IMG/VR virus record: IMGVR_UViG_3300020470_000460
Location: 1-64,000 of that record
Source of the DNA: a virus
DNA: 64,000 bases
Reading direction: 5' to 3' (one strand)
Below the pieces are notes generated by a model. That model was not told where the DNA came from, ran no database searches, and was given only the letters and a program-made list of their open reading frames with translations. The translations under genes and the position numbers were made by a program. Below, piece after piece: positions 1 through 64,000 of this stretch (position 1 is the stretch's first letter; the number at the start of each line of letters is the position of its first letter).

Positions 1-1712
1 ATATCTGTTATTTCACCGTTAAAGATGGTTGCTTCTGCTAAAGCACCAGTACCACCTATTGGCTCTCCATATCCGTCTTTTCTGTCATCTACGATATAAA
101 CTGAAGGTGCATCGGTATAACCCATGCCACCAGTCAACATTTCAATATTTGTAACTGATCCAGATGCTACAGTAACGTCTAATATCTGAGCACCGATAGG
201 GTTAACGATTTTGACTCTAGGAGGTGCCGTATACCCTCTACCACGGTTGGTAATCTGGATTTCGTATACTTGACCATCCTGGTTGATTTTTGATATTGCT
301 TGAGCATTAATTCCACCAATAGGAGCAGGATCAATGTAAACTACAGGTGCATTACTATAACCACTACCCATTGTATCAACGGTAATGGTTCCTATGTTAA
401 TTCTACCTTCACCATCAATAGTAGGAGGTGAGATGGTTGCTCCACCTGGATTCTTGAATGATATAGCAGGAATGAAGTCATATCCACTTCCACTATCAGT
501 AATAGTCAATGTATCGACCATTCCAGTCGTATCATTAACTGTAAGACTTAGTTTAGCAGGTGTGCCGTTAGGATTAGAAGGTGCAGCAACAATAGGGATC
601 GGTGGGTTATAAGAAGTGTAACCTTGACCACCATCGATCAAATTGATGTCTTTAATACCACCAATTAGAGATCTGGCAGTAGCATTCTTACCAGTCTTAC
701 TTGTAATTGCAACTTTAGGTGCAAAATCAAGTCTATACTTATTTCCACCAGTTTTGGGGATTAAAGCGGTAATTGTGCCATCATCAGCAACCTTAGCAAT
801 TGCTGAGGCTCCTGAACCATAAGAAGGAGGAGTATATTCAACAGAACGAATATGAATGGCATCAGCAGCTCCAATTTCATTTTTGAAGACCACTTTATCT
901 TCAAAAACGGTAAAATCGGTATATGGTTCTTGTAAACGTCCATTTTTGTTAATTACAAGTCCAATTTCAGAAGTTGGAGTGTAAGATTGGTCATTAATCC
1001 TTAATGGATAGAATTTGGTGTTTTGCCACTCTTGATAAGGGATTGCATCGCAAGTTTTGATCGGTTGATCCGAATATCCGACCAAATAAGTGACAGAAGT
1101 GAATTCTGAGTCATCAGACCCGATTTGGTCTCTTGGAGGGTCTTGGAAACGCAAATTAAACCCTTCAACGTAGTAATCTACGTTTGGCACCATCATTGTG
1201 TTGTAAGCAGTCACAATCAAGTGCTCTGCTGAAGGAGGAGCGACTGGAGTGCCTAAAAATGATAATGCAAAGACATTTTGGACTCCATCGAACAGCATGA
1301 ATGGATTTTCAAGCTGTTGCTTCTTCTTATTAAACTGTGGATAGGAAATACCTGGAGTAATGATAACATCAGGACCACGAGTTACCGATTCGTAGTAAAT
1401 TACCTCATTATCGATCATTATGGAGCCATCTTGCTCCTGGAATCCATCTATTCCTTCAATTTCTATCTTTTCATCGTACAGACCAATATCCTTAAGCAAA
1501 CTAGTTGCAGAGTCAAGTTGCTCGGAGGTATAACTGTCAAGATCAAGATATCTCAGTAAATTATTGAGTATATCGTAAGGTCTACCTGTTTTCTCTTGAG
1601 ATTTATAGTATTCAAACAAGAAGTTGACTAATTGTCTATCTTCGTGACGAATAAACTCAGGTAACTGATTTTCGACCCTATCAGAGACGTTGATATTCTT
1701 AGTAATCGGCAT
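1..1712 (-). CDS. gp7: baseplate wedge initiator (gp7-like), partial, runs off the window start
   Basis: Manually translated MPITKNINVSDRVENQLPEFIRHEDRQLVNFLFEYYKSQE..., followed by repeated 'GxGY...P' virion repeats; lies directly after gp6. Confidence 0.8.
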   Translation of the reverse strand, partial: MPITKNINVSDRVENQLPEFIRHEDRQLVNFLFEYYKSQEKTGRPYDILNNLLRYLDLDSYTSEQLDSATSLLKDIGLYDEKIEIEGIDGFQEQDGSIMIDNEVIYYESVTRGPDVIITPGISYPQFNKKKQQLENPFMLFDGVQNVFALSFLGTPVAPPSAEHLIVTAYNTMMVPNVDYYVEGFNLRFQDPPRDQIGSDDSEFTSVTYLVGYSDQPIKTCDAIPYQEWQNTKFYPLRINDQSYTPTSEIGLVINKNGRLQEPYTDFTVFEDKVVFKNEIGAADAIHIRSVEYTPPSYGSGASAIAKVADDGTITALIPKTGGNKYRLDFAPKVAITSKTGKNATARSLIGGIKDINLIDGGQGYTSYNPPIPIVAAPSNPNGTPAKLSLTVNDTTGMVDTLTITDSGSGYDFIPAISFKNPGGATISPPTIDGEGRINIGTITVDTMGSGYSNAPVVYIDPAPIGGINAQAISKINQDGQVYEIQITNRGRGYTAPPRVKIVNPIGAQILDVTVASGSVTNIEMLTGGMGYTDAPSVYIVDDRKDGYGEPIGGTGALAEATIFNGEITD

Positions 1713-1717
1713 CTATC

Positions 1718-3814
1718 TTAGAAACAGGATTCGCTGACTGGATAATCGAAACTATCCGTTGGATAATCGATAATATTTATCCCAGTTGTATCACCGTAAT
1801 TATAACCATTAAAGTTATTAGGATCGAAGGTTGGGATTGACACATCGTTGATTGTGTAGTCAATTGGATTGACTTGGGGGTTGAATATTGTAGGATCTAC
1901 TCCTGGTGGGACTGTAACTGATCCACCAGCAGGTAATACCTGAATTGGTAGTCTCTCAGTGCCATCTGGGGTGCCCTGAATCGCTACAGGACCAACACAG
2001 ACTTGACCACTAGCATAATTAACGCTGCCTACTGAAGGATTGAGGGTTAACTCAGTCTCATCCCTCACAGTAACGAGAATTAGGTTTCCACGACCATCAT
2101 CTCTTATATTGACAGGTACCAAAACCTGATTATCAGCAGTAGTGCTAATTCCAGGGGTTGCAACCTGTGCTGAAGTCGAACCATCACTTAAAGTAAGATT
2201 TACAAGATCTTCTGTGTAACCAGTGGCATAAAATGTGCCAGATTTGACTACAGAGAAGGAAGGCTTACATTTTCCACCAGTTCCATCAGTATCATCGTCT
2301 GGAGTGCCAGAATAACCAGATGGATCGTAAAGTGGGTTACCAAAATCTAAACATTGGGTGAAAACTTGCCCAAAAGCAAATTGATCGATATTTTGACCCA
2401 AAGTCATCTGGGTTACATTACCAGAAATCGAAGGATCGGCATTATCTACCATTGCACCGAATTTAGATCCGTCTAAACGGTTTCCAAACCTATTTGTTTG
2501 ACCATTTTTGTTAAATGCGTCAATTCCTTGTAAAATCTTAGTTCCAAGTTGTGCTCCAGTCAAACTGGTGTCATTTCCGTTGTAATAAACGTAAGATTTA
2601 GGAATAACGTAGAAAATAGTTGGGTCAATGATGACTGGCTCGATAGAAGCAATAGAATACTTCAATAAATCCTTCTTAATCTTCTGTTTTGTTGTTGCAT
2701 TTAGCTTATTTCCCGTTTTTGGTCTAATTGCAACGTAAACTTTTCCATAAATCGGTGGATTTAGCTTCTCTCCACCAAATGCAGTCACTGATGCTGCTTG
2801 AGGATAGATTTCAGAGACAATATGCTCAAAATCGTTCTCTGTAACTGCCCTATTTTGGGTTGCATACGCTCTAGGTGCTCTAAACTTGACTGAAAGTGAT
2901 GTTTCACGATTTTCACCGTCTTGAGCAGCGTCTTTAGTAGTCAAACTAATGGAATTTGGACTTACAACACGTAAATCACTGTCTTGGACAGTGCCAATGA
3001 AGTTAAATCCCTTTGCACCGTTAGCTTCAACCCCATCTGTAGACACATATGAGATTCTAATGTACTCACCATCGATTAATTTACGTCCAATTGATCCATC
3101 TCCGAAAACAAGACGGTATCTCATGTCATCAGTCTCTTCCAAATAGTAAATTCTGGAAGTTCCATCAGCATTTGTAACATTTGCAGCAGGACTATAGGTA
3201 TCTGTCTCTGAAGATTGCTCAGTTGGAGATATATCTACAGTCAAAAGTCCTGTATCTACATTTTCATCAGGAATAATGTAGTCCTGACGTGTTGTATAGT
3301 CAACTGTGTAGTTATAAGTGAGTAAATTGCCTTGATATACTAAAACATTATCAAAAGTTGCTAATCCTGTGCCACTATCTACAGGCACTTGGATGTCTTG
3401 AGTCAATGCAAAGGTATAAGAGTCGAAATCATTGTCTGCAACAAAGACATCACCCTTCTTTAAGGTGCAAAACTCTGGAAAACTAGTACCATCTAGACCA
3501 ATACTAGTCTGTGCAAGGAGTTTAATACATGCTCTAGGTGCTTTTATTGATCTTGGAGTGTAATTTAACTGCTTTGCGATCCTTACAATGTTATCTCTGA
3601 CCGTTGCAGTCTCTAGAAATGCTTCGTTTAACGCCATGTTAGCGTTAAATGCTGTGTAATATGTGTTATATGCTAGAATATCGATCAAATATGATGCAGA
3701 ACTACCCTCAAAATCGTAATCAGTAAACTCTTTTCGAGTTCTGAGGTACGATCTGATCGATTCTTTGATCTCAAAGAAGTCTAACGACGTTAACTGTGAT
3801 GGAATGGCTGCCAT
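1718..3814 (-). CDS. gp6: baseplate wedge subunit gp6
   Basis: LDFFEIKESI..FTDYDFEGS..LAYNTYY N-terminus and QNRAVT..D motif typical of T4 gp6. Confidence 0.95.
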   Translation of the reverse strand: MAAIPSQLTSLDFFEIKESIRSYLRTRKEFTDYDFEGSSASYLIDILAYNTYYTAFNANMALNEAFLETATVRDNIVRIAKQLNYTPRSIKAPRACIKLLAQTSIGLDGTSFPEFCTLKKGDVFVADNDFDSYTFALTQDIQVPVDSGTGLATFDNVLVYQGNLLTYNYTVDYTTRQDYIIPDENVDTGLLTVDISPTEQSSETDTYSPAANVTNADGTSRIYYLEETDDMRYRLVFGDGSIGRKLIDGEYIRISYVSTDGVEANGAKGFNFIGTVQDSDLRVVSPNSISLTTKDAAQDGENRETSLSVKFRAPRAYATQNRAVTENDFEHIVSEIYPQAASVTAFGGEKLNPPIYGKVYVAIRPKTGNKLNATTKQKIKKDLLKYSIASIEPVIIDPTIFYVIPKSYVYYNGNDTSLTGAQLGTKILQGIDAFNKNGQTNRFGNRLDGSKFGAMVDNADPSISGNVTQMTLGQNIDQFAFGQVFTQCLDFGNPLYDPSGYSGTPDDDTDGTGGKCKPSFSVVKSGTFYATGYTEDLVNLTLSDGSTSAQVATPGISTTADNQVLVPVNIRDDGRGNLILVTVRDETELTLNPSVGSVNYASGQVCVGPVAIQGTPDGTERLPIQVLPAGGSVTVPPGVDPTIFNPQVNPIDYTINDVSIPTFDPNNFNGYNYGDTTGINIIDYPTDSFDYPVSESCF

Positions 3815-3815
3815 T

Positions 3816-4229
3816 TTATGCCTTTTCTAGGAGAAAATCGACATTTTGCACTTCTTGCTGACCAACAATAGTGTAATCTATCGAAATATGGACTGAATTT
3901 ATATCATTTTCATCTCTAAGACCGACTCCAGTGCATACAACACGTGGTTCTAGTCGTTTGATACAGTTAAATATCTCACTTTTTATGGTATCTACTGAAA
4001 ATGGATCCCATGGTTCAAATAAAAGTGCCTTAACCCTAGACCCAATACTGGGTTGAAAAGGTCTTTCTCCGAACATAGTTAAAATGAGGTTACGAACAGA
4101 CTGCTTTATAGCATTCTCATTCTTAACCACACCAAAATCGCCAGTATTAGGATTCGCTTTGAAAGAGACTGCTAAGTCTTTGAATCCTCTGCTGACGTAT
4201 TTTTCAGATCTGAACCTGTAGGAGGGCAT
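3816..4229 (-). CDS. gp25: baseplate wedge subunit gp25
   Basis: AIKQSVRNLILT..GERPFQP..GS; EPRV motif. Confidence 0.95.
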   Translation of the reverse strand: MPSYRFRSEKYVSRGFKDLAVSFKANPNTGDFGVVKNENAIKQSVRNLILTMFGERPFQPSIGSRVKALLFEPWDPFSVDTIKSEIFNCIKRLEPRVVCTGVGLRDENDINSVHISIDYTIVGQQEVQNVDFLLEKA

Positions 4230-4351
4230 ACTTCCTTACTTTTACTAAGATATTTATCACATCTTGGGTCAGTAATTAAGTATTTACAATATTCCCAACC
4301 GTTTTCCTTAAAGGAATCGGACATATCGACAGGTCTTTCTGGGTATCCCAT
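4172..4351 (-). CDS. small hypothetical protein (MGYPERPVDMS...LITDPRCD)
   Basis: Manual translation of about 59 aa, downstream of late promoter at 4373; overlaps the gp25 start. Confidence 0.45.
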   Translation of the reverse strand: MGYPERPVDMSDSFKENGWEYCKYLITDPRCDKYLSKSKEVCPPTGSDLKNTSAEDSKT

Positions 4352-4372
4352 TAATTCGACCCTATTATGTTT

Positions 4373-4380
4373 TATTTATA
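4373..4380 (-). promoter_or_regulatory. T4-type late promoter TATAAATA
   Basis: Exact gp55-dependent consensus in an intergenic position. Confidence 0.75.
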
Positions 4381-4391
4381 GGGTTTCCCGA

Positions 4392-4529
4392 CTATTTTCC
4401 TTGACCTCTATACCTTTTCTTTGCTCCATTACGTGAAGTAGCACTTATTTTTGTATTTTTTGACGATCCTTGCCTTGTTTTCTTCGCTGGAGGAGCGACA
4501 TAAGTGGTATTTCCAGAGTATAATGCCAT
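4392..4529 (-). CDS. small basic hypothetical protein (45 aa)
   Basis: MALYSGNTTYVAPPAKKTRQGSSKNTKISATSRNGAKKRYRGQGK; KTRQG..K.YRGQG type recurrent in cyanomyoviruses. Confidence 0.75.
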   Translation of the reverse strand: MALYSGNTTYVAPPAKKTRQGSSKNTKISATSRNGAKKRYRGQGK

Positions 4530-4546
4530 TTTTGGTTAGTTAACTA

Positions 4547-5080
4547 CTATGATGATAGCACAGTTGCATGCCCCCACGCAACTACAGATGAACAAGGGTA
4601 ACTAAATCCTGAAAATCCAACTCCTAGAGGGTCTAAGATACGTGCAATTGGTAATTTCAGAGCAAATACTGTTAAAGTTGTTGCCATAAGGATCCTAGTA
4701 TGTCCTACACCACCTCCATCTTCAATTGTAAGGGTGCTACAAGGGATTGGAGTAGGGGTTGGACACATCGCTTTACCACAAGGACACATGTATACAACAA
4801 TATTAGTACATACCGCTATATGTGGAGTGAAAGTATCCCCATGTAACATAATAGGAATACGATTTACCTGCACAGTTGCCCTATAAGGAGTAACAGGGAA
4901 TATAGGAATTAAAGGTTGAGGAGGCCACCAACAGGTATATTCCTTAATGACTATGCTGTAGGGGATTGGAGGGGTGCCACACGCTTGTACAGAGTGAATA
5001 GTGGATGGTATACACAATCCATGACCACTACAAGGTAGTCCATTTAGAGATGATACTGGTAATAGTGCACCAAATGCCAT
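4547..5080 (-). CDS. PAAR-like baseplate spike tip protein (gp5.4-like), Cys-rich
   Basis: CSGHG, TVQVN..P...GD...PH, TVF..K.P.AR..DP..C-type PAAR repeats. Confidence 0.7.
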   Translation of the reverse strand: MAFGALLPVSSLNGLPCSGHGLCIPSTIHSVQACGTPPIPYSIVIKEYTCWWPPQPLIPIFPVTPYRATVQVNRIPIMLHGDTFTPHIAVCTNIVVYMCPCGKAMCPTPTPIPCSTLTIEDGGGVGHTRILMATTLTVFALKLPIARILDPLGVGFSGFSYPCSSVVAWGHATVLSS

Positions 5081-8000
5081 TATAACCTCTTAGGAAAAAC
5101 TATATCATTAAGTGTCTCACCGTCAGTCCAAGAATTGTCCTCACTACACTCATCAAAGAATGGGTTACCATAATTCCTTAATCCTCTTCCTAATGCTATG
5201 ACTCCACCAGACAGATAGTTTCTAACTGCCATGATGCCATTATAAGCACCCATAAGCATTCTAGCGTTTGCACCAGATCCAGTCATACGTTGAGGATTAA
5301 TAGCAATAGAAGCATCCATACATTTATCTAGTGCTACACAGGCATCAAATAGTTCAGAAGTATTACAATACGTGCTTCCTGATTGACCATTACCATTAGC
5401 ATCATACCCACTATACACAGTAAGAGGTCCGTCTGATGCGTTAACTCCTCTAACGTAACTATCCCAACATTCATTAGGTGGTACACCACTATTACAACTT
5501 GCTACGGTTAATGCAGTATAATCTACAGAATGCGGAGTACCTGCTGGATCTCCTGCCGTAGGGTGTCCTAACCATGTCTGCACTGCTGCACTACTACTGA
5601 TATTATCACCAGCCCACATCTGCAATTGCTCTAACTCAGTATAGTTAGACCTGTTGTAATCATAAGTGTTTTCATCAAGACCCACAGGTACAAAGACCAT
5701 GTTACCAGGGTCTTGAGGGTCACGGTAACATCTGCCATCTATACTACTCCGCTTACATTTCCAAGTCTTCTCACCAGCATTAGTAGTTATAGGTCTCTTC
5801 TGCTGTAGGAAGGGGACTGGCATATCTCTAAGGAAATCCATGAATGCTGGTCCTTGACTACCACCAACATATCCTTCAATTTCCATTGATACTCTAAATG
5901 TTGCCTCCTTCTCTTTAGAAGCACAATACTTGTATGGTAACCATCCGAATGCTTTACGCTCTCCGTCTTCATTAGTATCCAAGTATGCACACGGCATATC
6001 AAACCACCGTGTAATATTATACAACCTAGGTTGTACCATACTAATACACTGATCCTGTCCGAAAGGACCATATAGATGGGACATGTTATTACCGAAGGTA
6101 TCTGCTTGATCTACAGCAGCTAGTGCGTATCCCATTGCACCATCTTGAAACTCCTGTACACCAGACTCATTTGCAGCAACATATTCAAACTGCTCTGCAT
6201 CTGGCATACCTGCTTTCATATTAGCAACACCATTAACCTCAACACATTCTGCTGGTAGATTAAAGCATAGTTTAGTTACATCATCATCTAAACCATCACC
6301 TGCTGCTCTTATGTAACTATCTGGCACTGTTACAGAAACCTGAGTAGCATTATTGGTAGGCATATCAGATGAATGACTCATAGACTCTTTAACCATCTCC
6401 CTAGTCATAGGATCCATATTTGAGGATAAAGGCTCCATAGAATAATCATCCATAGTTGCCTCATCTCTCACACCATACACTACATCCCTCTTCTCAAAGG
6501 TGTGATCCCATGCCTTATCCATACTCTCCGCAGCGGCTTCCATCTCCTTACCACCAGCTTGGAAGTTACCGTCCTTATCACGCACACCCTCATATTCAAT
6601 CTGCTCAGGATCAACTACATGCACCATGACATTATTTGCCTGACTATATCCTGCACCTGGGTCTACAACCCGCACTGCTCTAATGATACCCATCTCATCT
6701 AAGAGTGATATCTCAACCTCTGCTCTCTTCAGTCTGTATACATCCTTATTCTTATCTTCTGCATCAACCGATTCCGTAGAGGACTTCCACACTCTTGTAT
6801 GAGTATTCATATCCTGTGTTTGCAGAGAGGTATCTTCCTTATCAGGGTCTGCTATTGCTTTCTCTGCATCAGGATCCATTCCTAACTTATCTGCCATGAA
6901 ATCAGATGTATCATTAGGGGAGAAGTCATCTAATCCTTGCGGATCCATAACCTGTATGATTGGGTTTACGTACCCTCTACCACCATTAATAATAACAACT
7001 GATTTAATCTCTCCGTCATCTCCTACTATTGCTTCTAGTTTTGCCTCATCCATAGTACGCTTTGGAATGAGTGCTTTAGGATCTATCTCTACCTTCCAAT
7101 ATGATATCTTCTTAGGGAATTCATATGTCCCGCAGAATGCAGACTTATTAGGTATACCATATCCCGCTAGTATCTGTGCTCTACCCTGATCACCACCTGA
7201 AGTAAATTCCTCCTGATATGTAAACGGTGCGGGATCTACAGTCCTTTCAATATTCTTAACTCTAGTCTCTATAGTGTAATTACCTGCTGCAAGTGTCATG
7301 GGGAATATCTGTGTACCCATGCCACTAGCGTAAGTGATCTCCTGATCTATAAGGACATTGCTACTAGAGTCAGTGATCTTAAGGTATCCGTAGTTATCAG
7401 ACTCTACTGCTATAGAGTAGTCTCCGTTACTAGGTATAGTAACTGTCGCAGTGTGTATCTGCCATGTGCCTATATGAGGATCTACTGCGTCATCTGCGGG
7501 TTTAACTGGGTATATGCTGTAATCCTTCATCAACTGTGACCACGGCACTGCGGGATTATTAGGTGCACCTATGTGTACCCATGATCCTTTCTCCGCAAGT
7601 GATGTAGATATCTCCACAGCACCTACGGTAGTTAACCGCCAGGCTATGCAAGCAGGGTTGACATACCAATCATTATCTCTACTATTATCCCAAGTGAGCT
7701 CCATTATTCCGCACTTGAGCTCATCACCAAAATAATACACGGATACTATATCCCAACCATTAATCTTCTCACCTGGACCAAAATCACCAGTCCTTGTTAA
7801 GTAACGGAAGAAGATAATAGGAGTATCAGTATCTACAGTCCAGAATGATTCATTTACACCAGCACTACTAGCATCATGCAGTGATAGTTTAGTTTTAGTA
7901 GTATTCCATACATCAGAGTTGATCTCATAGTAATGACTATGATATGTCCATACAGGAGCACATTGTGGACATCCTTCAGCGTCAGTAGTATTAGGACAAC

Positions 8001-9216
8001 ACTTAGCGTTACTTAGAATATATTGTGAGGAGAAGATCGGACCATTCCAAGGATAAGTCGTATCATATAGGTAAAATACAAACTGAGAGTCATACATATC
8101 CTCGAATCCAAGGAAACGTGGTACAGCACCCTTTACGGCACCACTCAGACCGTATGACCACTCGAATAGTGCTTCGTTATCTAATATATCTACGTTATCA
8201 GGCCATCCCCAACCATTAACATTAGGTGGACCTTCAACATTATTACCATTTGAGTCACGCATCTGTCGATACATGAATTCAGACCATCCACCTGTTCCCC
8301 ATCCAGACTCTCCATAGGAGTATTGGTCGTCATCTGTGTAATCATACCACCCAGACTTGTTAATACTCTGTCCAGTAGGTCCAATCTTACCAATATCAAG
8401 GATGAGATCGGTTGGACTGTCTAAAGCACGTGTCTTAAAACCCCATCCTAGGATTCCTAGGTAAGAATATTCCCCTTTTAGTCTCTCTTTAGGAGGTATA
8501 GGACTATTGTCAGCGAGGTTTACCTCACTAGCAGGGTCTATAGTATAAAAATGGTCTGGGTCGGGGTGCAAATACTCATAGATGGGTGCTGGTACCTCAC
8601 CAGGAGAGCAATATGCCTGTGCATCTGCCTCTGAAGTGAAAACATATCCTAGAGTATCTACTTCTTTATATAAATTTCTTCCACATCCTACTCCATTTAA
8701 CCCAGTAGGGACATTTGTACCAACACATAACTGTGTATCATCGGGCCAATGGGAATAAAATGCCTTTAATGGCACAGAATTAGTAACCTGTCCTATCATA
8801 ATATAGAACACAGGTTTACCACTCCTAGGTTCAGGATTATACCCAGAAGCAGCACGTTGCCAACTTTCATTCTCGCAACCGAAGTCACGTCTCATTAACT
8901 GAGGATCACGACTATACTTGTGGTCGTCTTTGGATCCCCTATAAAATCTGAATATACCTACTCTTTCGTTTCCAGCAGCATTTACATTAGTAGGCTCTTC
9001 ATCACCAATGTAATGCACTACATCTTTACCCATAGGTAATGAACCAGGACCACCATCTTCAAAGGTGATACTGTACGCCATACCAGTACCTACACCAGGA
9101 TAGTCTCCTGATGTCCTGTAGTTACCAGATGAAGGTCTTTTAAAATCCTGATTGAAACCGCCACCCTTAATAGGATTAGGAAAGCTCCTACCAGTTTCCT
9201 GAATATAGGCTGGCAT
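5080..9216 (-). CDS. large virion structural protein (1378 aa) with HFYT-type repeats and a possible PA14-like segment
   Basis: ORF track; repeats such as PIYEY..DHFYTID; YSIAVESDNYG; GGRGY/PGAGY virion repeats. Confidence 0.65.
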   Translation of the reverse strand: MPAYIQETGRSFPNPIKGGGFNQDFKRPSSGNYRTSGDYPGVGTGMAYSITFEDGGPGSLPMGKDVVHYIGDEEPTNVNAAGNERVGIFRFYRGSKDDHKYSRDPQLMRRDFGCENESWQRAASGYNPEPRSGKPVFYIMIGQVTNSVPLKAFYSHWPDDTQLCVGTNVPTGLNGVGCGRNLYKEVDTLGYVFTSEADAQAYCSPGEVPAPIYEYLHPDPDHFYTIDPASEVNLADNSPIPPKERLKGEYSYLGILGWGFKTRALDSPTDLILDIGKIGPTGQSINKSGWYDYTDDDQYSYGESGWGTGGWSEFMYRQMRDSNGNNVEGPPNVNGWGWPDNVDILDNEALFEWSYGLSGAVKGAVPRFLGFEDMYDSQFVFYLYDTTYPWNGPIFSSQYILSNAKCCPNTTDAEGCPQCAPVWTYHSHYYEINSDVWNTTKTKLSLHDASSAGVNESFWTVDTDTPIIFFRYLTRTGDFGPGEKINGWDIVSVYYFGDELKCGIMELTWDNSRDNDWYVNPACIAWRLTTVGAVEISTSLAEKGSWVHIGAPNNPAVPWSQLMKDYSIYPVKPADDAVDPHIGTWQIHTATVTIPSNGDYSIAVESDNYGYLKITDSSSNVLIDQEITYASGMGTQIFPMTLAAGNYTIETRVKNIERTVDPAPFTYQEEFTSGGDQGRAQILAGYGIPNKSAFCGTYEFPKKISYWKVEIDPKALIPKRTMDEAKLEAIVGDDGEIKSVVIINGGRGYVNPIIQVMDPQGLDDFSPNDTSDFMADKLGMDPDAEKAIADPDKEDTSLQTQDMNTHTRVWKSSTESVDAEDKNKDVYRLKRAEVEISLLDEMGIIRAVRVVDPGAGYSQANNVMVHVVDPEQIEYEGVRDKDGNFQAGGKEMEAAAESMDKAWDHTFEKRDVVYGVRDEATMDDYSMEPLSSNMDPMTREMVKESMSHSSDMPTNNATQVSVTVPDSYIRAAGDGLDDDVTKLCFNLPAECVEVNGVANMKAGMPDAEQFEYVAANESGVQEFQDGAMGYALAAVDQADTFGNNMSHLYGPFGQDQCISMVQPRLYNITRWFDMPCAYLDTNEDGERKAFGWLPYKYCASKEKEATFRVSMEIEGYVGGSQGPAFMDFLRDMPVPFLQQKRPITTNAGEKTWKCKRSSIDGRCYRDPQDPGNMVFVPVGLDENTYDYNRSNYTELEQLQMWAGDNISSSAAVQTWLGHPTAGDPAGTPHSVDYTALTVASCNSGVPPNECWDSYVRGVNASDGPLTVYSGYDANGNGQSGSTYCNTSELFDACVALDKCMDASIAINPQRMTGSGANARMLMGAYNGIMAVRNYLSGGVIALGRGLRNYGNPFFDECSEDNSWTDGETLNDIVFPKRL

Positions 9217-9485
9217 TACTCACTAAGTTTTTCTTCTATCTTATTTAGTCTGTTTTCCACATGATTCATCTGAGCAAACACCGTATCGAGTAACTCTTTA
9301 AGATTTAGATACGTCGGACTACCAGGAGGTTTATACTTGATCATATCAGCACCTGGGGGAGGGATTTTTTGTAATCCCCCTTCTACCTGCTCTAATCTTT
9401 TGGTTAGGTTAGTGATCGCTTCGCTAATTTTTTGAAATGTCCAAGCAAAGAATTCTTCGTCAGAGTTAAACTGAGGTGTCTCCAT
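9216..9485 (-). CDS. hypothetical coiled-coil protein
   Basis: ORF coupled to the downstream gene; KYKPP motif flanked by heptads. Confidence 0.7.
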   Translation of the reverse strand: METPQFNSDEEFFAWTFQKISEAITNLTKRLEQVEGGLQKIPPPGADMIKYKPPGSPTYLNLKELLDTVFAQMNHVENRLNKIEEKLSE

Positions 9486-9577
9486 AATATGAATTCGCCA
9501 TTTTTTTAGACGCTAATTTTTTATAAGGTTAATGATATTACATATAACCAGTATGGTTAGCATTATTTGATTATATC

Positions 9578-9775
9578 TCATTCGTCTACTTTATGCAATA
9601 TGACAGACCCATCAGTCTCTTCTTCGTATTCTAACACAGTCCCTATATCCCATCCACATTCTCGCATAACATCATCAGGAATGTGTATATAATTTTCACC
9701 GAAGTCATCTTCTTCGATTCTGAGAGTAAACCGTTTCATATCATACTTAACTTGTATATCTGCTTTATGTAGCAT
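9578..9775 (-). CDS. AbrB/MazE/SpoVT-like DNA-binding domain protein
   Basis: YIHIPDDVMRECGWDIGTVLEY....GSVILHK swapped-hairpin pattern. Confidence 0.7.
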   Translation of the reverse strand: MLHKADIQVKYDMKRFTLRIEEDDFGENYIHIPDDVMRECGWDIGTVLEYEEETDGSVILHKVDE

Positions 9776-10244
9776 TTTCTCTCACTATACCTACACAGCA
9801 TTTGCGATAGTGCTCATCTAGTCTCACAATACAACTGTCAGTTTGCCACAACTGATGAATCATCCATCCGTCCCCTAAGTAAACTCCACCGTGATTGGGT
9901 GCCCTTCCCGCCTTCTCGGAGTAGGCACCACCCAGTGCCTCGGTGTATATCTTAAACAATAGGAGATCATGTTTTTGTAATATAGACATATCCCAATCCT
10001 CTCCCCATTCTGGTCTGCTTATCCAGAGACCATTCTCCTCTGCCACTGCTTCATCCTTAAAGGATGTATACAGTCCTGAGAAGTCCTTCAGATCCCTTCC
10101 AAGGCGTGTCTGAGCATACTTCTGTATAATTCCATAACAACCTGGATATCTCCTACCAACCCAAGGGAGACCTATGAGGTCTTTGTATTCCTCTTCTAAT
10201 TTTTCTTGGGCGATCTCCAAGGGATTTTGATTAAACTCTGACAC
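9765..10244 (-). CDS. NlpC/P60 (C40) family peptidase
   Basis: GLPW.G...GCYG catalytic Cys; D.LLF...NHGGVYLGDGWMIH; probable GTG start at 10244. Confidence 0.8.
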   Translation of the reverse strand: MSEFNQNPLEIAQEKLEEEYKDLIGLPWVGRRYPGCYGIIQKYAQTRLGRDLKDFSGLYTSFKDEAVAEENGLWISRPEWGEDWDMSILQKHDLLLFKIYTEALGGAYSEKAGRAPNHGGVYLGDGWMIHQLWQTDSCIVRLDEHYRKCCVGIVRENAT

Positions 10245-10390
10245 GAAAAAATATACTGGGAAAATTTTTATATGGAAAAAATATTTTGATATCGATCCTA
10301 TACTTTTGTAGGTTAACAATATCGAAAAACTTAATAACTGTCTTAAGTGTTATTAATTACTGCATATTTACATATGCTCATATACACATA

Positions 10391-10557
10391 GTGCCTATAC
10401 GGTTGTTGTTAATAATGCCTGGTGCGATTACATGCTATTTGTGTTAATTAGTCCCCACACAGTTGTTGTTAATTAGTGGGTATACGGTTTGTGTTAATTA
10501 GTGGGGGTAATATGCACCCCCTTATGTGTTAACAACTGTGTGTGCCTATGTGTTAAG
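10391..10557. repeat. array of six degenerate direct repeats with core (T/G)TGTTAA(TTAGT)
   Basis: GTTAA cores at 10408, 10443, 10468, 10493, 10528, 10552 in non-coding DNA. Confidence 0.75.
10503..10521. terminator. hairpin GGGGG-N9-CCCCC, possible terminator
   Basis: Inverted repeat downstream of the early gene cluster; U-tract weak. Confidence 0.35.
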
Positions 10558-10723
10558 AATCGCTGCTAAATTGCGTTGCGTCGAGTAATGCTAACTTCTC
10601 GCTTTTAAACGGTCCATTCTTATTACATCCATCGTAATTATACGCCCAAAAGTATTTCCTACGTGTTTCCCAGATCTTTACATCTACTGGGGGAATTGTC
10701 TGAATGGTTGTTACTTTGGTCAT
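10553..10723 (-). CDS. small hypothetical early protein
   Basis: MTKVTTIQ...GPFKSEKLALLDA; start re-assigned to the internal ATG. Confidence 0.6.
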   Translation of the reverse strand: MTKVTTIQTIPPVDVKIWETRRKYFWAYNYDGCNKNGPFKSEKLALLDATQFSSDS

Positions 10724-10745
10724 GGCAATTAGGGGCAAGTTTGTG

Positions 10746-10916
10746 TTAGGCAGTAGGGGGCAAATCGTTGCGGGATTGTTTATACTTTTCCACATAGTCT
10801 GTGGAATTGTTATCACTTTCCCTGCGATACTTTGTCTTGGATTGTTTACGCTTTTCTCTCAAACTTTTCGCCCTATGTGATGAATAGGGGTCATTACGTT
10901 TGTATGTCCTTCCCAT
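10746..10916 (-). CDS. small basic hypothetical protein (MGRTYKRND...)
   Basis: ATG just downstream of a sigma70 promoter. Confidence 0.7.
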   Translation of the reverse strand: MGRTYKRNDPYSSHRAKSLREKRKQSKTKYRRESDNNSTDYVEKYKQSRNDLPPTA

Positions 10917-10937
10917 TGGTAATTTGCTTACAATGTA

Positions 10938-10966
10938 ATAATAACCGAGATCGATTGCGTTGTCAA
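10938..10966 (-). promoter_or_regulatory. sigma70-type promoter TTGACA-17-TATTAT
   Basis: Near-consensus boxes with 17-bp spacer. Confidence 0.75.
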
Positions 10967-11002
10967 GGGTTATAACGAGATTGTGGCAATTCTTAGCAAT
11001 TG

Positions 11003-11031
11003 TTGACAAAAATCCGTCGATAGATTACGCT
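11003..11031 (+). promoter_or_regulatory. divergent sigma70-type promoter TTGACA-17-TACGCT pointing into non-coding DNA
   Basis: Perfect -35, TAnnnT -10, 17-bp spacer. Confidence 0.45.
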
Positions 11032-11115
11032 CTAAGACAACACTTTGTTACGCTATTTATGGGGGTTTAAATAACACTCTACTACATTTATTTAACCATT
11101 TAAAATATACACTAC

Positions 11116-11168
11116 TTTTCCACAATCTCTCCGCAAAGTGTGGAAAACTGTTGAAAATCTGTGGATTC
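11116..11168. promoter_or_regulatory. cluster of DnaA-box-like 9-mers
   Basis: TTTTCCACA 11116, TGTGGAAAA 11139, TGTTGAAAA 11149, TGTGGATTC 11160. Confidence 0.5.
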
Positions 11169-11212
11169 ATTGTTATCAATTAGTAGTGATGATTAGGTCG
11201 TAATTGTTGTTA

Positions 11213-11575
11213 TTATCTTAGGTATAAGTATCCTCCTGCCCAATCACATTTAGTAAAGCAAGTTTGCGGATCAGTTAATAAATTGTATCGTGCAATATCT
11301 GCTGGTTTGTTCCAACTTGCTGGTTTATATACATGCCCTAATAGTTTATCTACGAAGCAATGTACAGAATTGTCAGTAATAACTTTCCAATACTTTCTTC
11401 CTAGTTTAATTTCAACATTGTAGGGCAAATCGTGTCCTGCTCGTTGATAAGAATTGAGGATGTAATCTTTGAGTTTGTTTACATTTTTCTCTATCACTTT
11501 TGCGTCATAAGCAAAATCTTTGCGAAAGTGATGTTCTTTAACAGCAGAGATCAAATCTTGTCTAGGTTGTGTCAT
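11213..11575 (-). CDS. conserved phage early hypothetical protein
   Basis: GRKYWKV...SVHCFVD...G.VYKPASW..PA...RYNL motif seen in many phages. Confidence 0.8.
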   Translation of the reverse strand: MTQPRQDLISAVKEHHFRKDFAYDAKVIEKNVNKLKDYILNSYQRAGHDLPYNVEIKLGRKYWKVITDNSVHCFVDKLLGHVYKPASWNKPADIARYNLLTDPQTCFTKCDWAGGYLYLR

Positions 11576-11606
11576 TTAAGGAAAAACAGTTGTTGTTAAT
11601 TAGTGT

Positions 11607-11753
11607 TTAATCTGAAAGTATATTTAACTTGCGTGATCTTGGGGGATTGTACACACTTTGTGCAATTGGTTTGTTGTTAGTAACTGATTGGTAGATTTTG
11701 AGCAATGTATCAGAATTGAGGGAAATTGTGTTTGGATTTGTTTTAATTAGCAT
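11607..11753 (-). CDS. small hypothetical protein
   Basis: MLIKTNPN...; overlaps the upstream stop. Confidence 0.45.
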   Translation of the reverse strand: MLIKTNPNTISLNSDTLLKIYQSVTNNKPIAQSVYNPPRSRKLNILSD

Positions 11754-11988
11754 GGGTAAATGCGAAGTCGTTGAGTGATAATGAGTTGGCATGATTTACC
11801 TTATTAATGATACACGCATGATGAATATTGAATATTTCCTTATAACTAACTCCCTCCCAATCTGTCCACTCTGTTACATAATCTTCATGATCAAAATCAC
11901 CTGTATTATCAACATTTAAGGGGCATGATTTGAAATCATTGTTATCATCTATCCAGAAGATTCGACCAAAGAAATTAGATTTAAACAT
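11743..11988 (-). CDS. hypothetical early protein
   Basis: ORF downstream of promoter at 12018. Confidence 0.7.
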   Translation of the reverse strand: MFKSNFFGRIFWIDDNNDFKSCPLNVDNTGDFDHEDYVTEWTDWEGVSYKEIFNIHHACIINKVNHANSLSLNDFAFTHAN

Positions 11989-12017
11989 GTGAAAGATTGG
12001 GGGTTGTTGTTGTTACT

Positions 12018-12075
12018 ATTATAGGGTATTAATAGCGAGTTGGGATGTGATCGTAGGCACTAATATTAGTGTCAC
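12018..12075 (-). promoter_or_regulatory. early-type promoter: GACACT-N6-AGTGCC palindrome plus TATAAT
   Basis: Palindrome 12056-12073, -10 at 12018-12023. Confidence 0.65.
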
Positions 12076-12364
12076 AAAGTCTATTGACAATCTCATCTTC
12101 TGCCTTGTATGATGATAGTTTCTCTCTAATTGTGACGTATTTGTTGTCAATTAGTGAGAAAATTGTATCCCATTCAGTGTTAGTTAATCTTGGATACTTG
12201 TTGTTATGTTTAATAACAACCTTTGCATCTAATTCACTATTAGTGGCATTAGGATTTGCAGTCTTTGTATACACTGGGCGAGGATTTAACTTAGGCATTG
12301 TGTTAGTTTCCTTAGAGTGATTAACGTAAAGTGGTTCTAAATCAGGAGTGATAATTACTTCCAT
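12029..12364 (-). CDS. hypothetical early protein
   Basis: MEVIITPDLEP..., TAATG overlap with the upstream gene. Confidence 0.6.
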   Translation of the reverse strand: MEVIITPDLEPLYVNHSKETNTMPKLNPRPVYTKTANPNATNSELDAKVVIKHNNKYPRLTNTEWDTIFSLIDNKYVTIREKLSSYKAEDEIVNRLCDTNISAYDHIPTRY

Positions 12365-12528
12365 TAAGTAACAACTCCCCATTCATACTTAGGTACTATT
12401 GAGTGACAAGATTGGCAACCAAGGGCATAGAACGAAAAATGGTAAACTGTATGCGTTGATTTACAATCAGGGCACACAATTTGTTTGCCATTCTTTCCTG
12501 CTCTAGTGTAACGATTAACTTTATTCAT
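12364..12528 (-). CDS. small zinc-ribbon protein (54 aa)
   Basis: Manual translation MNKVNRYTRAGKNGKQIVCPDCKSTHTVYHFSFYALGCQSCHSIVPKYEWGVVT, two CxxC motifs. Confidence 0.75.
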   Translation of the reverse strand: MNKVNRYTRAGKNGKQIVCPDCKSTHTVYHFSFYALGCQSCHSIVPKYEWGVVT

Positions 12529-12736
12529 TATCATCTACCTCACTAAATGCTACCTCATAACATAACCCTTCGGCAATGAAATAATCACACAATTGTTGAT
12601 ACTGAGTCAACTCATTGTGTAGGTCACAATCTATTAAGAACTGTGCCATCTCTACTTGTAAATCTTCGGGCAATTGTCCCGCATCATAAGCATCAAGTAG
12701 CAATGCTAATTTCTTTGGAAGTTTAGATTTAGTCAT
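12521..12736 (-). CDS. hypothetical early protein
   Basis: ORF track; overlapping neighbours. Confidence 0.65.
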   Translation of the reverse strand: MTKSKLPKKLALLLDAYDAGQLPEDLQVEMAQFLIDCDLHNELTQYQQLCDYFIAEGLCYEVAFSEVDDNE

Positions 12737-12956
12737 GAAATCCTGGAATGAATGTTTCTAGTTTATTGGTAGTAATATCATGACTATTGTTCTCAACTAG
12801 ATCCCAAATTGCGATATAATCTGTTAACCAGTTGCGTTGAACTTCTGTTAATTCATTATAACTGGTAACAAGCAAATCATCCGCACTAAGGTATTCTAAT
12901 TCGTTGGATTTACACCAGTTGTAGAGTAAATCAGTGAGTGATTCTAGCATGGTCAT
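12729..12956 (-). CDS. hypothetical early protein
   Basis: MTMLESL...SADDLL...LT..Q..WL..YI..WD. Confidence 0.7.
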   Translation of the reverse strand: MTMLESLTDLLYNWCKSNELEYLSADDLLVTSYNELTEVQRNWLTDYIAIWDLVENNSHDITTNKLETFIPGFHD

Positions 12957-12965
12957 AATGTAAAG

Positions 12966-12987
12966 AAAAAGGGGCAATAAATGCCCC
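12966..12987 (-). terminator. Rho-independent terminator
   Basis: GGGGCA-TTTAT-TGCCCC-TTTTT on the minus strand. Confidence 0.75.
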
Positions 12988-12998
12988 ATAAGTGTGAA

Positions 12999-13103
12999 CT
13001 AGCGTTGTGCTAGGTAGTTGTCAATTAGTGCGATCAATTCGTTTCCAGTTTGTGCACGTGAGAGTGATTCAACAAGAAAATTAAATGATACTGACTGAGA
13101 CAT
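12999..13103 (-). CDS. tiny hypothetical protein (34 aa)
   Basis: MSQSVSFNFLVESLSRAQTGNELIALIDNYLAQR. Confidence 0.55.
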   Translation of the reverse strand: MSQSVSFNFLVESLSRAQTGNELIALIDNYLAQR

Positions 13104-13162
13104 GATTAGAAGAGAGTAAACAACATTTAGTTTAGAGTCATTTCGGACTATTTAACATTTAG

Positions 13163-13477
13163 TTAGACTGCTTCCATTCCTGAGAAGAATGGGACGGTAC
13201 CAACCTTAGAAGAATTGTAGTACCAAGTGAAGTCCTTTTGAAATACTCCCCCATCACATGTCACCTCACTAAGTAAAGCATTTAGACGAGATTTGGTAGT
13301 CACTGACTGCCATCCTCCATCTAGTATCTGCACAAATGTGTCACCTACTCTTGCAATTAGGTTGCCATGTAGGTAAACATTGGCAGTGCGGTCATTCCAA
13401 GTCACTTGAGTATTTGCCTTAGAAAAGTTTGATCTGTTTCTGATGGCAGAATTCATTTGTGCTTCGATTTTACGCAT
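13163..13477 (-). CDS. conserved phage early hypothetical protein
   Basis: MRKIE..M...YLHGNLIA...GWQSVTTKSRLNAL...VFQKDF.WY; start re-assigned downstream of the promoter. Confidence 0.8.
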   Translation of the reverse strand: MRKIEAQMNSAIRNRSNFSKANTQVTWNDRTANVYLHGNLIARVGDTFVQILDGGWQSVTTKSRLNALLSEVTCDGGVFQKDFTWYYNSSKVGTVPFFSGMEAV

Positions 13478-13529
13478 GTTTGAAGTGTTGTAAGGGTTGA
13501 AAATCGGTGGTTTTGCCTCCGATACACTC

Positions 13530-13586
13530 ATTATAGGGCATATTGCGGAGAGTGTGCGGAAAAGTGGACACTTTGCGTACTGTCCT
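13530..13586 (-). promoter_or_regulatory. early-type promoter GACAGT..AAGTGTCCAC-28-TATAAT
   Basis: Repeated motif with fixed spacing. Confidence 0.7.
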
Positions 13587-14817
13587 AGCAATATGCGGTT
13601 GTGTGGTGTCCTTCTGTAAAAATATCATTTACGACTCTTTGAATACGGTTAACAGTCTTCGTGCCGTAATTCTTGTGAGTAGGAATAACACAATTGCCAG
13701 AGGATTTGCGATACAAACTAAGAACCCCAGCAGGAATAGTGCCTTGATTAATACTTTCGGCATCTTCTTTGTGTAACCTAATAACTCTACCGATAGTCTG
13801 TGCCATCTCCACGATGTTAAGATTTCGCAGCAATAACGTATGAGATAGTCCACTAACGTTGATACCTTCTGATAAAATACTATAATGAAAGATAACAAAT
13901 TTCCTCTCTGTTTGATATCCCCACTCTTTGAGAGTGTTAAAGAACGTCGTGCGATTGACTTTAGTTTTGTTAACATAAGCACCAAACTTAGAGGTAATAT
14001 GTAATACATCAAACCCCTGATCTTCAAGAGATTTGAGTAATGTTGTGTGCCCTAGCATGTTATTAAGTATGCGTGAAGATGGGACACTAACTAACACTTT
14101 AGCACCATCATAGTTGTTAATACTTTTGATGAAAGATTCAACAGTTAATGAATGATGCACATAAGCATTTTCTTTTGTAAAATGTGTATCAACTGGGAAT
14201 GATTGCACGTTAGGTGGTATAATTGATCCACATTTAATAAGATCACGTGCATCAACATCAATTAAGATTCTACCCCAAATTGATACATTATTCATGCCTC
14301 TATCATGCTTATATGATATTTTAGGTGTAGCAGTAAAGTAATAACAACGTGATGCAATTTGACTACATGCACTAACACTTTTAAAGAAAGTCCTTGCAGT
14401 GCCGTTGTGTGCTTCATCAAAATATATTGTATCAATTGTTATATTACTGTCTACAACTCTTGATAGAGAATGATAAGTTGTGAAGAGTAATTTATCACCT
14501 GGAGTGTTATCAATCCAGTGCTTAATCTCTTCTGGTTTGGTAGAACTAAGGTGCTTAGTCCTTCCACTATGTGCATGAAATACATTTAGATTAGGTGATA
14601 TTTTGTCACCTAATTGATGTATAAAATCATCACATAATTGTTGTGCTAATAGTATACGAGGTGCTACAATTACTGTGACATTGTTATCAAGATTGTCAAT
14701 GCAATCTTTGATCATAATCATAGTTTTGCCACCACCAGTAGGTACTATTATTTGCCCAACATTCTCAGACTGCATAACATTTAATGCAGCAGATTGATGA
14801 GGTCTTAAAGTAATCAA
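13585..14817 (-). CDS. superfamily 2 DEAH helicase (type III Res/UvsW-like core)
   Basis: LRPHQ, PTGGGKT, DEAH, TAT, LSEG, QTIGRVIR motifs; TTG start. Confidence 0.9.
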   Translation of the reverse strand: MITLRPHQSAALNVMQSENVGQIIVPTGGGKTMIMIKDCIDNLDNNVTVIVAPRILLAQQLCDDFIHQLGDKISPNLNVFHAHSGRTKHLSSTKPEEIKHWIDNTPGDKLLFTTYHSLSRVVDSNITIDTIYFDEAHNGTARTFFKSVSACSQIASRCYYFTATPKISYKHDRGMNNVSIWGRILIDVDARDLIKCGSIIPPNVQSFPVDTHFTKENAYVHHSLTVESFIKSINNYDGAKVLVSVPSSRILNNMLGHTTLLKSLEDQGFDVLHITSKFGAYVNKTKVNRTTFFNTLKEWGYQTERKFVIFHYSILSEGINVSGLSHTLLLRNLNIVEMAQTIGRVIRLHKEDAESINQGTIPAGVLSLYRKSSGNCVIPTHKNYGTKTVNRIQRVVNDIFTEGHHTTAYC

Positions 14818-14843
14818 AGGCAGTAATTTGTAACTACTCTATT

Positions 14844-14901
14844 AATATACATGAAAAAAGCACCCTTTGGGGTGCTTTGTGGACAGTTTGTAGAGTGTCA
14901 C
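14844..14901 (-). promoter_or_regulatory. early-type promoter GACACT..AACTGTCCAC-29-TATATT
   Basis: Repeated motif. Confidence 0.65.
14854..14878 (-). terminator. Rho-independent terminator nested in the promoter spacer
   Basis: AAAGCACCC-CAAA-GGGTGCTTTTTT. Confidence 0.75.
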
Positions 14902-15224
14902 TCAGAGACAAATGCTCGATTGTAAGATGAAACAACGTAGTCATAACCTTGCTTTACGAGTGGTTTTGTTTGCTCGTAAACCCACTTTATGTCCTTAATT
15001 AACTCTTTGATCTCGTAATTGTGGATCTCAAGTCTAATATTGAAGTCCTTTTGATAGTCTTCAAATTTGAGGAGTGGGGTTGGTCTCACTGGTGTTTCAA
15101 CTGTCATTTGCTTTACCTCTTTGATGGTTGGTACTGTCTTGACTGCTTTAGGGGCAGTTGCCTTGCGTGTCCTTCTCTTACGTGGTGTTGTAGAGGTTGA
15201 CTTGCGAGGTGTTGCAGTTGGCAT
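14898..15224 (-). CDS. hypothetical protein with basic Lys/Arg/Thr-rich N-terminus
   Basis: MPTATPRKSTSTTPRKRRTRK... Confidence 0.75.
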   Translation of the reverse strand: MPTATPRKSTSTTPRKRRTRKATAPKAVKTVPTIKEVKQMTVETPVRPTPLLKFEDYQKDFNIRLEIHNYEIKELIKDIKWVYEQTKPLVKQGYDYVVSSYNRAFVSE

Positions 15225-15247
15225 AAATGACCAGTTGTAAGGGGTGA

Positions 15248-15314
15248 GCGAAACGAAACCCAATAACCGTCAGATGAGCAATTAAGTCAGTTACTGCGGG
15301 TGGGATCGTTTCGC
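15248..15314 (-). ncRNA. candidate structured 5' leader RNA
   Basis: 9-bp stem GCGAAACGA/UCGUUUCGC closing CCCA/UGGG and an inner hairpin, immediately after the TATAAT at 15321. Confidence 0.5.
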
Positions 15315-15320
15315 ATGTTC

Positions 15321-15398
15321 ATTATAACTTGACAAGTGGTCATTTTTGACTAAATCGTTACAATATGCAACAAAAAAGTCCAGTTTGTCAACTGTCTA
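15321..15398 (-). promoter_or_regulatory. early-type promoter GACAGT..AACTGGAC with TATAAT
   Basis: Motif copy with a longer spacer than the others. Confidence 0.55.
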
Positions 15399-15786
15399 CT
15401 AATTCATATTGTTTATTGAAGATCTGTTTTGTTACATCTTCATTTATATAATTCTCTATGTATTCTTTACAACTAGCAACAGTAGGGAATGCTGCTATTC
15501 TTTCATAAGTCCATAAAGTATTGCCATTAAATATCATCGGGTTGAGCACTTTATCTGTTGCAGATATAAACCTTTTCATGCCTTCTGCATTGCCTAATTG
15601 ACATGCAATACGTGCATTAACCCTGTATTCATCATCAGTTTCACCACTATAATAAGTATTCTCAACTATAGTAAATGATGGTAATTGTTTACCATTAACA
15701 TTAACACTATCGTCAGTGTGATAGATGTCCTCATAGTATTTGAGTTCATCATTATCTCTTTGACTATTTGTTATTTGTAATGCCAT
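15388..15786 (-). CDS. hypothetical protein
   Basis: ORF track. Confidence 0.7.
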   Translation of the reverse strand: MALQITNSQRDNDELKYYEDIYHTDDSVNVNGKQLPSFTIVENTYYSGETDDEYRVNARIACQLGNAEGMKRFISATDKVLNPMIFNGNTLWTYERIAAFPTVASCKEYIENYINEDVTKQIFNKQYELVDS

Positions 15787-15961
15787 TTTCGAGATCAGAT
15801 AATAGGTCAGTTACGTGTATTAAATTATCAATATTATGCAGCATATCTGCAATATGTTTTGATACATAGGATGCTTCAGTTCTTGCACTAAATGATAACG
15901 CATTGCGTAAATCTTGTTGTGCTTCTATTAAACTTTCTTCAACTTGTTTGCTTAAAGTCAT
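15764..15961 (-). CDS. hypothetical protein
   Basis: MTLSKQVEESL.EAQ..LRNAL.F.AR.E cyanophage-type ORF. Confidence 0.75.
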   Translation of the reverse strand: MTLSKQVEESLIEAQQDLRNALSFSARTEASYVSKHIADMLHNIDNLIHVTDLLSDLENGITNNK

Positions 15962-15963
15962 AA

Positions 15964-16107
15964 TTAATAACCATTAATATAGGATGCTAAACTATCAATC
16001 ATATCATTATATGTAGCATACTTATGTACATAAAAATGAGGGATATTATCACTAGGTAGATAATAATATCCCTTTGGATTGATTGATCTATTGATGAATA
16101 GATTCAT
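15964..16107 (-). CDS. small hypothetical protein (47 aa)
   Basis: Manual translation MNLFINRSINPKGYYYLP... Confidence 0.5.
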   Translation of the reverse strand: MNLFINRSINPKGYYYLPSDNIPHFYVHKYATYNDMIDSLASYINGY

Positions 16108-16121
16108 GTTGTGAGTGTTAC

Positions 16122-16268
16122 TTACTGACATAAATCCTCAAATCGTTGATAAACAATGGATTCAATTTCACTGTCTGTATACATTGCAATGTTACCAGTT
16201 TGTGTTATTTCATCCATGAATTCATCATAGATTGTTTCAAGAATTGATTCATGATGTAGAGTTGACAT
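16122..16268 (-). CDS. small hypothetical protein (48 aa)
   Basis: MSTLHHESILETIYDE...RFEDLCQ. Confidence 0.7.
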   Translation of the reverse strand: MSTLHHESILETIYDEFMDEITQTGNIAMYTDSEIESIVYQRFEDLCQ

Positions 16269-16420
16269 TAGTAACTAGATCTCCATAATTGTTGAATAGT
16301 GTCAATAATTTGTGGATCTTTAATGTCACTTAGGATAGAATCCCATTGATCTTCAGTGAAGAAATCCCACATCTTATTTAACTCATTGTGAGTGTAATCT
16401 TTGCCGTTGATTGTAAACAT
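16268..16420 (-). CDS. small hypothetical protein (50 aa)
   Basis: MFTINGKDYTHNELNKMWDFFTEDQWD...; TAATG coupling. Confidence 0.65.
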   Translation of the reverse strand: MFTINGKDYTHNELNKMWDFFTEDQWDSILSDIKDPQIIDTIQQLWRSSY

Positions 16421-16423
16421 TGA

Positions 16424-16834
16424 TTAAACTCCTTGATTGATAACTTTGTCCCACACATTTGAGAATTGTTCAACAGTGAAATCACCGTCATCATCAAGTT
16501 TTGTGTCAATGTCCAATGCTGCTGCACTTGCGAAGACTGCTTGAATCAAGTTCCAGTCGTCTTGAGTGAGTTGGTTAGATGCCATTTTTGCGTTGAGTTT
16601 GTTTGACTCTTTAATTATAGTCGAAAATGACCCAAATGGTGACCAAGGTGGACAGTTTGGAAATCGTCTTTGGATCTCTGCTTCTATTTGTATAAACAAA
16701 TCCTCCATATCATCGTTGTACAGACTACCTTTAGGGCACAAATTAGCGTCCTGTCTGTCCTCATACGGTTTATACATCCTAGCGATGGATAATACACCTC
16801 TTAAATATTTTAATTGCTTAAGATTGAGGTCCAT
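16424..16834 (-). CDS. hypothetical protein; contains an internal promoter and an internal start at 16585
   Basis: 136-aa ORF spanning the promoter at 16614-16668. Confidence 0.55.
   Translation of the reverse strand: MDLNLKQLKYLRGVLSIARMYKPYEDRQDANLCPKGSLYNDDMEDLFIQIEAEIQRRFPNCPPWSPFGSFSTIIKESNKLNAKMASNQLTQDDWNLIQAVFASAAALDIDTKLDDDGDFTVEQFSNVWDKVINQGV
16614..16668 (-). promoter_or_regulatory. early-type promoter ..AACTGTCCAC-28-TATAAT
   Basis: Repeated motif. Confidence 0.65.
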
Positions 16835-16997
16835 TCATACTCACATTTCTAATAATAATGACGTTTTGTTCATAATCAGGGATAAACTCTAATTTATCTT
16901 TATGATGCCATAATAACTCTTCATAAAGTGCATTTAACCTGTCCATATCTTCCCATAAATCATTGACATGATCGGGGTGATCTTCTTCATAATTCAT
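16818..16997 (-). CDS. small hypothetical protein (59 aa)
   Basis: MNYEEDHPDHVNDLWEDMDRLNALYEELLW... Confidence 0.7.
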   Translation of the reverse strand: MNYEEDHPDHVNDLWEDMDRLNALYEELLWHHKDKLEFIPDYEQNVIIIRNVSMNGPQS

Positions 16998-17002
16998 GTT
17001 AG

Positions 17003-17641
17003 TTATCCAGGTACAATATTTGCACTAAGTGTTATTAACTCATTGCTTGGGTTACTATCATAACCAAACGTTAAATTGCTAGGGAAAGTTATAATATCTC
17101 CTTCTGCCATTTTAAATGTTGCTTCAGTCATATTATACTGTGTTAATTGTTTAGAATTGAGTTGCATTATTGGATAATGATTAGACCCTACATTCTTCCT
17201 CCATTTAATATAACTATGTGCTTCAGGATTGTAGTTAACTAAGTATATACTATGGTACAAACAGTTACTAACTTCGTGAGGTGCATAAATGGCATCCTTA
17301 TTTGATAACTCTAAATATGACTCATTAACTCTTAGATCAGTATTATAGTGCATTGAGTTATCATTATGCTGTGCAATTGCAGTTTTGAAAGCATCAGCAA
17401 CATCAGGCAAATCTGTCAATAGTTTATTAGTTTCACCAATTTGTACCACGTTGTGAGTTATACTTTCACGACCTGATTTCTTCAATATATCTTCATCACC
17501 CATCCAATTTAGGATTTGAGTTTTAAGATCTGTGTGATTACTAAGTGAGAACTTACTGATAGGAGTTGGGAACAAACCATAAGTTTCATTCGTAATCTTA
17601 TCCTCTAAAGTATCACTTAGTGGGTGCTTAGTTTCTGTCAT
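17003..17641 (-). CDS. 2OG-Fe(II) oxygenase-like protein (TIGR02466-type), degenerate metal ligands
   Basis: LFPTPI start and EGDIITFPS, but HxH is HEV, distal His is F, and Arg is missing. Confidence 0.75.
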   Translation of the reverse strand: MTETKHPLSDTLEDKITNETYGLFPTPISKFSLSNHTDLKTQILNWMGDEDILKKSGRESITHNVVQIGETNKLLTDLPDVADAFKTAIAQHNDNSMHYNTDLRVNESYLELSNKDAIYAPHEVSNCLYHSIYLVNYNPEAHSYIKWRKNVGSNHYPIMQLNSKQLTQYNMTEATFKMAEGDIITFPSNLTFGYDSNPSNELITLSANIVPG

Positions 17642-17649
17642 TTTATACG

Positions 17650-18273
17650 TTAATTAATGGGTTGTTCTTTACTATTATACCATGCCCAATCTTTATTATT
17701 AGGGTCTAACATTGAGTTTGTTAATTTAACACCAGTTGGATCAAATGTAGGGAAAACTAATCCCCAACTACAACGATATCCCTCGGTTGGACATTCACCA
17801 CGATGCAAAGTATTGGAATTAAATAATACTAACCGTCCTTCCTTAAATGATATTCTTTCAATATCATTGTTATCATCATCAACAATAACTGTGTCACCTG
17901 AGTTACCATAACCCATGTAAATTACAGTCATATAATTATCATCATCAGAGTCACGATGATTCATTCCGTTCATACTTTCCAGAGGAAATTGTCCGTTATG
18001 TAAACATCTATACGTGTTAGATATATTTAATTCTTTACATATATCGTGCTTAATTGCGTCTATTAAATAAAAAATAAACCAATGTGGAGATTCTTTTAAT
18101 TGCCAATTGTCTTCGATGAGTAACATATTACCCATGAATCGCTTGCCTTTCTTGATAGTATAATCAGAAGTATTATCCCATCTAACTGGCATCATACACA
18201 TGTAATCTCTTACCTGTTGTACCATCCAATCAGGGAAATAATCATCTATAATTTTATACTCACCTGGTTTCAT
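17650..18273 (-). CDS. 2OG-Fe(II) oxygenase
   Basis: HRD...GRLVLFNSNTLH...R. Confidence 0.85.
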   Translation of the reverse strand: MKPGEYKIIDDYFPDWMVQQVRDYMCMMPVRWDNTSDYTIKKGKRFMGNMLLIEDNWQLKESPHWFIFYLIDAIKHDICKELNISNTYRCLHNGQFPLESMNGMNHRDSDDDNYMTVIYMGYGNSGDTVIVDDDNNDIERISFKEGRLVLFNSNTLHRGECPTEGYRCSWGLVFPTFDPTGVKLTNSMLDPNNKDWAWYNSKEQPIN

Positions 18274-18470
18274 TTGTTATAACGTGCTTCACGATCTTTC
18301 TTCGCTTGTGTTGCTTTAGCAATGATATCTTTCAACTCTTCAGTAGCATTTATCCTCTCAGATATTGACTGTTTGAGTTCATCTCCATCCATTTCTAGGT
18401 TTGAATATTTATTAGTTAACTCCTGTAATTTACGCAGTGCACGTGCTGCTTCATCTGCTTCTTGTGTCAT
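18270..18470 (-). CDS. hypothetical coiled-coil protein
   Basis: ATGA overlaps on both sides. Confidence 0.7.
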   Translation of the reverse strand: MTQEADEAARALRKLQELTNKYSNLEMDGDELKQSISERINATEELKDIIAKATQAKKDREARYNK

Positions 18471-18739
18471 AATTGTTTACTAACAAACTCCTTATTTGTG
18501 ATGTTATTTGTTAACAATTCATGGGCATTTTTGAGCAATTCTGCCCTATTAGAATGGTAATTTATGCTATCTTGTAATGCTGTCCTGACACAACTTACAA
18601 ATTCTCCAGGAGTTAGCACTTCAGACTCAACATAATCTACCACTGCATCTCTGATGTGATGTATACATGCGTTGACATCTTGTTGGTGCATCGCTGCTGG
18701 ATGCTCTGTCTCTGTCACATTTATATTAGAATTAGTCAA
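18467..18739 (-). CDS. hypothetical protein
   Basis: Coupled ORF. Confidence 0.7.
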   Translation of the reverse strand: MTNSNINVTETEHPAAMHQQDVNACIHHIRDAVVDYVESEVLTPGEFVSCVRTALQDSINYHSNRAELLKNAHELLTNNITNKEFVSKQL

Positions 18740-18935
18740 TGATCTTATACTCCCAATTGGTATCGTTTTCAGTATTGATCCAGAACCAGAAGTCTGGATT
18801 GTCTAGTGATGACAAGAATAGTTTATCTTGTCTCTTATGCTCCAGTTTGACAATATTCTTAGAGTTAAGATACTGTACATAGGTGAGTTTAGATTGCTCA
18901 CTGATGGGTGTTACCCACACTTTCTGTCTAAGCAT
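18732..18935 (-). CDS. hypothetical protein
   Basis: V.V.P.S...FL.S....FWFWI...D..W cyanophage-type ORF. Confidence 0.7.
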   Translation of the reverse strand: MLRQKVWVTPISEQSKLTYVQYLNSKNIVKLEHKRQDKLFLSSLDNPDFWFWINTENDTNWEYKIID

Positions 18936-19778
18936 TTAATCTGATTGTAGTCTGGTGAGAAGATTGTCTTGATAAGGTTTGACTCTATCAACACACATTT
19001 GATAGTATGTATCATCGATCTCAAAACCAATAAAATTTCTGAGCATTTCTAGGCAAATTTGGGCAGATGTGCCCGACCCCATAAAGGGATCTAACACGAG
19101 GTCACCCTCGTTGCTCCACGTATGTATGTGACCACGTGCTAACTCTTCAGGCATGGTAGCAGGGTGTTTGTATGCAGTCTTACTAGACTGTCCAAACCCA
19201 CCACTATTCTTTATCCTCCAGATGTTAGTGCGTACGCCCCACTCTTTGATCTCTTTACTCTTCTTACCAGGATCCTTGATTGATCCATCCTTCGCTCTAG
19301 TCTGTGCATTGCCCCATGACTGGTGACCTGCCCACTTATTCTTCTTATCACACAATAGATTGATAGTCTTAGGTTTACCCTTAGATAGTATGAAACAATA
19401 CTCAAACTGTTGAGTATATCTCACACTCTTCGGACCAGATGCAAATGCAGTGCCAGTCTTCTCATATATCATTGTATCATGTAATCTTAAACCCAAGTCC
19501 ATGAAATGTAATGCTTGTCTGAATGATGACCCAGACTCACTACCATTTATGGTAGCATCATTTACATTCCACATGATAACACCACCTGGTTTTAACACCC
19601 TATTCAGTTGTGCTGCAACTGCATAGAATGTATTCTGATCCCATTTACTGCTATCATTATATGTCCTTAAGTCATCATAAGGTGGAGAGGTGACCACTAG
19701 GTCAACACTCTCCTGATCCATCTTCTCCATACCTGCTATGCAGTTGAGATGATATGTTTTATTGATTGGTAGGGACAT
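18936..19778 (-). CDS. beta-class N4-cytosine/N6-adenine DNA methyltransferase
   Basis: TSPPY (motif IV) precedes HPA and DPFMGSGT (motif I); probable start MSLPINK at 19778. Confidence 0.92.
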   Translation of the reverse strand: MSLPINKTYHLNCIAGMEKMDQESVDLVVTSPPYDDLRTYNDSSKWDQNTFYAVAAQLNRVLKPGGVIMWNVNDATINGSESGSSFRQALHFMDLGLRLHDTMIYEKTGTAFASGPKSVRYTQQFEYCFILSKGKPKTINLLCDKKNKWAGHQSWGNAQTRAKDGSIKDPGKKSKEIKEWGVRTNIWRIKNSGGFGQSSKTAYKHPATMPEELARGHIHTWSNEGDLVLDPFMGSGTSAQICLEMLRNFIGFEIDDTYYQMCVDRVKPYQDNLLTRLQSD

Positions 19779-20397
19779 ATGTAGGGTATAAGAATTTCTT
19801 TGCTGGTCTTGTGCTACCAAATACACATGTCACAATATGTGCATCATGCTTTGATATCTCAAGAGTAGAGAATCCATTATTATTCTTTACTTCACCAGTC
19901 TTCTTGTCTTTCTTCTGATCATCTCTCCATCTTGTGATAAGAGGTAGAGTCCTCTGTGATAAATCAACTACACTTGCATGTATTTGATCAAACCCATTGT
20001 TGTCATTATACACTAATTTTGTGCAGAAAACAAGGTCAACCTTAGTTTTACTGTGATTGTTACCAGTTGCAAACGCATGAGGTGACTTGGTACCGAGAGA
20101 TAGTTTATTCTCTACCTTCTGCTTCTCTACGATACAATCATAACCAATGCCCTCCTCTTCAATGTAATCCACACCTAGTTCTTTAGCAACTCTACCTAGT
20201 TGGACATTGAAGATAGGTGCAACATACTTAGTCCTATCAACAGTTTGTTGAAACCATTCTCCTAAGTGTGCAAACTCTCCATCACCTGCAATTTCAACAC
20301 ATTTAGCAATCCTCTCTGATGTGCGAGTGAGAGCAAGTGGAATGATTTGTTTGAGATCAGCAGCGATGTCGTCGTGCGATGGGGGACGTAATTTCAT
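19759..20397 (-). CDS. putative PD-(D/E)XK restriction-type endonuclease
   Basis: GYD.......ENK motif; sits between two MTases and overlaps the MTase start. Confidence 0.5.
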   Translation of the reverse strand: MKLRPPSHDDIAADLKQIIPLALTRTSERIAKCVEIAGDGEFAHLGEWFQQTVDRTKYVAPIFNVQLGRVAKELGVDYIEEEGIGYDCIVEKQKVENKLSLGTKSPHAFATGNNHSKTKVDLVFCTKLVYNDNNGFDQIHASVVDLSQRTLPLITRWRDDQKKDKKTGEVKNNNGFSTLEISKHDAHIVTCVFGSTRPAKKFLYPTYVPTNQ

Positions 20398-20420
20398 CGT
20401 TTTTAAAATTCTATAGTACT

Positions 20421-20477
20421 ATTATACATCAATCAGAGTCATCTGTATCAGCAGTGCCACCACTTTGTAAACTGGCA
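20421..20477 (-). promoter_or_regulatory. early-type promoter GCCAGT..AAGTGGTGGCAC-27-TATAAT
   Basis: Motif copy with TG-extended -10. Confidence 0.6.
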
Positions 20478-21382
20478 TACAGTCCCAATCTCTTCTCTAT
20501 TAAATTAGAATAGTCCTTGTGTAACTCACATCCTAGGTAGTATCTACCCAACTCCTTTGCTACCATTGCAGTGGTACCACTGCCCATAAAGGGATCTAAT
20601 ACTATATCACCCCTCTCACTACCTGCTCTAATACATGGTACAATGAGGTCTCTAGGGAATGTAGCAAAGTGTGATCCCTTGTATGGTTTATTAGTTACCG
20701 ACCATACACTTCTCTTATTCTTAGTAGGGTATGATTTACTAAGACCAGAGTGAGGTGTGAGTCCTGTCCCTTTATTGTGATACTTACCTTTTGTCCTGTC
20801 CCTCGTGCCCCAATCCCTAGCAGGTTCTTTAATAGCGTCATTGTTATAATAATATTTCTTGCTTTTACTCAATAAAAATATATACTCGTGTGACTTTGTG
20901 CACCTATCCTTCACACTCTCAGGCATTGGATTAGGTTTATGCCATATTATATCCTGTCTTAAATACCATCCATCAGCACGTAATGCAAATGCTAACATCC
21001 AAGGTATACCAATTAAATCTTTTTCTTTGAGTCCTTCGAGTCTATTTCCTCTACGAGGACACACATCTGGTAGGTCTTGTCTAGTATTTGAGACTGTCTG
21101 TTTTGCCAGTCCTTGTCCCCTTCCAGGTCTGTAATTATAGTAACTATCGCCAATATTAACCCAACAAGTTCCATCATCTGTGAGCACATTTCGCACCTCC
21201 CTGAATACCTTTACCAAGTTATCTATGTATTCTTCAGGAGTTTGCTCCTGACCTATTTGATCTTTCTCACCACCATAGTCCCTAAGACCATAATAAGGCG
21301 GTGACGTTACACACATCCTCGCCTTATCGATAAATGCTGATAATGTCTCACGACAATCACCATACAATATGGTATCCTTCAT
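20429..21382 (-). CDS. beta-class N4-cytosine DNA methyltransferase (M.SmaI/M.Cfr9I-like family)
   Basis: TSPPYYGLRDY, KDL.GIPW..AFAL..DGWYLR.DIIW.KPNPMPESV.DR, DPFMGSGTT. Confidence 0.92.
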   Translation of the reverse strand: MKDTILYGDCRETLSAFIDKARMCVTSPPYYGLRDYGGEKDQIGQEQTPEEYIDNLVKVFREVRNVLTDDGTCWVNIGDSYYNYRPGRGQGLAKQTVSNTRQDLPDVCPRRGNRLEGLKEKDLIGIPWMLAFALRADGWYLRQDIIWHKPNPMPESVKDRCTKSHEYIFLLSKSKKYYYNNDAIKEPARDWGTRDRTKGKYHNKGTGLTPHSGLSKSYPTKNKRSVWSVTNKPYKGSHFATFPRDLIVPCIRAGSERGDIVLDPFMGSGTTAMVAKELGRYYLGCELHKDYSNLIEKRLGLYASLQSGGTADTDDSD

Positions 21383-21690
21383 TTATTTTTATTAGTTATA
21401 TCATATTCTATCACAATTTTCTGTGACTGTCTACCCACACTGTTAAGAGTACTATATTCTTTCCACTCACCTTTGAGTAGTCTCTCCATCAAGTTTTTAT
21501 CTAACCCACATAGATTAGTACAATTATCAACAGATTTGCGAACAGATTCTAATCCATCAGGATATACTTGTACCTTAAATCCATGTTTATCTAATTCATT
21601 ACCATCCTCATCATATTTCTTACCATCACCACCTGCCTCTAAGTGTGCAAGATCTTGCTTCTCAGATGGATTAGTATAACTATGTGTCAT
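21379..21690 (-). CDS. hypothetical protein
   Basis: Coupled ORF. Confidence 0.7.
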   Translation of the reverse strand: MTHSYTNPSEKQDLAHLEAGGDGKKYDEDGNELDKHGFKVQVYPDGLESVRKSVDNCTNLCGLDKNLMERLLKGEWKEYSTLNSVGRQSQKIVIEYDITNKNK

Positions 21691-21854
21691 TTATCTTTAC
21701 TCCTATTGATTAAAGATATAAACTTATCATTAGCAAATGTCCCACCCAGACACACATCTATCTCATCACCATCTTTCCAATTCTCAGTACCATCCTTCTT
21801 AGTGTGTGCTAGTGCTACTGTTAGATCATCGATGATCTTTTGAGTTATCTTCAT
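21687..21854 (-). CDS. small hypothetical protein (55 aa)
   Basis: MKITQKIIDDLTVALAHTKKDGTENWKDGDEIDVCLGGTFANDKFISLINRSKDK; ATGA overlaps at both ends. Confidence 0.75.
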   Translation of the reverse strand: MKITQKIIDDLTVALAHTKKDGTENWKDGDEIDVCLGGTFANDKFISLINRSKDK

Positions 21855-22549
21855 GATAATAGTTCATTTAAAATATAATTATATGCCTTCACTATATCAC
21901 CTTGTCCCTTCCTAAACAAATCCTTATCAAATGCCTTACCTTCTTTCCAGAGTCGCATTCCATCAGGTGATAGTTCATCAGCAACGAGTATATTCTGTCT
22001 AGAATCATAACCAAACTCCAATTTAAAATCAACAAGTGTGAGACCTATATCTTTAAAGGTCTGTATTAGTATAGCATTAATATTACGTGCTAATGACTTG
22101 AGTACAGGTAGATTAGTACCAATATTAGTAAACTTCATTAATGCTATACGATCCTCTGTTAATAGTGGATCATCCTTAGCATCATCCTTAAGATAGAATT
22201 CAACTAATGGTGCATCAAATACTGTACCCTCTTCAATAGTAGTTTGTCTAACAATACTACCTGCTGCTATATTTCTAACTACAACTTCAATTGGTATAAT
22301 ATCTACTCTTCTACATGCCATTGCTGTTTTAGTTGGCATATTAACATAGTGAGTGGCAATGCCATTCAATTCAAGTAATTGAAATAAGCACTCAGATATC
22401 TTAGCACATACCTCACCTTTACCCTCTGGAAAATCTACCAGTCTACCATTACCAGCAGTAACCTTGTCCTCATATTGTATGAGTACTGTCTCAGTATCAT
22501 CAGTAGAGTATACTGTCTTAACCTTACCTCTTAACTCTTCAATATTCAT
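21851..22549 (-). CDS. purC: SAICAR synthetase
   Basis: GKVKTVY, IPIEVVVRNIAAGS, KDD..DDP, LVDFKLEFG, ADELSPD..RLW, DKDLFR. Confidence 0.95.
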   Translation of the reverse strand: MNIEELRGKVKTVYSTDDTETVLIQYEDKVTAGNGRLVDFPEGKGEVCAKISECLFQLLELNGIATHYVNMPTKTAMACRRVDIIPIEVVVRNIAAGSIVRQTTIEEGTVFDAPLVEFYLKDDAKDDPLLTEDRIALMKFTNIGTNLPVLKSLARNINAILIQTFKDIGLTLVDFKLEFGYDSRQNILVADELSPDGMRLWKEGKAFDKDLFRKGQGDIVKAYNYILNELLS

Positions 22550-22875
22550 GATGTAATGTCCTTGGGTAGATCTTCATTGCCTGGATGTTCTTTAATAACA
22601 CCCTTGTAATTCTTTTTATTATAGAAGTGCTCATCTTCAATATACATATCATCCCACTCATCAGGATATACTAGCACATTTGTCTGTGCTACACCATGCA
22701 ATGTGTCTTTCTTCTCCCATTCATGTGTGGTAACAGTAATATACTGATCACTTATGAAATTAATAACACCCTCATCTCCATCCTTTAACCTAACCTTCAT
22801 ACCTTTCTTCAATGATTTAAGAATGTTTCTTATCTCCAAAGGAATTGCCTCCGCTAAGAATATAGGAATGGTCAT
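22546..22875 (-). CDS. hypothetical protein
   Basis: Coupled ORF; G.I.FI..QYIT. Confidence 0.7.
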   Translation of the reverse strand: MTIPIFLAEAIPLEIRNILKSLKKGMKVRLKDGDEGVINFISDQYITVTTHEWEKKDTLHGVAQTNVLVYPDEWDDMYIEDEHFYNKKNYKGVIKEHPGNEDLPKDITS

Positions 22876-23495
22876 AGTTTTAATTGATGGTCATATCCGA
22901 GACCATACTCACCTCTTAATATGTAATTGAATGCCATAGAATACCTCTCGTCATTACTATTATTAATATTAATAGAATGTGTTAGATGTGATGGGAAGCA
23001 TATTATCATACCATCCTGCGGTGTGATCCTTGATACCCTCATATTATATGTGTTGTATTCCTTAACCTCTGGATATAGAGTAGTAGTACACCACGTAGGG
23101 TAAGTAGCAGGGACATAAAATGATATATCACCACTATTATATGGTATCTGAAAATACATAACACCACTGAATTGTGCGTTGTTATGTGAATGACCGTGCC
23201 CACTATCACCAGGATTATGTTTATTAATCCATGATGTTGTGTGCTCTAATTGATGTTTAGTCTCGTCTACTTGTAACACATCGTAGACATATTTTGATAC
23301 ATGATACTCAACTGTTGCCCTTATTTCTGGTTGTGATACCAACCACTGAGTTTCACTCATCCAACCATTACTATATCCTCCATTGTCATGTTTACAAGGA
23401 GTATTAATAACCTGCTGAATCATTGCATCAGTCAGATCTATTTTATTAATATATAATGGATTGGAAAATAAAGGAACTATCTGAGGATCTCTCAT
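22872..23495 (-). CDS. 2OG-Fe(II) oxygenase (TIGR02466-type)
   Basis: SWIN..HSH..FSGVMY..FPSHLTH..RYSMAFN. Confidence 0.9.
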   Translation of the reverse strand: MRDPQIVPLFSNPLYINKIDLTDAMIQQVINTPCKHDNGGYSNGWMSETQWLVSQPEIRATVEYHVSKYVYDVLQVDETKHQLEHTTSWINKHNPGDSGHGHSHNNAQFSGVMYFQIPYNSGDISFYVPATYPTWCTTTLYPEVKEYNTYNMRVSRITPQDGMIICFPSHLTHSININNSNDERYSMAFNYILRGEYGLGYDHQLKL

Positions 23496-23496
23496 A

Positions 23497-23733
23497 TCAA
23501 ATATGTTTCATGTGCAAAGTATCAATAATTGATTCAATCAGTCCCCTATCATTCTCTGGAACATTTCCATAATGCTCGCAAGCATCTTTTTGATAGAAGA
23601 ATAGTGCCTTCTTTAATAACTCTTTCTGATCGTGATTAAGAATGGCAGTTTTGAGTGACATGTACATTTGTGACCCCTTCCCCATTAGGTCTTGTGCAGA
23701 ACTATTTATTAGTGTATCTAGTTTCTTGGTCAT
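23497..23733 (-). CDS. hypothetical protein
   Basis: Coupled ORF. Confidence 0.65.
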   Translation of the reverse strand: MTKKLDTLINSSAQDLMGKGSQMYMSLKTAILNHDQKELLKKALFFYQKDACEHYGNVPENDRGLIESIIDTLHMKHI

Positions 23734-24440
23734 GTCAACAGTAATTTCTCGATTGTCTTGGAATCGAAACCAACGACTCCCATATCATTAGGTGGTGCAA
23801 TACCACGTTTGTTATCCATCTCAGCACTGGTGAATAAACTTTGTCTCTTTTTTGGTTCCATGTACTTAAAGGACATGATATATCTATTTATCGGATACCT
23901 ATTGGTTGGTGGTCTACCTGAATGGGGTACTCTCCCATCAAATACTACTATTCTACCAGGTATAGGTGACACAATACGTTGTGCTTCTAACCTATGGTCA
24001 TAGAATACAGTCTCACCACCAAAGTTAGGATTCCATTCAGGGTTAAGATATAATACTACTGTCTTATTATCCTCTACCCAATATGGTGCGTCTACATGCA
24101 CACCAGGTGTATCACCTGCCTTAAGCACATTAATATATGCACTGTATAACCAGTCACGAGGGGGCATTTTTGGGCAAATTGCTTCCAAATATTCCAGACA
24201 TTCTAGGTATAGTGGATCCTCACTCGCATCTAGTCCTGAATTTTGAAAGTAAGTAGGATCACTAACTGGTGTGAAATTATATAATTGATGTGTCCAATAT
24301 GTATTCTCTAATTGTACCTCTGGTCTTGCTGGAGTTGGTGGATCATCTGTCCGTGTGAACATATAAGGTAAGAACATTACCTTATCAAATAATTCTTGTG
24401 ATGCTAGTTTAGTATCAAATACTTCAATTGGAAAGTTCAT
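23730..24440 (-). CDS. 2OG-Fe(II) oxygenase (prolyl-hydroxylase-like)
   Basis: HVD..YLNPEW...GGET..PGRIVVFDG..PH..R. Confidence 0.9.
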   Translation of the reverse strand: MNFPIEVFDTKLASQELFDKVMFLPYMFTRTDDPPTPARPEVQLENTYWTHQLYNFTPVSDPTYFQNSGLDASEDPLYLECLEYLEAICPKMPPRDWLYSAYINVLKAGDTPGVHVDAPYWVEDNKTVVLYLNPEWNPNFGGETVFYDHRLEAQRIVSPIPGRIVVFDGRVPHSGRPPTNRYPINRYIMSFKYMEPKKRQSLFTSAEMDNKRGIAPPNDMGVVGFDSKTIEKLLLT

Positions 24441-25194
24441 GAGTGTTTAGTTTATACCATTTTCTATTAATAGGTCTCAAGTGTGGTAACATATGCTGCA
24501 TAGGTACACTAACAGACAATCTCTTACCAGTTGGCATCGCTTGATGATAACAACGTGCTGGAATGTATAATATATCACCTGGTTTTAATACGTGATCTAT
24601 TACACAATTCATCTCTCCTACATTCTCATCATGCTCAAGAGAATCAACTGCAACACTACTTACTTCAAAATCAAACTCATCCTTCAATTGCTTAGGTATC
24701 TTCAATAGATTACTACATCTATTACTATATACTTTCCAATGTGTCTCTCCTTCTACTTGTATTATAAAATTATTTGCTGTGTCTTCATGCACTCTGAATG
24801 AATGACATGGACCTAAACCTGCATAGATATGAAATGCTGTCTTACCATCAAAATATTTCTCAAACTCTTGTATTAATTCTTGCTTCTTACGGAACCCTTG
24901 ATCGAAATTATTAATAATTAAATTATGTCCTTCCTCCCATGCTTGCATTATATCTTTTACTTCAGCACATGGATTTGACCAACAACGTTCATACTGTTTA
25001 AGATCAAAGAACTGTATGATCTGCTTATCAATAAATGTAATAGAATAGAATTGTGGATTGTTGAGACAATACTCTACATCATCCCATGTTGCAAATACAT
25101 GAGGATCCTCAACAATACCTTCCCATAGTTCAGGTGCATCATCAATTGCCCAGTTTTTTGCTGTCGATATTTTAGTTAGAAGCGAAGATATCAT
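24424..25194 (-). CDS. JmjC/cupin-4 (ycfD/ROX-like) oxygenase
   Basis: SF..HED..NFIIQVEG...W.V..LKPGDILYIP...YH.A. Confidence 0.85.
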   Translation of the reverse strand: MISSLLTKISTAKNWAIDDAPELWEGIVEDPHVFATWDDVEYCLNNPQFYSITFIDKQIIQFFDLKQYERCWSNPCAEVKDIMQAWEEGHNLIINNFDQGFRKKQELIQEFEKYFDGKTAFHIYAGLGPCHSFRVHEDTANNFIIQVEGETHWKVYSNRCSNLLKIPKQLKDEFDFEVSSVAVDSLEHDENVGEMNCVIDHVLKPGDILYIPARCYHQAMPTGKRLSVSVPMQHMLPHLRPINRKWYKLNTHELSN

Positions 25195-25831
25195 GATCGC
25201 ATTTAAAATTAATGTTTAATGTTACACGGTACGCATGGTTACCGTATGGATTAGTTGAAGCATGGAACTGATGTCCATCGAATACAAATAAACTATTTGC
25301 TTCAGGTGTTACTCTCTTATGTATAGTATATTCTTGGTTCCTTCCTTTATACCATCTCTCATCTACAGTCCCATAGTTAGGGTCATCATATTGATCAAAG
25401 AATACTGTATCACCATTTGAATCATGTAGATAAAATAGTGCTGCATAATGATCTTCTTCATTATCAGTGTGTGGACAGTTATGGTGTCCCTCCTTACCTA
25501 TGTCTGTTATTAATGCTAATCTTAATCTAAAAAACTCTACCTCATGTGGTAGAGAATCTTGTATAGCATCTATCAATGGTAAGAAATGGGGTAACCAAGG
25601 ACTCTCTACACCATCCTGATCTAATAACATATGGACAAACCCGATGGATCTCTCCTTCTCAGGCACTTCATTCCTTATCTCTTCACCACCAAATTTCATA
25701 TCAGTAGCGAAATCATATGATATATCCTCTGATATAAAATACCAAGGAAATCCATTTTGTCCCGATACTATTTTATTTAAGCGAGAGAGGTACGTTGGAC
25801 CTATTATATCTTTTTTGTGGATATACTTCAT
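25172..25831 (-). CDS. 2OG-Fe(II) oxygenase
   Basis: FPWY..PHTD..GDTVFF..FDG.QFHAS..R..LNIN; probable start MKYIH. Confidence 0.88.
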   Translation of the reverse strand: MKYIHKKDIIGPTYLSRLNKIVSGQNGFPWYFISEDISYDFATDMKFGGEEIRNEVPEKERSIGFVHMLLDQDGVESPWLPHFLPLIDAIQDSLPHEVEFFRLRLALITDIGKEGHHNCPHTDNEEDHYAALFYLHDSNGDTVFFDQYDDPNYGTVDERWYKGRNQEYTIHKRVTPEANSLFVFDGHQFHASTNPYGNHAYRVTLNINFKCDHDIFASN

Positions 25832-26459
25832 CTTCACGATAATAATCAGAGAATACGTGCATATTAAATGATAGAGATATTCTATCATCCTCACTAGCAC
25901 TTCTATCAACGCTGTGCATTAACCATGATGGAAATATTACCATAGTACCAGGTTTTGGTTGCACATACCAATTGACGTAATTATGCTGATGCTCATGCCT
26001 ATCAAAATTCTCATCGCATCCCCATGATTCTTTGAGACATTGATCTGCATATGGTCTGTGGAATTGTAATTCACCACAACAGCAGTTAGGTATCTTTGCA
26101 TAGTATACACCAGCAAACATTGATCCTGAATGCGTGTGGACTGCATTACTATCACCATACTTATTAATGTTTGCCCAGAGATTACTTAATCTAACAGTAT
26201 AATCATTAAATCCAAACTCATCAGCAGCAGCATATGTATTTAATTGTATCTGCTTATGTAAGTCTTTAAATGGTGTGTTATCAATATATGGTACTACAAA
26301 ATTATTTGATTGCCATCCACCGATATTAGATTTACTCATACCTTTAGGATCTTCCTTCTGCACCTCATAGATAAAATCTACTATTAGATCATTATCTAGA
26401 TCACAGTCCTCAAATATCCACAGTGGTGTGGGAAATAATAACTCAGTCCTTAGTTGCAT
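25773..26459 (-). CDS. 2OG-Fe(II) oxygenase (TIGR02466-type)
   Basis: LFPTP, SN.GGWQS, WANIN, HTH, FPSWLMH.V, RISLSFN. Confidence 0.92.
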   Translation of the reverse strand: MQLRTELLFPTPLWIFEDCDLDNDLIVDFIYEVQKEDPKGMSKSNIGGWQSNNFVVPYIDNTPFKDLHKQIQLNTYAAADEFGFNDYTVRLSNLWANINKYGDSNAVHTHSGSMFAGVYYAKIPNCCCGELQFHRPYADQCLKESWGCDENFDRHEHQHNYVNWYVQPKPGTMVIFPSWLMHSVDRSASEDDRISLSFNMHVFSDYYREDEVYPQKRYNRSNVPLSLK

Positions 26460-26835
26460 CCTCGGTTACCTCTTCACTAGCAGGGAGTGCACCCTGTGGT
26501 TCTTCATCATTATTAAATACAAAATCTCTTTCAGTTATATTAGGATCAACATGCTTTTTAAATAATGCTAGTGCTTCAACTGCACCACTTAACTTATTAA
26601 GTGTATCCTTCTTAGTCTGCAAATCTTCTAGTGATATCTTAGTAATAGTACTAGTATAGTGCATATTATCTAACGCTTCTTGGAGTTTATAATACTCACT
26701 CTTAGTATCTTCATACTGTTGTAGAAAGTTCATTACCAATTCGTCAAAGGATATAAGACCTTCAATTTCGTTTGGCAGTTCAGTTGATAATCCTGCTTTC
26801 TCAGCAAGATTCACTTCTCTTACGTCTTCTGGCAT
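26443..26835 (-). CDS. hypothetical coiled-coil protein
   Basis: Coupled ORF. Confidence 0.7.
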   Translation of the reverse strand: MPEDVREVNLAEKAGLSTELPNEIEGLISFDELVMNFLQQYEDTKSEYYKLQEALDNMHYTSTITKISLEDLQTKKDTLNKLSGAVEALALFKKHVDPNITERDFVFNNDEEPQGALPASEEVTEDATKD

Positions 26836-27719
26836 TACTCAAACCTCTCTTTGTTTTTATTTAGGGAAAGAATTTTCTTTTGATTGTCGATGCGTCCTTT
26901 AAGTGTGGTCATCTCAGGGAAACTCATGTACCTGTGATAGTCCATGATTTCATTATTCTTAATGTCCTCCTCATTAGCATCTTCAACTATAACATCAAAC
27001 TCATCATTATTCAACCATTGTCTTGGAATAGGAATCCATTGAGCGAGTGGTGTACCTGCCTTAACAAGATACTCACCCTCTTCAATGGCATGCCAGAATA
27101 ATTGTAGATTGACTTCATATGAATAGGATGGATCTACTATACCTGTTGGTATACTAAACCTATCTTCATCATAATATGGCACTGGTATCTGTAAGAATAC
27201 CACATCTTTATGTGCTTGCACCCTCCAAGGTAGTTCTAATTTAACTACCATAGAGTTAGTTGGTCTCTGTTGATCAACTAAGTGTGACATACCCTCTGTC
27301 TGCTCAGGTGCATGTGCTTTAACAAATGATTTACCACCTGCATCAAATAATACTTGTGATATCCAAGAGAAATTCTTTGCTTCACCATCTTGTGATATAA
27401 CAAAATCTGCTGGACATTGTAGTACCCATCCACTCTCAAATAATTGATGTAATGCTGGACATGTTGCTGCGTGTTGGAATAAACCATCATAATCTGCATC
27501 ACCTACACCATAATTAAGTAATGCAGTGTGATGATTAAATAGTTTCTTGACCTTCATTACAGGACAAGCACTATCCTTACCATAATATTTCTTTAGTGCA
27601 TCATTTACCCACTTTCTTTTTATCTTCTTAGCAGGTATCCAAGGTTGTAATGCTGCCACACCTCGTTGTACTGAGTAGAATCTTACCCACTTCTTGTTCT
27701 TTTTAAACGGATTCCACAT
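26835..27719 (-). CDS. hypothetical protein, possible dUTPase-like beta fold
   Basis: CPA..GW....PADF..K...PW..G.VD..VKAGTPLAQ.IP. Confidence 0.65.
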   Translation of the reverse strand: MWNPFKKNKKWVRFYSVQRGVAALQPWIPAKKIKRKWVNDALKKYYGKDSACPVMKVKKLFNHHTALLNYGVGDADYDGLFQHAATCPALHQLFESGWVLQCPADFVISQDGEAKNFSWISQVLFDAGGKSFVKAHAPEQTEGMSHLVDQQRPTNSMVVKLELPWRVQAHKDVVFLQIPVPYYDEDRFSIPTGIVDPSYSYEVNLQLFWHAIEEGEYLVKAGTPLAQWIPIPRQWLNNDEFDVIVEDANEEDIKNNEIMDYHRYMSFPEMTTLKGRIDNQKKILSLNKNKERFE

Positions 27720-29274
27720 AGATATTATCCTTTAGATATTGATAATGAGATGGTAATGTATCAACCCACTCTAACATATGCTCTTTATTTTTGCAATAGT
27801 CTTTATGATATTGTTCAATCTCTTTGAATCTTTCTTCATCTGCTCTCTCATTTAATATAGATCTAGTAAATGGTTTGTATCCCATTCCTGCTGAAATATA
27901 TATTGTCCCTTCACCTAACATACTAGGATCATATACCTTAGTCTCTAATGTATCTAATAATCGTCTATAATCACTAATAGCATGTAATGATGACTCATCA
28001 GGATTATCAGTAAATTTATAGAATCTTTCAACATTATTAGTGGCATCCCTCCAGTATGGAGTATCTTCTCTCATACTGAAAGTATAATGATTTACCACGA
28101 AATTCTTATATGATTCTAATAGTTTATTAGTAGCATAATTATATGCTATACGATCTTGATTAACTACATGTCCATCACGAGTAGATAATATATCATCTAA
28201 GAAAATAATATTATCATGTGTAGTGACCAGTCCAGTTGATTCTAATGGTTCTATGAATCCATATGCTAGACCAATACCTACAACATTATTAACCCATCCC
28301 ACCTTGTGCTTACCATGCTTTATTTTTATAGGCATTAATGGGCATTCTTGGTCATCTAGATACTCTCTAAACTCCTCCTCTGCCTCAGCATCAGAGATAT
28401 ATTTACTAGAGTAAACATATCCTGTACCTATATTATTCCACATGGGAATATTATATACCCATCCATTCTTCATTGCAACACAGTCAGTGAAAGTATCCAT
28501 CTGTGTCTCTTTATCCTTATATTCAATATGTGTTGCTAATGCTCTATCATTGAATAATTGATCTGTGAATGGAATAAATGGTACACCCATGTGCTGCTCT
28601 AATAGCAGTGATCTAAATCCTGTGCAATCTATGAATAGATCAGCACTAATTGCTTGACCATCTGTTGTAGTGATAGCAGATATATTTCCATCAGGTGTCT
28701 TAACTACATTATGTACTTCACCTACTAAATGATGACAACCATTTGGTACTGCTATATTATCTCTTAAATACTCACCAAACTTATCAGCATTGAGATGATA
28801 AGCAAGATCAGTATCAGGATTATAATATGAATCAGGTATCTCTTTGGTTATCTTACCATGCTCTGTTGGATATGTTAATGGATTAACAAACCTAGCAAAC
28901 TCATCTGAATCATAATCATATACCCATGATGCCTCAAAGTATTTCTGAATATGAAATGGTGTCTCATCACGTGGTGGACCAAATGCTCCAAAAGGATATT
29001 GAAATGACTCACCCTTTCCTTCTTTAAAATTCTTAAATCTAATTGATGACTTATATGTAGCATTACAATGTGTCATCCAGTCTTCATCCTTAAGACCTAA
29101 TCTTAATAGAAATCTATTAAAATCTGCCAGAGTTGATTCACCTACACCTATAGGTTTAATATCAGGAGATTCTATTAGACATATCTCAATGTCTGGATGT
29201 GACTTAGATAGCAATGCTGCTGTCATCCATCCTGATGTACCACCACCTACAATACAAATAGATTCAACTCGCAT
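27703..29274 (-). CDS. flavin-dependent (tryptophan-type) halogenase
   Basis: GGGTSG, IGVGEST, ATYK (catalytic Lys), WVYNIP, FIEPLESTG. Confidence 0.92.
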   Translation of the reverse strand: MRVESICIVGGGTSGWMTAALLSKSHPDIEICLIESPDIKPIGVGESTLADFNRFLLRLGLKDEDWMTHCNATYKSSIRFKNFKEGKGESFQYPFGAFGPPRDETPFHIQKYFEASWVYDYDSDEFARFVNPLTYPTEHGKITKEIPDSYYNPDTDLAYHLNADKFGEYLRDNIAVPNGCHHLVGEVHNVVKTPDGNISAITTTDGQAISADLFIDCTGFRSLLLEQHMGVPFIPFTDQLFNDRALATHIEYKDKETQMDTFTDCVAMKNGWVYNIPMWNNIGTGYVYSSKYISDAEAEEEFREYLDDQECPLMPIKIKHGKHKVGWVNNVVGIGLAYGFIEPLESTGLVTTHDNIIFLDDILSTRDGHVVNQDRIAYNYATNKLLESYKNFVVNHYTFSMREDTPYWRDATNNVERFYKFTDNPDESSLHAISDYRRLLDTLETKVYDPSMLGEGTIYISAGMGYKPFTRSILNERADEERFKEIEQYHKDYCKNKEHMLEWVDTLPSHYQYLKDNIYVESV

Positions 29275-30721
29275 ATAGATTCTCCTTATAGTAATCGTAT
29301 GGGCACTGTAATTTATCTATACCCTTCCAAGGATCAGGTACATGCTCTGGTACCGTGCCACCTGCATAGTAGTCAAGTTCTTTATAAACTAGATCACTAA
29401 ATGGATTCCATCCTTGACCTGCTTGGACATAGAATGATCCTTCACTTGATAGATCACCCCAGTTATATGCGTCACCAAATGTTGAAGATGGTAATCCTAG
29501 ATTCCTCTGGAATCTAAAGAAGCAATGATCATCAGGATAATGCTTATCACATATATGCTGCCAATATGGTGTGTCATTACGTTGAGTATATGCAAAGTGT
29601 GATGCTACAAACATAGCAAACTCATCGAAACTACCATTACAATTATTATTAAATGTATCTCTCATTAGTTGTGTAACAGTATCTCTACCATCCATCACAC
29701 GTAAGAACATCAATAAGAAATTATGTATGGATAGTATACCATTAGATTCTAATGGTTCAAGGAAACCAGCAGACAATCCAATTGATATTACATTACCATT
29801 CCACATCTCCTTTCTTCTACCTGTTGTCCATTTAATAACACGGAACATCTTGTCAGTATATGCTCCTACATCTGACTCTATATTATCTGCAAGATAATCT
29901 CTAAACTCATCTATTGCTTCTTGATCTGAGCAGAACTTATCACAATATACATATCCACTACCTATTCTAGTCCACGTGGGTACATTCCAACACCAACCAT
30001 TATCAAGAGCAACACAATCTGTGACTGGTTTCATTTGCTCTTCTTTATTATTATAGGCAAACCTGGTCACAACTGCACTATTATTTGGCAGTATGTCACT
30101 CATATCCACCCAAGGTGAATCATTTAATAGTGATTTGAATCCTGTGCAATCAAAATATAGATCTGCTTTAGGTAATCTCTTAGGGTTTATCTTCCTCTTA
30201 ACATGTCTAACACCACGAGGTAGTGCAAAATTATCTCTTAACCACTCACCAAACTTAACTGCATCAAAATGGAATCCAGTATATTTGTGTAGATCCCAGT
30301 AATCATTTGTTAATGGTAGTTTATTCTGTGTTACACATGCTGCTGCATAACTATAGTCTTCAGCAAACTTAGAATTATTCCATCCATACTTCTTCTGATA
30401 ATACCACCACTGTGCAGGTTCAAATAAATCACCCCTTGGCGGACCAAATGGGTACTGCCAAGGGGTATCCCCTTTCTTATGAAAATTATGAAATCTTACA
30501 CTTGCTTTATATGTTGCATCACATGCCTCCATCCAATCCTCATCCTTCAGATCAAGGAAGTGACACCATAGTCTAAAAAATTGTGTGGTTGACTCACCTA
30601 CACCAACAGAGGGAGTCTTAGCATCTTCGTACAAAACAATATCCCAATCGGGATATGCTTTGACCAGCGTAGATGCAGTCATCCAACCAGCGGTACCACC
30701 GCCAACAATAACAATTTTCAT
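29264..30721 (-). CDS. flavin-dependent (tryptophan-type) halogenase
   Basis: GGGTAG, VGVGEST, ATYK, WCWNVP, FLEPLESNG. Confidence 0.92.
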   Translation of the reverse strand: MKIVIVGGGTAGWMTASTLVKAYPDWDIVLYEDAKTPSVGVGESTTQFFRLWCHFLDLKDEDWMEACDATYKASVRFHNFHKKGDTPWQYPFGPPRGDLFEPAQWWYYQKKYGWNNSKFAEDYSYAAACVTQNKLPLTNDYWDLHKYTGFHFDAVKFGEWLRDNFALPRGVRHVKRKINPKRLPKADLYFDCTGFKSLLNDSPWVDMSDILPNNSAVVTRFAYNNKEEQMKPVTDCVALDNGWCWNVPTWTRIGSGYVYCDKFCSDQEAIDEFRDYLADNIESDVGAYTDKMFRVIKWTTGRRKEMWNGNVISIGLSAGFLEPLESNGILSIHNFLLMFLRVMDGRDTVTQLMRDTFNNNCNGSFDEFAMFVASHFAYTQRNDTPYWQHICDKHYPDDHCFFRFQRNLGLPSSTFGDAYNWGDLSSEGSFYVQAGQGWNPFSDLVYKELDYYAGGTVPEHVPDPWKGIDKLQCPYDYYKENLYAS

Positions 30722-30745
30722 AACGAATCTGTTCTGTTTTGTATT

Positions 30746-31174
30746 CTACCCTGGAGGTACCCAGTTGTCAACCCAAGGATCCCAAGGATCTCTTCCTTCT
30801 AGTTGGATCTTCTTAGGATCTTGTACAAATGGGGGAATAGATGCTGGTGCAGCAACAGTTGCTTTCACGTTTGCTACGTGATCTTTCCAACGTGTACCAC
30901 CATCTAATGAGTCTTTGTACTGCATATCCAACTGTTCACCTACGTCACCGTAAGCAATAATTCTGTCAACGACTGCTTCTTCACGTAAATCTTCATTGTC
31001 ATGATGATCTACTAGCACACCATTGACCATTTGCTTATCAAAGTTAGCGTCATCAGGCACTTCACACCACTTCATAGTTGCATCAGCACCTTCATAAATT
31101 TCAAATTTGTCTGCTTCATCACAGATATCAGATAATGCACCTGTGTCTTTAGAAACGATTGCCCATTTAGCCAT
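30746..31174 (-). CDS. putative tail fibre assembly chaperone/accessory protein
   Basis: R..AY....EQLDM.Y.....G..WKDH...VK pattern; follows fibre genes; AAGGAG RBS. Confidence 0.6.
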   Translation of the reverse strand: MAKWAIVSKDTGALSDICDEADKFEIYEGADATMKWCEVPDDANFDKQMVNGVLVDHHDNEDLREEAVVDRIIAYGDVGEQLDMQYKDSLDGGTRWKDHVANVKATVAAPASIPPFVQDPKKIQLEGRDPWDPWVDNWVPPG

Positions 31175-31199
31175 GATTGATTAAATCTCCTTGTAAATC

Positions 31200-31207
31200 T
31201 ATTTATT
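31200..31207 (-). promoter_or_regulatory. late promoter AATAAATA
   Basis: NATAAATA 26 bp upstream of the ATG at 31174. Confidence 0.65.
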
Positions 31208-32030
31208 AACCGTAGTATTCGTAAACTACTACTACACCTTCTCGACCTCTAGCACCTCGGTTACCCTCACGAGCACCATTACCACCTGATCCCCAAGCAG
31301 CATGTGATTGATGCCTATGGGAATAATTTTCTTGCTGGTGACTAGCAGGTTGTGATCCACCCATATAGGATGCACCAGACGTATAGTTACCGTATTTAGA
31401 CCAGTTACCGTAACCATTTCCACCGCCACCATAGGCGTTCATGTTACCACCTGATCCATTACCACCATACCCACCAGCGTGTTGCTGTGAGCAGTTGGCA
31501 CCAATACCTGCCGAAGCACTACAGTATCCACCAAAAGATGATCCGTTACCGTTACCACCACAACCAGCGTAACTAGTACCACCACCTGGGTTACCAACTG
31601 AAACACTTACAGATGATACATTACTTACATCAATAACTCTTTCAGAGAATCCACCAGCACCACCTGATTCACATTTACCTGATCCTCCACCACCTGCACC
31701 AACTACTTGGACTCTAATACTTTTTACATCAGATGGTCTATACCATGTACCGTTACCAGTCCATACTTGCATGGATCTAAATCCAGCACCACCACTACCT
31801 CCACCTGATATATCTGTTGACCAGACGAGGTTTGTACCATTGGTGCTTAAGAATTGTCCTGACTGACCTGAGAAATCAGGTATATTGAAGTTAGAACTAC
31901 CAGTAATAGTACCATTTATGTTTATGTCATTGACCTTGAGCGTCCCGTTGCAGGTGATAGATCCACTCGATAGAGTGAAACCACCTAGACCAGCGAGGTC
32001 AGTAACTCCTGTAACTTTAAGAACACTCAT
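31206..32030 (-). CDS. glycine-rich adhesin-like tail fibre tip protein, paralog 3
   Basis: True start MSVLKVTG (ATGA overlap); TW..P..V..I.V.VVGAGGGGSG...G.VVVYEY. Confidence 0.8.
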   Translation of the reverse strand: MSVLKVTGVTDLAGLGGFTLSSGSITCNGTLKVNDININGTITGSSNFNIPDFSGQSGQFLSTNGTNLVWSTDISGGGSGGAGFRSMQVWTGNGTWYRPSDVKSIRVQVVGAGGGGSGKCESGGAGGFSERVIDVSNVSSVSVSVGNPGGGTSYAGCGGNGNGSSFGGYCSASAGIGANCSQQHAGGYGGNGSGGNMNAYGGGGNGYGNWSKYGNYTSGASYMGGSQPASHQQENYSHRHQSHAAWGSGGNGAREGNRGARGREGVVVVYEYYG

Positions 32031-32836
32031 CCGTAGAACTCCTGAACGATAACGATACCTTCTCTTCCTCTGGCACCACGACCTCCGTGTTTTGCTCCAT
32101 TTCCACCAGCACCCCATGCACAGTGTGATTGGTGTCTATGAGAGTAATTACCTTGGTTATGAGAGGAAGGTTGTGTGCCTCCTATGTATGACATACCAGC
32201 AGTGACGCAACCGAATGACCAGTGAGATCCATGTCCGTTACCTCCACCACCATATACATTCAGGTTACCACCTGAACCATTTCCACCAATTCCTCCAGCA
32301 TGCTGTTGTCTACAGTTTGCACCGTATCCTCCAGACGCAGAGCAATAACCACCGAATGATGAAGTATTACCTCCACCACCACATCCAGAATAGTTAGATC
32401 CTCCACCTGGATTACCTACCGAAACTGATATAGATGATACGTTTGATACATCTATTACCCTTTCTGCCATTCCACCAGCACCACCAGATTCAGTATAACC
32501 TGATCCACCGCCACCAGCACCTACAACAGTAACAATAATAGTACCTACATCAGATGGTTTATACCATGTGCCATTACCAGTCCATACTTGCATGGATCTG
32601 ATACCAGTACCAGCACTAACTCCTGACCAAACATACTCAGAACCAGTGGATCTCAATGCTTTACCTTCGTTACCACCCATAGGAGGTACAACGAAAGTTG
32701 ATCCACCACGAATCGCACCGTTAATGACCACATTAGAGCATGTCAGGGTAGTTGTGGCAGTGATACCACCACCAGCAAGCATGAATCCTTGTGCTCCAGT
32801 TAAGTCTTTTAGTGCTGATACTTTAAGTTTTGACAT
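32027..32836 (-). CDS. glycine-rich adhesin-like tail fibre tip protein, paralog 2
   Basis: Same domain as its neighbours. Confidence 0.8.
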   Translation of the reverse strand: MSKLKVSALKDLTGAQGFMLAGGGITATTTLTCSNVVINGAIRGGSTFVVPPMGGNEGKALRSTGSEYVWSGVSAGTGIRSMQVWTGNGTWYKPSDVGTIIVTVVGAGGGGSGYTESGGAGGMAERVIDVSNVSSISVSVGNPGGGSNYSGCGGGGNTSSFGGYCSASGGYGANCRQQHAGGIGGNGSGGNLNVYGGGGNGHGSHWSFGCVTAGMSYIGGTQPSSHNQGNYSHRHQSHCAWGAGGNGAKHGGRGARGREGIVIVQEFYG

Positions 32837-32839
32837 GTC

Positions 32840-33649
32840 TTAACCGTAAAATTCATGTACAACTACGACACCTTCACGACCTCTTGCACCACGTCCACCT
32901 TCTCTACATCCATTACCACCTGATCCCCAGGCAGCATGTGATTGGTGTCTATGTGCATAGTTTTGCTGTTGGTGAGATGCAGGTTGTCCTCCACCCCAAT
33001 ATGATTTACCACATGTGTGGTTACCATAAGTGTAATGAGATCCGTGTCCTGATCCCCCTCCACCGTAAATATTTAGTGATCCACCTGATCCGTTACCACC
33101 ATATCCTCCTGCATGTTGCTGAGAACAGTTAGCACCGATTCCTCTTGAAGCACTACAGTATCCACCGAATGACGATGAGTTTCCGTTACCACCACATCCA
33201 GCGTAATTAGTACCACCACCAGGATTACCTACTGTAACAGATACAGATGATACGTTAGTTACATCTATCTGTCTTTGTGCTGTACCTCCAGCACCACCTG
33301 ATTCCATGAATCCAGATCCACCTCCACCAGCACCAGTTACAGTCACCATAATGGTTTTAACATCAGATGGTTTATACCATGTACCGTTACCAGTCCAGAC
33401 CTGCATAGATCTAACACCAGAAGCAGATGATAAAGTACCCCAAGTGAGTGCTGACCCATTAGTTGAGATATATTCATCAGTGTGACCTGATGGATTGGGG
33501 AGAATATATGCAGACGAACCTGCTAATGTACCACTAATTTCTATGTCTTGTACATTAAGAGTACCATTGGCAGTGATACCCCCACTCGTGAAAGTAAACC
33601 CTCCAATACCACCTACGTCTTTTATAGCTCCCAGGTTTAACTGTGCCAT
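32840..33649 (-). CDS. glycine-rich adhesin-like tail fibre tip protein, paralog 1
   Basis: Same domain as its neighbours. Confidence 0.8.
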   Translation of the reverse strand: MAQLNLGAIKDVGGIGGFTFTSGGITANGTLNVQDIEISGTLAGSSAYILPNPSGHTDEYISTNGSALTWGTLSSASGVRSMQVWTGNGTWYKPSDVKTIMVTVTGAGGGGSGFMESGGAGGTAQRQIDVTNVSSVSVTVGNPGGGTNYAGCGGNGNSSSFGGYCSASRGIGANCSQQHAGGYGGNGSGGSLNIYGGGGSGHGSHYTYGNHTCGKSYWGGGQPASHQQQNYAHRHQSHAAWGSGGNGCREGGRGARGREGVVVVHEFYG

Positions 33650-33673
33650 ACTAAACTACTACCTGTATGTTTC

Positions 33674-33681
33674 TATTTATC
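33674..33681 (-). promoter_or_regulatory. late promoter GATAAATA
   Basis: Upstream of the ATG at 33649. Confidence 0.65.
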
Positions 33682-33686
33682 ATTAT

Positions 33687-34304
33687 TTATATCAGATATT
33701 TACCACCGTGTCCTTGATTCTGAGCAAAGGGATTATGTTCACTTATGTCTAAGCAACTACTCATACCCTCAAAATCAGCAGACAAATTGAATGCGATAGA
33801 TATCCTATCATCATCACTCTCATTCTCAGTCACGTCATGCTCCAACCATGATGGGAAATATATTAATGTCCCTGGTTGTGGTTCGATTTCGTGATAATCT
33901 AAACCATCATTAAAATACTCATGATCTCTTTGCACTTGGACTAATGGACCTCTAGGATCCCAAAATCTTATGCTACCTGAGTATTTAGGCACCTTCACAT
34001 AGTATACTCCTGATAATAATATATTAGTATCAGCATGTAAATGCCTCTTATTACTAGCACCTTTAGGGTTTATATTACACCAAGAGTATACACACAAATC
34101 CTTTAATGGTTTGTCCTCTCTAAATGGACAATTAGCAGCAATAAGATCTACCCAATCCCTATTATAAAACAAATCACCCTGATAACCTCCATTACTGGAG
34201 TAAGGGTGATTAGGTTCAGTCTTAGAGAAATTATATATCTCTTCTGCTAACTTATCATTGTCAAAATCAATTCTCTTAATCCAGAGAGGGGTGCCAAATA
34301 TCAT
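33687..34304 (-). CDS. 2OG-Fe(II) oxygenase (TIGR02466-type)
   Basis: SN.GGYQ, WCNIN, HLH, LSGVYY, FPSWLEH.V, RISIAFN. Confidence 0.92.
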   Translation of the reverse strand: MIFGTPLWIKRIDFDNDKLAEEIYNFSKTEPNHPYSSNGGYQGDLFYNRDWVDLIAANCPFREDKPLKDLCVYSWCNINPKGASNKRHLHADTNILLSGVYYVKVPKYSGSIRFWDPRGPLVQVQRDHEYFNDGLDYHEIEPQPGTLIYFPSWLEHDVTENESDDDRISIAFNLSADFEGMSSCLDISEHNPFAQNQGHGGKYLI

Positions 34305-34318
34305 AATAAAAAAATTAA

Positions 34319-35194
34319 TTAACTAAAGTTTCGATAATGTCCTAGGACTACAAATTCTTCGTTATCATCTTGGTTTTTAGGTACCTTATCTATAATAAGG
34401 AAGTCACACATAGCATAGTCATTACCCATACTTGGACCTCCTCTGGTTGTGCACCATTCAATAGGACAGTTTACACCAAGAATACTTATAGAGGATGGTA
34501 ATCCGTTAGCACCTGCATTCTCACAAATAACTCTAAAGTGATATAAACTACCATCACCATTGTGCTCATCCATATCAGTGAGATTTAATCTCCAGTTACC
34601 ACCACCATTTCTTGTAACATATATTGTGTTACCATTGTTAATACTATGAGTTACATCACCACTATACTCAGCATAAAACTTACAATGCTCTTTACGACCA
34701 CCTGAGAAGTGCATTCCAGTTGATCTAAAATCTTCAGTTATTATATCTACAACCTCAAGGTTTAACATGTCATCACCACCGAGGATATTCCACGTGGCAT
34801 TATTTTCAATCGTGACAGTATAACCGTTTGCAATAGTAATAGGACCTGCTGAGAAACCGTTGGTGAATTCCACACCACCGTTAGCAACTGGACCTATAGT
34901 TAAATTCTCTTCAATAGTAGTGCCGTTAGTCCTAATTATACTATTCTCACCAACACTTGGACCTCCTCCACCTACGTCCGTCCAACCTGGAACACCCTGA
35001 GCAGCATCTTGCTTATAGATCTGTGCCATGTCCTCGGTACTATTATACACAATGGTACCATAGGCAGGTGTGCCCAATGCTGTTACTGCTGATTGGTTAA
35101 GAGCAGGTAGATTGAGTTGCTCTGTCAACTGTAGTGCCTCCATTATGGCACGAGTTGAAGCATCAATCTGATTTCCAATTATCTTGGTGGACAT
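34319..35194 (-). CDS. tail fibre-related structural protein
   Basis: GTIVYNST, IIRTN...I.EN.TI, SAGPITIANG.TVTI...W.I fibre modules. Confidence 0.7.
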   Translation of the reverse strand: MSTKIIGNQIDASTRAIMEALQLTEQLNLPALNQSAVTALGTPAYGTIVYNSTEDMAQIYKQDAAQGVPGWTDVGGGGPSVGENSIIRTNGTTIEENLTIGPVANGGVEFTNGFSAGPITIANGYTVTIENNATWNILGGDDMLNLEVVDIITEDFRSTGMHFSGGRKEHCKFYAEYSGDVTHSINNGNTIYVTRNGGGNWRLNLTDMDEHNGDGSLYHFRVICENAGANGLPSSISILGVNCPIEWCTTRGGPSMGNDYAMCDFLIIDKVPKNQDDNEEFVVLGHYRNFS

Positions 35195-35219
35195 GATTAC
35201 CCTTTTATACTATTTAGTT

Positions 35220-38200
35220 TTATATAACGAGTTCACGTATCTGTATGTTATCTCCTGTCTGTGGTGTAGTGCCAACAGAGAAGTCTACAGAGTTTGCAGT
35301 AACAGTATAATCAACACCAGGAACTTGAGCAACACCATTTAGGAATACTAAGAGTGAATATGCTGTATGTCCAGGAGATATGGCAAATGATGTAGCAACA
35401 CCATTACCTGTATACATGACACCGTTGTTACTATTAGTAACACCAGTTGCAAGGGTATACTTATCTGCACATCCATACTTACCAGTCACATCTATATCAC
35501 CTGTAATTGCTACATTACCTGTGATCCTCATTCTATTAAGTGCGTCTGGTGCTTCACCAATACCATAATGAGTCACACCTGAGAACCTATTAGATGTAAT
35601 AGGTGCAGTATCACTTAGACCAAACTTATACCAAGTACCTGAGTCATATATCCAACCTAGGTATGTTCCTGGAGTCCAGTCTACATTATAACAAATATCA
35701 CCAGTGTTGAATGCTGATCCTGCGGTTACTGTTGGATTACCAGTACCATCATCCTCAGCAAGGAATGTATTCTTCAAAACAGTACCATCATCGTTAGATA
35801 AGGTAAAGTTTAGTGTCTGCAATGTATCCTGAGAAGTTATCTTCTTCTGGAATGTAGCAGGACCAGAGAATACTGATTCCAACTGGTTAGATGCACCACC
35901 GATAACAGTCAATTTATCAGTAAGCACAATCTCACTGAAGGTCTCAATAGTTGTACCTTCTTCACCCAACACGTTAAGTTGAGCAATATCTTCGTTAGTG
36001 ATCTGACCTGTAACTGGGTTAATAACCTGGTTACCAACAAACAACTCACCATCACTGTTAACACCAGAGTAGTATGCAACACCCGCAGATTCTTTAAGTG
36101 ACTGTGATAGTCTGACCTGTGCTGGTGTTAATACTTCTACCTGTGTAGATGGGAATGCAGTTGAGTAGTTACCTGGACCAAATCCAAGATACTCAAACGT
36201 GTGACCTGATGCTCTGAGAATTGAGTATCTTCGTAACTCACAGAGTAGAGGTTGTACTGAGTTATCAGCATTCAACTTCAGTGCAATCTTTCTTTCTTCA
36301 GCATCACCTAGTCTTGCAGTAACACTAATACCATTCAATACGTTAGATGTAGTGTTATATCCTAGGTTATTCTCTGTCTCCAGTAAGAAGAACTGTGATG
36401 TCTCTTTAGTAAGAGATCTTTGTGTGTCCTCATTAGGAGTAGGAGATGCACCGTCAGTAGTAGTAACAACACCAAGTGTTTCATTACTTGCTATAGATAC
36501 TGCTGCTGATGGGTCTGCTACTGGGTTGTCTCTGTCAAATGCAGGATATAAGTCTACAACTGCCTGAGAGAATGCGAAGTCATTAAAGTTAGACGTTGAT
36601 GGTGCTACACTAGCATTAAGTAACGTCAAATAATATATACCGTCAGTCACACCCTTAACAAACGTTTGATGTGTCTCTACAGCATATATGTAATATGCTT
36701 TGGTATATGCTGGGCTATTGGTTTCACTACTTCGTGGTTGGACAACAAAACCTGTGATAGGTGCTCTAGGTACGGGAAATGCGTCCTTGTCCAATACATA
36801 GCGGTACCTGTAAATCCTGTCAACAAGGTTTCTAGCATCGGGTACCCTCCTTATAAAGGTAGTAGGTGTGAATCCAAGGTTTTGATATATGCTATTTGCT
36901 TGTAGTGTTGTGTATATGGTATTAGCAGATCCATCTACTTGTAAATACCACTGACTATTAACACTATCCCATTTAACTGGGTTGTCATCGTCACCTGCTT
37001 TAGTACCTGTTACCAATGGTCCTGAAGGACTTATATCAGCATAGTGCGTAGTAGGTTCACTTGCTCCACTGGCAATTAAGAGCACATACAGGCGATCTGG
37101 GGTATTAACGTCATCACGTCTAGCACCCACAGTATAGCCTTGTACTTTCGCTGGTGGTTTGCCAGTTTCTACAGTATATCCATATAAAAATAGTTTTGTC
37201 GGGTCTGCAACACTCTTAGTCTTATTGATATCAATAGTAACCCAGTTGATTGATATCTCTGATACATCACTTAAAGACTTAGGTGGTATTACATGTGTAA
37301 CTTGCCCTGCTTTATCTTTCGTAAATGCTGCACTCTTAAAGCCTTTAGATCGGAGAGAAGTGTTACCAAAGTTTGAGTTCGAGTTGGTAATCGAGAGATC
37401 TCCTCCGCTGTCAGCGAAGAAATGGTCTCCAAATCCGACAGCGAATACTGAGACGACTTGGATGAATGCGTCGTTAGATGCGTAGATGTGTCTGTGTCGC
37501 CAACCTTTTCTGTATTTGGCGAGTCCATTAATATGAGCACCAGATCCCGCAGCTTGGGGTTCATATGCTCCAGTAGTTTGGTTGTATATGACGAATGCTC
37601 TGTCATCTTTCTGTAGGGAGATTCCAGTAAACTGGGCAACAACCATTGACTTGAAACCTGTTGCTTGACTACCATCAGCATGCATACCATTGATACCCCA
37701 TACTGATCTTAGAGAGCAGTTGAAGACATATGGTGAGGCAGAGTCAACCGTATCAATCTCGACCTTGACTAGTACATTATTACCCAGTGCGTTACCTGAT
37801 GGCTCGGAAGACATCTGGTATGTAAATTGGTTACCTTGTGCACTGGTTACCAGGAAACTACCATTATAGAGGAGAGCATCTTGGTCAGTAGGACCAGTAA
37901 CACCAGATATATTAACAGCGACACCCACGGAGAACCCATGATTCTTCGGGTTACCGAGTTCATCAACTGTAAATGCTGTTGCAGTTTGTCCATTTCTTAT
38001 GATCTGTGATACTGCAAATTCATCAGAGATCGGACCTACAATTCTGTTTTCCTCGACCCTTGCTTGCATCTGGTCTTGAGAAACAATACCAGAGGTGTCA
38101 GGAATTACAGCGTATCCTTTTGATATCTTTTGGTAATATAATTCTAGATCTTCTACGTTAGCAAACTCAAAACACGTGAGTTTATGGTGTGAGAAGTTTG

Positions 38201-38792
38201 GTGCAATCTGTGCTAAGTCATCACGATAGTATACTCCAGTATTATCACCATCAAAGAATGACTGTTGCCAGAAATAGCAACCACCAGTTAGTTTGAATAT
38301 ACCAGCAGGGACTGGTTCGTTAGCAGCAGTTATGCCCAGTGATCCTTGTACTGTAGGATAAGGTACATACTTAGGTACAATTTTCGTTCTTCTAAGGTCA
38401 GATCCGACGACGGAACAACCTCTGGGGACGACAATGCCACCACGAGTCGAATTGAATTTATAAAGTTCGTTAGAAGCACTGGTCAGATCAAAGTTGGTAT
38501 TCTCATTAAATGGTTGGATCTGGTTATAGTCTGATATACCAGGTCTGTTATCTACCACATATTCTGATGGATAGAGATAGATACTGAATGCGTCGAATTC
38601 GTCGTTTGAAAGACCAACTCTATATGAAAATCGTGCTACCTCAAGGAAAGCACGTTGTAACGTCTTAAAAGGACGCAAAGCAGAGTTACCTCGGTTATCG
38701 TATGCATCCGATGCATCAAAATCGTCGGGGTTAACGTAGATAATACGTCCTGTCCTCGACGTAATGATATTTTTAAGACGAGTAAGTGCCAT
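35220..38792 (-). CDS. virion structural protein (beta-helix/pectin-lyase-like tail spike or fibre)
   Basis: MALTRLKN..GRIIYVNP..DA.D...N.G.S..RPFKT.QRA; G.DLRRTKI; SITNSNSNFG; late promoter at 38814. Confidence 0.8.
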   Translation of the reverse strand: MALTRLKNIITSRTGRIIYVNPDDFDASDAYDNRGNSALRPFKTLQRAFLEVARFSYRVGLSNDEFDAFSIYLYPSEYVVDNRPGISDYNQIQPFNENTNFDLTSASNELYKFNSTRGGIVVPRGCSVVGSDLRRTKIVPKYVPYPTVQGSLGITAANEPVPAGIFKLTGGCYFWQQSFFDGDNTGVYYRDDLAQIAPNFSHHKLTCFEFANVEDLELYYQKISKGYAVIPDTSGIVSQDQMQARVEENRIVGPISDEFAVSQIIRNGQTATAFTVDELGNPKNHGFSVGVAVNISGVTGPTDQDALLYNGSFLVTSAQGNQFTYQMSSEPSGNALGNNVLVKVEIDTVDSASPYVFNCSLRSVWGINGMHADGSQATGFKSMVVAQFTGISLQKDDRAFVIYNQTTGAYEPQAAGSGAHINGLAKYRKGWRHRHIYASNDAFIQVVSVFAVGFGDHFFADSGGDLSITNSNSNFGNTSLRSKGFKSAAFTKDKAGQVTHVIPPKSLSDVSEISINWVTIDINKTKSVADPTKLFLYGYTVETGKPPAKVQGYTVGARRDDVNTPDRLYVLLIASGASEPTTHYADISPSGPLVTGTKAGDDDNPVKWDSVNSQWYLQVDGSANTIYTTLQANSIYQNLGFTPTTFIRRVPDARNLVDRIYRYRYVLDKDAFPVPRAPITGFVVQPRSSETNSPAYTKAYYIYAVETHQTFVKGVTDGIYYLTLLNASVAPSTSNFNDFAFSQAVVDLYPAFDRDNPVADPSAAVSIASNETLGVVTTTDGASPTPNEDTQRSLTKETSQFFLLETENNLGYNTTSNVLNGISVTARLGDAEERKIALKLNADNSVQPLLCELRRYSILRASGHTFEYLGFGPGNYSTAFPSTQVEVLTPAQVRLSQSLKESAGVAYYSGVNSDGELFVGNQVINPVTGQITNEDIAQLNVLGEEGTTIETFSEIVLTDKLTVIGGASNQLESVFSGPATFQKKITSQDTLQTLNFTLSNDDGTVLKNTFLAEDDGTGNPTVTAGSAFNTGDICYNVDWTPGTYLGWIYDSGTWYKFGLSDTAPITSNRFSGVTHYGIGEAPDALNRMRITGNVAITGDIDVTGKYGCADKYTLATGVTNSNNGVMYTGNGVATSFAISPGHTAYSLLVFLNGVAQVPGVDYTVTANSVDFSVGTTPQTGDNIQIRELVI

Positions 38793-38827
38793 TTATTTGT
38801 AAACCTTACCTAGTATTTAGTAGGTGT

Positions 38828-41014
38828 TTAACCACCTGATTGTATCTTGGTCATGTTGATAACTTCATAGTCATCAGATGTTGTCTCAAATCCATTAAGG
38901 ACGTAACTAATATCACCCGCTGAAGAATAAACAAGTAGATTCTGACCAGGACCCACTATAATAGAGGTATTCTTATCGGTAGTATTTGCTGCTAAAGCAT
39001 TATCATATAAGAAATAATCTTCTGCTGAATACAGACCAGTTTGATCTGTATGAATGCCAGTACTGATAGTTGCCACATCAAATGTTAGTGCAGCACCACC
39101 TCCACCTCCTAACTGGGAGTCATTAATAGTAAGGGTATCAGATACAGCATGACCATATCCACCATCTATGACAGTGATAGTCGCTGCTCCAGATCCATCA
39201 ACTACAACTGTAAACTTAGAAGTAGTTAGATTTCCAGATCCACCTGTTGCATTAGGTGAAATACTTGCATAGGTACCTGCTGTCCTTGATGCATCAGCAG
39301 CACCAATACTATTGACGGACAATGCTTTACCAGTCCTGACAGTAGTTAAAATACGAGTACCATTGTTTAATGTAGGAGTATCATAGAATGAATCATCAGC
39401 AGCAAATGCCTGTGATCCTTCTCCTATACTTACCTTCAAATGACATGATGCTGGGTACCAATCTTGGACATATCCAAAAGGTCCAGCAGTAACACCACTT
39501 GCTTGAATAGTTTGAGTAGTAGCAGATATAGTGAATGTGTCAGCAGCAGCGAGTGCTTCACCCTTCACGTCATAGATATACAACTCATTATATGAAGGGT
39601 CATCGTTAATACTTGCAACGAAACCAACACCAGTTGTAGATCCAGCAGGGGATCCATCTGCATATATGTTTAAGTTTGCAGTCGTATCAACAGTGATATC
39701 AATAGCAGTATATGCTCCACTTGAACCAGCAGTACCTACCTTGCTGACTCCAGCAGTATATTCAGTACCTGATCCGTTTGTACCTTCTACATCGTCTGCT
39801 GAGAATTTCAGTGGGTAGTTAGTACAAGTAGAATCTTCTAAGTTATACTTGTATGTCCTATTAATATCATACTGGTTAATAGTTTGTATGATATGATCTG
39901 TTGCTCCAACACTAGTCTGTGATATCACATACTTGTTATCAATTGTTGCACCCTGTGATGTAACAAAGTTTAGAGGAACAGTAGCGTTAGATGAAGATCC
40001 AGTTACAGTCTCACCTTCACTGAAATAGTTTAGAAGATAAATTCCGTTGTCTGTTAATAGAGTTACGTTAACACCATCGTTGTGGTCAACGTCAGTTGTA
40101 CCATAACGTCCTCTTACAAGACTAAGGTCATTACCATTAACTTCAGATATTTGACACAACTCGTTGTCAATTATGACAATACCACCAGATGTAAATCCAG
40201 TAGAGTTAGCAACTGTTAAAACTGTATCACCAGCAACATAAGTCGCACCTTCAGCAATAGTTGAAACAGTAGCAGAAGCAGACCAAGCATTAATCTGACT
40301 ACCAGCAGGAATGGCAGCAGCAGTTGTACCCAGTTGTCCTCTTGTTATCTGTAACACATTGGTAGTAGTGTTAATACCAGAGTTGTTAATAGTTGAAACT
40401 TCACCACCTTGTAATGTACTAGGATCTGTGCCAATGGTTAGATACATACCATCTGCTAGACCTGTTGTCCTTGAGATGTTTACAGTTGTACCACCAGCAG
40501 CAATGTCTGCATACTCAGTCCAAACACCAATAGTAGCATTCATTCCCCTGAATGTTGCTGTGAAACCTGAAGTTGCTCCAGTTAATGTCTCACCACCAGT
40601 GAATGTACCTGCTTGGTTATCTCCATCAATTGCTGTGTTACTAATAGGTAATACTTTTACAAAGTAATCTACGTCATTAGTAGGTTTAAATACATCTAAT
40701 ATGGTAGCAGTAGCACCATTAGTAGTTGTAAATGTAGTACCTGGGATTGCTGCTGAATCTTGGAATCCAGGTTCCACGTTAATCTTGTATGCTGAAATAG
40801 GGTTACCCTTAGCAAATTTATATGTAGAGGTATTCGCTCCATCTAAATGCAACACTTGCTCATAATCACGAAGTGCTGCTCTGTATGCTAAGGCACCTGC
40901 TGTTTGGTTGCAAACATTCAAGACTGAACTTGCACTCCTAGTGATCGGTGTCCTATACAGAACTGTATTTGTAGTTGCACCAGGCTTGCTGGCGGCTAAT
41001 CTTCCTGCTGTCAT
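38828..41014 (-). CDS. virion structural protein
   Basis: MTAGRLAA..P.ATTNT.LY; RG..GTT repeats; Thr/Gly/Ser-rich. Confidence 0.75.
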   Translation of the reverse strand: MTAGRLAASKPGATTNTVLYRTPITRSASSVLNVCNQTAGALAYRAALRDYEQVLHLDGANTSTYKFAKGNPISAYKINVEPGFQDSAAIPGTTFTTTNGATATILDVFKPTNDVDYFVKVLPISNTAIDGDNQAGTFTGGETLTGATSGFTATFRGMNATIGVWTEYADIAAGGTTVNISRTTGLADGMYLTIGTDPSTLQGGEVSTINNSGINTTTNVLQITRGQLGTTAAAIPAGSQINAWSASATVSTIAEGATYVAGDTVLTVANSTGFTSGGIVIIDNELCQISEVNGNDLSLVRGRYGTTDVDHNDGVNVTLLTDNGIYLLNYFSEGETVTGSSSNATVPLNFVTSQGATIDNKYVISQTSVGATDHIIQTINQYDINRTYKYNLEDSTCTNYPLKFSADDVEGTNGSGTEYTAGVSKVGTAGSSGAYTAIDITVDTTANLNIYADGSPAGSTTGVGFVASINDDPSYNELYIYDVKGEALAAADTFTISATTQTIQASGVTAGPFGYVQDWYPASCHLKVSIGEGSQAFAADDSFYDTPTLNNGTRILTTVRTGKALSVNSIGAADASRTAGTYASISPNATGGSGNLTTSKFTVVVDGSGAATITVIDGGYGHAVSDTLTINDSQLGGGGGAALTFDVATISTGIHTDQTGLYSAEDYFLYDNALAANTTDKNTSIIVGPGQNLLVYSSAGDISYVLNGFETTSDDYEVINMTKIQSGG

Positions 41015-41015
41015 T

Positions 41016-42359
41016 TTACCATCCAGACATAAAGTGTTGTTGTATTCTTAGTTGTCCTCCTAGGACAGGGGCTGCGAGTGCTCCACCGAATGTAATAGCA
41101 ACTTCACTAATGTTGTTAGTTGAAAGTAATGTTGCATCGGCATTTGGGAATTGAATTGTAACACTTTCGTTAATGTTACTAGTATCAATCGTGACGATTC
41201 CGTTAAGGTCGTCAGGATTATTTATCTTCATCAATTCCATCGTCTTGTTAGTCAGAGTCTGGGTCTTCTTCTCTGAAACAAGTATATTAGGATCAGAACC
41301 ATTATTCAATGGTGCTGTAACCTCATTATCTGGGAAACTAAAGACGTATGTCTGGTTATCCTCTATATTTGATAGATCGAATTGAATCTTTCTACCTTCT
41401 CCATCTGCGACATCAGTATCACAGAATACTGCACCTTTATAGACCTTATTAGATACAGTTTGAGCTGATGCTTCACCAACCACCTTAATGTTAAGGTCTG
41501 GCCATATCACAGTACGATCCTGCGTTAATTGTGAAGAATCAAATATTACATACCTGGTAGGGTTATTCTCATCATTTGAAGGGGTATTTGAGAATGTGGG
41601 GTTAACCAAGTTTTTATTAAAGACATTCTGCTCAGTAATGTCATCAAGTAGCGTAGATTGTGTATTAGCAGCACCAAAGTCAGGTAGTTTGTATGTGTGA
41701 GCACCTGGTGATTCCCATGCGTCAGTCTCAAACTTAGCAATCTTTGATGTATCTGTAGATCCAGTAATCTGTAACTCACTGTCCTTAATAAGGATAGTCT
41801 TGTTAGTTAAGGTCTGGAATGCGTCATTAGAAACTAGAGTAGTACTTGTGTTAGTACCTACATTAGGTAAGTCAAAACGACGTGTGCCTGACTGTGTAGA
41901 AATAGTATCTACGTTGAAATGTGCTCTCTTAGCAGGGTTTTGGTCACCTGCAAGATAGAATTGTGCGTCAGTTTGAATTAAATCACCATTAACAGTTAAA
42001 TAACCACTACCCTGTGGAGTAAATTCTATACTAGAAATTGCCGATGCAGTATCAATTGCTCTAATAATTAGAGTGCTTGATCCATCGGTATTCGCTCTTC
42101 TACTGTTATAGAGTGATGCACTACCAAAAGTAATACCTATTTCATCTACTGCTGACTGGTAGATTCCCGAATCTCGGTCAAGGTCAAAAGCTAATCCTGG
42201 TTGGGTCGCTGTTCCTGCACTAAGTCCTCTAAACAGTTGGTTAATCTTGGCCTTTCTGTTTGGTATTAGTGGATCAGAAATAACGATGGGAAGGATAGCT
42301 TCACCAGTTACGAGTCCATCTGCAATAGTTTCTAACTGGGATATCCGTTTAGTTGCCAC
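41016..42359 (-). CDS. tail fibre-like structural protein
   Basis: TKRISQL, PGLAF..D.DSGIY, repeated QTLTNKT; late promoter at 42388; GTG start. Confidence 0.75.
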   Translation of the reverse strand: MATKRISQLETIADGLVTGEAILPIVISDPLIPNRKAKINQLFRGLSAGTATQPGLAFDLDRDSGIYQSAVDEIGITFGSASLYNSRRANTDGSSTLIIRAIDTASAISSIEFTPQGSGYLTVNGDLIQTDAQFYLAGDQNPAKRAHFNVDTISTQSGTRRFDLPNVGTNTSTTLVSNDAFQTLTNKTILIKDSELQITGSTDTSKIAKFETDAWESPGAHTYKLPDFGAANTQSTLLDDITEQNVFNKNLVNPTFSNTPSNDENNPTRYVIFDSSQLTQDRTVIWPDLNIKVVGEASAQTVSNKVYKGAVFCDTDVADGEGRKIQFDLSNIEDNQTYVFSFPDNEVTAPLNNGSDPNILVSEKKTQTLTNKTMELMKINNPDDLNGIVTIDTSNINESVTIQFPNADATLLSTNNISEVAITFGGALAAPVLGGQLRIQQHFMSGW

Positions 42360-42387
42360 GAAATTTCAACACAATTTGCTACAGTTT

Positions 42388-42395
42388 TATTTATA
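42388..42395 (-). promoter_or_regulatory. late promoter TATAAATA
   Basis: Exact consensus. Confidence 0.75.
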
Positions 42396-42480
42396 CTACT
42401 TACGACCTACCTTTTTCATTAGGTAAAAACTCGTAGGCAATAATTTTTGTATCATCTGTCCTGGTTCTAGGACCAAATCT

Positions 42481-42488
42481 TATAAATA
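42481..42488 (+). promoter_or_regulatory. late promoter TATAAATA (plus strand)
   Basis: Exact consensus upstream of the small plus-strand ORF. Confidence 0.7.
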
Positions 42489-42557
42489 GTGGTAGAATTA
42501 GGAACAACAAGATGAATTGAAAACTCATTTGTTATTGTTAACCAATTCGAGAAACCT

Positions 42558-42719
42558 ATGCATAACCTTAGACCGCAAAATCAATTAGCTGAGTGGAAGC
42601 ACTCTTCAGATCGTTGCTTAAACACACCACAGGATGAATTAATAGACGATTACTTCTCCTGTCTTATTGAGAGTGACAGCTATGAGCAAGAAAGACTCTG
42701 TAGACATTTGCTCTGCTAA
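42558..42719 (+). CDS. small Cys-containing protein (53 aa)
   Basis: MHNLRPQNQLAEW...DDYFSCLIE......LCRHLLC, with its own promoter and terminator. Confidence 0.75.
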   Translation: MHNLRPQNQLAEWKHSSDRCLNTPQDELIDDYFSCLIESDSYEQERLCRHLLC

Positions 42720-42780
42720 CTCTGGAGTGTTTTTATCTTTTTCCCCTATGCAACAGCGGCTATCGTTATGTGTAGTTTCT

Positions 42781-42803
42781 TACCCCCGAAAGGGGGTATT
42801 TTT
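42781..42803 (+). terminator. Rho-independent terminator with GAAA tetraloop
   Basis: TACCCCC-GAAA-GGGGGTA-TTTTT. Confidence 0.85.
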
Positions 42804-42807
42804 ATGT

Positions 42808-43002
42808 TCAATAATATTTAATTGGGTCTTGTATTTGTACCTCAATTGTATCAAATAATCTGTTTAATGAATCACTAAACTGTCTGTACCCTGATCCAAC
42901 ATATAATTGTCCAGCAAATACAGACACAGTAGCAGCACCCCAGAAGATATAGTAAAATCTACTCTTCACTTGGTTTCTTTTCTTTTCTTTCTTCAGACTC
43001 AT
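42808..43002 (-). CDS. small membrane protein
   Basis: Basic N-terminus, then FYYIFWGAATVSVFAGQLYVG transmembrane segment. Confidence 0.75.
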   Translation of the reverse strand: MSLKKEKKRNQVKSRFYYIFWGAATVSVFAGQLYVGSGYRQFSDSLNRLFDTIEVQIQDPIKYY

Positions 43003-43096
43003 TTTCCTTCATACTTTTGACTATTCTATCATAGTCCTCTGCACTGTCAACTATAGATCTTCTTAACTCTTCTAGTGACCAGTTTTCAGAATGCAT
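42959..43096 (-). CDS. small hypothetical protein (45 aa)
   Basis: MHSENWSLEELRRSIVDSAEDYDRIVK... Confidence 0.5.
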   Translation of the reverse strand: MHSENWSLEELRRSIVDSAEDYDRIVKSMKENESEERKEKKPSEE

Positions 43097-43781
43097 CTAA
43101 ATCTTTTCCGTGCTTACCCATATTTATCGGTGGCACCTTCTTAGATCTTGATATAGTTGCTTGATAGTCCTTATCAAATATCTCTAGTCCTTTATCAGTA
43201 AGGATATGATTATACATTCCTTCAAAGATCTTAGGTGGCATGGTAACTATGTGTGCACCATTCCAGAATGATCTTGATACTTTATATACGTCACGAATAG
43301 ATGCTGCAAGTATCTGTGTCTTAACTCCTTGCACTCTATAGACTTCGCTTATCGACCTAACAATCTCCAGTCCAGCAACAGAATTATCGTCCAACCTCCC
43401 AATAAAAGGAGACACGTACGTAGCACCTGCCTTTGATGCAAGTATAGCCTGAGCTGCGTTAAAAATAAGGGTGACATTTACTCTAACTCCATCATCTGAT
43501 AGTATTTTACATGCTTTTAATCCTTCTGGTGTGCATGGCACCTTGATAGTACACACTTCTTTAAATTCAGCAGAGAGTCTTCTACCCTCTCCTATCATAT
43601 CCTCTACCACTTCCATACTAATGTCAGGTACCCCTGCCAGTACTAATTCACGATAGACATCCTCTGGATCTCTACCACTCTTACGAATAAGAGATGGATT
43701 GGTAGTAACACCATCGATTAACCCTGTCTCAAAATGTTTGAGAATAGTTGGGACATCAGCAGTATCTAAAAAAATCTTCAC
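43086..43781 (-). CDS. talC: transaldolase (TalC/FSA family)
   Basis: KIFLDTAD, GVTTNPSL, IKVPCT, NVTLIF, YVSPFIGRLDD, LAASIR. Confidence 0.97.
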   Translation of the reverse strand: MKIFLDTADVPTILKHFETGLIDGVTTNPSLIRKSGRDPEDVYRELVLAGVPDISMEVVEDMIGEGRRLSAEFKEVCTIKVPCTPEGLKACKILSDDGVRVNVTLIFNAAQAILASKAGATYVSPFIGRLDDNSVAGLEIVRSISEVYRVQGVKTQILAASIRDVYKVSRSFWNGAHIVTMPPKIFEGMYNHILTDKGLEIFDKDYQATISRSKKVPPINMGKHGKDLDAF

Positions 43782-44041
43782 TCAGGAACCTCCTCCATGT
43801 TTTCAACAAATTGTTCAATTGGAAATAGCAAAGGATGACATGCTTCTGCAATTAGATACTGAGAGTATCTATACATGTCATCCATAGTATAACTCTGATT
43901 ACTAGCAGCTTCCTGCTGTATCTCTTCTATTGCCATTGGTTCTGGCAATTCATCAAAGGTAAAGGGAATACCCTGTATGTACCACATGTCTACTACCTTC
44001 TCGTTTAGGTAACAGTAGTTTCTTGTGATACGACCTTTCAT
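43778..44041 (-). CDS. hypothetical protein
   Basis: MWYIQGIPFTFDEL...S.YLI.E.CHP cyanophage-type ORF. Confidence 0.75.
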   Translation of the reverse strand: MKGRITRNYCYLNEKVVDMWYIQGIPFTFDELPEPMAIEEIQQEAASNQSYTMDDMYRYSQYLIAEACHPLLFPIEQFVENMEEVPE

Positions 44042-44298
44042 TACAACCCTTGTGTCATCTCCCGCAGAGCAGCATCCACATATGTTCGTGTTCCCACTGG
44101 ATCAGGGACGAACTCATCGGGGTTTGGAATATTTAGGTCTGGTGCTTCAGGGTCTTGAGCAACAGATGCTACTGGTGAGATAATACAGACAATACCATTG
44201 TCGGTAGTAACCTTCAAGGTATTACCCTTCTCTACCAGTCTAAGAGAAAAGGGGACGTTCTCTTGGAACTCCCCCTGTGATAGATTGATGATGTTCAT
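44041..44298 (-). CDS. Phd/YefM-like domain protein
   Basis: LSQGEFQEN....LRLVEKG....VT..NG...II.P resembles a Phd N-terminal domain. Confidence 0.5.
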   Translation of the reverse strand: MNIINLSQGEFQENVPFSLRLVEKGNTLKVTTDNGIVCIISPVASVAQDPEAPDLNIPNPDEFVPDPVGTRTYVDAALREMTQGL

Positions 44299-44498
44299 AG
44301 GTATGTGATCATTTCATCTGGGACTGTCTCACGAAAATGCTTTAGAGTTTCAGTAAACCCATCCACTCCATCTTCACTAAACTCCCACGTCACAATCTCA
44401 TCATATCCTTCATCATCCATAATCTTCACCTCTCTCTTGGCAACATTAACCCAGATATGCTCTAGGTATGTGTCCGTGTCTCCTGTTATCTTTGCCAT
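44295..44498 (-). CDS. hypothetical protein
   Basis: ORF behind the promoter at 44522. Confidence 0.7.
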   Translation of the reverse strand: MAKITGDTDTYLEHIWVNVAKREVKIMDDEGYDEIVTWEFSEDGVDGFTETLKHFRETVPDEMITYL

Positions 44499-44521
44499 GT
44501 GGATGGGTATACACTGAATCT

Positions 44522-44550
44522 ACTGTAGCACGGTTCCTAGATTTTGGCAA
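44522..44550 (-). promoter_or_regulatory. sigma70-type promoter TTGCCA-17-TACAGT
   Basis: Spacing and position. Confidence 0.55.
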
Positions 44551-45439
44551 GGAACCTGTTGTACACTCCTCTTTTCTTAAGAAAAGTGTGGTTTAGGTGA
44601 GCAGTGCTCACACTCAATTGGACTTGACCGTCTTCCTTGTCCAAGAGTCGGTCAGTAGTCAAACAAAGTAACTGATACATCATCGTTAGACGACCTTCAT
44701 TACTCATGTATGCTGCTTTACCTTCTCCTTCCCAAAAATCTACAAGATCTTTTAGAAGTGGGACACTACCATTACCTAGTACTGTATCCTCAAAGTGTTC
44801 CATGAGGATTTCGGCAGCATCACGTAAACCATTGTTAACACATAGGGTTGACCATGCTCCAATAGTCTTTCTGCTGCCAGACCAGTCAGTACAAGAAGCG
44901 AAGAAACTCGATACAATCTTATCTGACTCGATAATGTAGCTTTTCCAATATTCCCATTGATGTATCGCATTGTTAATGGTGAGTTCTTCACCTCTGCGAC
45001 GCTTTAACAGGTCTTTCATCACTGCTACATTTTCAGGTGTAGCAGACTCATCTACCCTATGGATCTCATCAATTGGTTTACGAGGTTTTGCTAGTGCACA
45101 CTTGGAGAAGCAATTTGCTTCTACCCCAGTGACAACTATAACTGTAAACAGTTCTCTTGGATCTCGTTTTGAGATTGCATTTAACCTATGCTGTGCCTCA
45201 GTGAGGTTACCTTCTTTGTTGAAGGTTATAGGTTGACCATCCAAGAGCCACCCTTGCTGATTAATATTATTACTAATCTTTTTAGCATGGGTCTTTGACA
45301 TCTTTCTGTTGTCAAAGTTGTGATACTTTAGCAGGTATTCTGCTATCTCACTGTTGATTCGACAAGTCAAGGCTTCATACACCTGTGACTTAGGGTTAAA
45401 AGGAAGAGCGATTTTGTCTTCCAGTATACTTAAGGCCAT
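44537..45439 (-). CDS. ParB/Srx-like (DGQHR-type) domain protein
   Basis: N..NR......G.W...GQPI.F...G.L.EAQHRL.A....V..G. Confidence 0.65.
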   Translation of the reverse strand: MALSILEDKIALPFNPKSQVYEALTCRINSEIAEYLLKYHNFDNRKMSKTHAKKISNNINQQGWLLDGQPITFNKEGNLTEAQHRLNAISKRDPRELFTVIVVTGVEANCFSKCALAKPRKPIDEIHRVDESATPENVAVMKDLLKRRRGEELTINNAIHQWEYWKSYIIESDKIVSSFFASCTDWSGSRKTIGAWSTLCVNNGLRDAAEILMEHFEDTVLGNGSVPLLKDLVDFWEGEGKAAYMSNEGRLTMMYQLLCLTTDRLLDKEDGQVQLSVSTAHLNHTFLKKRGVYNRFLAKI

Positions 45440-45468
45440 TTCTTACGCCATTTGTATAGGACAAATTT

Positions 45469-45497
45469 ATTCTACACTAGTTCAGCAAAACTGGCAA
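45469..45497 (-). promoter_or_regulatory. sigma70-type promoter TTGCCA-17-TAGAAT
   Basis: Spacing; upstream of the ATG at 45439. Confidence 0.6.
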
Positions 45498-48206
45498 GCC
45501 GAAGACCTGACAAGGACCAGCAGCACAACCCACTGCCATGTAACCGTTGTTGACCACATATGCTCCTAAACCATTGTTACATTGGTTAATAATAGCACCC
45601 TGTGGCACGAACTCAGCGATAACACCAGTAGGTGCTGAAATAAAGGTAGCATGGAATGCATTGGTAGACCCTGCAAGGATATCTGCCATGCTACTAGGCA
45701 TTTGCTGACCTACTGATATTCTAACCTGTGTAGGTGGTGCAACTCCTGGGAATGGTAGGTCTGTAGTTATATCAACAATACATCCCTTAACCATAGCAAA
45801 CTGTCCAGTCAAGGACGTTGCTGTCATATTGAATAGTGCAATAAACTCAAATCTACCTGAGTTTAAGAATGATGATATCCAGTTGGCCTGGTTGATTATC
45901 TCACCATCAGCAACATTTTCAATGGTATTACCTTCTATCTTGACGTTTTGAGAGTTGATCATCAACGACTCAATAGCAGCATAACTTGTCTTCGCTGCTT
46001 GTACCTTTAACTCACCACTGACTGCAATATCTCTATCACCCTCAAATCTTTCGGAAGACTTCTGCTCTGTAGAGTCATTAAGAGTACCTGATAACTGAGG
46101 TCCAGTCCTAGTACGTCCCATATAGTCAGCACCAGGATCGAAAGGTATCTCCTCTGTTGGATAGAAACCACCTATATTTTCCTTATTTAATTTCTTAGTC
46201 CTTGCTGAAGGACCATATAATGCTAAGTCTTGTGACTGAGATATCACATCATCTGATACTGTACCCTGAGTAACATTAGTATCTACCTGTGCCATAGCAC
46301 CACCAACAGTATTGGTAGCAGGTGCTTCTGAGGATCCAGAAGATTCTGACTGTGGACCTTGAGAGTAGTGACCATTCCATGATCCTTCTACCTCTTGGTG
46401 CATATTACCCATGACCTTAATATAAAAGTCACCCTCTACTGTTAGACAGTAGTTACCTTTAATATTCTCACACTTGTCCTTAGCAATAATCTTAGTTTCA
46501 TTGTTAGGTACATTGGTATGTCTGTTACCCCAACTATCTTCAAACGTGCTGACACCACCAGGTCCACTAACTACTCTCTTAACTTTACCTTCAGTAGCAT
46601 CATCTATAATTCTTGTACCATTAAGATGACTTGATACCTGCATCAGATATGGATTGGTATCCTTAAACATCTGATCGATATAAGAACCAGTAACTTCTGG
46701 TGCACTAGTCGGTGTCGCTGCCATATTCAGTGACGTTAGGTCTTCTCCTGATAGACCTGCCCCTTGATAATCTACATTGATTAAACTATTAACACTTTCA
46801 TAAGGAGTACCTCTAACAGCATCTTCTATGTTGTCACACTCAGTGGATCCTATCAGTGGGAACCACCCCTTAGACTTCGGCCTCTTTATCTTCCTGTTAC
46901 AACTCTTTTTAAATAGTGCTCCTAGAATTGCCATAAGGATTTGAAGGAGACTACCCCAGTCTAATGAGGTGAAATCAAATTCAAATATAGATTGCACTGT
47001 CTCACCCAGTGCCATTGCCTTACCTAGCATACCTTTGGCAGTGCTGATAGCAGAGATAACATCACCAGCAACATCCTTAACACGATTCATTGCAGATGTG
47101 ATACCACCCAAGACACGATTGCTTATTCCTTTAACAGCAGAATCAATAGTCTTACCTAATTTAGACGTAGCTATCTTATCTACAGCAAGGCTCGCCATTT
47201 GGTTAGCAAAGTTTGCCGTATCACTCAGTGCTCCCTTCACCAGTCCTAACCACATTGGTGTCTTAGCACAGAATAGTGCGAAGATCTGATCCAAGAATGA
47301 CATCAATAGGTTAACAACTATCAGTGGTACGAATGAAGATATAATCTTCACTAGCATTCCTACAACCTCAGCAATTAACTTTGCCATCACCTCTTTCAAG
47401 GGTGCAAGAATACCTGCTATACCACCAGAAAGGAAGTTCATTGTCTTCCCTAGGTGCTCTCTAACTTTATCTCCTGCTATATTCTTACCAGTAATTAAGG
47501 ATACAAATCCTTTCTCAGCTTTACCTAATGCTGCTGACATGTTACCTAACTCAGTCAGCATCCTCTTTAAATCTTTCTCAAATCCACCACCAGCAGGACC
47601 AGCAACACCATCTCCAATTGATTGCATCTCAACAGGTGGTTTTATGGGGTGTGTTACTACATTACCAGGCGTTGTTGCCTCTGCCATGTTAATACCACCA
47701 CCTCTTGCCTCCTCCTGTTTTCCTGTTGCAGATGCAGGTGTGTTTTCATTCTTAGGGAATGGGTTTCCACTCCTTGCATTATTATTAGCAAGGTCAGTCT
47801 GTTGTGGAGTGCTAGTCTTTAATTCATTTGCAGGTCCAGCATCTGCAATAGTCGTGGCACCATCTGACTGTTCTTGTGAAAATCCTCTGAAAGCACCCAA
47901 TACACATGGTAACTGTGCTTCTTCACCATCAAGGAAGAAACCTAATACCCATGCTCCTGGTTGTAATTCTGTTGTAGTACCTGCTGACTTAGTTTGTGGT
48001 TGGTCAGTTGGTAGTAATACTGTTGCCCAAGGAAGTACCTCTTTAGGTACCTCTTCTAAGTATGCCTTTCCTTCTGAGTTACCTGTATACCAACCAAGGA
48101 TACGCACCTTGATACGACCTAGCTCGGAAGGATCTCGAATCTCTTCGACTTCTCCTACCCACCAAGTAAATGTATCTCTTCCAAGATAATCGGTACGTAC
48201 GCCCAT
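45477..48206 (-). CDS. gp5: baseplate hub/central spike gp5
   Basis: F.WWVG.VE...DP..LGR.KVRI.G; LPWA; G.WV.GFFLDG..AQ.P; beta-helix repeats. Confidence 0.9.
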   Translation of the reverse strand: MGVRTDYLGRDTFTWWVGEVEEIRDPSELGRIKVRILGWYTGNSEGKAYLEEVPKEVLPWATVLLPTDQPQTKSAGTTTELQPGAWVLGFFLDGEEAQLPCVLGAFRGFSQEQSDGATTIADAGPANELKTSTPQQTDLANNNARSGNPFPKNENTPASATGKQEEARGGGINMAEATTPGNVVTHPIKPPVEMQSIGDGVAGPAGGGFEKDLKRMLTELGNMSAALGKAEKGFVSLITGKNIAGDKVREHLGKTMNFLSGGIAGILAPLKEVMAKLIAEVVGMLVKIISSFVPLIVVNLLMSFLDQIFALFCAKTPMWLGLVKGALSDTANFANQMASLAVDKIATSKLGKTIDSAVKGISNRVLGGITSAMNRVKDVAGDVISAISTAKGMLGKAMALGETVQSIFEFDFTSLDWGSLLQILMAILGALFKKSCNRKIKRPKSKGWFPLIGSTECDNIEDAVRGTPYESVNSLINVDYQGAGLSGEDLTSLNMAATPTSAPEVTGSYIDQMFKDTNPYLMQVSSHLNGTRIIDDATEGKVKRVVSGPGGVSTFEDSWGNRHTNVPNNETKIIAKDKCENIKGNYCLTVEGDFYIKVMGNMHQEVEGSWNGHYSQGPQSESSGSSEAPATNTVGGAMAQVDTNVTQGTVSDDVISQSQDLALYGPSARTKKLNKENIGGFYPTEEIPFDPGADYMGRTRTGPQLSGTLNDSTEQKSSERFEGDRDIAVSGELKVQAAKTSYAAIESLMINSQNVKIEGNTIENVADGEIINQANWISSFLNSGRFEFIALFNMTATSLTGQFAMVKGCIVDITTDLPFPGVAPPTQVRISVGQQMPSSMADILAGSTNAFHATFISAPTGVIAEFVPQGAIINQCNNGLGAYVVNNGYMAVGCAAGPCQVFGLPVLLN

Positions 48207-48225
48207 AGTATATTAATTGTTTCTT

Positions 48226-48681
48226 TTATTTATCAAGTCTCTCAAAGAGAAATTCACCTTCCTCTTCAGGTTTGCCCCATCGAAACTTACCAGTCTTTAA
48301 ATCATACCCAGTATCTATAGCACGATAATGATCACCATTGAATCTTATTTTTGAGACCATCCTCGTGTCACCCTGGATGCATTCTCCATCAGTATTCCCA
48401 TTCCACCAAACTCCATCCCAGTGCCAAATGAAAGGACAGGTAGGAGTACCAGTAATAATATTAGTAGTTTTAGTATAGACGATGTTTTCATCCATCCTCT
48501 GCCAATCGTACTGTATGTAATTATATGGATCGTCTTCTCCCTTATACTTATACCAAGACTTAGCTAATAGTATACCATAACTAGGTTCAACTATTCGTAT
48601 ATCAATCTGAGGCCATTGTGAAGGATTAGAGAATGCTTGATTTCTATTCCTATAGTGACCTACTACTTCATTAAACAGCAT
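48226..48681 (-). CDS. cpeT: CpeT/CpcT-like phycobilin lyase
   Basis: G.Y.N..QA.SNP..W..I; D.GYD...G...WG. Confidence 0.75.
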   Translation of the reverse strand: MLFNEVVGHYRNRNQAFSNPSQWPQIDIRIVEPSYGILLAKSWYKYKGEDDPYNYIQYDWQRMDENIVYTKTTNIITGTPTCPFIWHWDGVWWNGNTDGECIQGDTRMVSKIRFNGDHYRAIDTGYDLKTGKFRWGKPEEEGEFLFERLDK

Positions 48682-49327
48682 TAATCTCTTTCCAATTTAT
48701 AGGATCTATAATAGCAAACTCATTATTATTTTTAGCAGTGACTATTATATCATATGATAAAGAATAACGTGGAGTGCTACCATTATATACTTCTACCTCA
48801 TGCTCTATATGAGATGGGAATATGAATAGTCTATCCTCTTCAGGTACATACTGTGTATCACCATAGGTAAGATCATTCAATTCTTCTACATGTATAGGCA
48901 TCCTATGAGTATTAGGTGAATGGAATTTAAGTTTACCACCAGTCAACGCACTACCTGTCTTAGGATAATATACTACTGATATTACTGAGTTTGGATGTGT
49001 GTGTTTATATATCTGACCTCCTCTCTCTATAATCACAGGCCATGCCTTTGATGCAAATATTTTAACCTTATCTATATCAACGTTGAAAGCACTAAGATAT
49101 TTCTGACAATGAAAAGAGACCTCACGGTTTAACCAGTGAAATCTCTTATCGTTAAACATCTTATAATCTTGGTCGTTATCCCCTGAATAACTACCCTTTT
49201 CTACCCTATCTGACTTACGATAGGTATCATAAATCTCCTCAAAATACTCAAGCATTTGTTGCTTGGTATCTTGAGATGGTTTTAAGTCTTCATGATATAT
49301 TGCGGTTGGAAACCAAAGATCAATCAT
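48671..49327 (-). CDS. 2OG-Fe(II) oxygenase (TIGR02466-type)
   Basis: WFPT.IY, HTHPNS.ISVVYY, IFPSHIEH.V, RYSLS. Confidence 0.9.
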   Translation of the reverse strand: MIDLWFPTAIYHEDLKPSQDTKQQMLEYFEEIYDTYRKSDRVEKGSYSGDNDQDYKMFNDKRFHWLNREVSFHCQKYLSAFNVDIDKVKIFASKAWPVIIERGGQIYKHTHPNSVISVVYYPKTGSALTGGKLKFHSPNTHRMPIHVEELNDLTYGDTQYVPEEDRLFIFPSHIEHEVEVYNGSTPRYSLSYDIIVTAKNNNEFAIIDPINWKEINAV

Positions 49328-49555
49328 TTAATCATCATATACTAAACATTCTGGTTCGTCTGGATGCTGGTCGCAGAATAACTCTAGACAAGTTGGATCG
49401 TGGTGATCTCCTGCAACAATCTCATCATGGTGATGCTCTTCGTACTCAATTAAATCGTGCAACTCTTCCTTGTAGTGTCTGCGAGCAGCAGGATTCAATG
49501 TAGGATCATCAAGGAGCTCTTTATCGTGCTCAATATGTTGCTCTATAGTTGTCAT
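49328..49555 (-). CDS. cp12: Calvin cycle inhibitor CP12
   Basis: DPT.LELFCD..PDEPECLVYDD C-terminus. Confidence 0.95.
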   Translation of the reverse strand: MTTIEQHIEHDKELLDDPTLNPAARRHYKEELHDLIEYEEHHHDEIVAGDHHDPTCLELFCDQHPDEPECLVYDD

Positions 49556-49579
49556 AATGGTCTCTGTAGAGTGTATAGT

Positions 49580-49587
49580 TATTTATG
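49580..49587 (-). promoter_or_regulatory. late promoter CATAAATA
   Basis: 25 bp upstream of cp12. Confidence 0.6.
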
Positions 49588-51133
49588 CTTCTTGCTTAGG
49601 AACTGAGTCCCTAACCAGGTATAGTTTAGTCGTTAATCCAGTTTTTTGGTAGATATGTGTGAGTCCCGCAATAATATACTTACCACTGAACCTATAATCT
49701 AACAAAACTTCCTCATCTTCCTCTGTAGAAGAAGGTATCTTTACATCGATTACATTACCTGCTGTTAATGCAGTATTACCAGCAACGGTGAGATTTAACT
49801 TAATTGCCTTGAATAAATTATACCTTGCTGCTGCATATTGTGCAACTGCAATAGAGTCAATGTTGGGGCTTGATCCGTTATCAACATTCGCATTACTACT
49901 CTGATTCTTCATACCAGGCAATGCCCTGATCTTCATCCTAGTAGGTTGTGATGCTTCAATATCAAAGAATTCTGGTATAAGGAATGGTGGTTGTGCTTGG
50001 TTACCCCTTGTTTCATCATTACCATCTACTACTTTATTTGCCTTTGCAAATACCTGTTGGAAATTAAGTACCTTAAGAGCACTGATTGTACCACTAGGTG
50101 CTGATGATAAACCAGTACCAGAGAATTGTCCAGTCTCTTGATCAAAACCAACAGCATCTACAGACTCATTTGGTGCTGCCTCTTTCTTCTTACCAGATGT
50201 AGGAGTATAACTATCCTTCTGTGATGCTAATGATATACCAATAGCAGCAGTCTTATAGGTACCCATCCTCATGTTAGATAGATGATTTGCCTTATCAGGA
50301 TATGTTAGTGTCTCGATAGCATACCTCTTATCTGCTCCTTCTTGAGCACCTTGCACGTAAGTATATGTGTAGACACCATTCCTAGTTGCTTCACCCTTAG
50401 CAATACTATCAATAGATCTAAAGTTAAATCCATTCCTATTTGACCAGAATAAGAATCCAGACTGTTTAGCACCACCCTTACTATTGGTCAATCTAGTTAC
50501 CTTATCTGATAGGTAATGAATAGCATCACTAGGTTTCCAACTACATGCTATGAAAGTATATTTGGAATGATTCTCAAAATTATATTTGTTTGCCTTATTA
50601 GTACCCTTAGTCTTAAGGAATTCATCACAGATATACTTTGGTATATTCTCTACATCCTTAGACTTTTCTCCTGGTCCTAATGACTTAAAGATCTTATTAC
50701 TCTCATCATGATACATCTCTGGAGATACACAGTGTAAGATATACAACTGTCCTCTCTCAGTCTTTGAGATACTACCAATCTTATAGACAGTCAGTTCACA
50801 ATCTAAATGATCACCCCTGATAGCAGTACCAGTTACCATCTTAATCTTAACTTTCTCACCACCCTGTAGATTTTTATTCCAGTCAATAGCATCTAAGATA
50901 CTGATGTCACATCTTAAGAAAGAAGACTCAATAGATTCATGGTACTGAAATTCCAATACCATTTCAGTTATATCATACAGTTTCTTACCGTTTGCTGTCT
51001 CTAACTGTAACTTCTGAATCTCAAAGTCTCTAGCATTATCAGCATTAAAAGATCCTCCAAATGGACTAGCACCATAACTGATCCTCTGCCATGCAGTCTT
51101 TACATCATTAATATATTCTATTACTTGTGACAT
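49583..51133 (-). CDS. baseplate hub protein (gp27/VgrG-like)
   Basis: ESI....L....I.D; F.FW.N..GFNF.SID; GN..L.AG..I....P...SGKYII..L.H. Confidence 0.7.
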   Translation of the reverse strand: MSQVIEYINDVKTAWQRISYGASPFGGSFNADNARDFEIQKLQLETANGKKLYDITEMVLEFQYHESIESSFLRCDISILDAIDWNKNLQGGEKVKIKMVTGTAIRGDHLDCELTVYKIGSISKTERGQLYILHCVSPEMYHDESNKIFKSLGPGEKSKDVENIPKYICDEFLKTKGTNKANKYNFENHSKYTFIACSWKPSDAIHYLSDKVTRLTNSKGGAKQSGFLFWSNRNGFNFRSIDSIAKGEATRNGVYTYTYVQGAQEGADKRYAIETLTYPDKANHLSNMRMGTYKTAAIGISLASQKDSYTPTSGKKKEAAPNESVDAVGFDQETGQFSGTGLSSAPSGTISALKVLNFQQVFAKANKVVDGNDETRGNQAQPPFLIPEFFDIEASQPTRMKIRALPGMKNQSSNANVDNGSSPNIDSIAVAQYAAARYNLFKAIKLNLTVAGNTALTAGNVIDVKIPSSTEEDEEVLLDYRFSGKYIIAGLTHIYQKTGLTTKLYLVRDSVPKQEA

Positions 51134-53518
51134 TTACATAAACTCCACAGGATCGGTCATAAACTCATTGATAATCCCAAACTTAGGATGTATATATGGA
51201 TCAGCATCATGATGATGATCACCAGGAACTATAATAGGATTATCTTGACTCATATCAGCACTCATAATTTGTTGTGGTGATTCACCATCAACTACCACAG
51301 TAGATGAACCATCTTGAAGAGCATTCTGTAACTTCTCAAATTTCTGTTGTTGGAATCTCTGTTTTGCATCATCAATTACCTGACCTGCTTTCTGCAACAC
51401 ACCAGAAGCTTGGTACATTGAATGACCTCGCTTATCAAAGTCAAAGAATCCTCCTGTCATCTGGTCAGCAGCACCAGCTAACCATCTCATTACACCACGT
51501 GGTTTATCATCCTTCTTCTTCTTAGCAGCTTTGACTTTCTCTTTTAATCCCTTAGGTACAGGTGGTTGTGGTGGTTTGTCAGCTTTAATAACTCTACCAC
51601 CTCTAGCAAATCCTGGTGGTAAAGCATACCCACCTCTCTTTGCCTGTTTTAATCTTCTACTTGTTAAACCTCTATCAGATCTGGTAGCAGGAGTATCAAA
51701 TGGTACTACAAATGCTCCACCTGATGCCATCTTAGATCCAACCCACTCAGTGCCATGACCAATAAATGATGTTGACTTACCATCTAATGATACAGGATAT
51801 CCTGACTGTGGACCATGAATCCATCCACCTTTAGCAAACAATCCACCTTTCTTGAATTGTCCCATCCCACCTTCTTTAATATCCTTAGATGTCATACCTG
51901 CTTCTTTTGCTTCTTCAGCAGATACATTTCCACCTGATTTATTAAAGTCTTCCATTACACCAGCAGGATACTTATTACCCATCTGGATTCCAAGTTGAAT
52001 TGCTACCCTCTGTTTGGGTGACATCTTCTCACCAGGACTATACCTTTCACCACCATATTTTGTATACTTTTCTGTTTTAGTATCTCCTCCTCCACCTTTC
52101 TCCATCTCTTTAGCATCTGCACCACCTGTGAAGAGTTTCAACACAGCAGTCAATGCTTTCATTCCAAGGAATAGGGGCCAGAATAGTACCTTAAATCCTA
52201 TACCAATAATCTTACTGATGATCGGCATATGAGGTTCTACTGCTTCAAGAATTCCACCTAGGAATGCTCCCAAGGTAGTAAAGAATTCTTCCATTGGTGC
52301 TTTTATCTCAGCTATAACATTACCAAAAGTATCACCAATCATCTTAAAGAATTTACTGACTGGTTCTACTATAGGTTGTATCAATCCACCTACTGCATCA
52401 CCAATCTTACCACCTGCCATACCACCGATAGCACCACCTATGGCACCCATACCTGGTATACCAAGTGCTTTACCTGCCATGTCACCTAGTTTGGCACCCA
52501 CTGCCTGACCACCAGCAGCACCAGCACCAGTAGCTGCTGCCTCGACATTAGTAGCACCATCACCTTTTGCTGCCATAAATCCAGCAGCACCAGCACCTAA
52601 TCCAGCAGTAATTCTACCTGCTTTAGAACTAAAGAAGTTACCCTTACCACCTCTTGCCTTCTTAAGTTTATAATCTCTAAACTTCTGATCCTTACTCTGT
52701 AATCCAAATAGTCTCTGAAGACCTCCTATTATACCTCCTAATACCTTCTTAGCACCCTCAAGCATCAACTTAGGATTCTTGAGTAATGTATATCCAGCAA
52801 ATATAGGTACCGCACCAGTAAGGAACTTGATTATACCAAAGAATCCCTTCAAACTAATAGGATTCTCTAAGAATTGTACAAGTCCACCCAGTGACATTCC
52901 ACCGATGAATGAAATTATATTAAATACAAACTTACCTATAGCAGCTAGAGTTAGTCCTAACTTAGTAACTGCTTTAGGATTCTTTGATATCCATTCAAAT
53001 ATCTTAAACTTAATTGCATCAGTTAACAGACCAAACAGTCCAAAGAGAGCAGCAAATATACCACCACCTGTCTTCTTAGCTGCTTCTATAGCACCAGAAC
53101 GTAGACCTTCCTTCTTAGACTTAGCTTTCTCTGCCTTATCTTCTTTCTGATTTCTTAACTGAAACTTCCTTCTCTTCTCTGTCTGCTTATCTTTAAATAA
53201 TTTTCTCTTTCTATCTTTCTTATCAGTAAGAGCCTCTTGTTTGTTAATCTTATCAGCACTCTTAATCTGAGTCCTAATATTATCTCTCCAACTCTCTACT
53301 GTATTCTGTGTATTAGCAGCAATACTATTAAGAGTGGATCCTAATGAGTTGATACCAGATACAATTGACTTAAGTCCAGCACCAACACTCCTCTCAACCT
53401 TTGGCAATCTCTCAGCAGCAGTTAACGGTGTATATTTCGACTGAACACCAGTGACCCCTTTATAAGAGATCATCTTATACATGGATGCCTTTGCTACTTT
53501 TGCAGAAACTTTTGCCAT
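51134..53518 (-). CDS. tape-measure/gp29-like baseplate hub protein
   Basis: Basic N-terminus, Gly/Ala hydrophobic helical repeats, FA.GG..GP.SGYP. Confidence 0.65.
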   Translation of the reverse strand: MAKVSAKVAKASMYKMISYKGVTGVQSKYTPLTAAERLPKVERSVGAGLKSIVSGINSLGSTLNSIAANTQNTVESWRDNIRTQIKSADKINKQEALTDKKDRKRKLFKDKQTEKRRKFQLRNQKEDKAEKAKSKKEGLRSGAIEAAKKTGGGIFAALFGLFGLLTDAIKFKIFEWISKNPKAVTKLGLTLAAIGKFVFNIISFIGGMSLGGLVQFLENPISLKGFFGIIKFLTGAVPIFAGYTLLKNPKLMLEGAKKVLGGIIGGLQRLFGLQSKDQKFRDYKLKKARGGKGNFFSSKAGRITAGLGAGAAGFMAAKGDGATNVEAAATGAGAAGGQAVGAKLGDMAGKALGIPGMGAIGGAIGGMAGGKIGDAVGGLIQPIVEPVSKFFKMIGDTFGNVIAEIKAPMEEFFTTLGAFLGGILEAVEPHMPIISKIIGIGFKVLFWPLFLGMKALTAVLKLFTGGADAKEMEKGGGGDTKTEKYTKYGGERYSPGEKMSPKQRVAIQLGIQMGNKYPAGVMEDFNKSGGNVSAEEAKEAGMTSKDIKEGGMGQFKKGGLFAKGGWIHGPQSGYPVSLDGKSTSFIGHGTEWVGSKMASGGAFVVPFDTPATRSDRGLTSRRLKQAKRGGYALPPGFARGGRVIKADKPPQPPVPKGLKEKVKAAKKKKDDKPRGVMRWLAGAADQMTGGFFDFDKRGHSMYQASGVLQKAGQVIDDAKQRFQQQKFEKLQNALQDGSSTVVVDGESPQQIMSADMSQDNPIIVPGDHHHDADPYIHPKFGIINEFMTDPVEFM

Positions 53519-53521
53519 CTA

Positions 53522-55843
53522 TTAACAGGTAAACATTGGACTTGGAACAGTTGTCACTTTCCTTGATTTAGTACCAACACCAACATTATTTATTACTGGT
53601 ACTGTGGTCTTTAACACCATTGTCCTAGGTGGTAATATAATATCTTCAACAGTTGCATCCTTTTCTTGCTTCCAAGCAAACTTTGCATGCATTTCCTGTT
53701 GTTTAGCTACCATTGCATCTATATCAGGTGCTTCACCACCAGCAGATAACTGTGGTAACTGAATATTAGACATATCAATAGCACCACCCTTAGCAAAATC
53801 AGATATCCAAGACTCACCAGGCTTAAGATTGTGCCTCTTATTAAACGCTAGTATCCTTTCTGTCTGATGAATGTCACTAAGTCTTCGTGCTTTACTATCT
53901 TCATATATCTGATATAAAATCTTTGGATCAATATGATCACCTGCAGTACCCTCAACAAGATCCTCAATCTTAGTCTCAGGTTTAATCATCTTCATTTGCT
54001 TCAATGGCTTCAAGATATCATCATGATATTTAAGTAGAATATGATAATATATGAATCCTAATATCTCCTCCATAGAATCTTCTTCATGGAAGTGAACTAA
54101 CTCACCATTTTTTATTCTCTGCTCAGTCTTAGTTGTAAACTTAGTCCAAGAATATACAAATGTAGGTGGCTCTATATCTTCAGGACCAGTCTTAATCTTC
54201 CTTATTTTTCCTCCACCAGCAAATGACGATAATGGTCTCTTCTTAGCAGGTTTACCACTAACTAAGATCATTTCACCACCATCACCAAAGGATTCGACCT
54301 TATCCATCTTCACATCCTTACCAGGATCCTTACCTCTTATAATCTTCCATGCAAATCCTATAGGATTCTTCATGAAGGCAAATATATTCTTAGCAGCTTT
54401 AATAATAAAACCTATAATACCTCCAATTATTTTAATTACACCACTTAATAACCATGTGATAGGTTTCATTATCCAACCTAACACCTCAAACATCACCTTA
54501 CCAATCTGACCTAAGAATTTGAATAAGGTACCAAGAAATTCTGTTACACCTGTCTCTCCAGCAACATCCTTTACTAATTTGAATGCCATACCAAAGAATT
54601 TCTGGATAGGTTCAAATATAGGTTTAATAACTGGTAAGAATGTCTTACCTACCCACTCACCTAAGAATCCACCTATAGCATTACCAACTATAGGTCCAAA
54701 TGGTCCTAAGAATGGTGTCAATAAAGCAGATCCTATCATTCCACCTGCTGCCTGACCAAGACCTGCACCAACTGCTTCAGTCTTATCCTCACCCATAGCA
54801 AAACCTGATGCTATACGAGTAAGACCACCAGCTACTGCCAGTCCCTTCTGCATACCACCAGGTCGCATTGCCTTCTTACCAAGATTCTTACCAGTTTGTA
54901 GTCTGGTAGGATTATTATTTCTGGTATTAAACTGTTTACCAACCTTCCTTGCTTGATCGTCTCTACCCTGTGCTCTTAACTTCTTCTGCTGTCTCTCTAC
55001 TGACTTCTTCTGTGCCTTATATTCTTGCTCAGTGTATATCTTACCTGTCTCTGTATCCTTATAACCAAACTTACGCCATTGCTCGTTTCTTTCCCATGTC
55101 AATTCTTTCATGGAAGTATCTCTAAAGAGATTCTTTACCTTTGTACCATCACTGAATAGTTTTAATGGGTTTAATAGATACCGCAGGGTCATAAACCCTG
55201 TGAATAATTGTAGTAATCCTGTTATAGGTGAGAATGCCTTAGCAATACCTGTCTGACTACCAGCACCAAAGATATTAGTAATACCTTTGGCGTACATATT
55301 GACACCAAATCCTAGGATCTTAAAGGCAAACTTACCTATAGCAGCAACTAACTTAAAGACCCTAGCTGCATCCTTTGCTTTCTGTGGATTAGACAGCCAT
55401 TTAAAGACTGCCATTGTAACGAATATATCAAATATGGGAGTTAAGAAGTTAGCGATCATCTCAAAGAATCCCAAGGCTTTTTCTTTTGCCTTCTCCTTCA
55501 TGGGATTTGCTTCTTTCTTCTTCGCTGGTCCCTTCTCTGCCTTATCCTCTTTCTTATTCCTCTGTTCAAACTTGAACATGTTTTTAAAACCTTTTGCCCA
55601 TTTCTGGAACACATTAAGGTCTTGCTTCTCTTCTGCTGTATCCTCTTTTATCTCTTTAGCAGTATCTGTCCTTAACCAATCTCTCTCAAACTTAATAAGT
55701 TTCTCAGTCTCTACTTGGTTATGACTAATACTGGTTACCGTCATCCCAGTACGATTGATGCCCTTCCGAATCTGATTGAAAGTTCCAGAATAGGCACCAT
55801 CTTCTTTGATGGGTTTAATTTTGACGAAACTCTTAATTGCCAT
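53522..55843 (-). CDS. tape-measure/gp29-like baseplate hub protein (paralog)
   Basis: Same architecture as the neighbour; follows gp51. Confidence 0.65.
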   Translation of the reverse strand: MAIKSFVKIKPIKEDGAYSGTFNQIRKGINRTGMTVTSISHNQVETEKLIKFERDWLRTDTAKEIKEDTAEEKQDLNVFQKWAKGFKNMFKFEQRNKKEDKAEKGPAKKKEANPMKEKAKEKALGFFEMIANFLTPIFDIFVTMAVFKWLSNPQKAKDAARVFKLVAAIGKFAFKILGFGVNMYAKGITNIFGAGSQTGIAKAFSPITGLLQLFTGFMTLRYLLNPLKLFSDGTKVKNLFRDTSMKELTWERNEQWRKFGYKDTETGKIYTEQEYKAQKKSVERQQKKLRAQGRDDQARKVGKQFNTRNNNPTRLQTGKNLGKKAMRPGGMQKGLAVAGGLTRIASGFAMGEDKTEAVGAGLGQAAGGMIGSALLTPFLGPFGPIVGNAIGGFLGEWVGKTFLPVIKPIFEPIQKFFGMAFKLVKDVAGETGVTEFLGTLFKFLGQIGKVMFEVLGWIMKPITWLLSGVIKIIGGIIGFIIKAAKNIFAFMKNPIGFAWKIIRGKDPGKDVKMDKVESFGDGGEMILVSGKPAKKRPLSSFAGGGKIRKIKTGPEDIEPPTFVYSWTKFTTKTEQRIKNGELVHFHEEDSMEEILGFIYYHILLKYHDDILKPLKQMKMIKPETKIEDLVEGTAGDHIDPKILYQIYEDSKARRLSDIHQTERILAFNKRHNLKPGESWISDFAKGGAIDMSNIQLPQLSAGGEAPDIDAMVAKQQEMHAKFAWKQEKDATVEDIILPPRTMVLKTTVPVINNVGVGTKSRKVTTVPSPMFTC

Positions 55844-56028
55844 TAGAGAGCCATTTTATTCTCTTCTGCTTTTTGCCTTCTCTCTTCCTCTTGAATATGA
55901 GCAATAAGAAGGTTCACGTATACATCACGTTCCCACGGTATCATGTCTTCCAACTCAGTCAGAGAGTATTTGTGATGTTGCATTAATGCGAAGTTAGTCT
56001 TGTAGTAATTCTCAAGACTGTCATGCAT
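55843..56028 (-). CDS. gp51: baseplate hub assembly catalyst gp51
   Basis: LENYYKTNFALMQHHKYSLTELE.MIPWER.VYV. Confidence 0.92.
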   Translation of the reverse strand: MHDSLENYYKTNFALMQHHKYSLTELEDMIPWERDVYVNLLIAHIQEEERRQKAEENKMAL

Positions 56029-56033
56029 TAACG

Positions 56034-56738
56034 CTACTCGAAAAAACTTGCTAGTCCCTCCAGTACCAACTCACTCTCAACTTTTGTCTTAGGATTAGTT
56101 ACCTTTAATGTGTATGATAACTTAGGCATAGTCTCAAAGAATGCTTGAATCTTTGCAAATTGCTCTGCATTTAGATCTTCAAGGAAATCTAATGCTTCCT
56201 TCTTAGTGAAAGAGTCATAGACTTCTTCTTTGTCGTATACTTGCTCAATACATCCTGCAGCTAATTCAAATACATCCTCTATATTAGGGTTATCAGAAAG
56301 ATTCTGTTGAATGAATACATCCAATGAAGGATATTTCATTTTTACCCCAACATTACCATCTAGATCGATTTTAGAATCGTGACCTTCTGGCATTTGCACA
56401 GTAACCTCACCAAGAGGTACCTGCACATCAACTTGTGTCTCATCATCATCTGGACAAGTGACTTTAAATTCACTTACCTCACCAACAGCAACAGATCTGA
56501 TCTTAAGGAAGATATATTCAATCTCGAACGTAGCAAGATTCTCAACCTTAGACTTTAGATTAGTGCAGTTTTTAATTATAGTCTTCACTGCTTTGACCAT
56601 CTGCTTGTTGTCTTGCGACTCCATAGCGAGATAGAGTAGTTTCTCTTCCTTAACTAGGAATGGTCTATATGATATTTGTGTGCCTGTAACAGGCAGGGTC
56701 GCTTCATACTCAGGTATGGCTAACTTAGGTAATGGCAT
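56034..56738 (-). CDS. gp26: baseplate hub subunit gp26
   Basis: MPLPK...P.Y...LP...YRPFLVKEEK.L; FF.TMPKL; LEGL.SFF. Confidence 0.95.
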   Translation of the reverse strand: MPLPKLAIPEYEATLPVTGTQISYRPFLVKEEKLLYLAMESQDNKQMVKAVKTIIKNCTNLKSKVENLATFEIEYIFLKIRSVAVGEVSEFKVTCPDDDETQVDVQVPLGEVTVQMPEGHDSKIDLDGNVGVKMKYPSLDVFIQQNLSDNPNIEDVFELAAGCIEQVYDKEEVYDSFTKKEALDFLEDLNAEQFAKIQAFFETMPKLSYTLKVTNPKTKVESELVLEGLASFFE

Positions 56739-56763
56739 AACGATTGCATTATTATAATTCTAT

Positions 56764-57516
56764 TTAGACACCAAATCCAGCTGCATTTGTCTGTGATCGG
56801 TCAATTCCAACAGAAGATAATCCATCTGATGCAGCATTGATGAATCTATCTGGAGAATTAACTCCATTAACATCACTACCAACACCATCAAATCTATATC
56901 TCTCGTGCTTAAACTTAACGCTAAACTTAACTAAATTGGTAGGACCATTACTATATGATGCTCCACCCATGTCATAAGGCCATGCTCCAAAGAACTGCCA
57001 AACTGCCATTGATGAATTAAGTCTCTGTCTATAGACTGCATTTGACTCTGTAAGACCTTCCCAACTAATATTAGATCCAACTTCCCACTTTGTTATTATA
57101 AGGTTAGTAGTATACTCTTCATATATTCCAGATCTATTCTCCATGTCTGGTGCTGCCCAGTTCATCCAATGCTCAAAGAATCTGCGATGATACTGATATT
57201 TGTCTGTTACAAATGTAATATCTACATCGTTATTCTGTTGTATCCTCGCATGTGAATATCCTGCACCTTGCCATGCTTGTGCTACTGGAGTATCTAATAT
57301 TCTCTTACCAGGTATAGACACTTGATCTGCCATATAATTCATAGCATCGAATGCCCATCTTCTATCTGCATTAACAAATTGGGTATTTGCTTGCATACAT
57401 GTAGGGAGCCACAGTTTAACTCCATAGAGATTAGACCTTGAAGGTTCTAGTCTTCCAGACGAGACCCTTTCTCTAAAGTCCTTAAAACTATTTGGATTTG
57501 ATGAGGTTGAAGGCAT
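56764..57516 (-). CDS. tail tube-like baseplate junction protein (gp54/gp19-like)
   Basis: SR.NLY.V, IPG, TF..D....R.FFE.W, AWP, F.V.F. Confidence 0.65.
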   Translation of the reverse strand: MPSTSSNPNSFKDFRERVSSGRLEPSRSNLYGVKLWLPTCMQANTQFVNADRRWAFDAMNYMADQVSIPGKRILDTPVAQAWQGAGYSHARIQQNNDVDITFVTDKYQYHRRFFEHWMNWAAPDMENRSGIYEEYTTNLIITKWEVGSNISWEGLTESNAVYRQRLNSSMAVWQFFGAWPYDMGGASYSNGPTNLVKFSVKFKHERYRFDGVGSDVNGVNSPDRFINAASDGLSSVGIDRSQTNAAGFGV

Positions 57517-57520
57517 AATC

Positions 57521-58000
57521 TTACTTTAATCTACTCCATATAATGCTGCTTGGTACTTCCATAGTCCTACCAAGACCTTTAGGTCTAATAACGAATTGCT
57601 CTATTGGAAGTGGTGTCATATCTTGCAGCTCATTTGAAGGTACATTATATGCTCTTGTGACACTATTCATAAAGTATTTATGGTGGCAACGCATAGGATA
57701 TGAAATACTACCAGCAGCCCATGTATTTGCCATACTTTTCCTACTATTAGGTCTCAGGTAGTGCATATTCCCGCCAGAGAATTGCTTCTTCTGGTAGTCT
57801 ACGTCTGTGATTAGTACCATAGGGAAAGTATCCCAAAATTTAAGATCTGGTGTCTGAGCTGCGTAATTGAAAAATATAATATCACCCACAATGAATCCAC
57901 CTTGGTATGCTTCCAGTCCATACTGAAGTTGCTCTCTATACCATTGTTTAGACTGTTTGACTCCCATTGCTAAGTCTTTTACGTCTGTGAAGATACTCAT
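57521..58000 (-). CDS. gp2: DNA end protector gp2
   Basis: SKQWYR, FFNY, WD.FP.V, G.N.HYL.P, HKY, LP.EQF. Confidence 0.85.
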   Translation of the reverse strand: MSIFTDVKDLAMGVKQSKQWYREQLQYGLEAYQGGFIVGDIIFFNYAAQTPDLKFWDTFPMVLITDVDYQKKQFSGGNMHYLRPNSRKSMANTWAAGSISYPMRCHHKYFMNSVTRAYNVPSNELQDMTPLPIEQFVIRPKGLGRTMEVPSSIIWSRLK

Positions 58001-58431
58001 ACATTTAAGTGTTTTTCGGTCAGTATAATAAATTGAAACCCTTTATGTGCACAGAATTGCCTTGCTGCTCTCCATTTAGCACTATTTACATTCCAAGTCT
58101 TAACTTCACTCAAAAAGGTGCGAGCCTTCTGCGATTTACGCTTAGGGGGTTTAGTTTGATAAGCTGGTTTGATCTCGATGATCGATTTGGCAACTCCTCC
58201 GTTCTTGGTTCTTGCTCTAACATAGAAATCAGGATAATAACGGTGAATCCTGTTATCCAAAGGAGACTTATAAGGTATAATAATTTCTTCACTTCCCCAC
58301 TCTAATACGTTGTTATTCATGTCACACCAATGCATGAACTTCTTTTCCCACAAACTCCTATAAATAACATTAGTGTGATCACCTTTGTACTTATGTTTAT
58401 TTGATGGTCGGAATTTTCCTTTGTAAGACAT
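57997..58431 (-). CDS. gp4: head completion nuclease gp4
   Basis: MSYKGKF.P.N..KYKGD...IYRSLWE..FM.WCD; YYPDF; EIKP. Confidence 0.95.
   Translation of the reverse strand: MSYKGKFRPSNKHKYKGDHTNVIYRSLWEKKFMHWCDMNNNVLEWGSEEIIIPYKSPLDNRIHRYYPDFYVRARTKNGGVAKSIIEIKPAYQTKPPKRKSQKARTFLSEVKTWNVNSAKWRAARQFCAHKGFQFIILTEKHLNV
58359..58366 (+). promoter_or_regulatory. late promoter TATAAATA inside gp4, driving gp48
   Basis: Exact consensus 64 bp upstream of the gp48 ATG. Confidence 0.7.
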
Positions 58432-59452
58432 GGCAGTAACTGTATTTCCAAGAGCGAAACCTTTAGGAGTCAATTCAGCAAGTAGTAGAGAAACAATCAC
58501 GGATGGTGCTGCATTCCCAACTGAGGTAATCGATTACCTAAAATTTGAGGTATTCGATCAAAAATCGGATCAGTTAAGAGATACGATATATCTCTATTTA
58601 CCCAAGTCACTAAGTGAAAAACATAGTCAAGGGTGGGGACAAGTAAATTTGGGTCCAGCAGGAGCCGCAGCGATAGATATTGCTGCTGAAGCTGCTAATG
58701 CTAAAGGTGGAATTGATACTGATACTGTTGCTTCTAGTATTGAAGATGCAGCAAAAGCAGCAATGCCACAAATAGGATATAAAGCTGCTTCCAAAGTCAT
58801 AAATGCTGCTATATCTGCAACTGGTGGTAGTGGGTCTGTAACTAGAGAGCAATTAACCTCTATAATCGGTAAAAAGATCTTCAACCCATACGCAGAAGCA
58901 ACATACGAAGGTCAAGGATCATTTAGAGACCATTCCTGGAATTGGGAAATGGCACCTAAGAGCACAGCTGATGCTAAGACCATATACAATATTATTAAGA
59001 AATTTAGAGGATATTCACTACCTGGTAAAAGTGGAAATAACTGGTTAACAATACCAGAATACTTCCGTCTTAGCACTGTCAGATATATTGATAAAGGTGG
59101 TGGTAATGAAGAAATTTCAGATCCTTCAAAATCAGCAGACAAAGGTGGTATCTTAAGTCAGGTACTACAATTCCCAACAAAAATGGTCTGCACTAATGTT
59201 ACTGTTGGAATGCCTGATTATACCTCTCTGAGATCTTCATACGCTGGTACCAGATTCATGGATTTTGGTGCTGTGAAATACAATATATCGCTAACATTCA
59301 AAGAGACTGAATTCCTTACAAAGGAAACTTACGGTTTCGATGCAAAAGACCAGATTATGTCTGATTTTGATGATGCTATTAGAAGTCTGAATTGGAGAGA
59401 CGAATCTATAGGTGGTAATGACTTATCTGGTACCTCATCTAATATCGCATAA
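58430..59452 (+). CDS. gp48: baseplate tail tube cap gp48
   Basis: IYLYLP, FNP..E..Y.G..FR.H.W.W..APKS, L..P..F, L.FKE. Confidence 0.85.
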   Translation: MAVTVFPRAKPLGVNSASSRETITDGAAFPTEVIDYLKFEVFDQKSDQLRDTIYLYLPKSLSEKHSQGWGQVNLGPAGAAAIDIAAEAANAKGGIDTDTVASSIEDAAKAAMPQIGYKAASKVINAAISATGGSGSVTREQLTSIIGKKIFNPYAEATYEGQGSFRDHSWNWEMAPKSTADAKTIYNIIKKFRGYSLPGKSGNNWLTIPEYFRLSTVRYIDKGGGNEEISDPSKSADKGGILSQVLQFPTKMVCTNVTVGMPDYTSLRSSYAGTRFMDFGAVKYNISLTFKETEFLTKETYGFDAKDQIMSDFDDAIRSLNWRDESIGGNDLSGTSSNIA

Positions 59453-60291
59453 TGGCATATTTCACTCATTTACCACTCGTTGATGTAAGGACATCTAGTT
59501 ACCGTCAAAGTAACGTAGATCCATATACTCTTGCAAGAAATATCTTCAGGAGAATTAAAATACGTGAAAGTCTAGAAGATGTCATATTGGGATTTGACCA
59601 ATATACAATTCAGACAAATGAAAGACCAGATCAGGTTGCTTTTAAGCAATATGGCAGTATGCAGTATGATTGGGTTGTTTTGCTATGTAACAATATAATC
59701 AATGTATATGAAGAATGGCCCATGGCAGAAGATGAGTTAGAAAGGTATATTGACAGCACATATGAAGAAGATGCCGATTCTGTCCATCATTGGGTAACTC
59801 AAAGAATTACAGATCAAAAGGGACGCATCCTAGTAAAGGCAGATCGCATAGTACCTGAAGATTACACATATACTAGACCTGATGGAACCTTCGTACCTAA
59901 AGAAGAGACCGTTAGACCTATTTCAGTCTATGACCACGAAGCTGGCAAAAATGACTATAAACGCAATATTTACCTTTTAAGGAAAGAGTATGTAACTGGG
60001 TTTATTGAAGAATTCACCAGTTTGGTCGGATATCTTCCAAATAGCGAAACTGACGCAACAACAGGAGCTAAGAGATCAGTCAATACTACTCAAGAGCAGT
60101 TCCAGACCGTTAAACCGACTTATAGCACAAATATCGGTGAAACGAGTTCTATCGAATTTGCTTCAGAAGCGGATTACTCATCTAAGGAGTTTGACACCTC
60201 TGGACCAACTATTAGCGAAGGTGACGTATTGGCAGATGGCAGCACAGTCGCAGTTTCGTCTGCTGGCACTGGATCCACTAGTGGGTATTAA
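59452..60291 (+). CDS. gp53: baseplate wedge component gp53
   Basis: MAYF..LP, NIFRR, ERPD.VA..YG...DWVVLL.NNI...EWP. Confidence 0.92.
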   Translation: MAYFTHLPLVDVRTSSYRQSNVDPYTLARNIFRRIKIRESLEDVILGFDQYTIQTNERPDQVAFKQYGSMQYDWVVLLCNNIINVYEEWPMAEDELERYIDSTYEEDADSVHHWVTQRITDQKGRILVKADRIVPEDYTYTRPDGTFVPKEETVRPISVYDHEAGKNDYKRNIYLLRKEYVTGFIEEFTSLVGYLPNSETDATTGAKRSVNTTQEQFQTVKPTYSTNIGETSSIEFASEADYSSKEFDTSGPTISEGDVLADGSTVAVSSAGTGSTSGY

Positions 60292-60312
60292 TACTTAGCG
60301 ACCCTACAGGAC

Positions 60313-60344
60313 AAAAAAATACCCCCGATTTTTTCGGGGGTTTT
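60313..60344. terminator. bidirectional Rho-independent terminator
   Basis: A7-TACCCCCGA-TTTTT-TCGGGGGT-TTT between convergent genes. Confidence 0.85.
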
Positions 60345-60374
60345 GCTTGTTCTAAAAGTCGAATAATATGCAGA

Positions 60375-60686
60375 TTAGCGTCTGCATCTTTCCCATGCAA
60401 TCACATCACGATGCTCATAATATCCTGGGATCCATGTGTTACCATGACCAAGGTAATGCCCTGGTACCCAGTATTTCTTTGTGATTACAACCTCACACCT
60501 TCTCCGTCTTGGACGGTGGTAGTGACCGTGGTCATATCTCCAGTCCCTCCAAGAAGGATCGTGGACGTGAGCATGACCATGATGATAGGACTCCTGAAAT
60601 GGTTCCCAGAATTCCTTCCATGTTAGTGCTTCTGCTCTCACAGGTGCTGCGAAGAGTAGAAGTGGGAGAAACAGGAGTCTTTTCAT
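60375..60686 (-). CDS. secreted His/Arg-rich hypothetical protein
   Basis: Signal peptide MKRLLFLPLLLFAAPVRA; WVPGHY/WIPGYY repeats. Confidence 0.7.
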   Translation of the reverse strand: MKRLLFLPLLLFAAPVRAEALTWKEFWEPFQESYHHGHAHVHDPSWRDWRYDHGHYHRPRRRRCEVVITKKYWVPGHYLGHGNTWIPGYYEHRDVIAWERCRR

Positions 60687-60687
60687 T

Positions 60688-61605
60688 TTAGTCCTCGTTA
60701 GCTAGGGCAGCGAAGTAGGATAAATCAGGTGAATCACCTGCCTCTTCAACTTCCTTTATCTTAGCACCGAAACCTGACTTTGTGGGTGCAGGTGGGTCCG
60801 CTTTGACAACTGGACTAGTAAGAGGTGCTAGTTCCTCGTCTTCTTCGTTAGTTTGTACCACAGGTCTTGTTGACTTGTTAAGCACAATATTCAAACGTGC
60901 TGATAACTCCTCATAACTCTTGAAGTTCTTAAGATCAGTAAACTCTTTAAGAGAATGCTGAGACTTCCAGATCTTCTCAAGTGCGTCATCTTCCAATCCA
61001 CCTAACACAGAGGGTGAGTCAAACTCACTCTTATCATAGTTCCAGTATCCACCAATGGTCTGGATCTTGATCTTAAAGTTAGCACCCTTCCAAAGATCGA
61101 AAGGATTGATTGGAGTTTCGTCTTCAAACTGTGGCTGCATCGCTGATGCAATCTTGTCATGAATTTTCTTACCATACTTATATAAGAATACTTTACCTTC
61201 ATTTTCTGGATGAAGTTGATCCTTAACGACATAGATGTTACTGTAGTAAGAAAGCTTACGCTTCTGCTTACGTGCAGTATCTTTGTCTGCGTCTAGTCCA
61301 CTATTCCATAGTGTCCTGTTTAATTCACCGACAGGATCCTTTTGGTTAAGTGTGGTAAGAGAATTCTCTATGTACCAACCACCTGGTCCTTGAAATGCAT
61401 GACTCCATACCTGTGCCCAAGGGAGATCTTCTCCGTCTGGCTCTGGTAGGAAACGAATAACGGCATAACCGTTACCACTCTTATCTACCTCTGGTTTCCA
61501 GAGTCTTTCATCTGGACCCCTTCCTTGAGGCTTGGAAAGGTTTTCTATCTGTTGTGTAAGCTTAGCAAACTTACCAGACTTGCTCTTTAGTGATGCAAAT
61601 GACAT
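60688..61605 (-). CDS. gp32: single-stranded DNA-binding protein gp32
   Basis: DERLWKP..DKSGNGYAVIRFLP, HAFQGPGGWYIENSLT, YWNYDKSEF. Confidence 0.97.
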   Translation of the reverse strand: MSFASLKSKSGKFAKLTQQIENLSKPQGRGPDERLWKPEVDKSGNGYAVIRFLPEPDGEDLPWAQVWSHAFQGPGGWYIENSLTTLNQKDPVGELNRTLWNSGLDADKDTARKQKRKLSYYSNIYVVKDQLHPENEGKVFLYKYGKKIHDKIASAMQPQFEDETPINPFDLWKGANFKIKIQTIGGYWNYDKSEFDSPSVLGGLEDDALEKIWKSQHSLKEFTDLKNFKSYEELSARLNIVLNKSTRPVVQTNEEDEELAPLTSPVVKADPPAPTKSGFGAKIKEVEEAGDSPDLSYFAALANED

Positions 61606-61649
61606 TCGTATTTGTCTCCGAAGTTGTATTGTGATATTGCTACTGGATT

Positions 61650-61678
61650 ATAGTAGCATGACTATTTAGGCTTGTCAA
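61650..61678 (-). promoter_or_regulatory. sigma70/middle promoter TTGACA-17-TACTAT with nested late-type CTAAATA
   Basis: Upstream of gp32. Confidence 0.7.
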
Positions 61679-62027
61679 CCCCTTTTTCCTGCAATTCTCT
61701 CCGCCACGTGCGTAGTTTGGATTCCATCTGATCTAGTACCATAGTGAGGTTCATACCACCTGAATACTCTGTGGTCATGAGCTCCATCCTCTTCTTAATT
61801 TCTTTTGCTGAGTCATCATCCTTCAACTCATTCGCTGCTAGCTGTAATCGTGCATAGAATACTTTCTGCTTCGCTACCAACTCCAGAGTCTTTTCGATGT
61901 GCTCTAGTCTCTCATGTGGATTAAATTCCTTTAGACCAGCAGACATCTTCAAGAGCTCAGTATAACACTCTTGTATTGCCTCTAACTCTTCTTGTACTAC
62001 TTCTGATTGAAAGAATTGCTCAGTCAT
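61662..62027 (-). CDS. DUF1825-like protein
   Basis: FF.SE.VQEEL...QKVFYARL.L. Confidence 0.75.
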   Translation of the reverse strand: MTEQFFQSEVVQEELEAIQECYTELLKMSAGLKEFNPHERLEHIEKTLELVAKQKVFYARLQLAANELKDDDSAKEIKKRMELMTTEYSGGMNLTMVLDQMESKLRTWRRELQEKGVDKPK

Positions 62028-62269
62028 AAGTTTAAAATACCTTTACTTGTCCGTTTAATGTAGTTTAATTGTTGTGCATCCCATTTGATCTTGTCTTTTA
62101 ATGGTTTAGATATCAGTTTACCAACTGTCTCCACCTCAATCTCAAACTCTTCACACACTGAGGCTACACCCTCAATATAATTTATAAGACCTTGACTTTC
62201 CTTTACCCTATCTTCAACAAGAGAGGTAAACTTACCTTGTGTCATAAATTTTTCTTCAATTTCCTTCAT
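62024..62269 (-). CDS. gp33: late promoter co-activator gp33
   Basis: YIE....CE...IE.E...KLISKPLK.KIK.DA..LN..K.TS. Confidence 0.92.
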   Translation of the reverse strand: MKEIEEKFMTQGKFTSLVEDRVKESQGLINYIEGVASVCEEFEIEVETVGKLISKPLKDKIKWDAQQLNYIKRTSKGILNL

Positions 62270-62937
62270 GCTACAGTTTTCTCATTGTGATAGTCTCTTA
62301 TCCAATCGATAAGAGTGTCTATGTATGGTATCTTATCATACTTTTGGACAACTTGCATACCCCCATCTTCTGCTACTGATATTGTAACTAACTTGTCAAC
62401 CTCAACACCAGTCTGCTCATAATACATGTAAGCATACGCTGCCTCTTGCACAAAGAACTTATCAAGGTGCTCTTCCTTCTTAAGATTCTTAGTGGTCTTG
62501 AAGTCTATTATAGCAAGCTCAGAATCAAACTCAGCAATAGCATCAACACGCCCAGCCAGAAATAGATTGCGAGAAAAAAGAGGGGCTTCAATAGCGTGAA
62601 TATTATTAATCCTATTAAGAGTCTCACGAGCAGACCTAAAAAGGTACGTGGGAAGACCCTCGCTCTTCTTATCTTCTTCCAATTCATTTTTAAGATACTT
62701 CTCCACTAGGTTATGGTATTGAGTGCCTCGCCATGCAGATGACCGTCTGATCTTCTCTGCTTCAGCAAATCCAACTCGCTTCTGCCAAGCTAGTATACCA
62801 TGCTTGGATGCGTTGCCACATACTGTGGTGACACTTGGACACCATCTGTCATCGATCTTATAGAAACGACCAGAGTCAACAGTCCTACTCTCAACCTCCT
62901 GTAGAGGTTTAGCAGGACCAACATAATTAAACATCAA
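62266..62937 (-). CDS. PD-(D/E)XK exonuclease
   Basis: PSVTTV, RGT..H, AGRVD.IAEFD..LAIIDFKT, Q..AYA. Confidence 0.88.
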   Translation of the reverse strand: MMFNYVGPAKPLQEVESRTVDSGRFYKIDDRWCPSVTTVCGNASKHGILAWQKRVGFAEAEKIRRSSAWRGTQYHNLVEKYLKNELEEDKKSEGLPTYLFRSARETLNRINNIHAIEAPLFSRNLFLAGRVDAIAEFDSELAIIDFKTTKNLKKEEHLDKFFVQEAAYAYMYYEQTGVEVDKLVTISVAEDGGMQVVQKYDKIPYIDTLIDWIRDYHNEKTVA

Positions 62938-63692
62938 TCAAATCCCATTTCATGTTTGCAGATGAGGTAGTCTCGAATGAATCCAGACCTCACGATATCA
63001 TTGATACCGAACTCAACACAGGAGAATGAAGTCATTGCCTGTGTGATCTTCATAAAGTCTAGCACACCAGTCCTCTCATTAGCTTTAACTAAGTCAGACT
63101 GTGTGTAATCACCAGAGAATATGATCCTACTATCCTGACCGACACGAGTAGTAATACTATCTAACTCGTGGAAGTTTAGGTTAGAGAACTCATCTACTAT
63201 TATAATGGCTCTGTCAAGTGTTATGCCACGCAAGAAAGAAGTGGACCAGAAATCTATTGATCCTTGGTTTCTTAGGTTGTCATATAATATTTTAAATGCT
63301 CCTTCATCAGGCATATTAAACATGTATCGTACCATATTCCTGTATGGTGTCTGATACAAGTCTGATTTATCTTCTGCATCGCCTGGAAGGAATCCGATCT
63401 CTCTCGTAGGGACTAGAGACCTGACCATGTATACCTTAGTATAAGGTGAAGAAGGTTCCAATACTGCCTGTAATGCTAGGTAGAGACTGATAAATGTCTT
63501 ACCAGTACCAGCAGCACCATGCAATACTAAATTCTGGCCACTCTTGAACGCATCAAAAACATCTTCTTGACTAGGTGTCAAAGGTTCGATGACCCTGAGA
63601 TGCTCAAGGTTAATGGGTGGCTTCTTCTTCATTGCTCTTGATACGGTACCGTTCCCGTTACCATTACCGTTTTTCTTTTTCCTTGCTGGCAT
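62934..63692 (-). CDS. phoH: PhoH family ATPase
   Basis: GAAGTGKT, IGFLPG, FLRG.T, IIVDE, GD..Q.DL, DIVRSG. Confidence 0.96.
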   Translation of the reverse strand: MPARKKKNGNGNGNGTVSRAMKKKPPINLEHLRVIEPLTPSQEDVFDAFKSGQNLVLHGAAGTGKTFISLYLALQAVLEPSSPYTKVYMVRSLVPTREIGFLPGDAEDKSDLYQTPYRNMVRYMFNMPDEGAFKILYDNLRNQGSIDFWSTSFLRGITLDRAIIIVDEFSNLNFHELDSITTRVGQDSRIIFSGDYTQSDLVKANERTGVLDFMKITQAMTSFSCVEFGINDIVRSGFIRDYLICKHEMGFD

Positions 63693-63694
63693 AA

Positions 63695-63925
63695 TTAAGT
63701 AAACCTCGAAAGGTTAGCACGTGGGTGTTTCTCTTGGATCTTACTCATTACTTCTTTGAATCCATCCGATTGTTTCGGGTCTCCATATGTTACTCCACCA
63801 GTCCCTGCGGACCAGTCTTTATCCCAGTCGGGATTGTCCTTCCTCCACTCATCATAAGCAGTCATGGACATTGAGAGTTCTTTCTTCTCTCCAGTAGATT
63901 TATTTATAACAGGGTATGTTGGCAT
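63695..63925 (-). CDS. small conserved hypothetical protein (MPTYP...)
   Basis: MPTYPV.N..TGE; typical upstream neighbour of cyanophage phoH. Confidence 0.75.
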   Translation of the reverse strand: MPTYPVINKSTGEKKELSMSMTAYDEWRKDNPDWDKDWSAGTGGVTYGDPKQSDGFKEVMSKIQEKHPRANLSRFT

Positions 63926-64000
63926 TAGTCTATCCTTAAGCATGGTTGTGTGTCACCCCAGTCACTATCATAACGACAGTCACAGTCATCAACATCAGGA
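63925..64000 (-). CDS. C-terminal fragment of the upstream gene (thyX expected by synteny only)
   Basis: Open frame ...PDVDDCDCRYDSDWGDTQPCLRID*; identity not demonstrable from this fragment. Confidence 0.3.
   Translation of the reverse strand, partial: PDVDDCDCRYDSDWGDTQPCLRID

Follow-up and report, generated by a model that had tools for sequence, protein, structure and literature searches.

Composition of the cassette

The window analysed here, 64,000 nucleotides in length, comprises positions 1-64,000 of the IMG/VR record IMGVR_UViG_3300020470_000460, which stems from a marine cyanophage. It carries a conserved cyanomyovirus cassette consisting of a fibre receptor-binding module, a halogenase pair and a battery of oxygenases of the Fe/2OG and JmjC types, with every gene located on the minus strand (Table 1). 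The positions that an earlier note on this DNA had given for ORFs and domains were all confirmed, as was the unbroken chain of ORFs described there behind the chaperone-like gene: a gap of 24 nt leads from the 142-aa gene to halogenase 1, and from 30721 to 20429 all gene junctions are overlapping or abutting. For Gly-rich gene 3, a start at 32117 was replaced by the most likely start at 32030.

Table 1. Promoter motifs and genes in the cassette region.
Feature	Position	Strand	Evidence or context
Late motif CTAAATA	38820	(-)	28 nt upstream of tail-fibre gene
Tail-fibre protein, 1190 aa	35220-38792	(-)	phrog_529, E 0
Late motif	35217	(-)	upstream of 291-aa gene
291-aa fibre-module protein, Syn9 gp35 family	34319-35194	(-)	phrog_29506, E 6e-79
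2OG-FeII_Oxy_5 protein, between fibre genes	33687-34304	(-)	Pfam E 1e-24; HAD motif, residue 90
Tandem late-promoter motifs ATAAATA/TATAAATA	33674-33691	(-)	31-41 nt upstream of Gly-rich gene 1 ATG
Gly-rich fibre receptor-binding protein 1 (predicted)	32840-33649	(-)	Gly_rich_2; Pam3 gp24 fold
Gly-rich fibre protein 2, paralogue	32027-32836	(-)	Gly_rich_2
Gly-rich fibre protein 3, paralogue, 274 aa, start corrected	31206-32030	(-)	Gly_rich_2
Late-promoter motif ATAAATA	31200-31206	(-)	32 nt upstream of chaperone-like gene ATG
142-aa tail-fibre-assembly-chaperone-like protein	30746-31174	(-)	AF2 model, weak fold matches, domain build
Sigma70-type promoter candidate TTGACA-17-TAGAAT	30743-30771	(-)	matches 11/12
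Flavin-dependent halogenase 1, 485 aa, Syn9 gp41 type	29264-30721	(-)	Trp_halogenase, Pfam E 3e-86
Flavin-dependent halogenase 2, 523 aa, VirX1 orthologue	27703-29274	(-)	Trp_halogenase, Pfam E 2e-108
294-aa protein, Syn9 gp43 family	26835-27719	(-)	phrog_7084, E 4e-53
Late-promoter motif CTAAATA	26858-26864	(-)	within end of 294-aa gene, 29 nt upstream of 130-aa gene
130-aa acidic, helical protein	26443-26835	(-)	ORF, sequence
2OG-Fe(II) oxygenase, Oxy_5	25773-26459	(-)	Pfam E 2e-23; HxH where HxD is expected
Probable 2OG oxygenase, weak Oxy_3, HTD motif	25172-25888	(-)	22 bits (Pfam cut-off 27 bits)
JmjC_2/Cupin_8 oxygenase, MINA/NO66/YcfD clade, HED motif	24424-25194	(-)	Pfam E 2e-18
2OG oxygenase, Oxy_3, prolyl-hydroxylase-like, HVD motif	23730-24440	(-)	Pfam E 2e-10
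78-aa ORF, conserved within cassette	23497-23733	(-)	homologous loci
2OG oxygenase, Oxy_5	22872-23495	(-)	Pfam E 4e-19; HxH where HxD is expected

The three Gly-rich genes, termed adhesin-like in the earlier note, are predicted to encode true fibre receptor-binding proteins, since the AF2 model of Gly-rich protein 1 (pLDDT 81.9) adopts the TNF-like plus polyglycine fold of Pam3 gp24 (PDB 7YPX, chain 7ypx_A; PMC9608196) with Z 21.4 and an rmsd of 2.4 over 181 aa at 29% identity (Foldseek E 4e-9). This modelled relationship is a new finding. Further matches were obtained to the Bxb1 tail tip (Z 15.5) and to the Gly-rich domain of ALK (Z 8.6-9.6). The Pam3 authors compared gp24 with S16 gp38 (PMC9608196), one of the T-even gp38 adhesins (PDB 6F45), with which the Gly-rich proteins share polyglycine-based receptor-binding tips and hypervariable distal loops; S16 gp38 is absent among the structural matches listed and gave no sequence match; Pam3 gp24 is the closest solved relative. 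The 291-aa protein, whose N-terminus resembles the end of a fibre family, is encoded upstream of the Gly-rich genes in most loci.

For the 142-aa protein, the AF2 model (pLDDT 92.7) comprises an N-terminal five-stranded beta domain, a helical domain and a variable tail. In its modelled architecture, a similarity that is likewise new, and in its position it corresponds to the Pam3 gp25/Mu Tfa chaperone, in keeping with the earlier assignment as chaperone-like: the beta-sandwich and helical build is as reported for Pam3 gp25 (PMC9608196), whose gene also directly follows the fibre gene, and the fold matches to Mu Tfa (5yvq_B) and Pam3 gp25 (7ypx_a) are weak (Z 3.9 over 99 aa; Foldseek E 1.4-3.3). 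Unlike gp25, the cyanomyovirus family has an extra variable tail with an invariant Trp, W131, which is found in all 80 unique sequences and, given the high AF2 confidence in this tail, may serve structural packing and not be modified at all. Pam3 itself differs in having a single fibre gene, no halogenase and no oxygenases.

Halogenase 2 aligns from end to end with VirX1 of cyanophage Syn10 (6qgm; E 2e-148), is about 47% identical to the Syn10/Syn9 gene and keeps the FAD motif, Lys and Glu (invariant K75, E342, W272 and P277), whereas Tyr takes the place of the second Trp of WxWxIP (GWVYNIP). Halogenase 1 (E 4e-90 against the same structure) carries the motifs GGGTAG, K72, GWCWNVP and FLEPLESNG. 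Among 29 phage halogenases, neither the FAD motif nor the catalytic Lys or Glu varies. By sequence, the phage halogenases are nearer to RebH/Thal-type enzymes than to solved members of the bacterial TonB-linked group. VirX1 reportedly has an open active site and is said to halogenate small molecules in vitro, accepting many small aromatic substrates; it has been studied as a small-molecule biocatalyst, for which no argument from genomic context has been established, and we know of no established natural substrate. A flavin reductase was not found in the 74-kb record.

The enzyme cluster has already been published as its homologue Syn9 gp41-gp54 by Iyer et al. in 2010 (PMC2938197). Set and order agree: two Trp-type halogenases, a gp43-like protein, distinct 2OG dioxygenases in tandem and one MINA/NO66-type JmjC protein, Syn9 gp49 having been assigned to the MINA clade (PMC2938197). 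Syn9 differs in having ten tandem oxygenases, compared with a total of six in the window, one of them inside the fibre operon. The 294-aa (gp43) family was described as a putative dUTPase-fold protein with a conserved Cys (PMC2938197); a DUF6065 match (Atlas) is a lead only.

Conservation across cyanophage loci

Metagenomic loci from IMG/VR were anchored on the Gly-rich gene (43-98% identity), and 76 of them were informative. The order Gly-rich genes, chaperone, halogenase is kept in every one (76/76), so that the phylogenetic linkage between enzymes and fibre genes, named as a check in the earlier note, is present. Around this order, the Gly-rich copy number ranges from one to four and the halogenase number from one to two, while the 294-aa gene may be present or absent and the set of oxygenases differs. 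Three layouts occur: coupling at 3-25 nt, an intrinsic terminator between the chaperone gene and a halogenase with its own late motif, and a convergent arrangement. The cassette is also found whole in two genome backgrounds, one with the fibre and 291-aa genes upstream and small ORFs and a methyltransferase downstream, the other with a giant structural protein upstream and the neck genes gp13/gp14 downstream. A scan of 50,697 phage records detected the chaperone family in only 20, which represent 11 cyanophage species, all with a halogenase beside Gly-rich or fibre genes. The linkage may largely be traceable to a few ancestral events.

Approached from the enzymes, the picture is wider. No Gly-rich or chaperone gene was detectable within 7 kb in 21 of the 65 informative loci with VirX1-like halogenases, some of which adjoin replication genes, and psbA/hli (photosynthesis-gene) regions harbour cyanophage halogenases that are more distantly related. 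2OG oxygenases occur in 14/16 cyanomyovirus genomes (PMC3037559), and batteries of them are also present elsewhere in cyanophage genomes, distant from fibre genes; the oxygenase battery is therefore less specifically fibre-linked than the halogenases. In bacteria, loci with TonB receptors and SapC likewise pair a Trp-halogenase with a JmjC-type cupin (Cupin_8), sometimes with a Syn9-gp52-like 2OG enzyme (PMC2938197), but fibre and chaperone genes are missing from them, the link being to outer-membrane receptors instead.

Transcriptional signals

Late-promoter motifs were present at both places where the earlier note had put them, 33674 and 31200. As a class, they exceed chance: of the 38 [ACT]TAAATA sites on the minus strand, 11 are 27-41 nt upstream of gene starts, where about one would be expected. 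In homologous loci the motif precedes the fibre gene in 78%, Gly-rich gene 1 in 70%, the chaperone gene in about 55% (54-55%) and the 130-aa gene in 82% of cases, and none was found before several hundred starts of oxygenase, JmjC and 294-aa genes. The 2OG gene between the fibre genes has no late motif of its own and follows the 291-aa gene at a distance of 14 nt; its homologues also lack one (0/37). This late-motif distribution (54-82%, never an oxygenase), the 76/76 adjacency and the three arrangements are new.

An additional late-type motif, absent from the earlier note, was observed upstream of the 130-aa gene (CTAAATA, 26864). Of 28 unique regions upstream of homologous genes, 23 contain it, P-TIM40 included, and in Syn9 the motif lies at -53 of the 130-aa homologue.

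The statement that no early promoter lies in between did not hold. The best sigma70 match within 19.5 kb is located directly upstream of halogenase 1, ending 22 nt before its ATG, with the -10 element overlapping the chaperone gene's stop codon. It scores 10-11/12 in 17 of 20 related loci (11/12 in 13 of those), a conservation to be read with the -35 element falling within the coding motif VDNW. Early expression of halogenase 1 thus appears possible in this clade. Late, fibre-coupled expression of the cassette enzymes is likely, judging from the late motifs and the tight gene coupling, including the clade whose halogenase gene follows a terminator and a late motif of its own; the earlier view of the enzymes as late and fibre-coupled is supported by these features and qualified by the early-type promoter.

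Possible function

Overall, the interpretation in the earlier note is partly supported. In the mechanism that we consider most probable, the enzymes would be produced late in infection alongside the fibre proteins, and their targets would be proteins of the fibre assembly line. With FADH2 supplied by the host, O2 and halide, the halogenases could halogenate aromatic side chains, candidate sites being, in the Gly-rich proteins, the hypervariable distal loops rich in His, Tyr and Trp and, in the chaperone tail, the invariant Trp. Hydroxylation of side chains, in these or adjacent fibre proteins, would fall to the oxygenases of JmjC and prolyl-hydroxylase type. We consider such protein tailoring plausible, at somewhat less than an even chance. 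A precedent is the prediction by Iyer et al. that, in bacteria, tail-collar and Gly-rich proteins are hydroxylated by 2OG dioxygenases encoded together with them (PMC2938197). The description of the system as RiPP-like holds as an analogy only: neither a precursor peptide with leader and core nor a recognition element, protease or exporter was found at the cassette. Peptidyl-Trp halogenases such as MibH and SrpI belong to the same Trp-halogenase family and act on ribosomal peptides encoded adjacently, whereas the putative substrates of the cassette are folded virion or chaperone proteins. Through the constant adjacency of fibre module and halogenase, fibre-assembly proteins become a concrete, testable candidate for the natural substrate of VirX1-type enzymes.

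The reported acceptance of many small aromatic substrates by VirX1 would also suit a secondary-metabolite or peptide pathway, in which halogenases and dioxygenases act successively on a free amino acid or small peptide to give a halogenated, hydroxylated compound during infection, the fibre neighbours being irrelevant. The halogenase-oxygenase association is indeed broader than the halogenase-fibre association, and in bacterial loci enzymes of these types are combined with TonB receptors, or elsewhere with peptide synthetases. This is how the Syn9 cluster was interpreted, with cephamycin among the pathways taken as analogues, in a paper that mentions neither the Gly-rich/chaperone coupling nor the late motifs (Iyer et al. 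2010, PMC2938197). We regard it as unlikely here: the cassette encodes neither a scaffold-forming enzyme (NRPS, ATP-grasp, PKS) nor a carrier protein or an exporter, it is uncommon for auxiliary metabolic genes to be controlled by late promoters, and the retention of a halogenase beside every such Gly-rich/chaperone module in three layouts would go unexplained.

Less probable still is a modification of host targets, be it ribosomal proteins, nucleic acids or proteins of the envelope, for instance the phage receptor, whose modification could free progeny from trapping on debris or block superinfection. The JmjC protein falls into the ribosomal-oxygenase clade (PMC2938197), 2OG genes are spread over many cyanophage contexts, and both the sigma70-type promoter and the outer-membrane TonB receptors next to the bacterial homologues fit such a role, as masking of the receptor would fit late timing. 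A host target is without evidence, however, the enzymes are cytoplasmic and FADH2- or 2OG-dependent, and strict coupling to one fibre/chaperone family is not predicted by this explanation itself.

Least probable is the absence of any functional link, with the end of the fibre module serving as a hyperplastic insertion site that collects accessory genes and the linkage reflecting shared ancestry of one lineage; strong synteny and known accessory-gene hot-spots in cyanomyovirus genomes (PMC3037559), the variable gene content beyond the halogenase and the existence of halogenase/oxygenase sets without the Gly-rich module agree with it, but the Gly-rich genes, chaperone and halogenase alone are fixed while all else varies, the unit is retained in two flanking backgrounds and in convergent orientation, and the halogenase gains its own late motif where a terminator parts it from the chaperone gene.

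Gene organization

The source record is a 74 kb sequence of a T4-like cyanomyovirus from IMG/VR, about 40% complete, for which no near-identical phage record was found. Nearly all genes of the window lie on the minus strand, among them a chain that runs from fibre genes into two halogenase genes and a series of oxygenase genes. All junctions from halogenase 1 to the methyltransferase gene overlap or abut over about 10 kb, and the gene order and junctions described in the earlier note were confirmed. Terminator-like hairpins at 25554, 26587, 30656 and 33523 are intragenic and were judged unlikely to be operon boundaries; the first of them, a hairpin with T-run at 25535-25554 on the minus strand, lies within the oxygenase gene 25172-25888.

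Genes and predicted transcription signals of the fibre and halogenase region, genes in order of transcription
Feature	Position	Strand	Remark
Fibre protein gene	35220-38792	minus	1190 aa
Fibre-module protein gene	34319-35194	minus	291 aa
2OG oxygenase gene	33687-34304	minus	
Gly-rich gene 1	32840-33649	minus	Gly_rich_2 paralogue
Gly-rich gene 2	32027-32836	minus	Gly_rich_2 paralogue
Gly-rich gene 3	31206-32030	minus	Gly_rich_2 paralogue
Chaperone-like gene	30746-31174	minus	142 aa
Halogenase 1 gene	29264-30721	minus	Trp_halogenase family
Halogenase 2 gene	27703-29274	minus	Trp_halogenase family
294-aa gene	26835-27719	minus	
130-aa gene	26443-26835	minus	
Oxygenase gene	25773-26459	minus	Oxy_5
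Oxygenase gene	25172-25888	minus	
JmjC oxygenase gene	24424	minus	
Oxygenase gene	23730	minus	
78-aa ORF	23497-23733	minus	
Oxygenase gene	22872-23495	minus	Oxy_5
purC			downstream end of chain
DNA methyltransferase gene			downstream end of chain
Late motif	38820	minus	fibre gene
Late motif	35217	minus	twelfth site, 23 nt before 291-aa gene
Late motif	33690	minus	Gly-rich gene 1
Late motif	33680	minus	Gly-rich gene 1
Late motif	31206	minus	142-aa gene
Late motif	26864	minus	130-aa gene
Sigma70-type candidate	30771-30743	minus	TTGACA-17-TAGAAT; ends 22 nt before halogenase-1 ATG; top match in 19.5 kb
Sigma70-like site	10966-10938	minus	
Sigma70-like site	21433-21405	minus	
Sigma70-like site	43050-43023	minus	

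Linkage of fibre and halogenase genes

With the Gly-rich gene as anchor, the best 80 IMG/VR loci (43-98% identity) were retrieved and their neighbours labelled by tblastn. Every one of the 76 loci with enough downstream sequence shows the same succession of Gly-rich gene (1-4 copies), chaperone gene and halogenase gene (1-2 copies), followed in most of the Gly-rich-anchored loci by the 294-aa gene and by oxygenases with JmjC. The chaperone family is found in only 20 records of the curated phage collection, and these correspond to the 11 species with a fibre-adjacent halogenase (Syn9, Syn10, P-TIM40, S-RIM44, S-CREM1, S-WAM1, S-SZBM1, P-RSM6, Sf-FR1, Sf-FP1 and Sf-CH3), which span several ICTV genera. 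The cassette occurs in two backgrounds, one with the fibre and 291-aa genes on one side and a run of small ORFs on the other, the second with a giant structural protein on one side and the neck genes gp13/gp14 on the other.

Anchoring on the halogenase instead, the best 80 loci comprise 44 with the fibre module, 21 without it and 15 that are uninformative. Taken with the Gly-rich-anchored loci, these counts amount to a one-way implication: the fibre type is always accompanied by an adjacent halogenase, whereas halogenase/oxygenase sets can stand without it, the unlinked halogenases having baseplate-like proteins, replication genes or psbA/hli genes as neighbours. The phylogenetic linkage of enzymes and fibre genes that the earlier note had named as a test holds for the Gly-rich, chaperone and halogenase genes; the unlinked halogenase loci and the less specific oxygenases count against the note's reading. 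In four linked loci (L169, L181, L179 and L182) the enzyme cluster is convergent with the Gly-rich genes on opposite strands, the chaperone being detected in L169 and L181 only, so that the modules remain adjacent without co-transcription.

The oxygenase battery is tied to the fibre module less specifically than the halogenases, since 2OG genes are near-universal in cyanomyoviruses and pairs of a halogenase and a JmjC-type enzyme also occur in bacteria beside TonB receptors. The latter pairing was confirmed on MT835646, a mislabelled "phage" record ("Bacteriophage sp.") from a human faecal sample, which was rejected as an independent phage case because its locus looks bacterial (TonB receptor, SapC, Cupin_8, Trp-halogenase); it also carries an amine oxidase and a second TonB receptor.

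Encoded proteins

To our knowledge, the natural substrate of the cyanophage halogenases has been an open question since the first cyanomyovirus genomes, and the extensive sets of 2OG oxygenases pose the same question. The halogenase VirX1 of cyanophage Syn10 has been used as a biocatalyst, and we know of no natural role assigned to it.

Both halogenases of the cassette score far above the Trp_halogenase Pfam cut-off of 21 bits (290 and 364 bits). Halogenase 2 aligns with VirX1 (PDB 6QGM) over its full length at an E value of 2e-148 and is by sequence its orthologue; halogenase 1 is a paralogue of halogenase 2 and matches VirX1 at 4e-90. The catalytic motifs are present in both, namely the FAD-binding GxGxxG (GGGTAG/GGGTSG), the lysine (K72/K75) and the glutamate of FxEPLESxG (FLEPLESNG/FIEPLESTG), and a set of 29 phage halogenases shows no variation at G10-12, K75 or E342. 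At the WxWxIP position halogenase 1 reads WCWNVP, and halogenase 2 reads WVYNIP, in which Tyr stands in place of the second Trp; the motif's first Trp and its Pro are invariant. A partner flavin reductase was sought in the 74 kb record, about 40% complete, which gave no Flavin_Reduct match; flavin reduction could be supplied by a host enzyme.

Among the oxygenases, the proteins encoded at 33687, 25773, 23730, 22872 and the JmjC protein at 24424 exceed the Pfam cut-offs for 2OG-FeII_Oxy or JmjC, and that at 25172 reaches 22 bits, under the cut-off of 27. Aligned by hand, four of them show the HxD/E part of the HxD/E...H facial triad (HAD, HTD, HVD, HED). The two Oxy_5 proteins at 25773 and 22872 carry HxH at the aligned place, with HTH and HSH where their paralogue 33687 has HAD, which could give a three-His metal site instead of the 2-His-1-carboxylate triad.

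The Gly-rich protein 1 had no sequence match in the PDB. Its AlphaFold model (pLDDT 81.9) superimposes on the tail fibre protein gp24 of Pam3 (7ypx_A) with a Z score of 21.4 and an rmsd of 2.4 Å over 181 residues at 29% identity (Foldseek E 4e-9); further matches were to a Bxb1 tail-tip protein at Z 15.5 and to the glycine-rich domain of ALK at Z 8.6-9.6. The model has the TNF-like and polyglycine-lattice fold of the Pam3 gp24 receptor-binding protein. In Pam3, this fold forms the receptor-binding tip, and its distal loops are hypervariable (PMC9608196). Across the aligned Gly-rich family, Y149, Y164, H179, H202, H226, H235, H238 and W91 are invariant or nearly so besides Gly, and a loop at about 203-222 is hypervariable, with many His, Tyr and Trp residues.

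The gene of the 142-aa protein lies directly downstream of the last Gly-rich gene in all 76 informative Gly-rich-anchored loci. In the model of the protein (pLDDT 92.7), five strands at the N terminus precede helices, a build like that described for Pam3 gp25 and Mu Tfa, and given this build and the position after the fibre genes we consider putative assembly chaperone a reasonable label. The fold searches gave low scores, with E 1.4 for 5yvq_B, Z 3.9 over 99 residues for 7ypx_a and nothing above Z 4.5, and no credible Pfam match turned up when 42 members of the family were scanned. DUF2977 and XkdW, Atlas leads with scores under 0.9, were rejected as identities, as were the small proteins upstream of the unlinked S-MbCM6 and S-PM2 halogenases as chaperone counterparts, which bear no resemblance to the family.

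The C-terminal tail of this family is highly variable except for a single Trp, W131, which is invariant in 80 unique sequences and usually stands in the context P-[ACS]-W. It is an attractive candidate for a modification site; as the tail is modelled with high confidence, it may also be a packed structural residue. No clean correlation was seen between the number of tail Trp residues and the number of halogenases. The gene with the invariant Trp sits directly upstream of the "tryptophan" halogenase genes.

Transcription signals

T4-type late promoters were searched for as (N)TAAATA about 25-40 nt before a start codon. Of the 38 copies of [ACT]TAAATA on the minus strand of the window, 11 stand 27-41 nt ahead of a gene start, against about one expected by chance. 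Counted over unique upstream regions of the related loci at 20-45 nt before the start codon, the late motif precedes the fibre gene in 78%, the first Gly-rich gene in 70%, the chaperone gene in 55%, the 291-aa gene in 54% and the 130-aa gene in 82%, and never an oxygenase, JmjC or 294-aa gene. In one clade, a clear intrinsic terminator ends the chaperone gene and the halogenase has its own TAAATA about 30 nt before its ATG (L071, L084, L085, L087, L088 and L089), and in another the chaperone-halogenase gap measures 3-18 nt and holds no promoter.

The late-promoter motifs described in the earlier note are present, although the motif before the 130-aa gene had been missed; its statement that no early promoter intervenes was wrong, as a sigma70-type site precedes halogenase 1. 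This site matches at 10 or 11 of 12 positions in 17 of 20 related loci, its -10 element varying as TAGAAT, TAAAAT, TATTAT or CATAAT yet remaining a good hexamer throughout, but its -35 element is at the same time part of VDNW, a coding motif in the gene upstream. Since sites with at least 11 of 12 matches are only modestly enriched in the whole window (7 against 3.4 expected), the call rests on position and conservation rather than on the count, and we regard the site as a probable additional promoter. The four tabulated sigma70 sites share a geometry in which the -35 begins 48-52 nt before the ATG, and TAGAAT is a frequent -10. This common layout suggests early promoters of a phage-specific type whose leader is short and of fixed length.

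The late motifs across loci, the halogenase's own motif behind a terminator and the 3-18 nt coupling together make late expression of the halogenases likely, and in the clade of the window they may be expressed early in addition. Of the public RNA runs, only two marine metatranscriptomes (5% word share each) were relevant, and they yielded contigs of relatives only, which are uninformative on transcript starts and timing.

Possible roles of the enzymes

The fibre-chaperone-halogenase unit stays invariant amid varying surroundings and survives changes of layout, which supports a functional tie of the halogenases to the fibre/chaperone module beyond mere synteny. Our tentative preference is a putative role in tailoring proteins of the fibre assembly line, which we consider quite possible if short of probable. 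Rather doubtful is the specific version in which, with the tip bound by its chaperone, the VirX1-type halogenases and JmjC/2OG oxygenases would act as fibre maturation enzymes that halogenate and hydroxylate either this Pam3 gp24-type tip or the chaperone's invariant Trp.

The enzyme cluster as such was already known to Iyer et al. (PMC2938197), who read it as secondary-metabolite synthesis, and Sullivan et al. 2010 (PMC3037559) suggested 2OG/nitrogen signalling or DNA repair for the 2OG enzymes. Metabolite synthesis is in our estimate unlikely here and would gain weight if the link to the fibres were refuted; modification directed at the host, receptor masking included, appears a little less likely still. 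Despite the halogenase loci that lack the fibre module, a complete absence of a functional link is improbable given the constancy of the unit.

Fibre tailoring, as proposed in the earlier note, is thus partly supported by the linkage and the probable late timing. The RiPP-like character that it had assumed was not borne out, as no leader/core precursor, recognition element, protease or exporter was found among the ORFs of 20-39 kb; nearest to a precursor comes the 142-aa protein, whose tail carries the invariant Trp, yet it is modelled as a folded protein. A literature search combining halogenase, tail fibre and post-translational modification found no prior statement linking these enzymes to fibre genes, and as far as it showed, the strict unit and its promoter architecture are new.

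As none of the informative loci carries this fibre/chaperone family without a neighbouring halogenase, and as late-promoter motifs probably control the unit, the search for a substrate is narrowed to a few proteins and can be pursued in the cultured phages Syn9, Syn10, P-TIM40 and S-RIM44. Were fibre maturation to prove true, it would provide the first enzymatically halogenated virion protein together with the missing natural substrate of VirX1, and if the link were confirmed, enzymatic halogenation and hydroxylation would join the routes by which phages diversify their receptor-binding proteins.

Further halogenase loci

Just past the window, the 74 kb record encodes a third, short halogenase-family protein (390 aa; about 72735-73907, minus strand; 8735-9907 in L104, the locus fetched there). 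Its gene adjoins psbA upstream of the gene of a 1255-aa structural protein, and the protein is similar to the short, unlinked halogenases known from S-ShM2 and S-MbCM6; an extra 2OG gene lies at L104:3696-4289. Synechococcus phage Sf-CH11 has a halogenase gene together with three 2OG genes, flanked on one side by giant structural and GspG-like proteins and on the other by a LamG-like protein with neck genes after it; there is no Gly-rich or chaperone gene, which places the same enzymes beside a different type of putative adhesin. Tandem halogenase genes, three or four per viral contig, occur in L128, L148, L151, L156, L163, L171 and L183.
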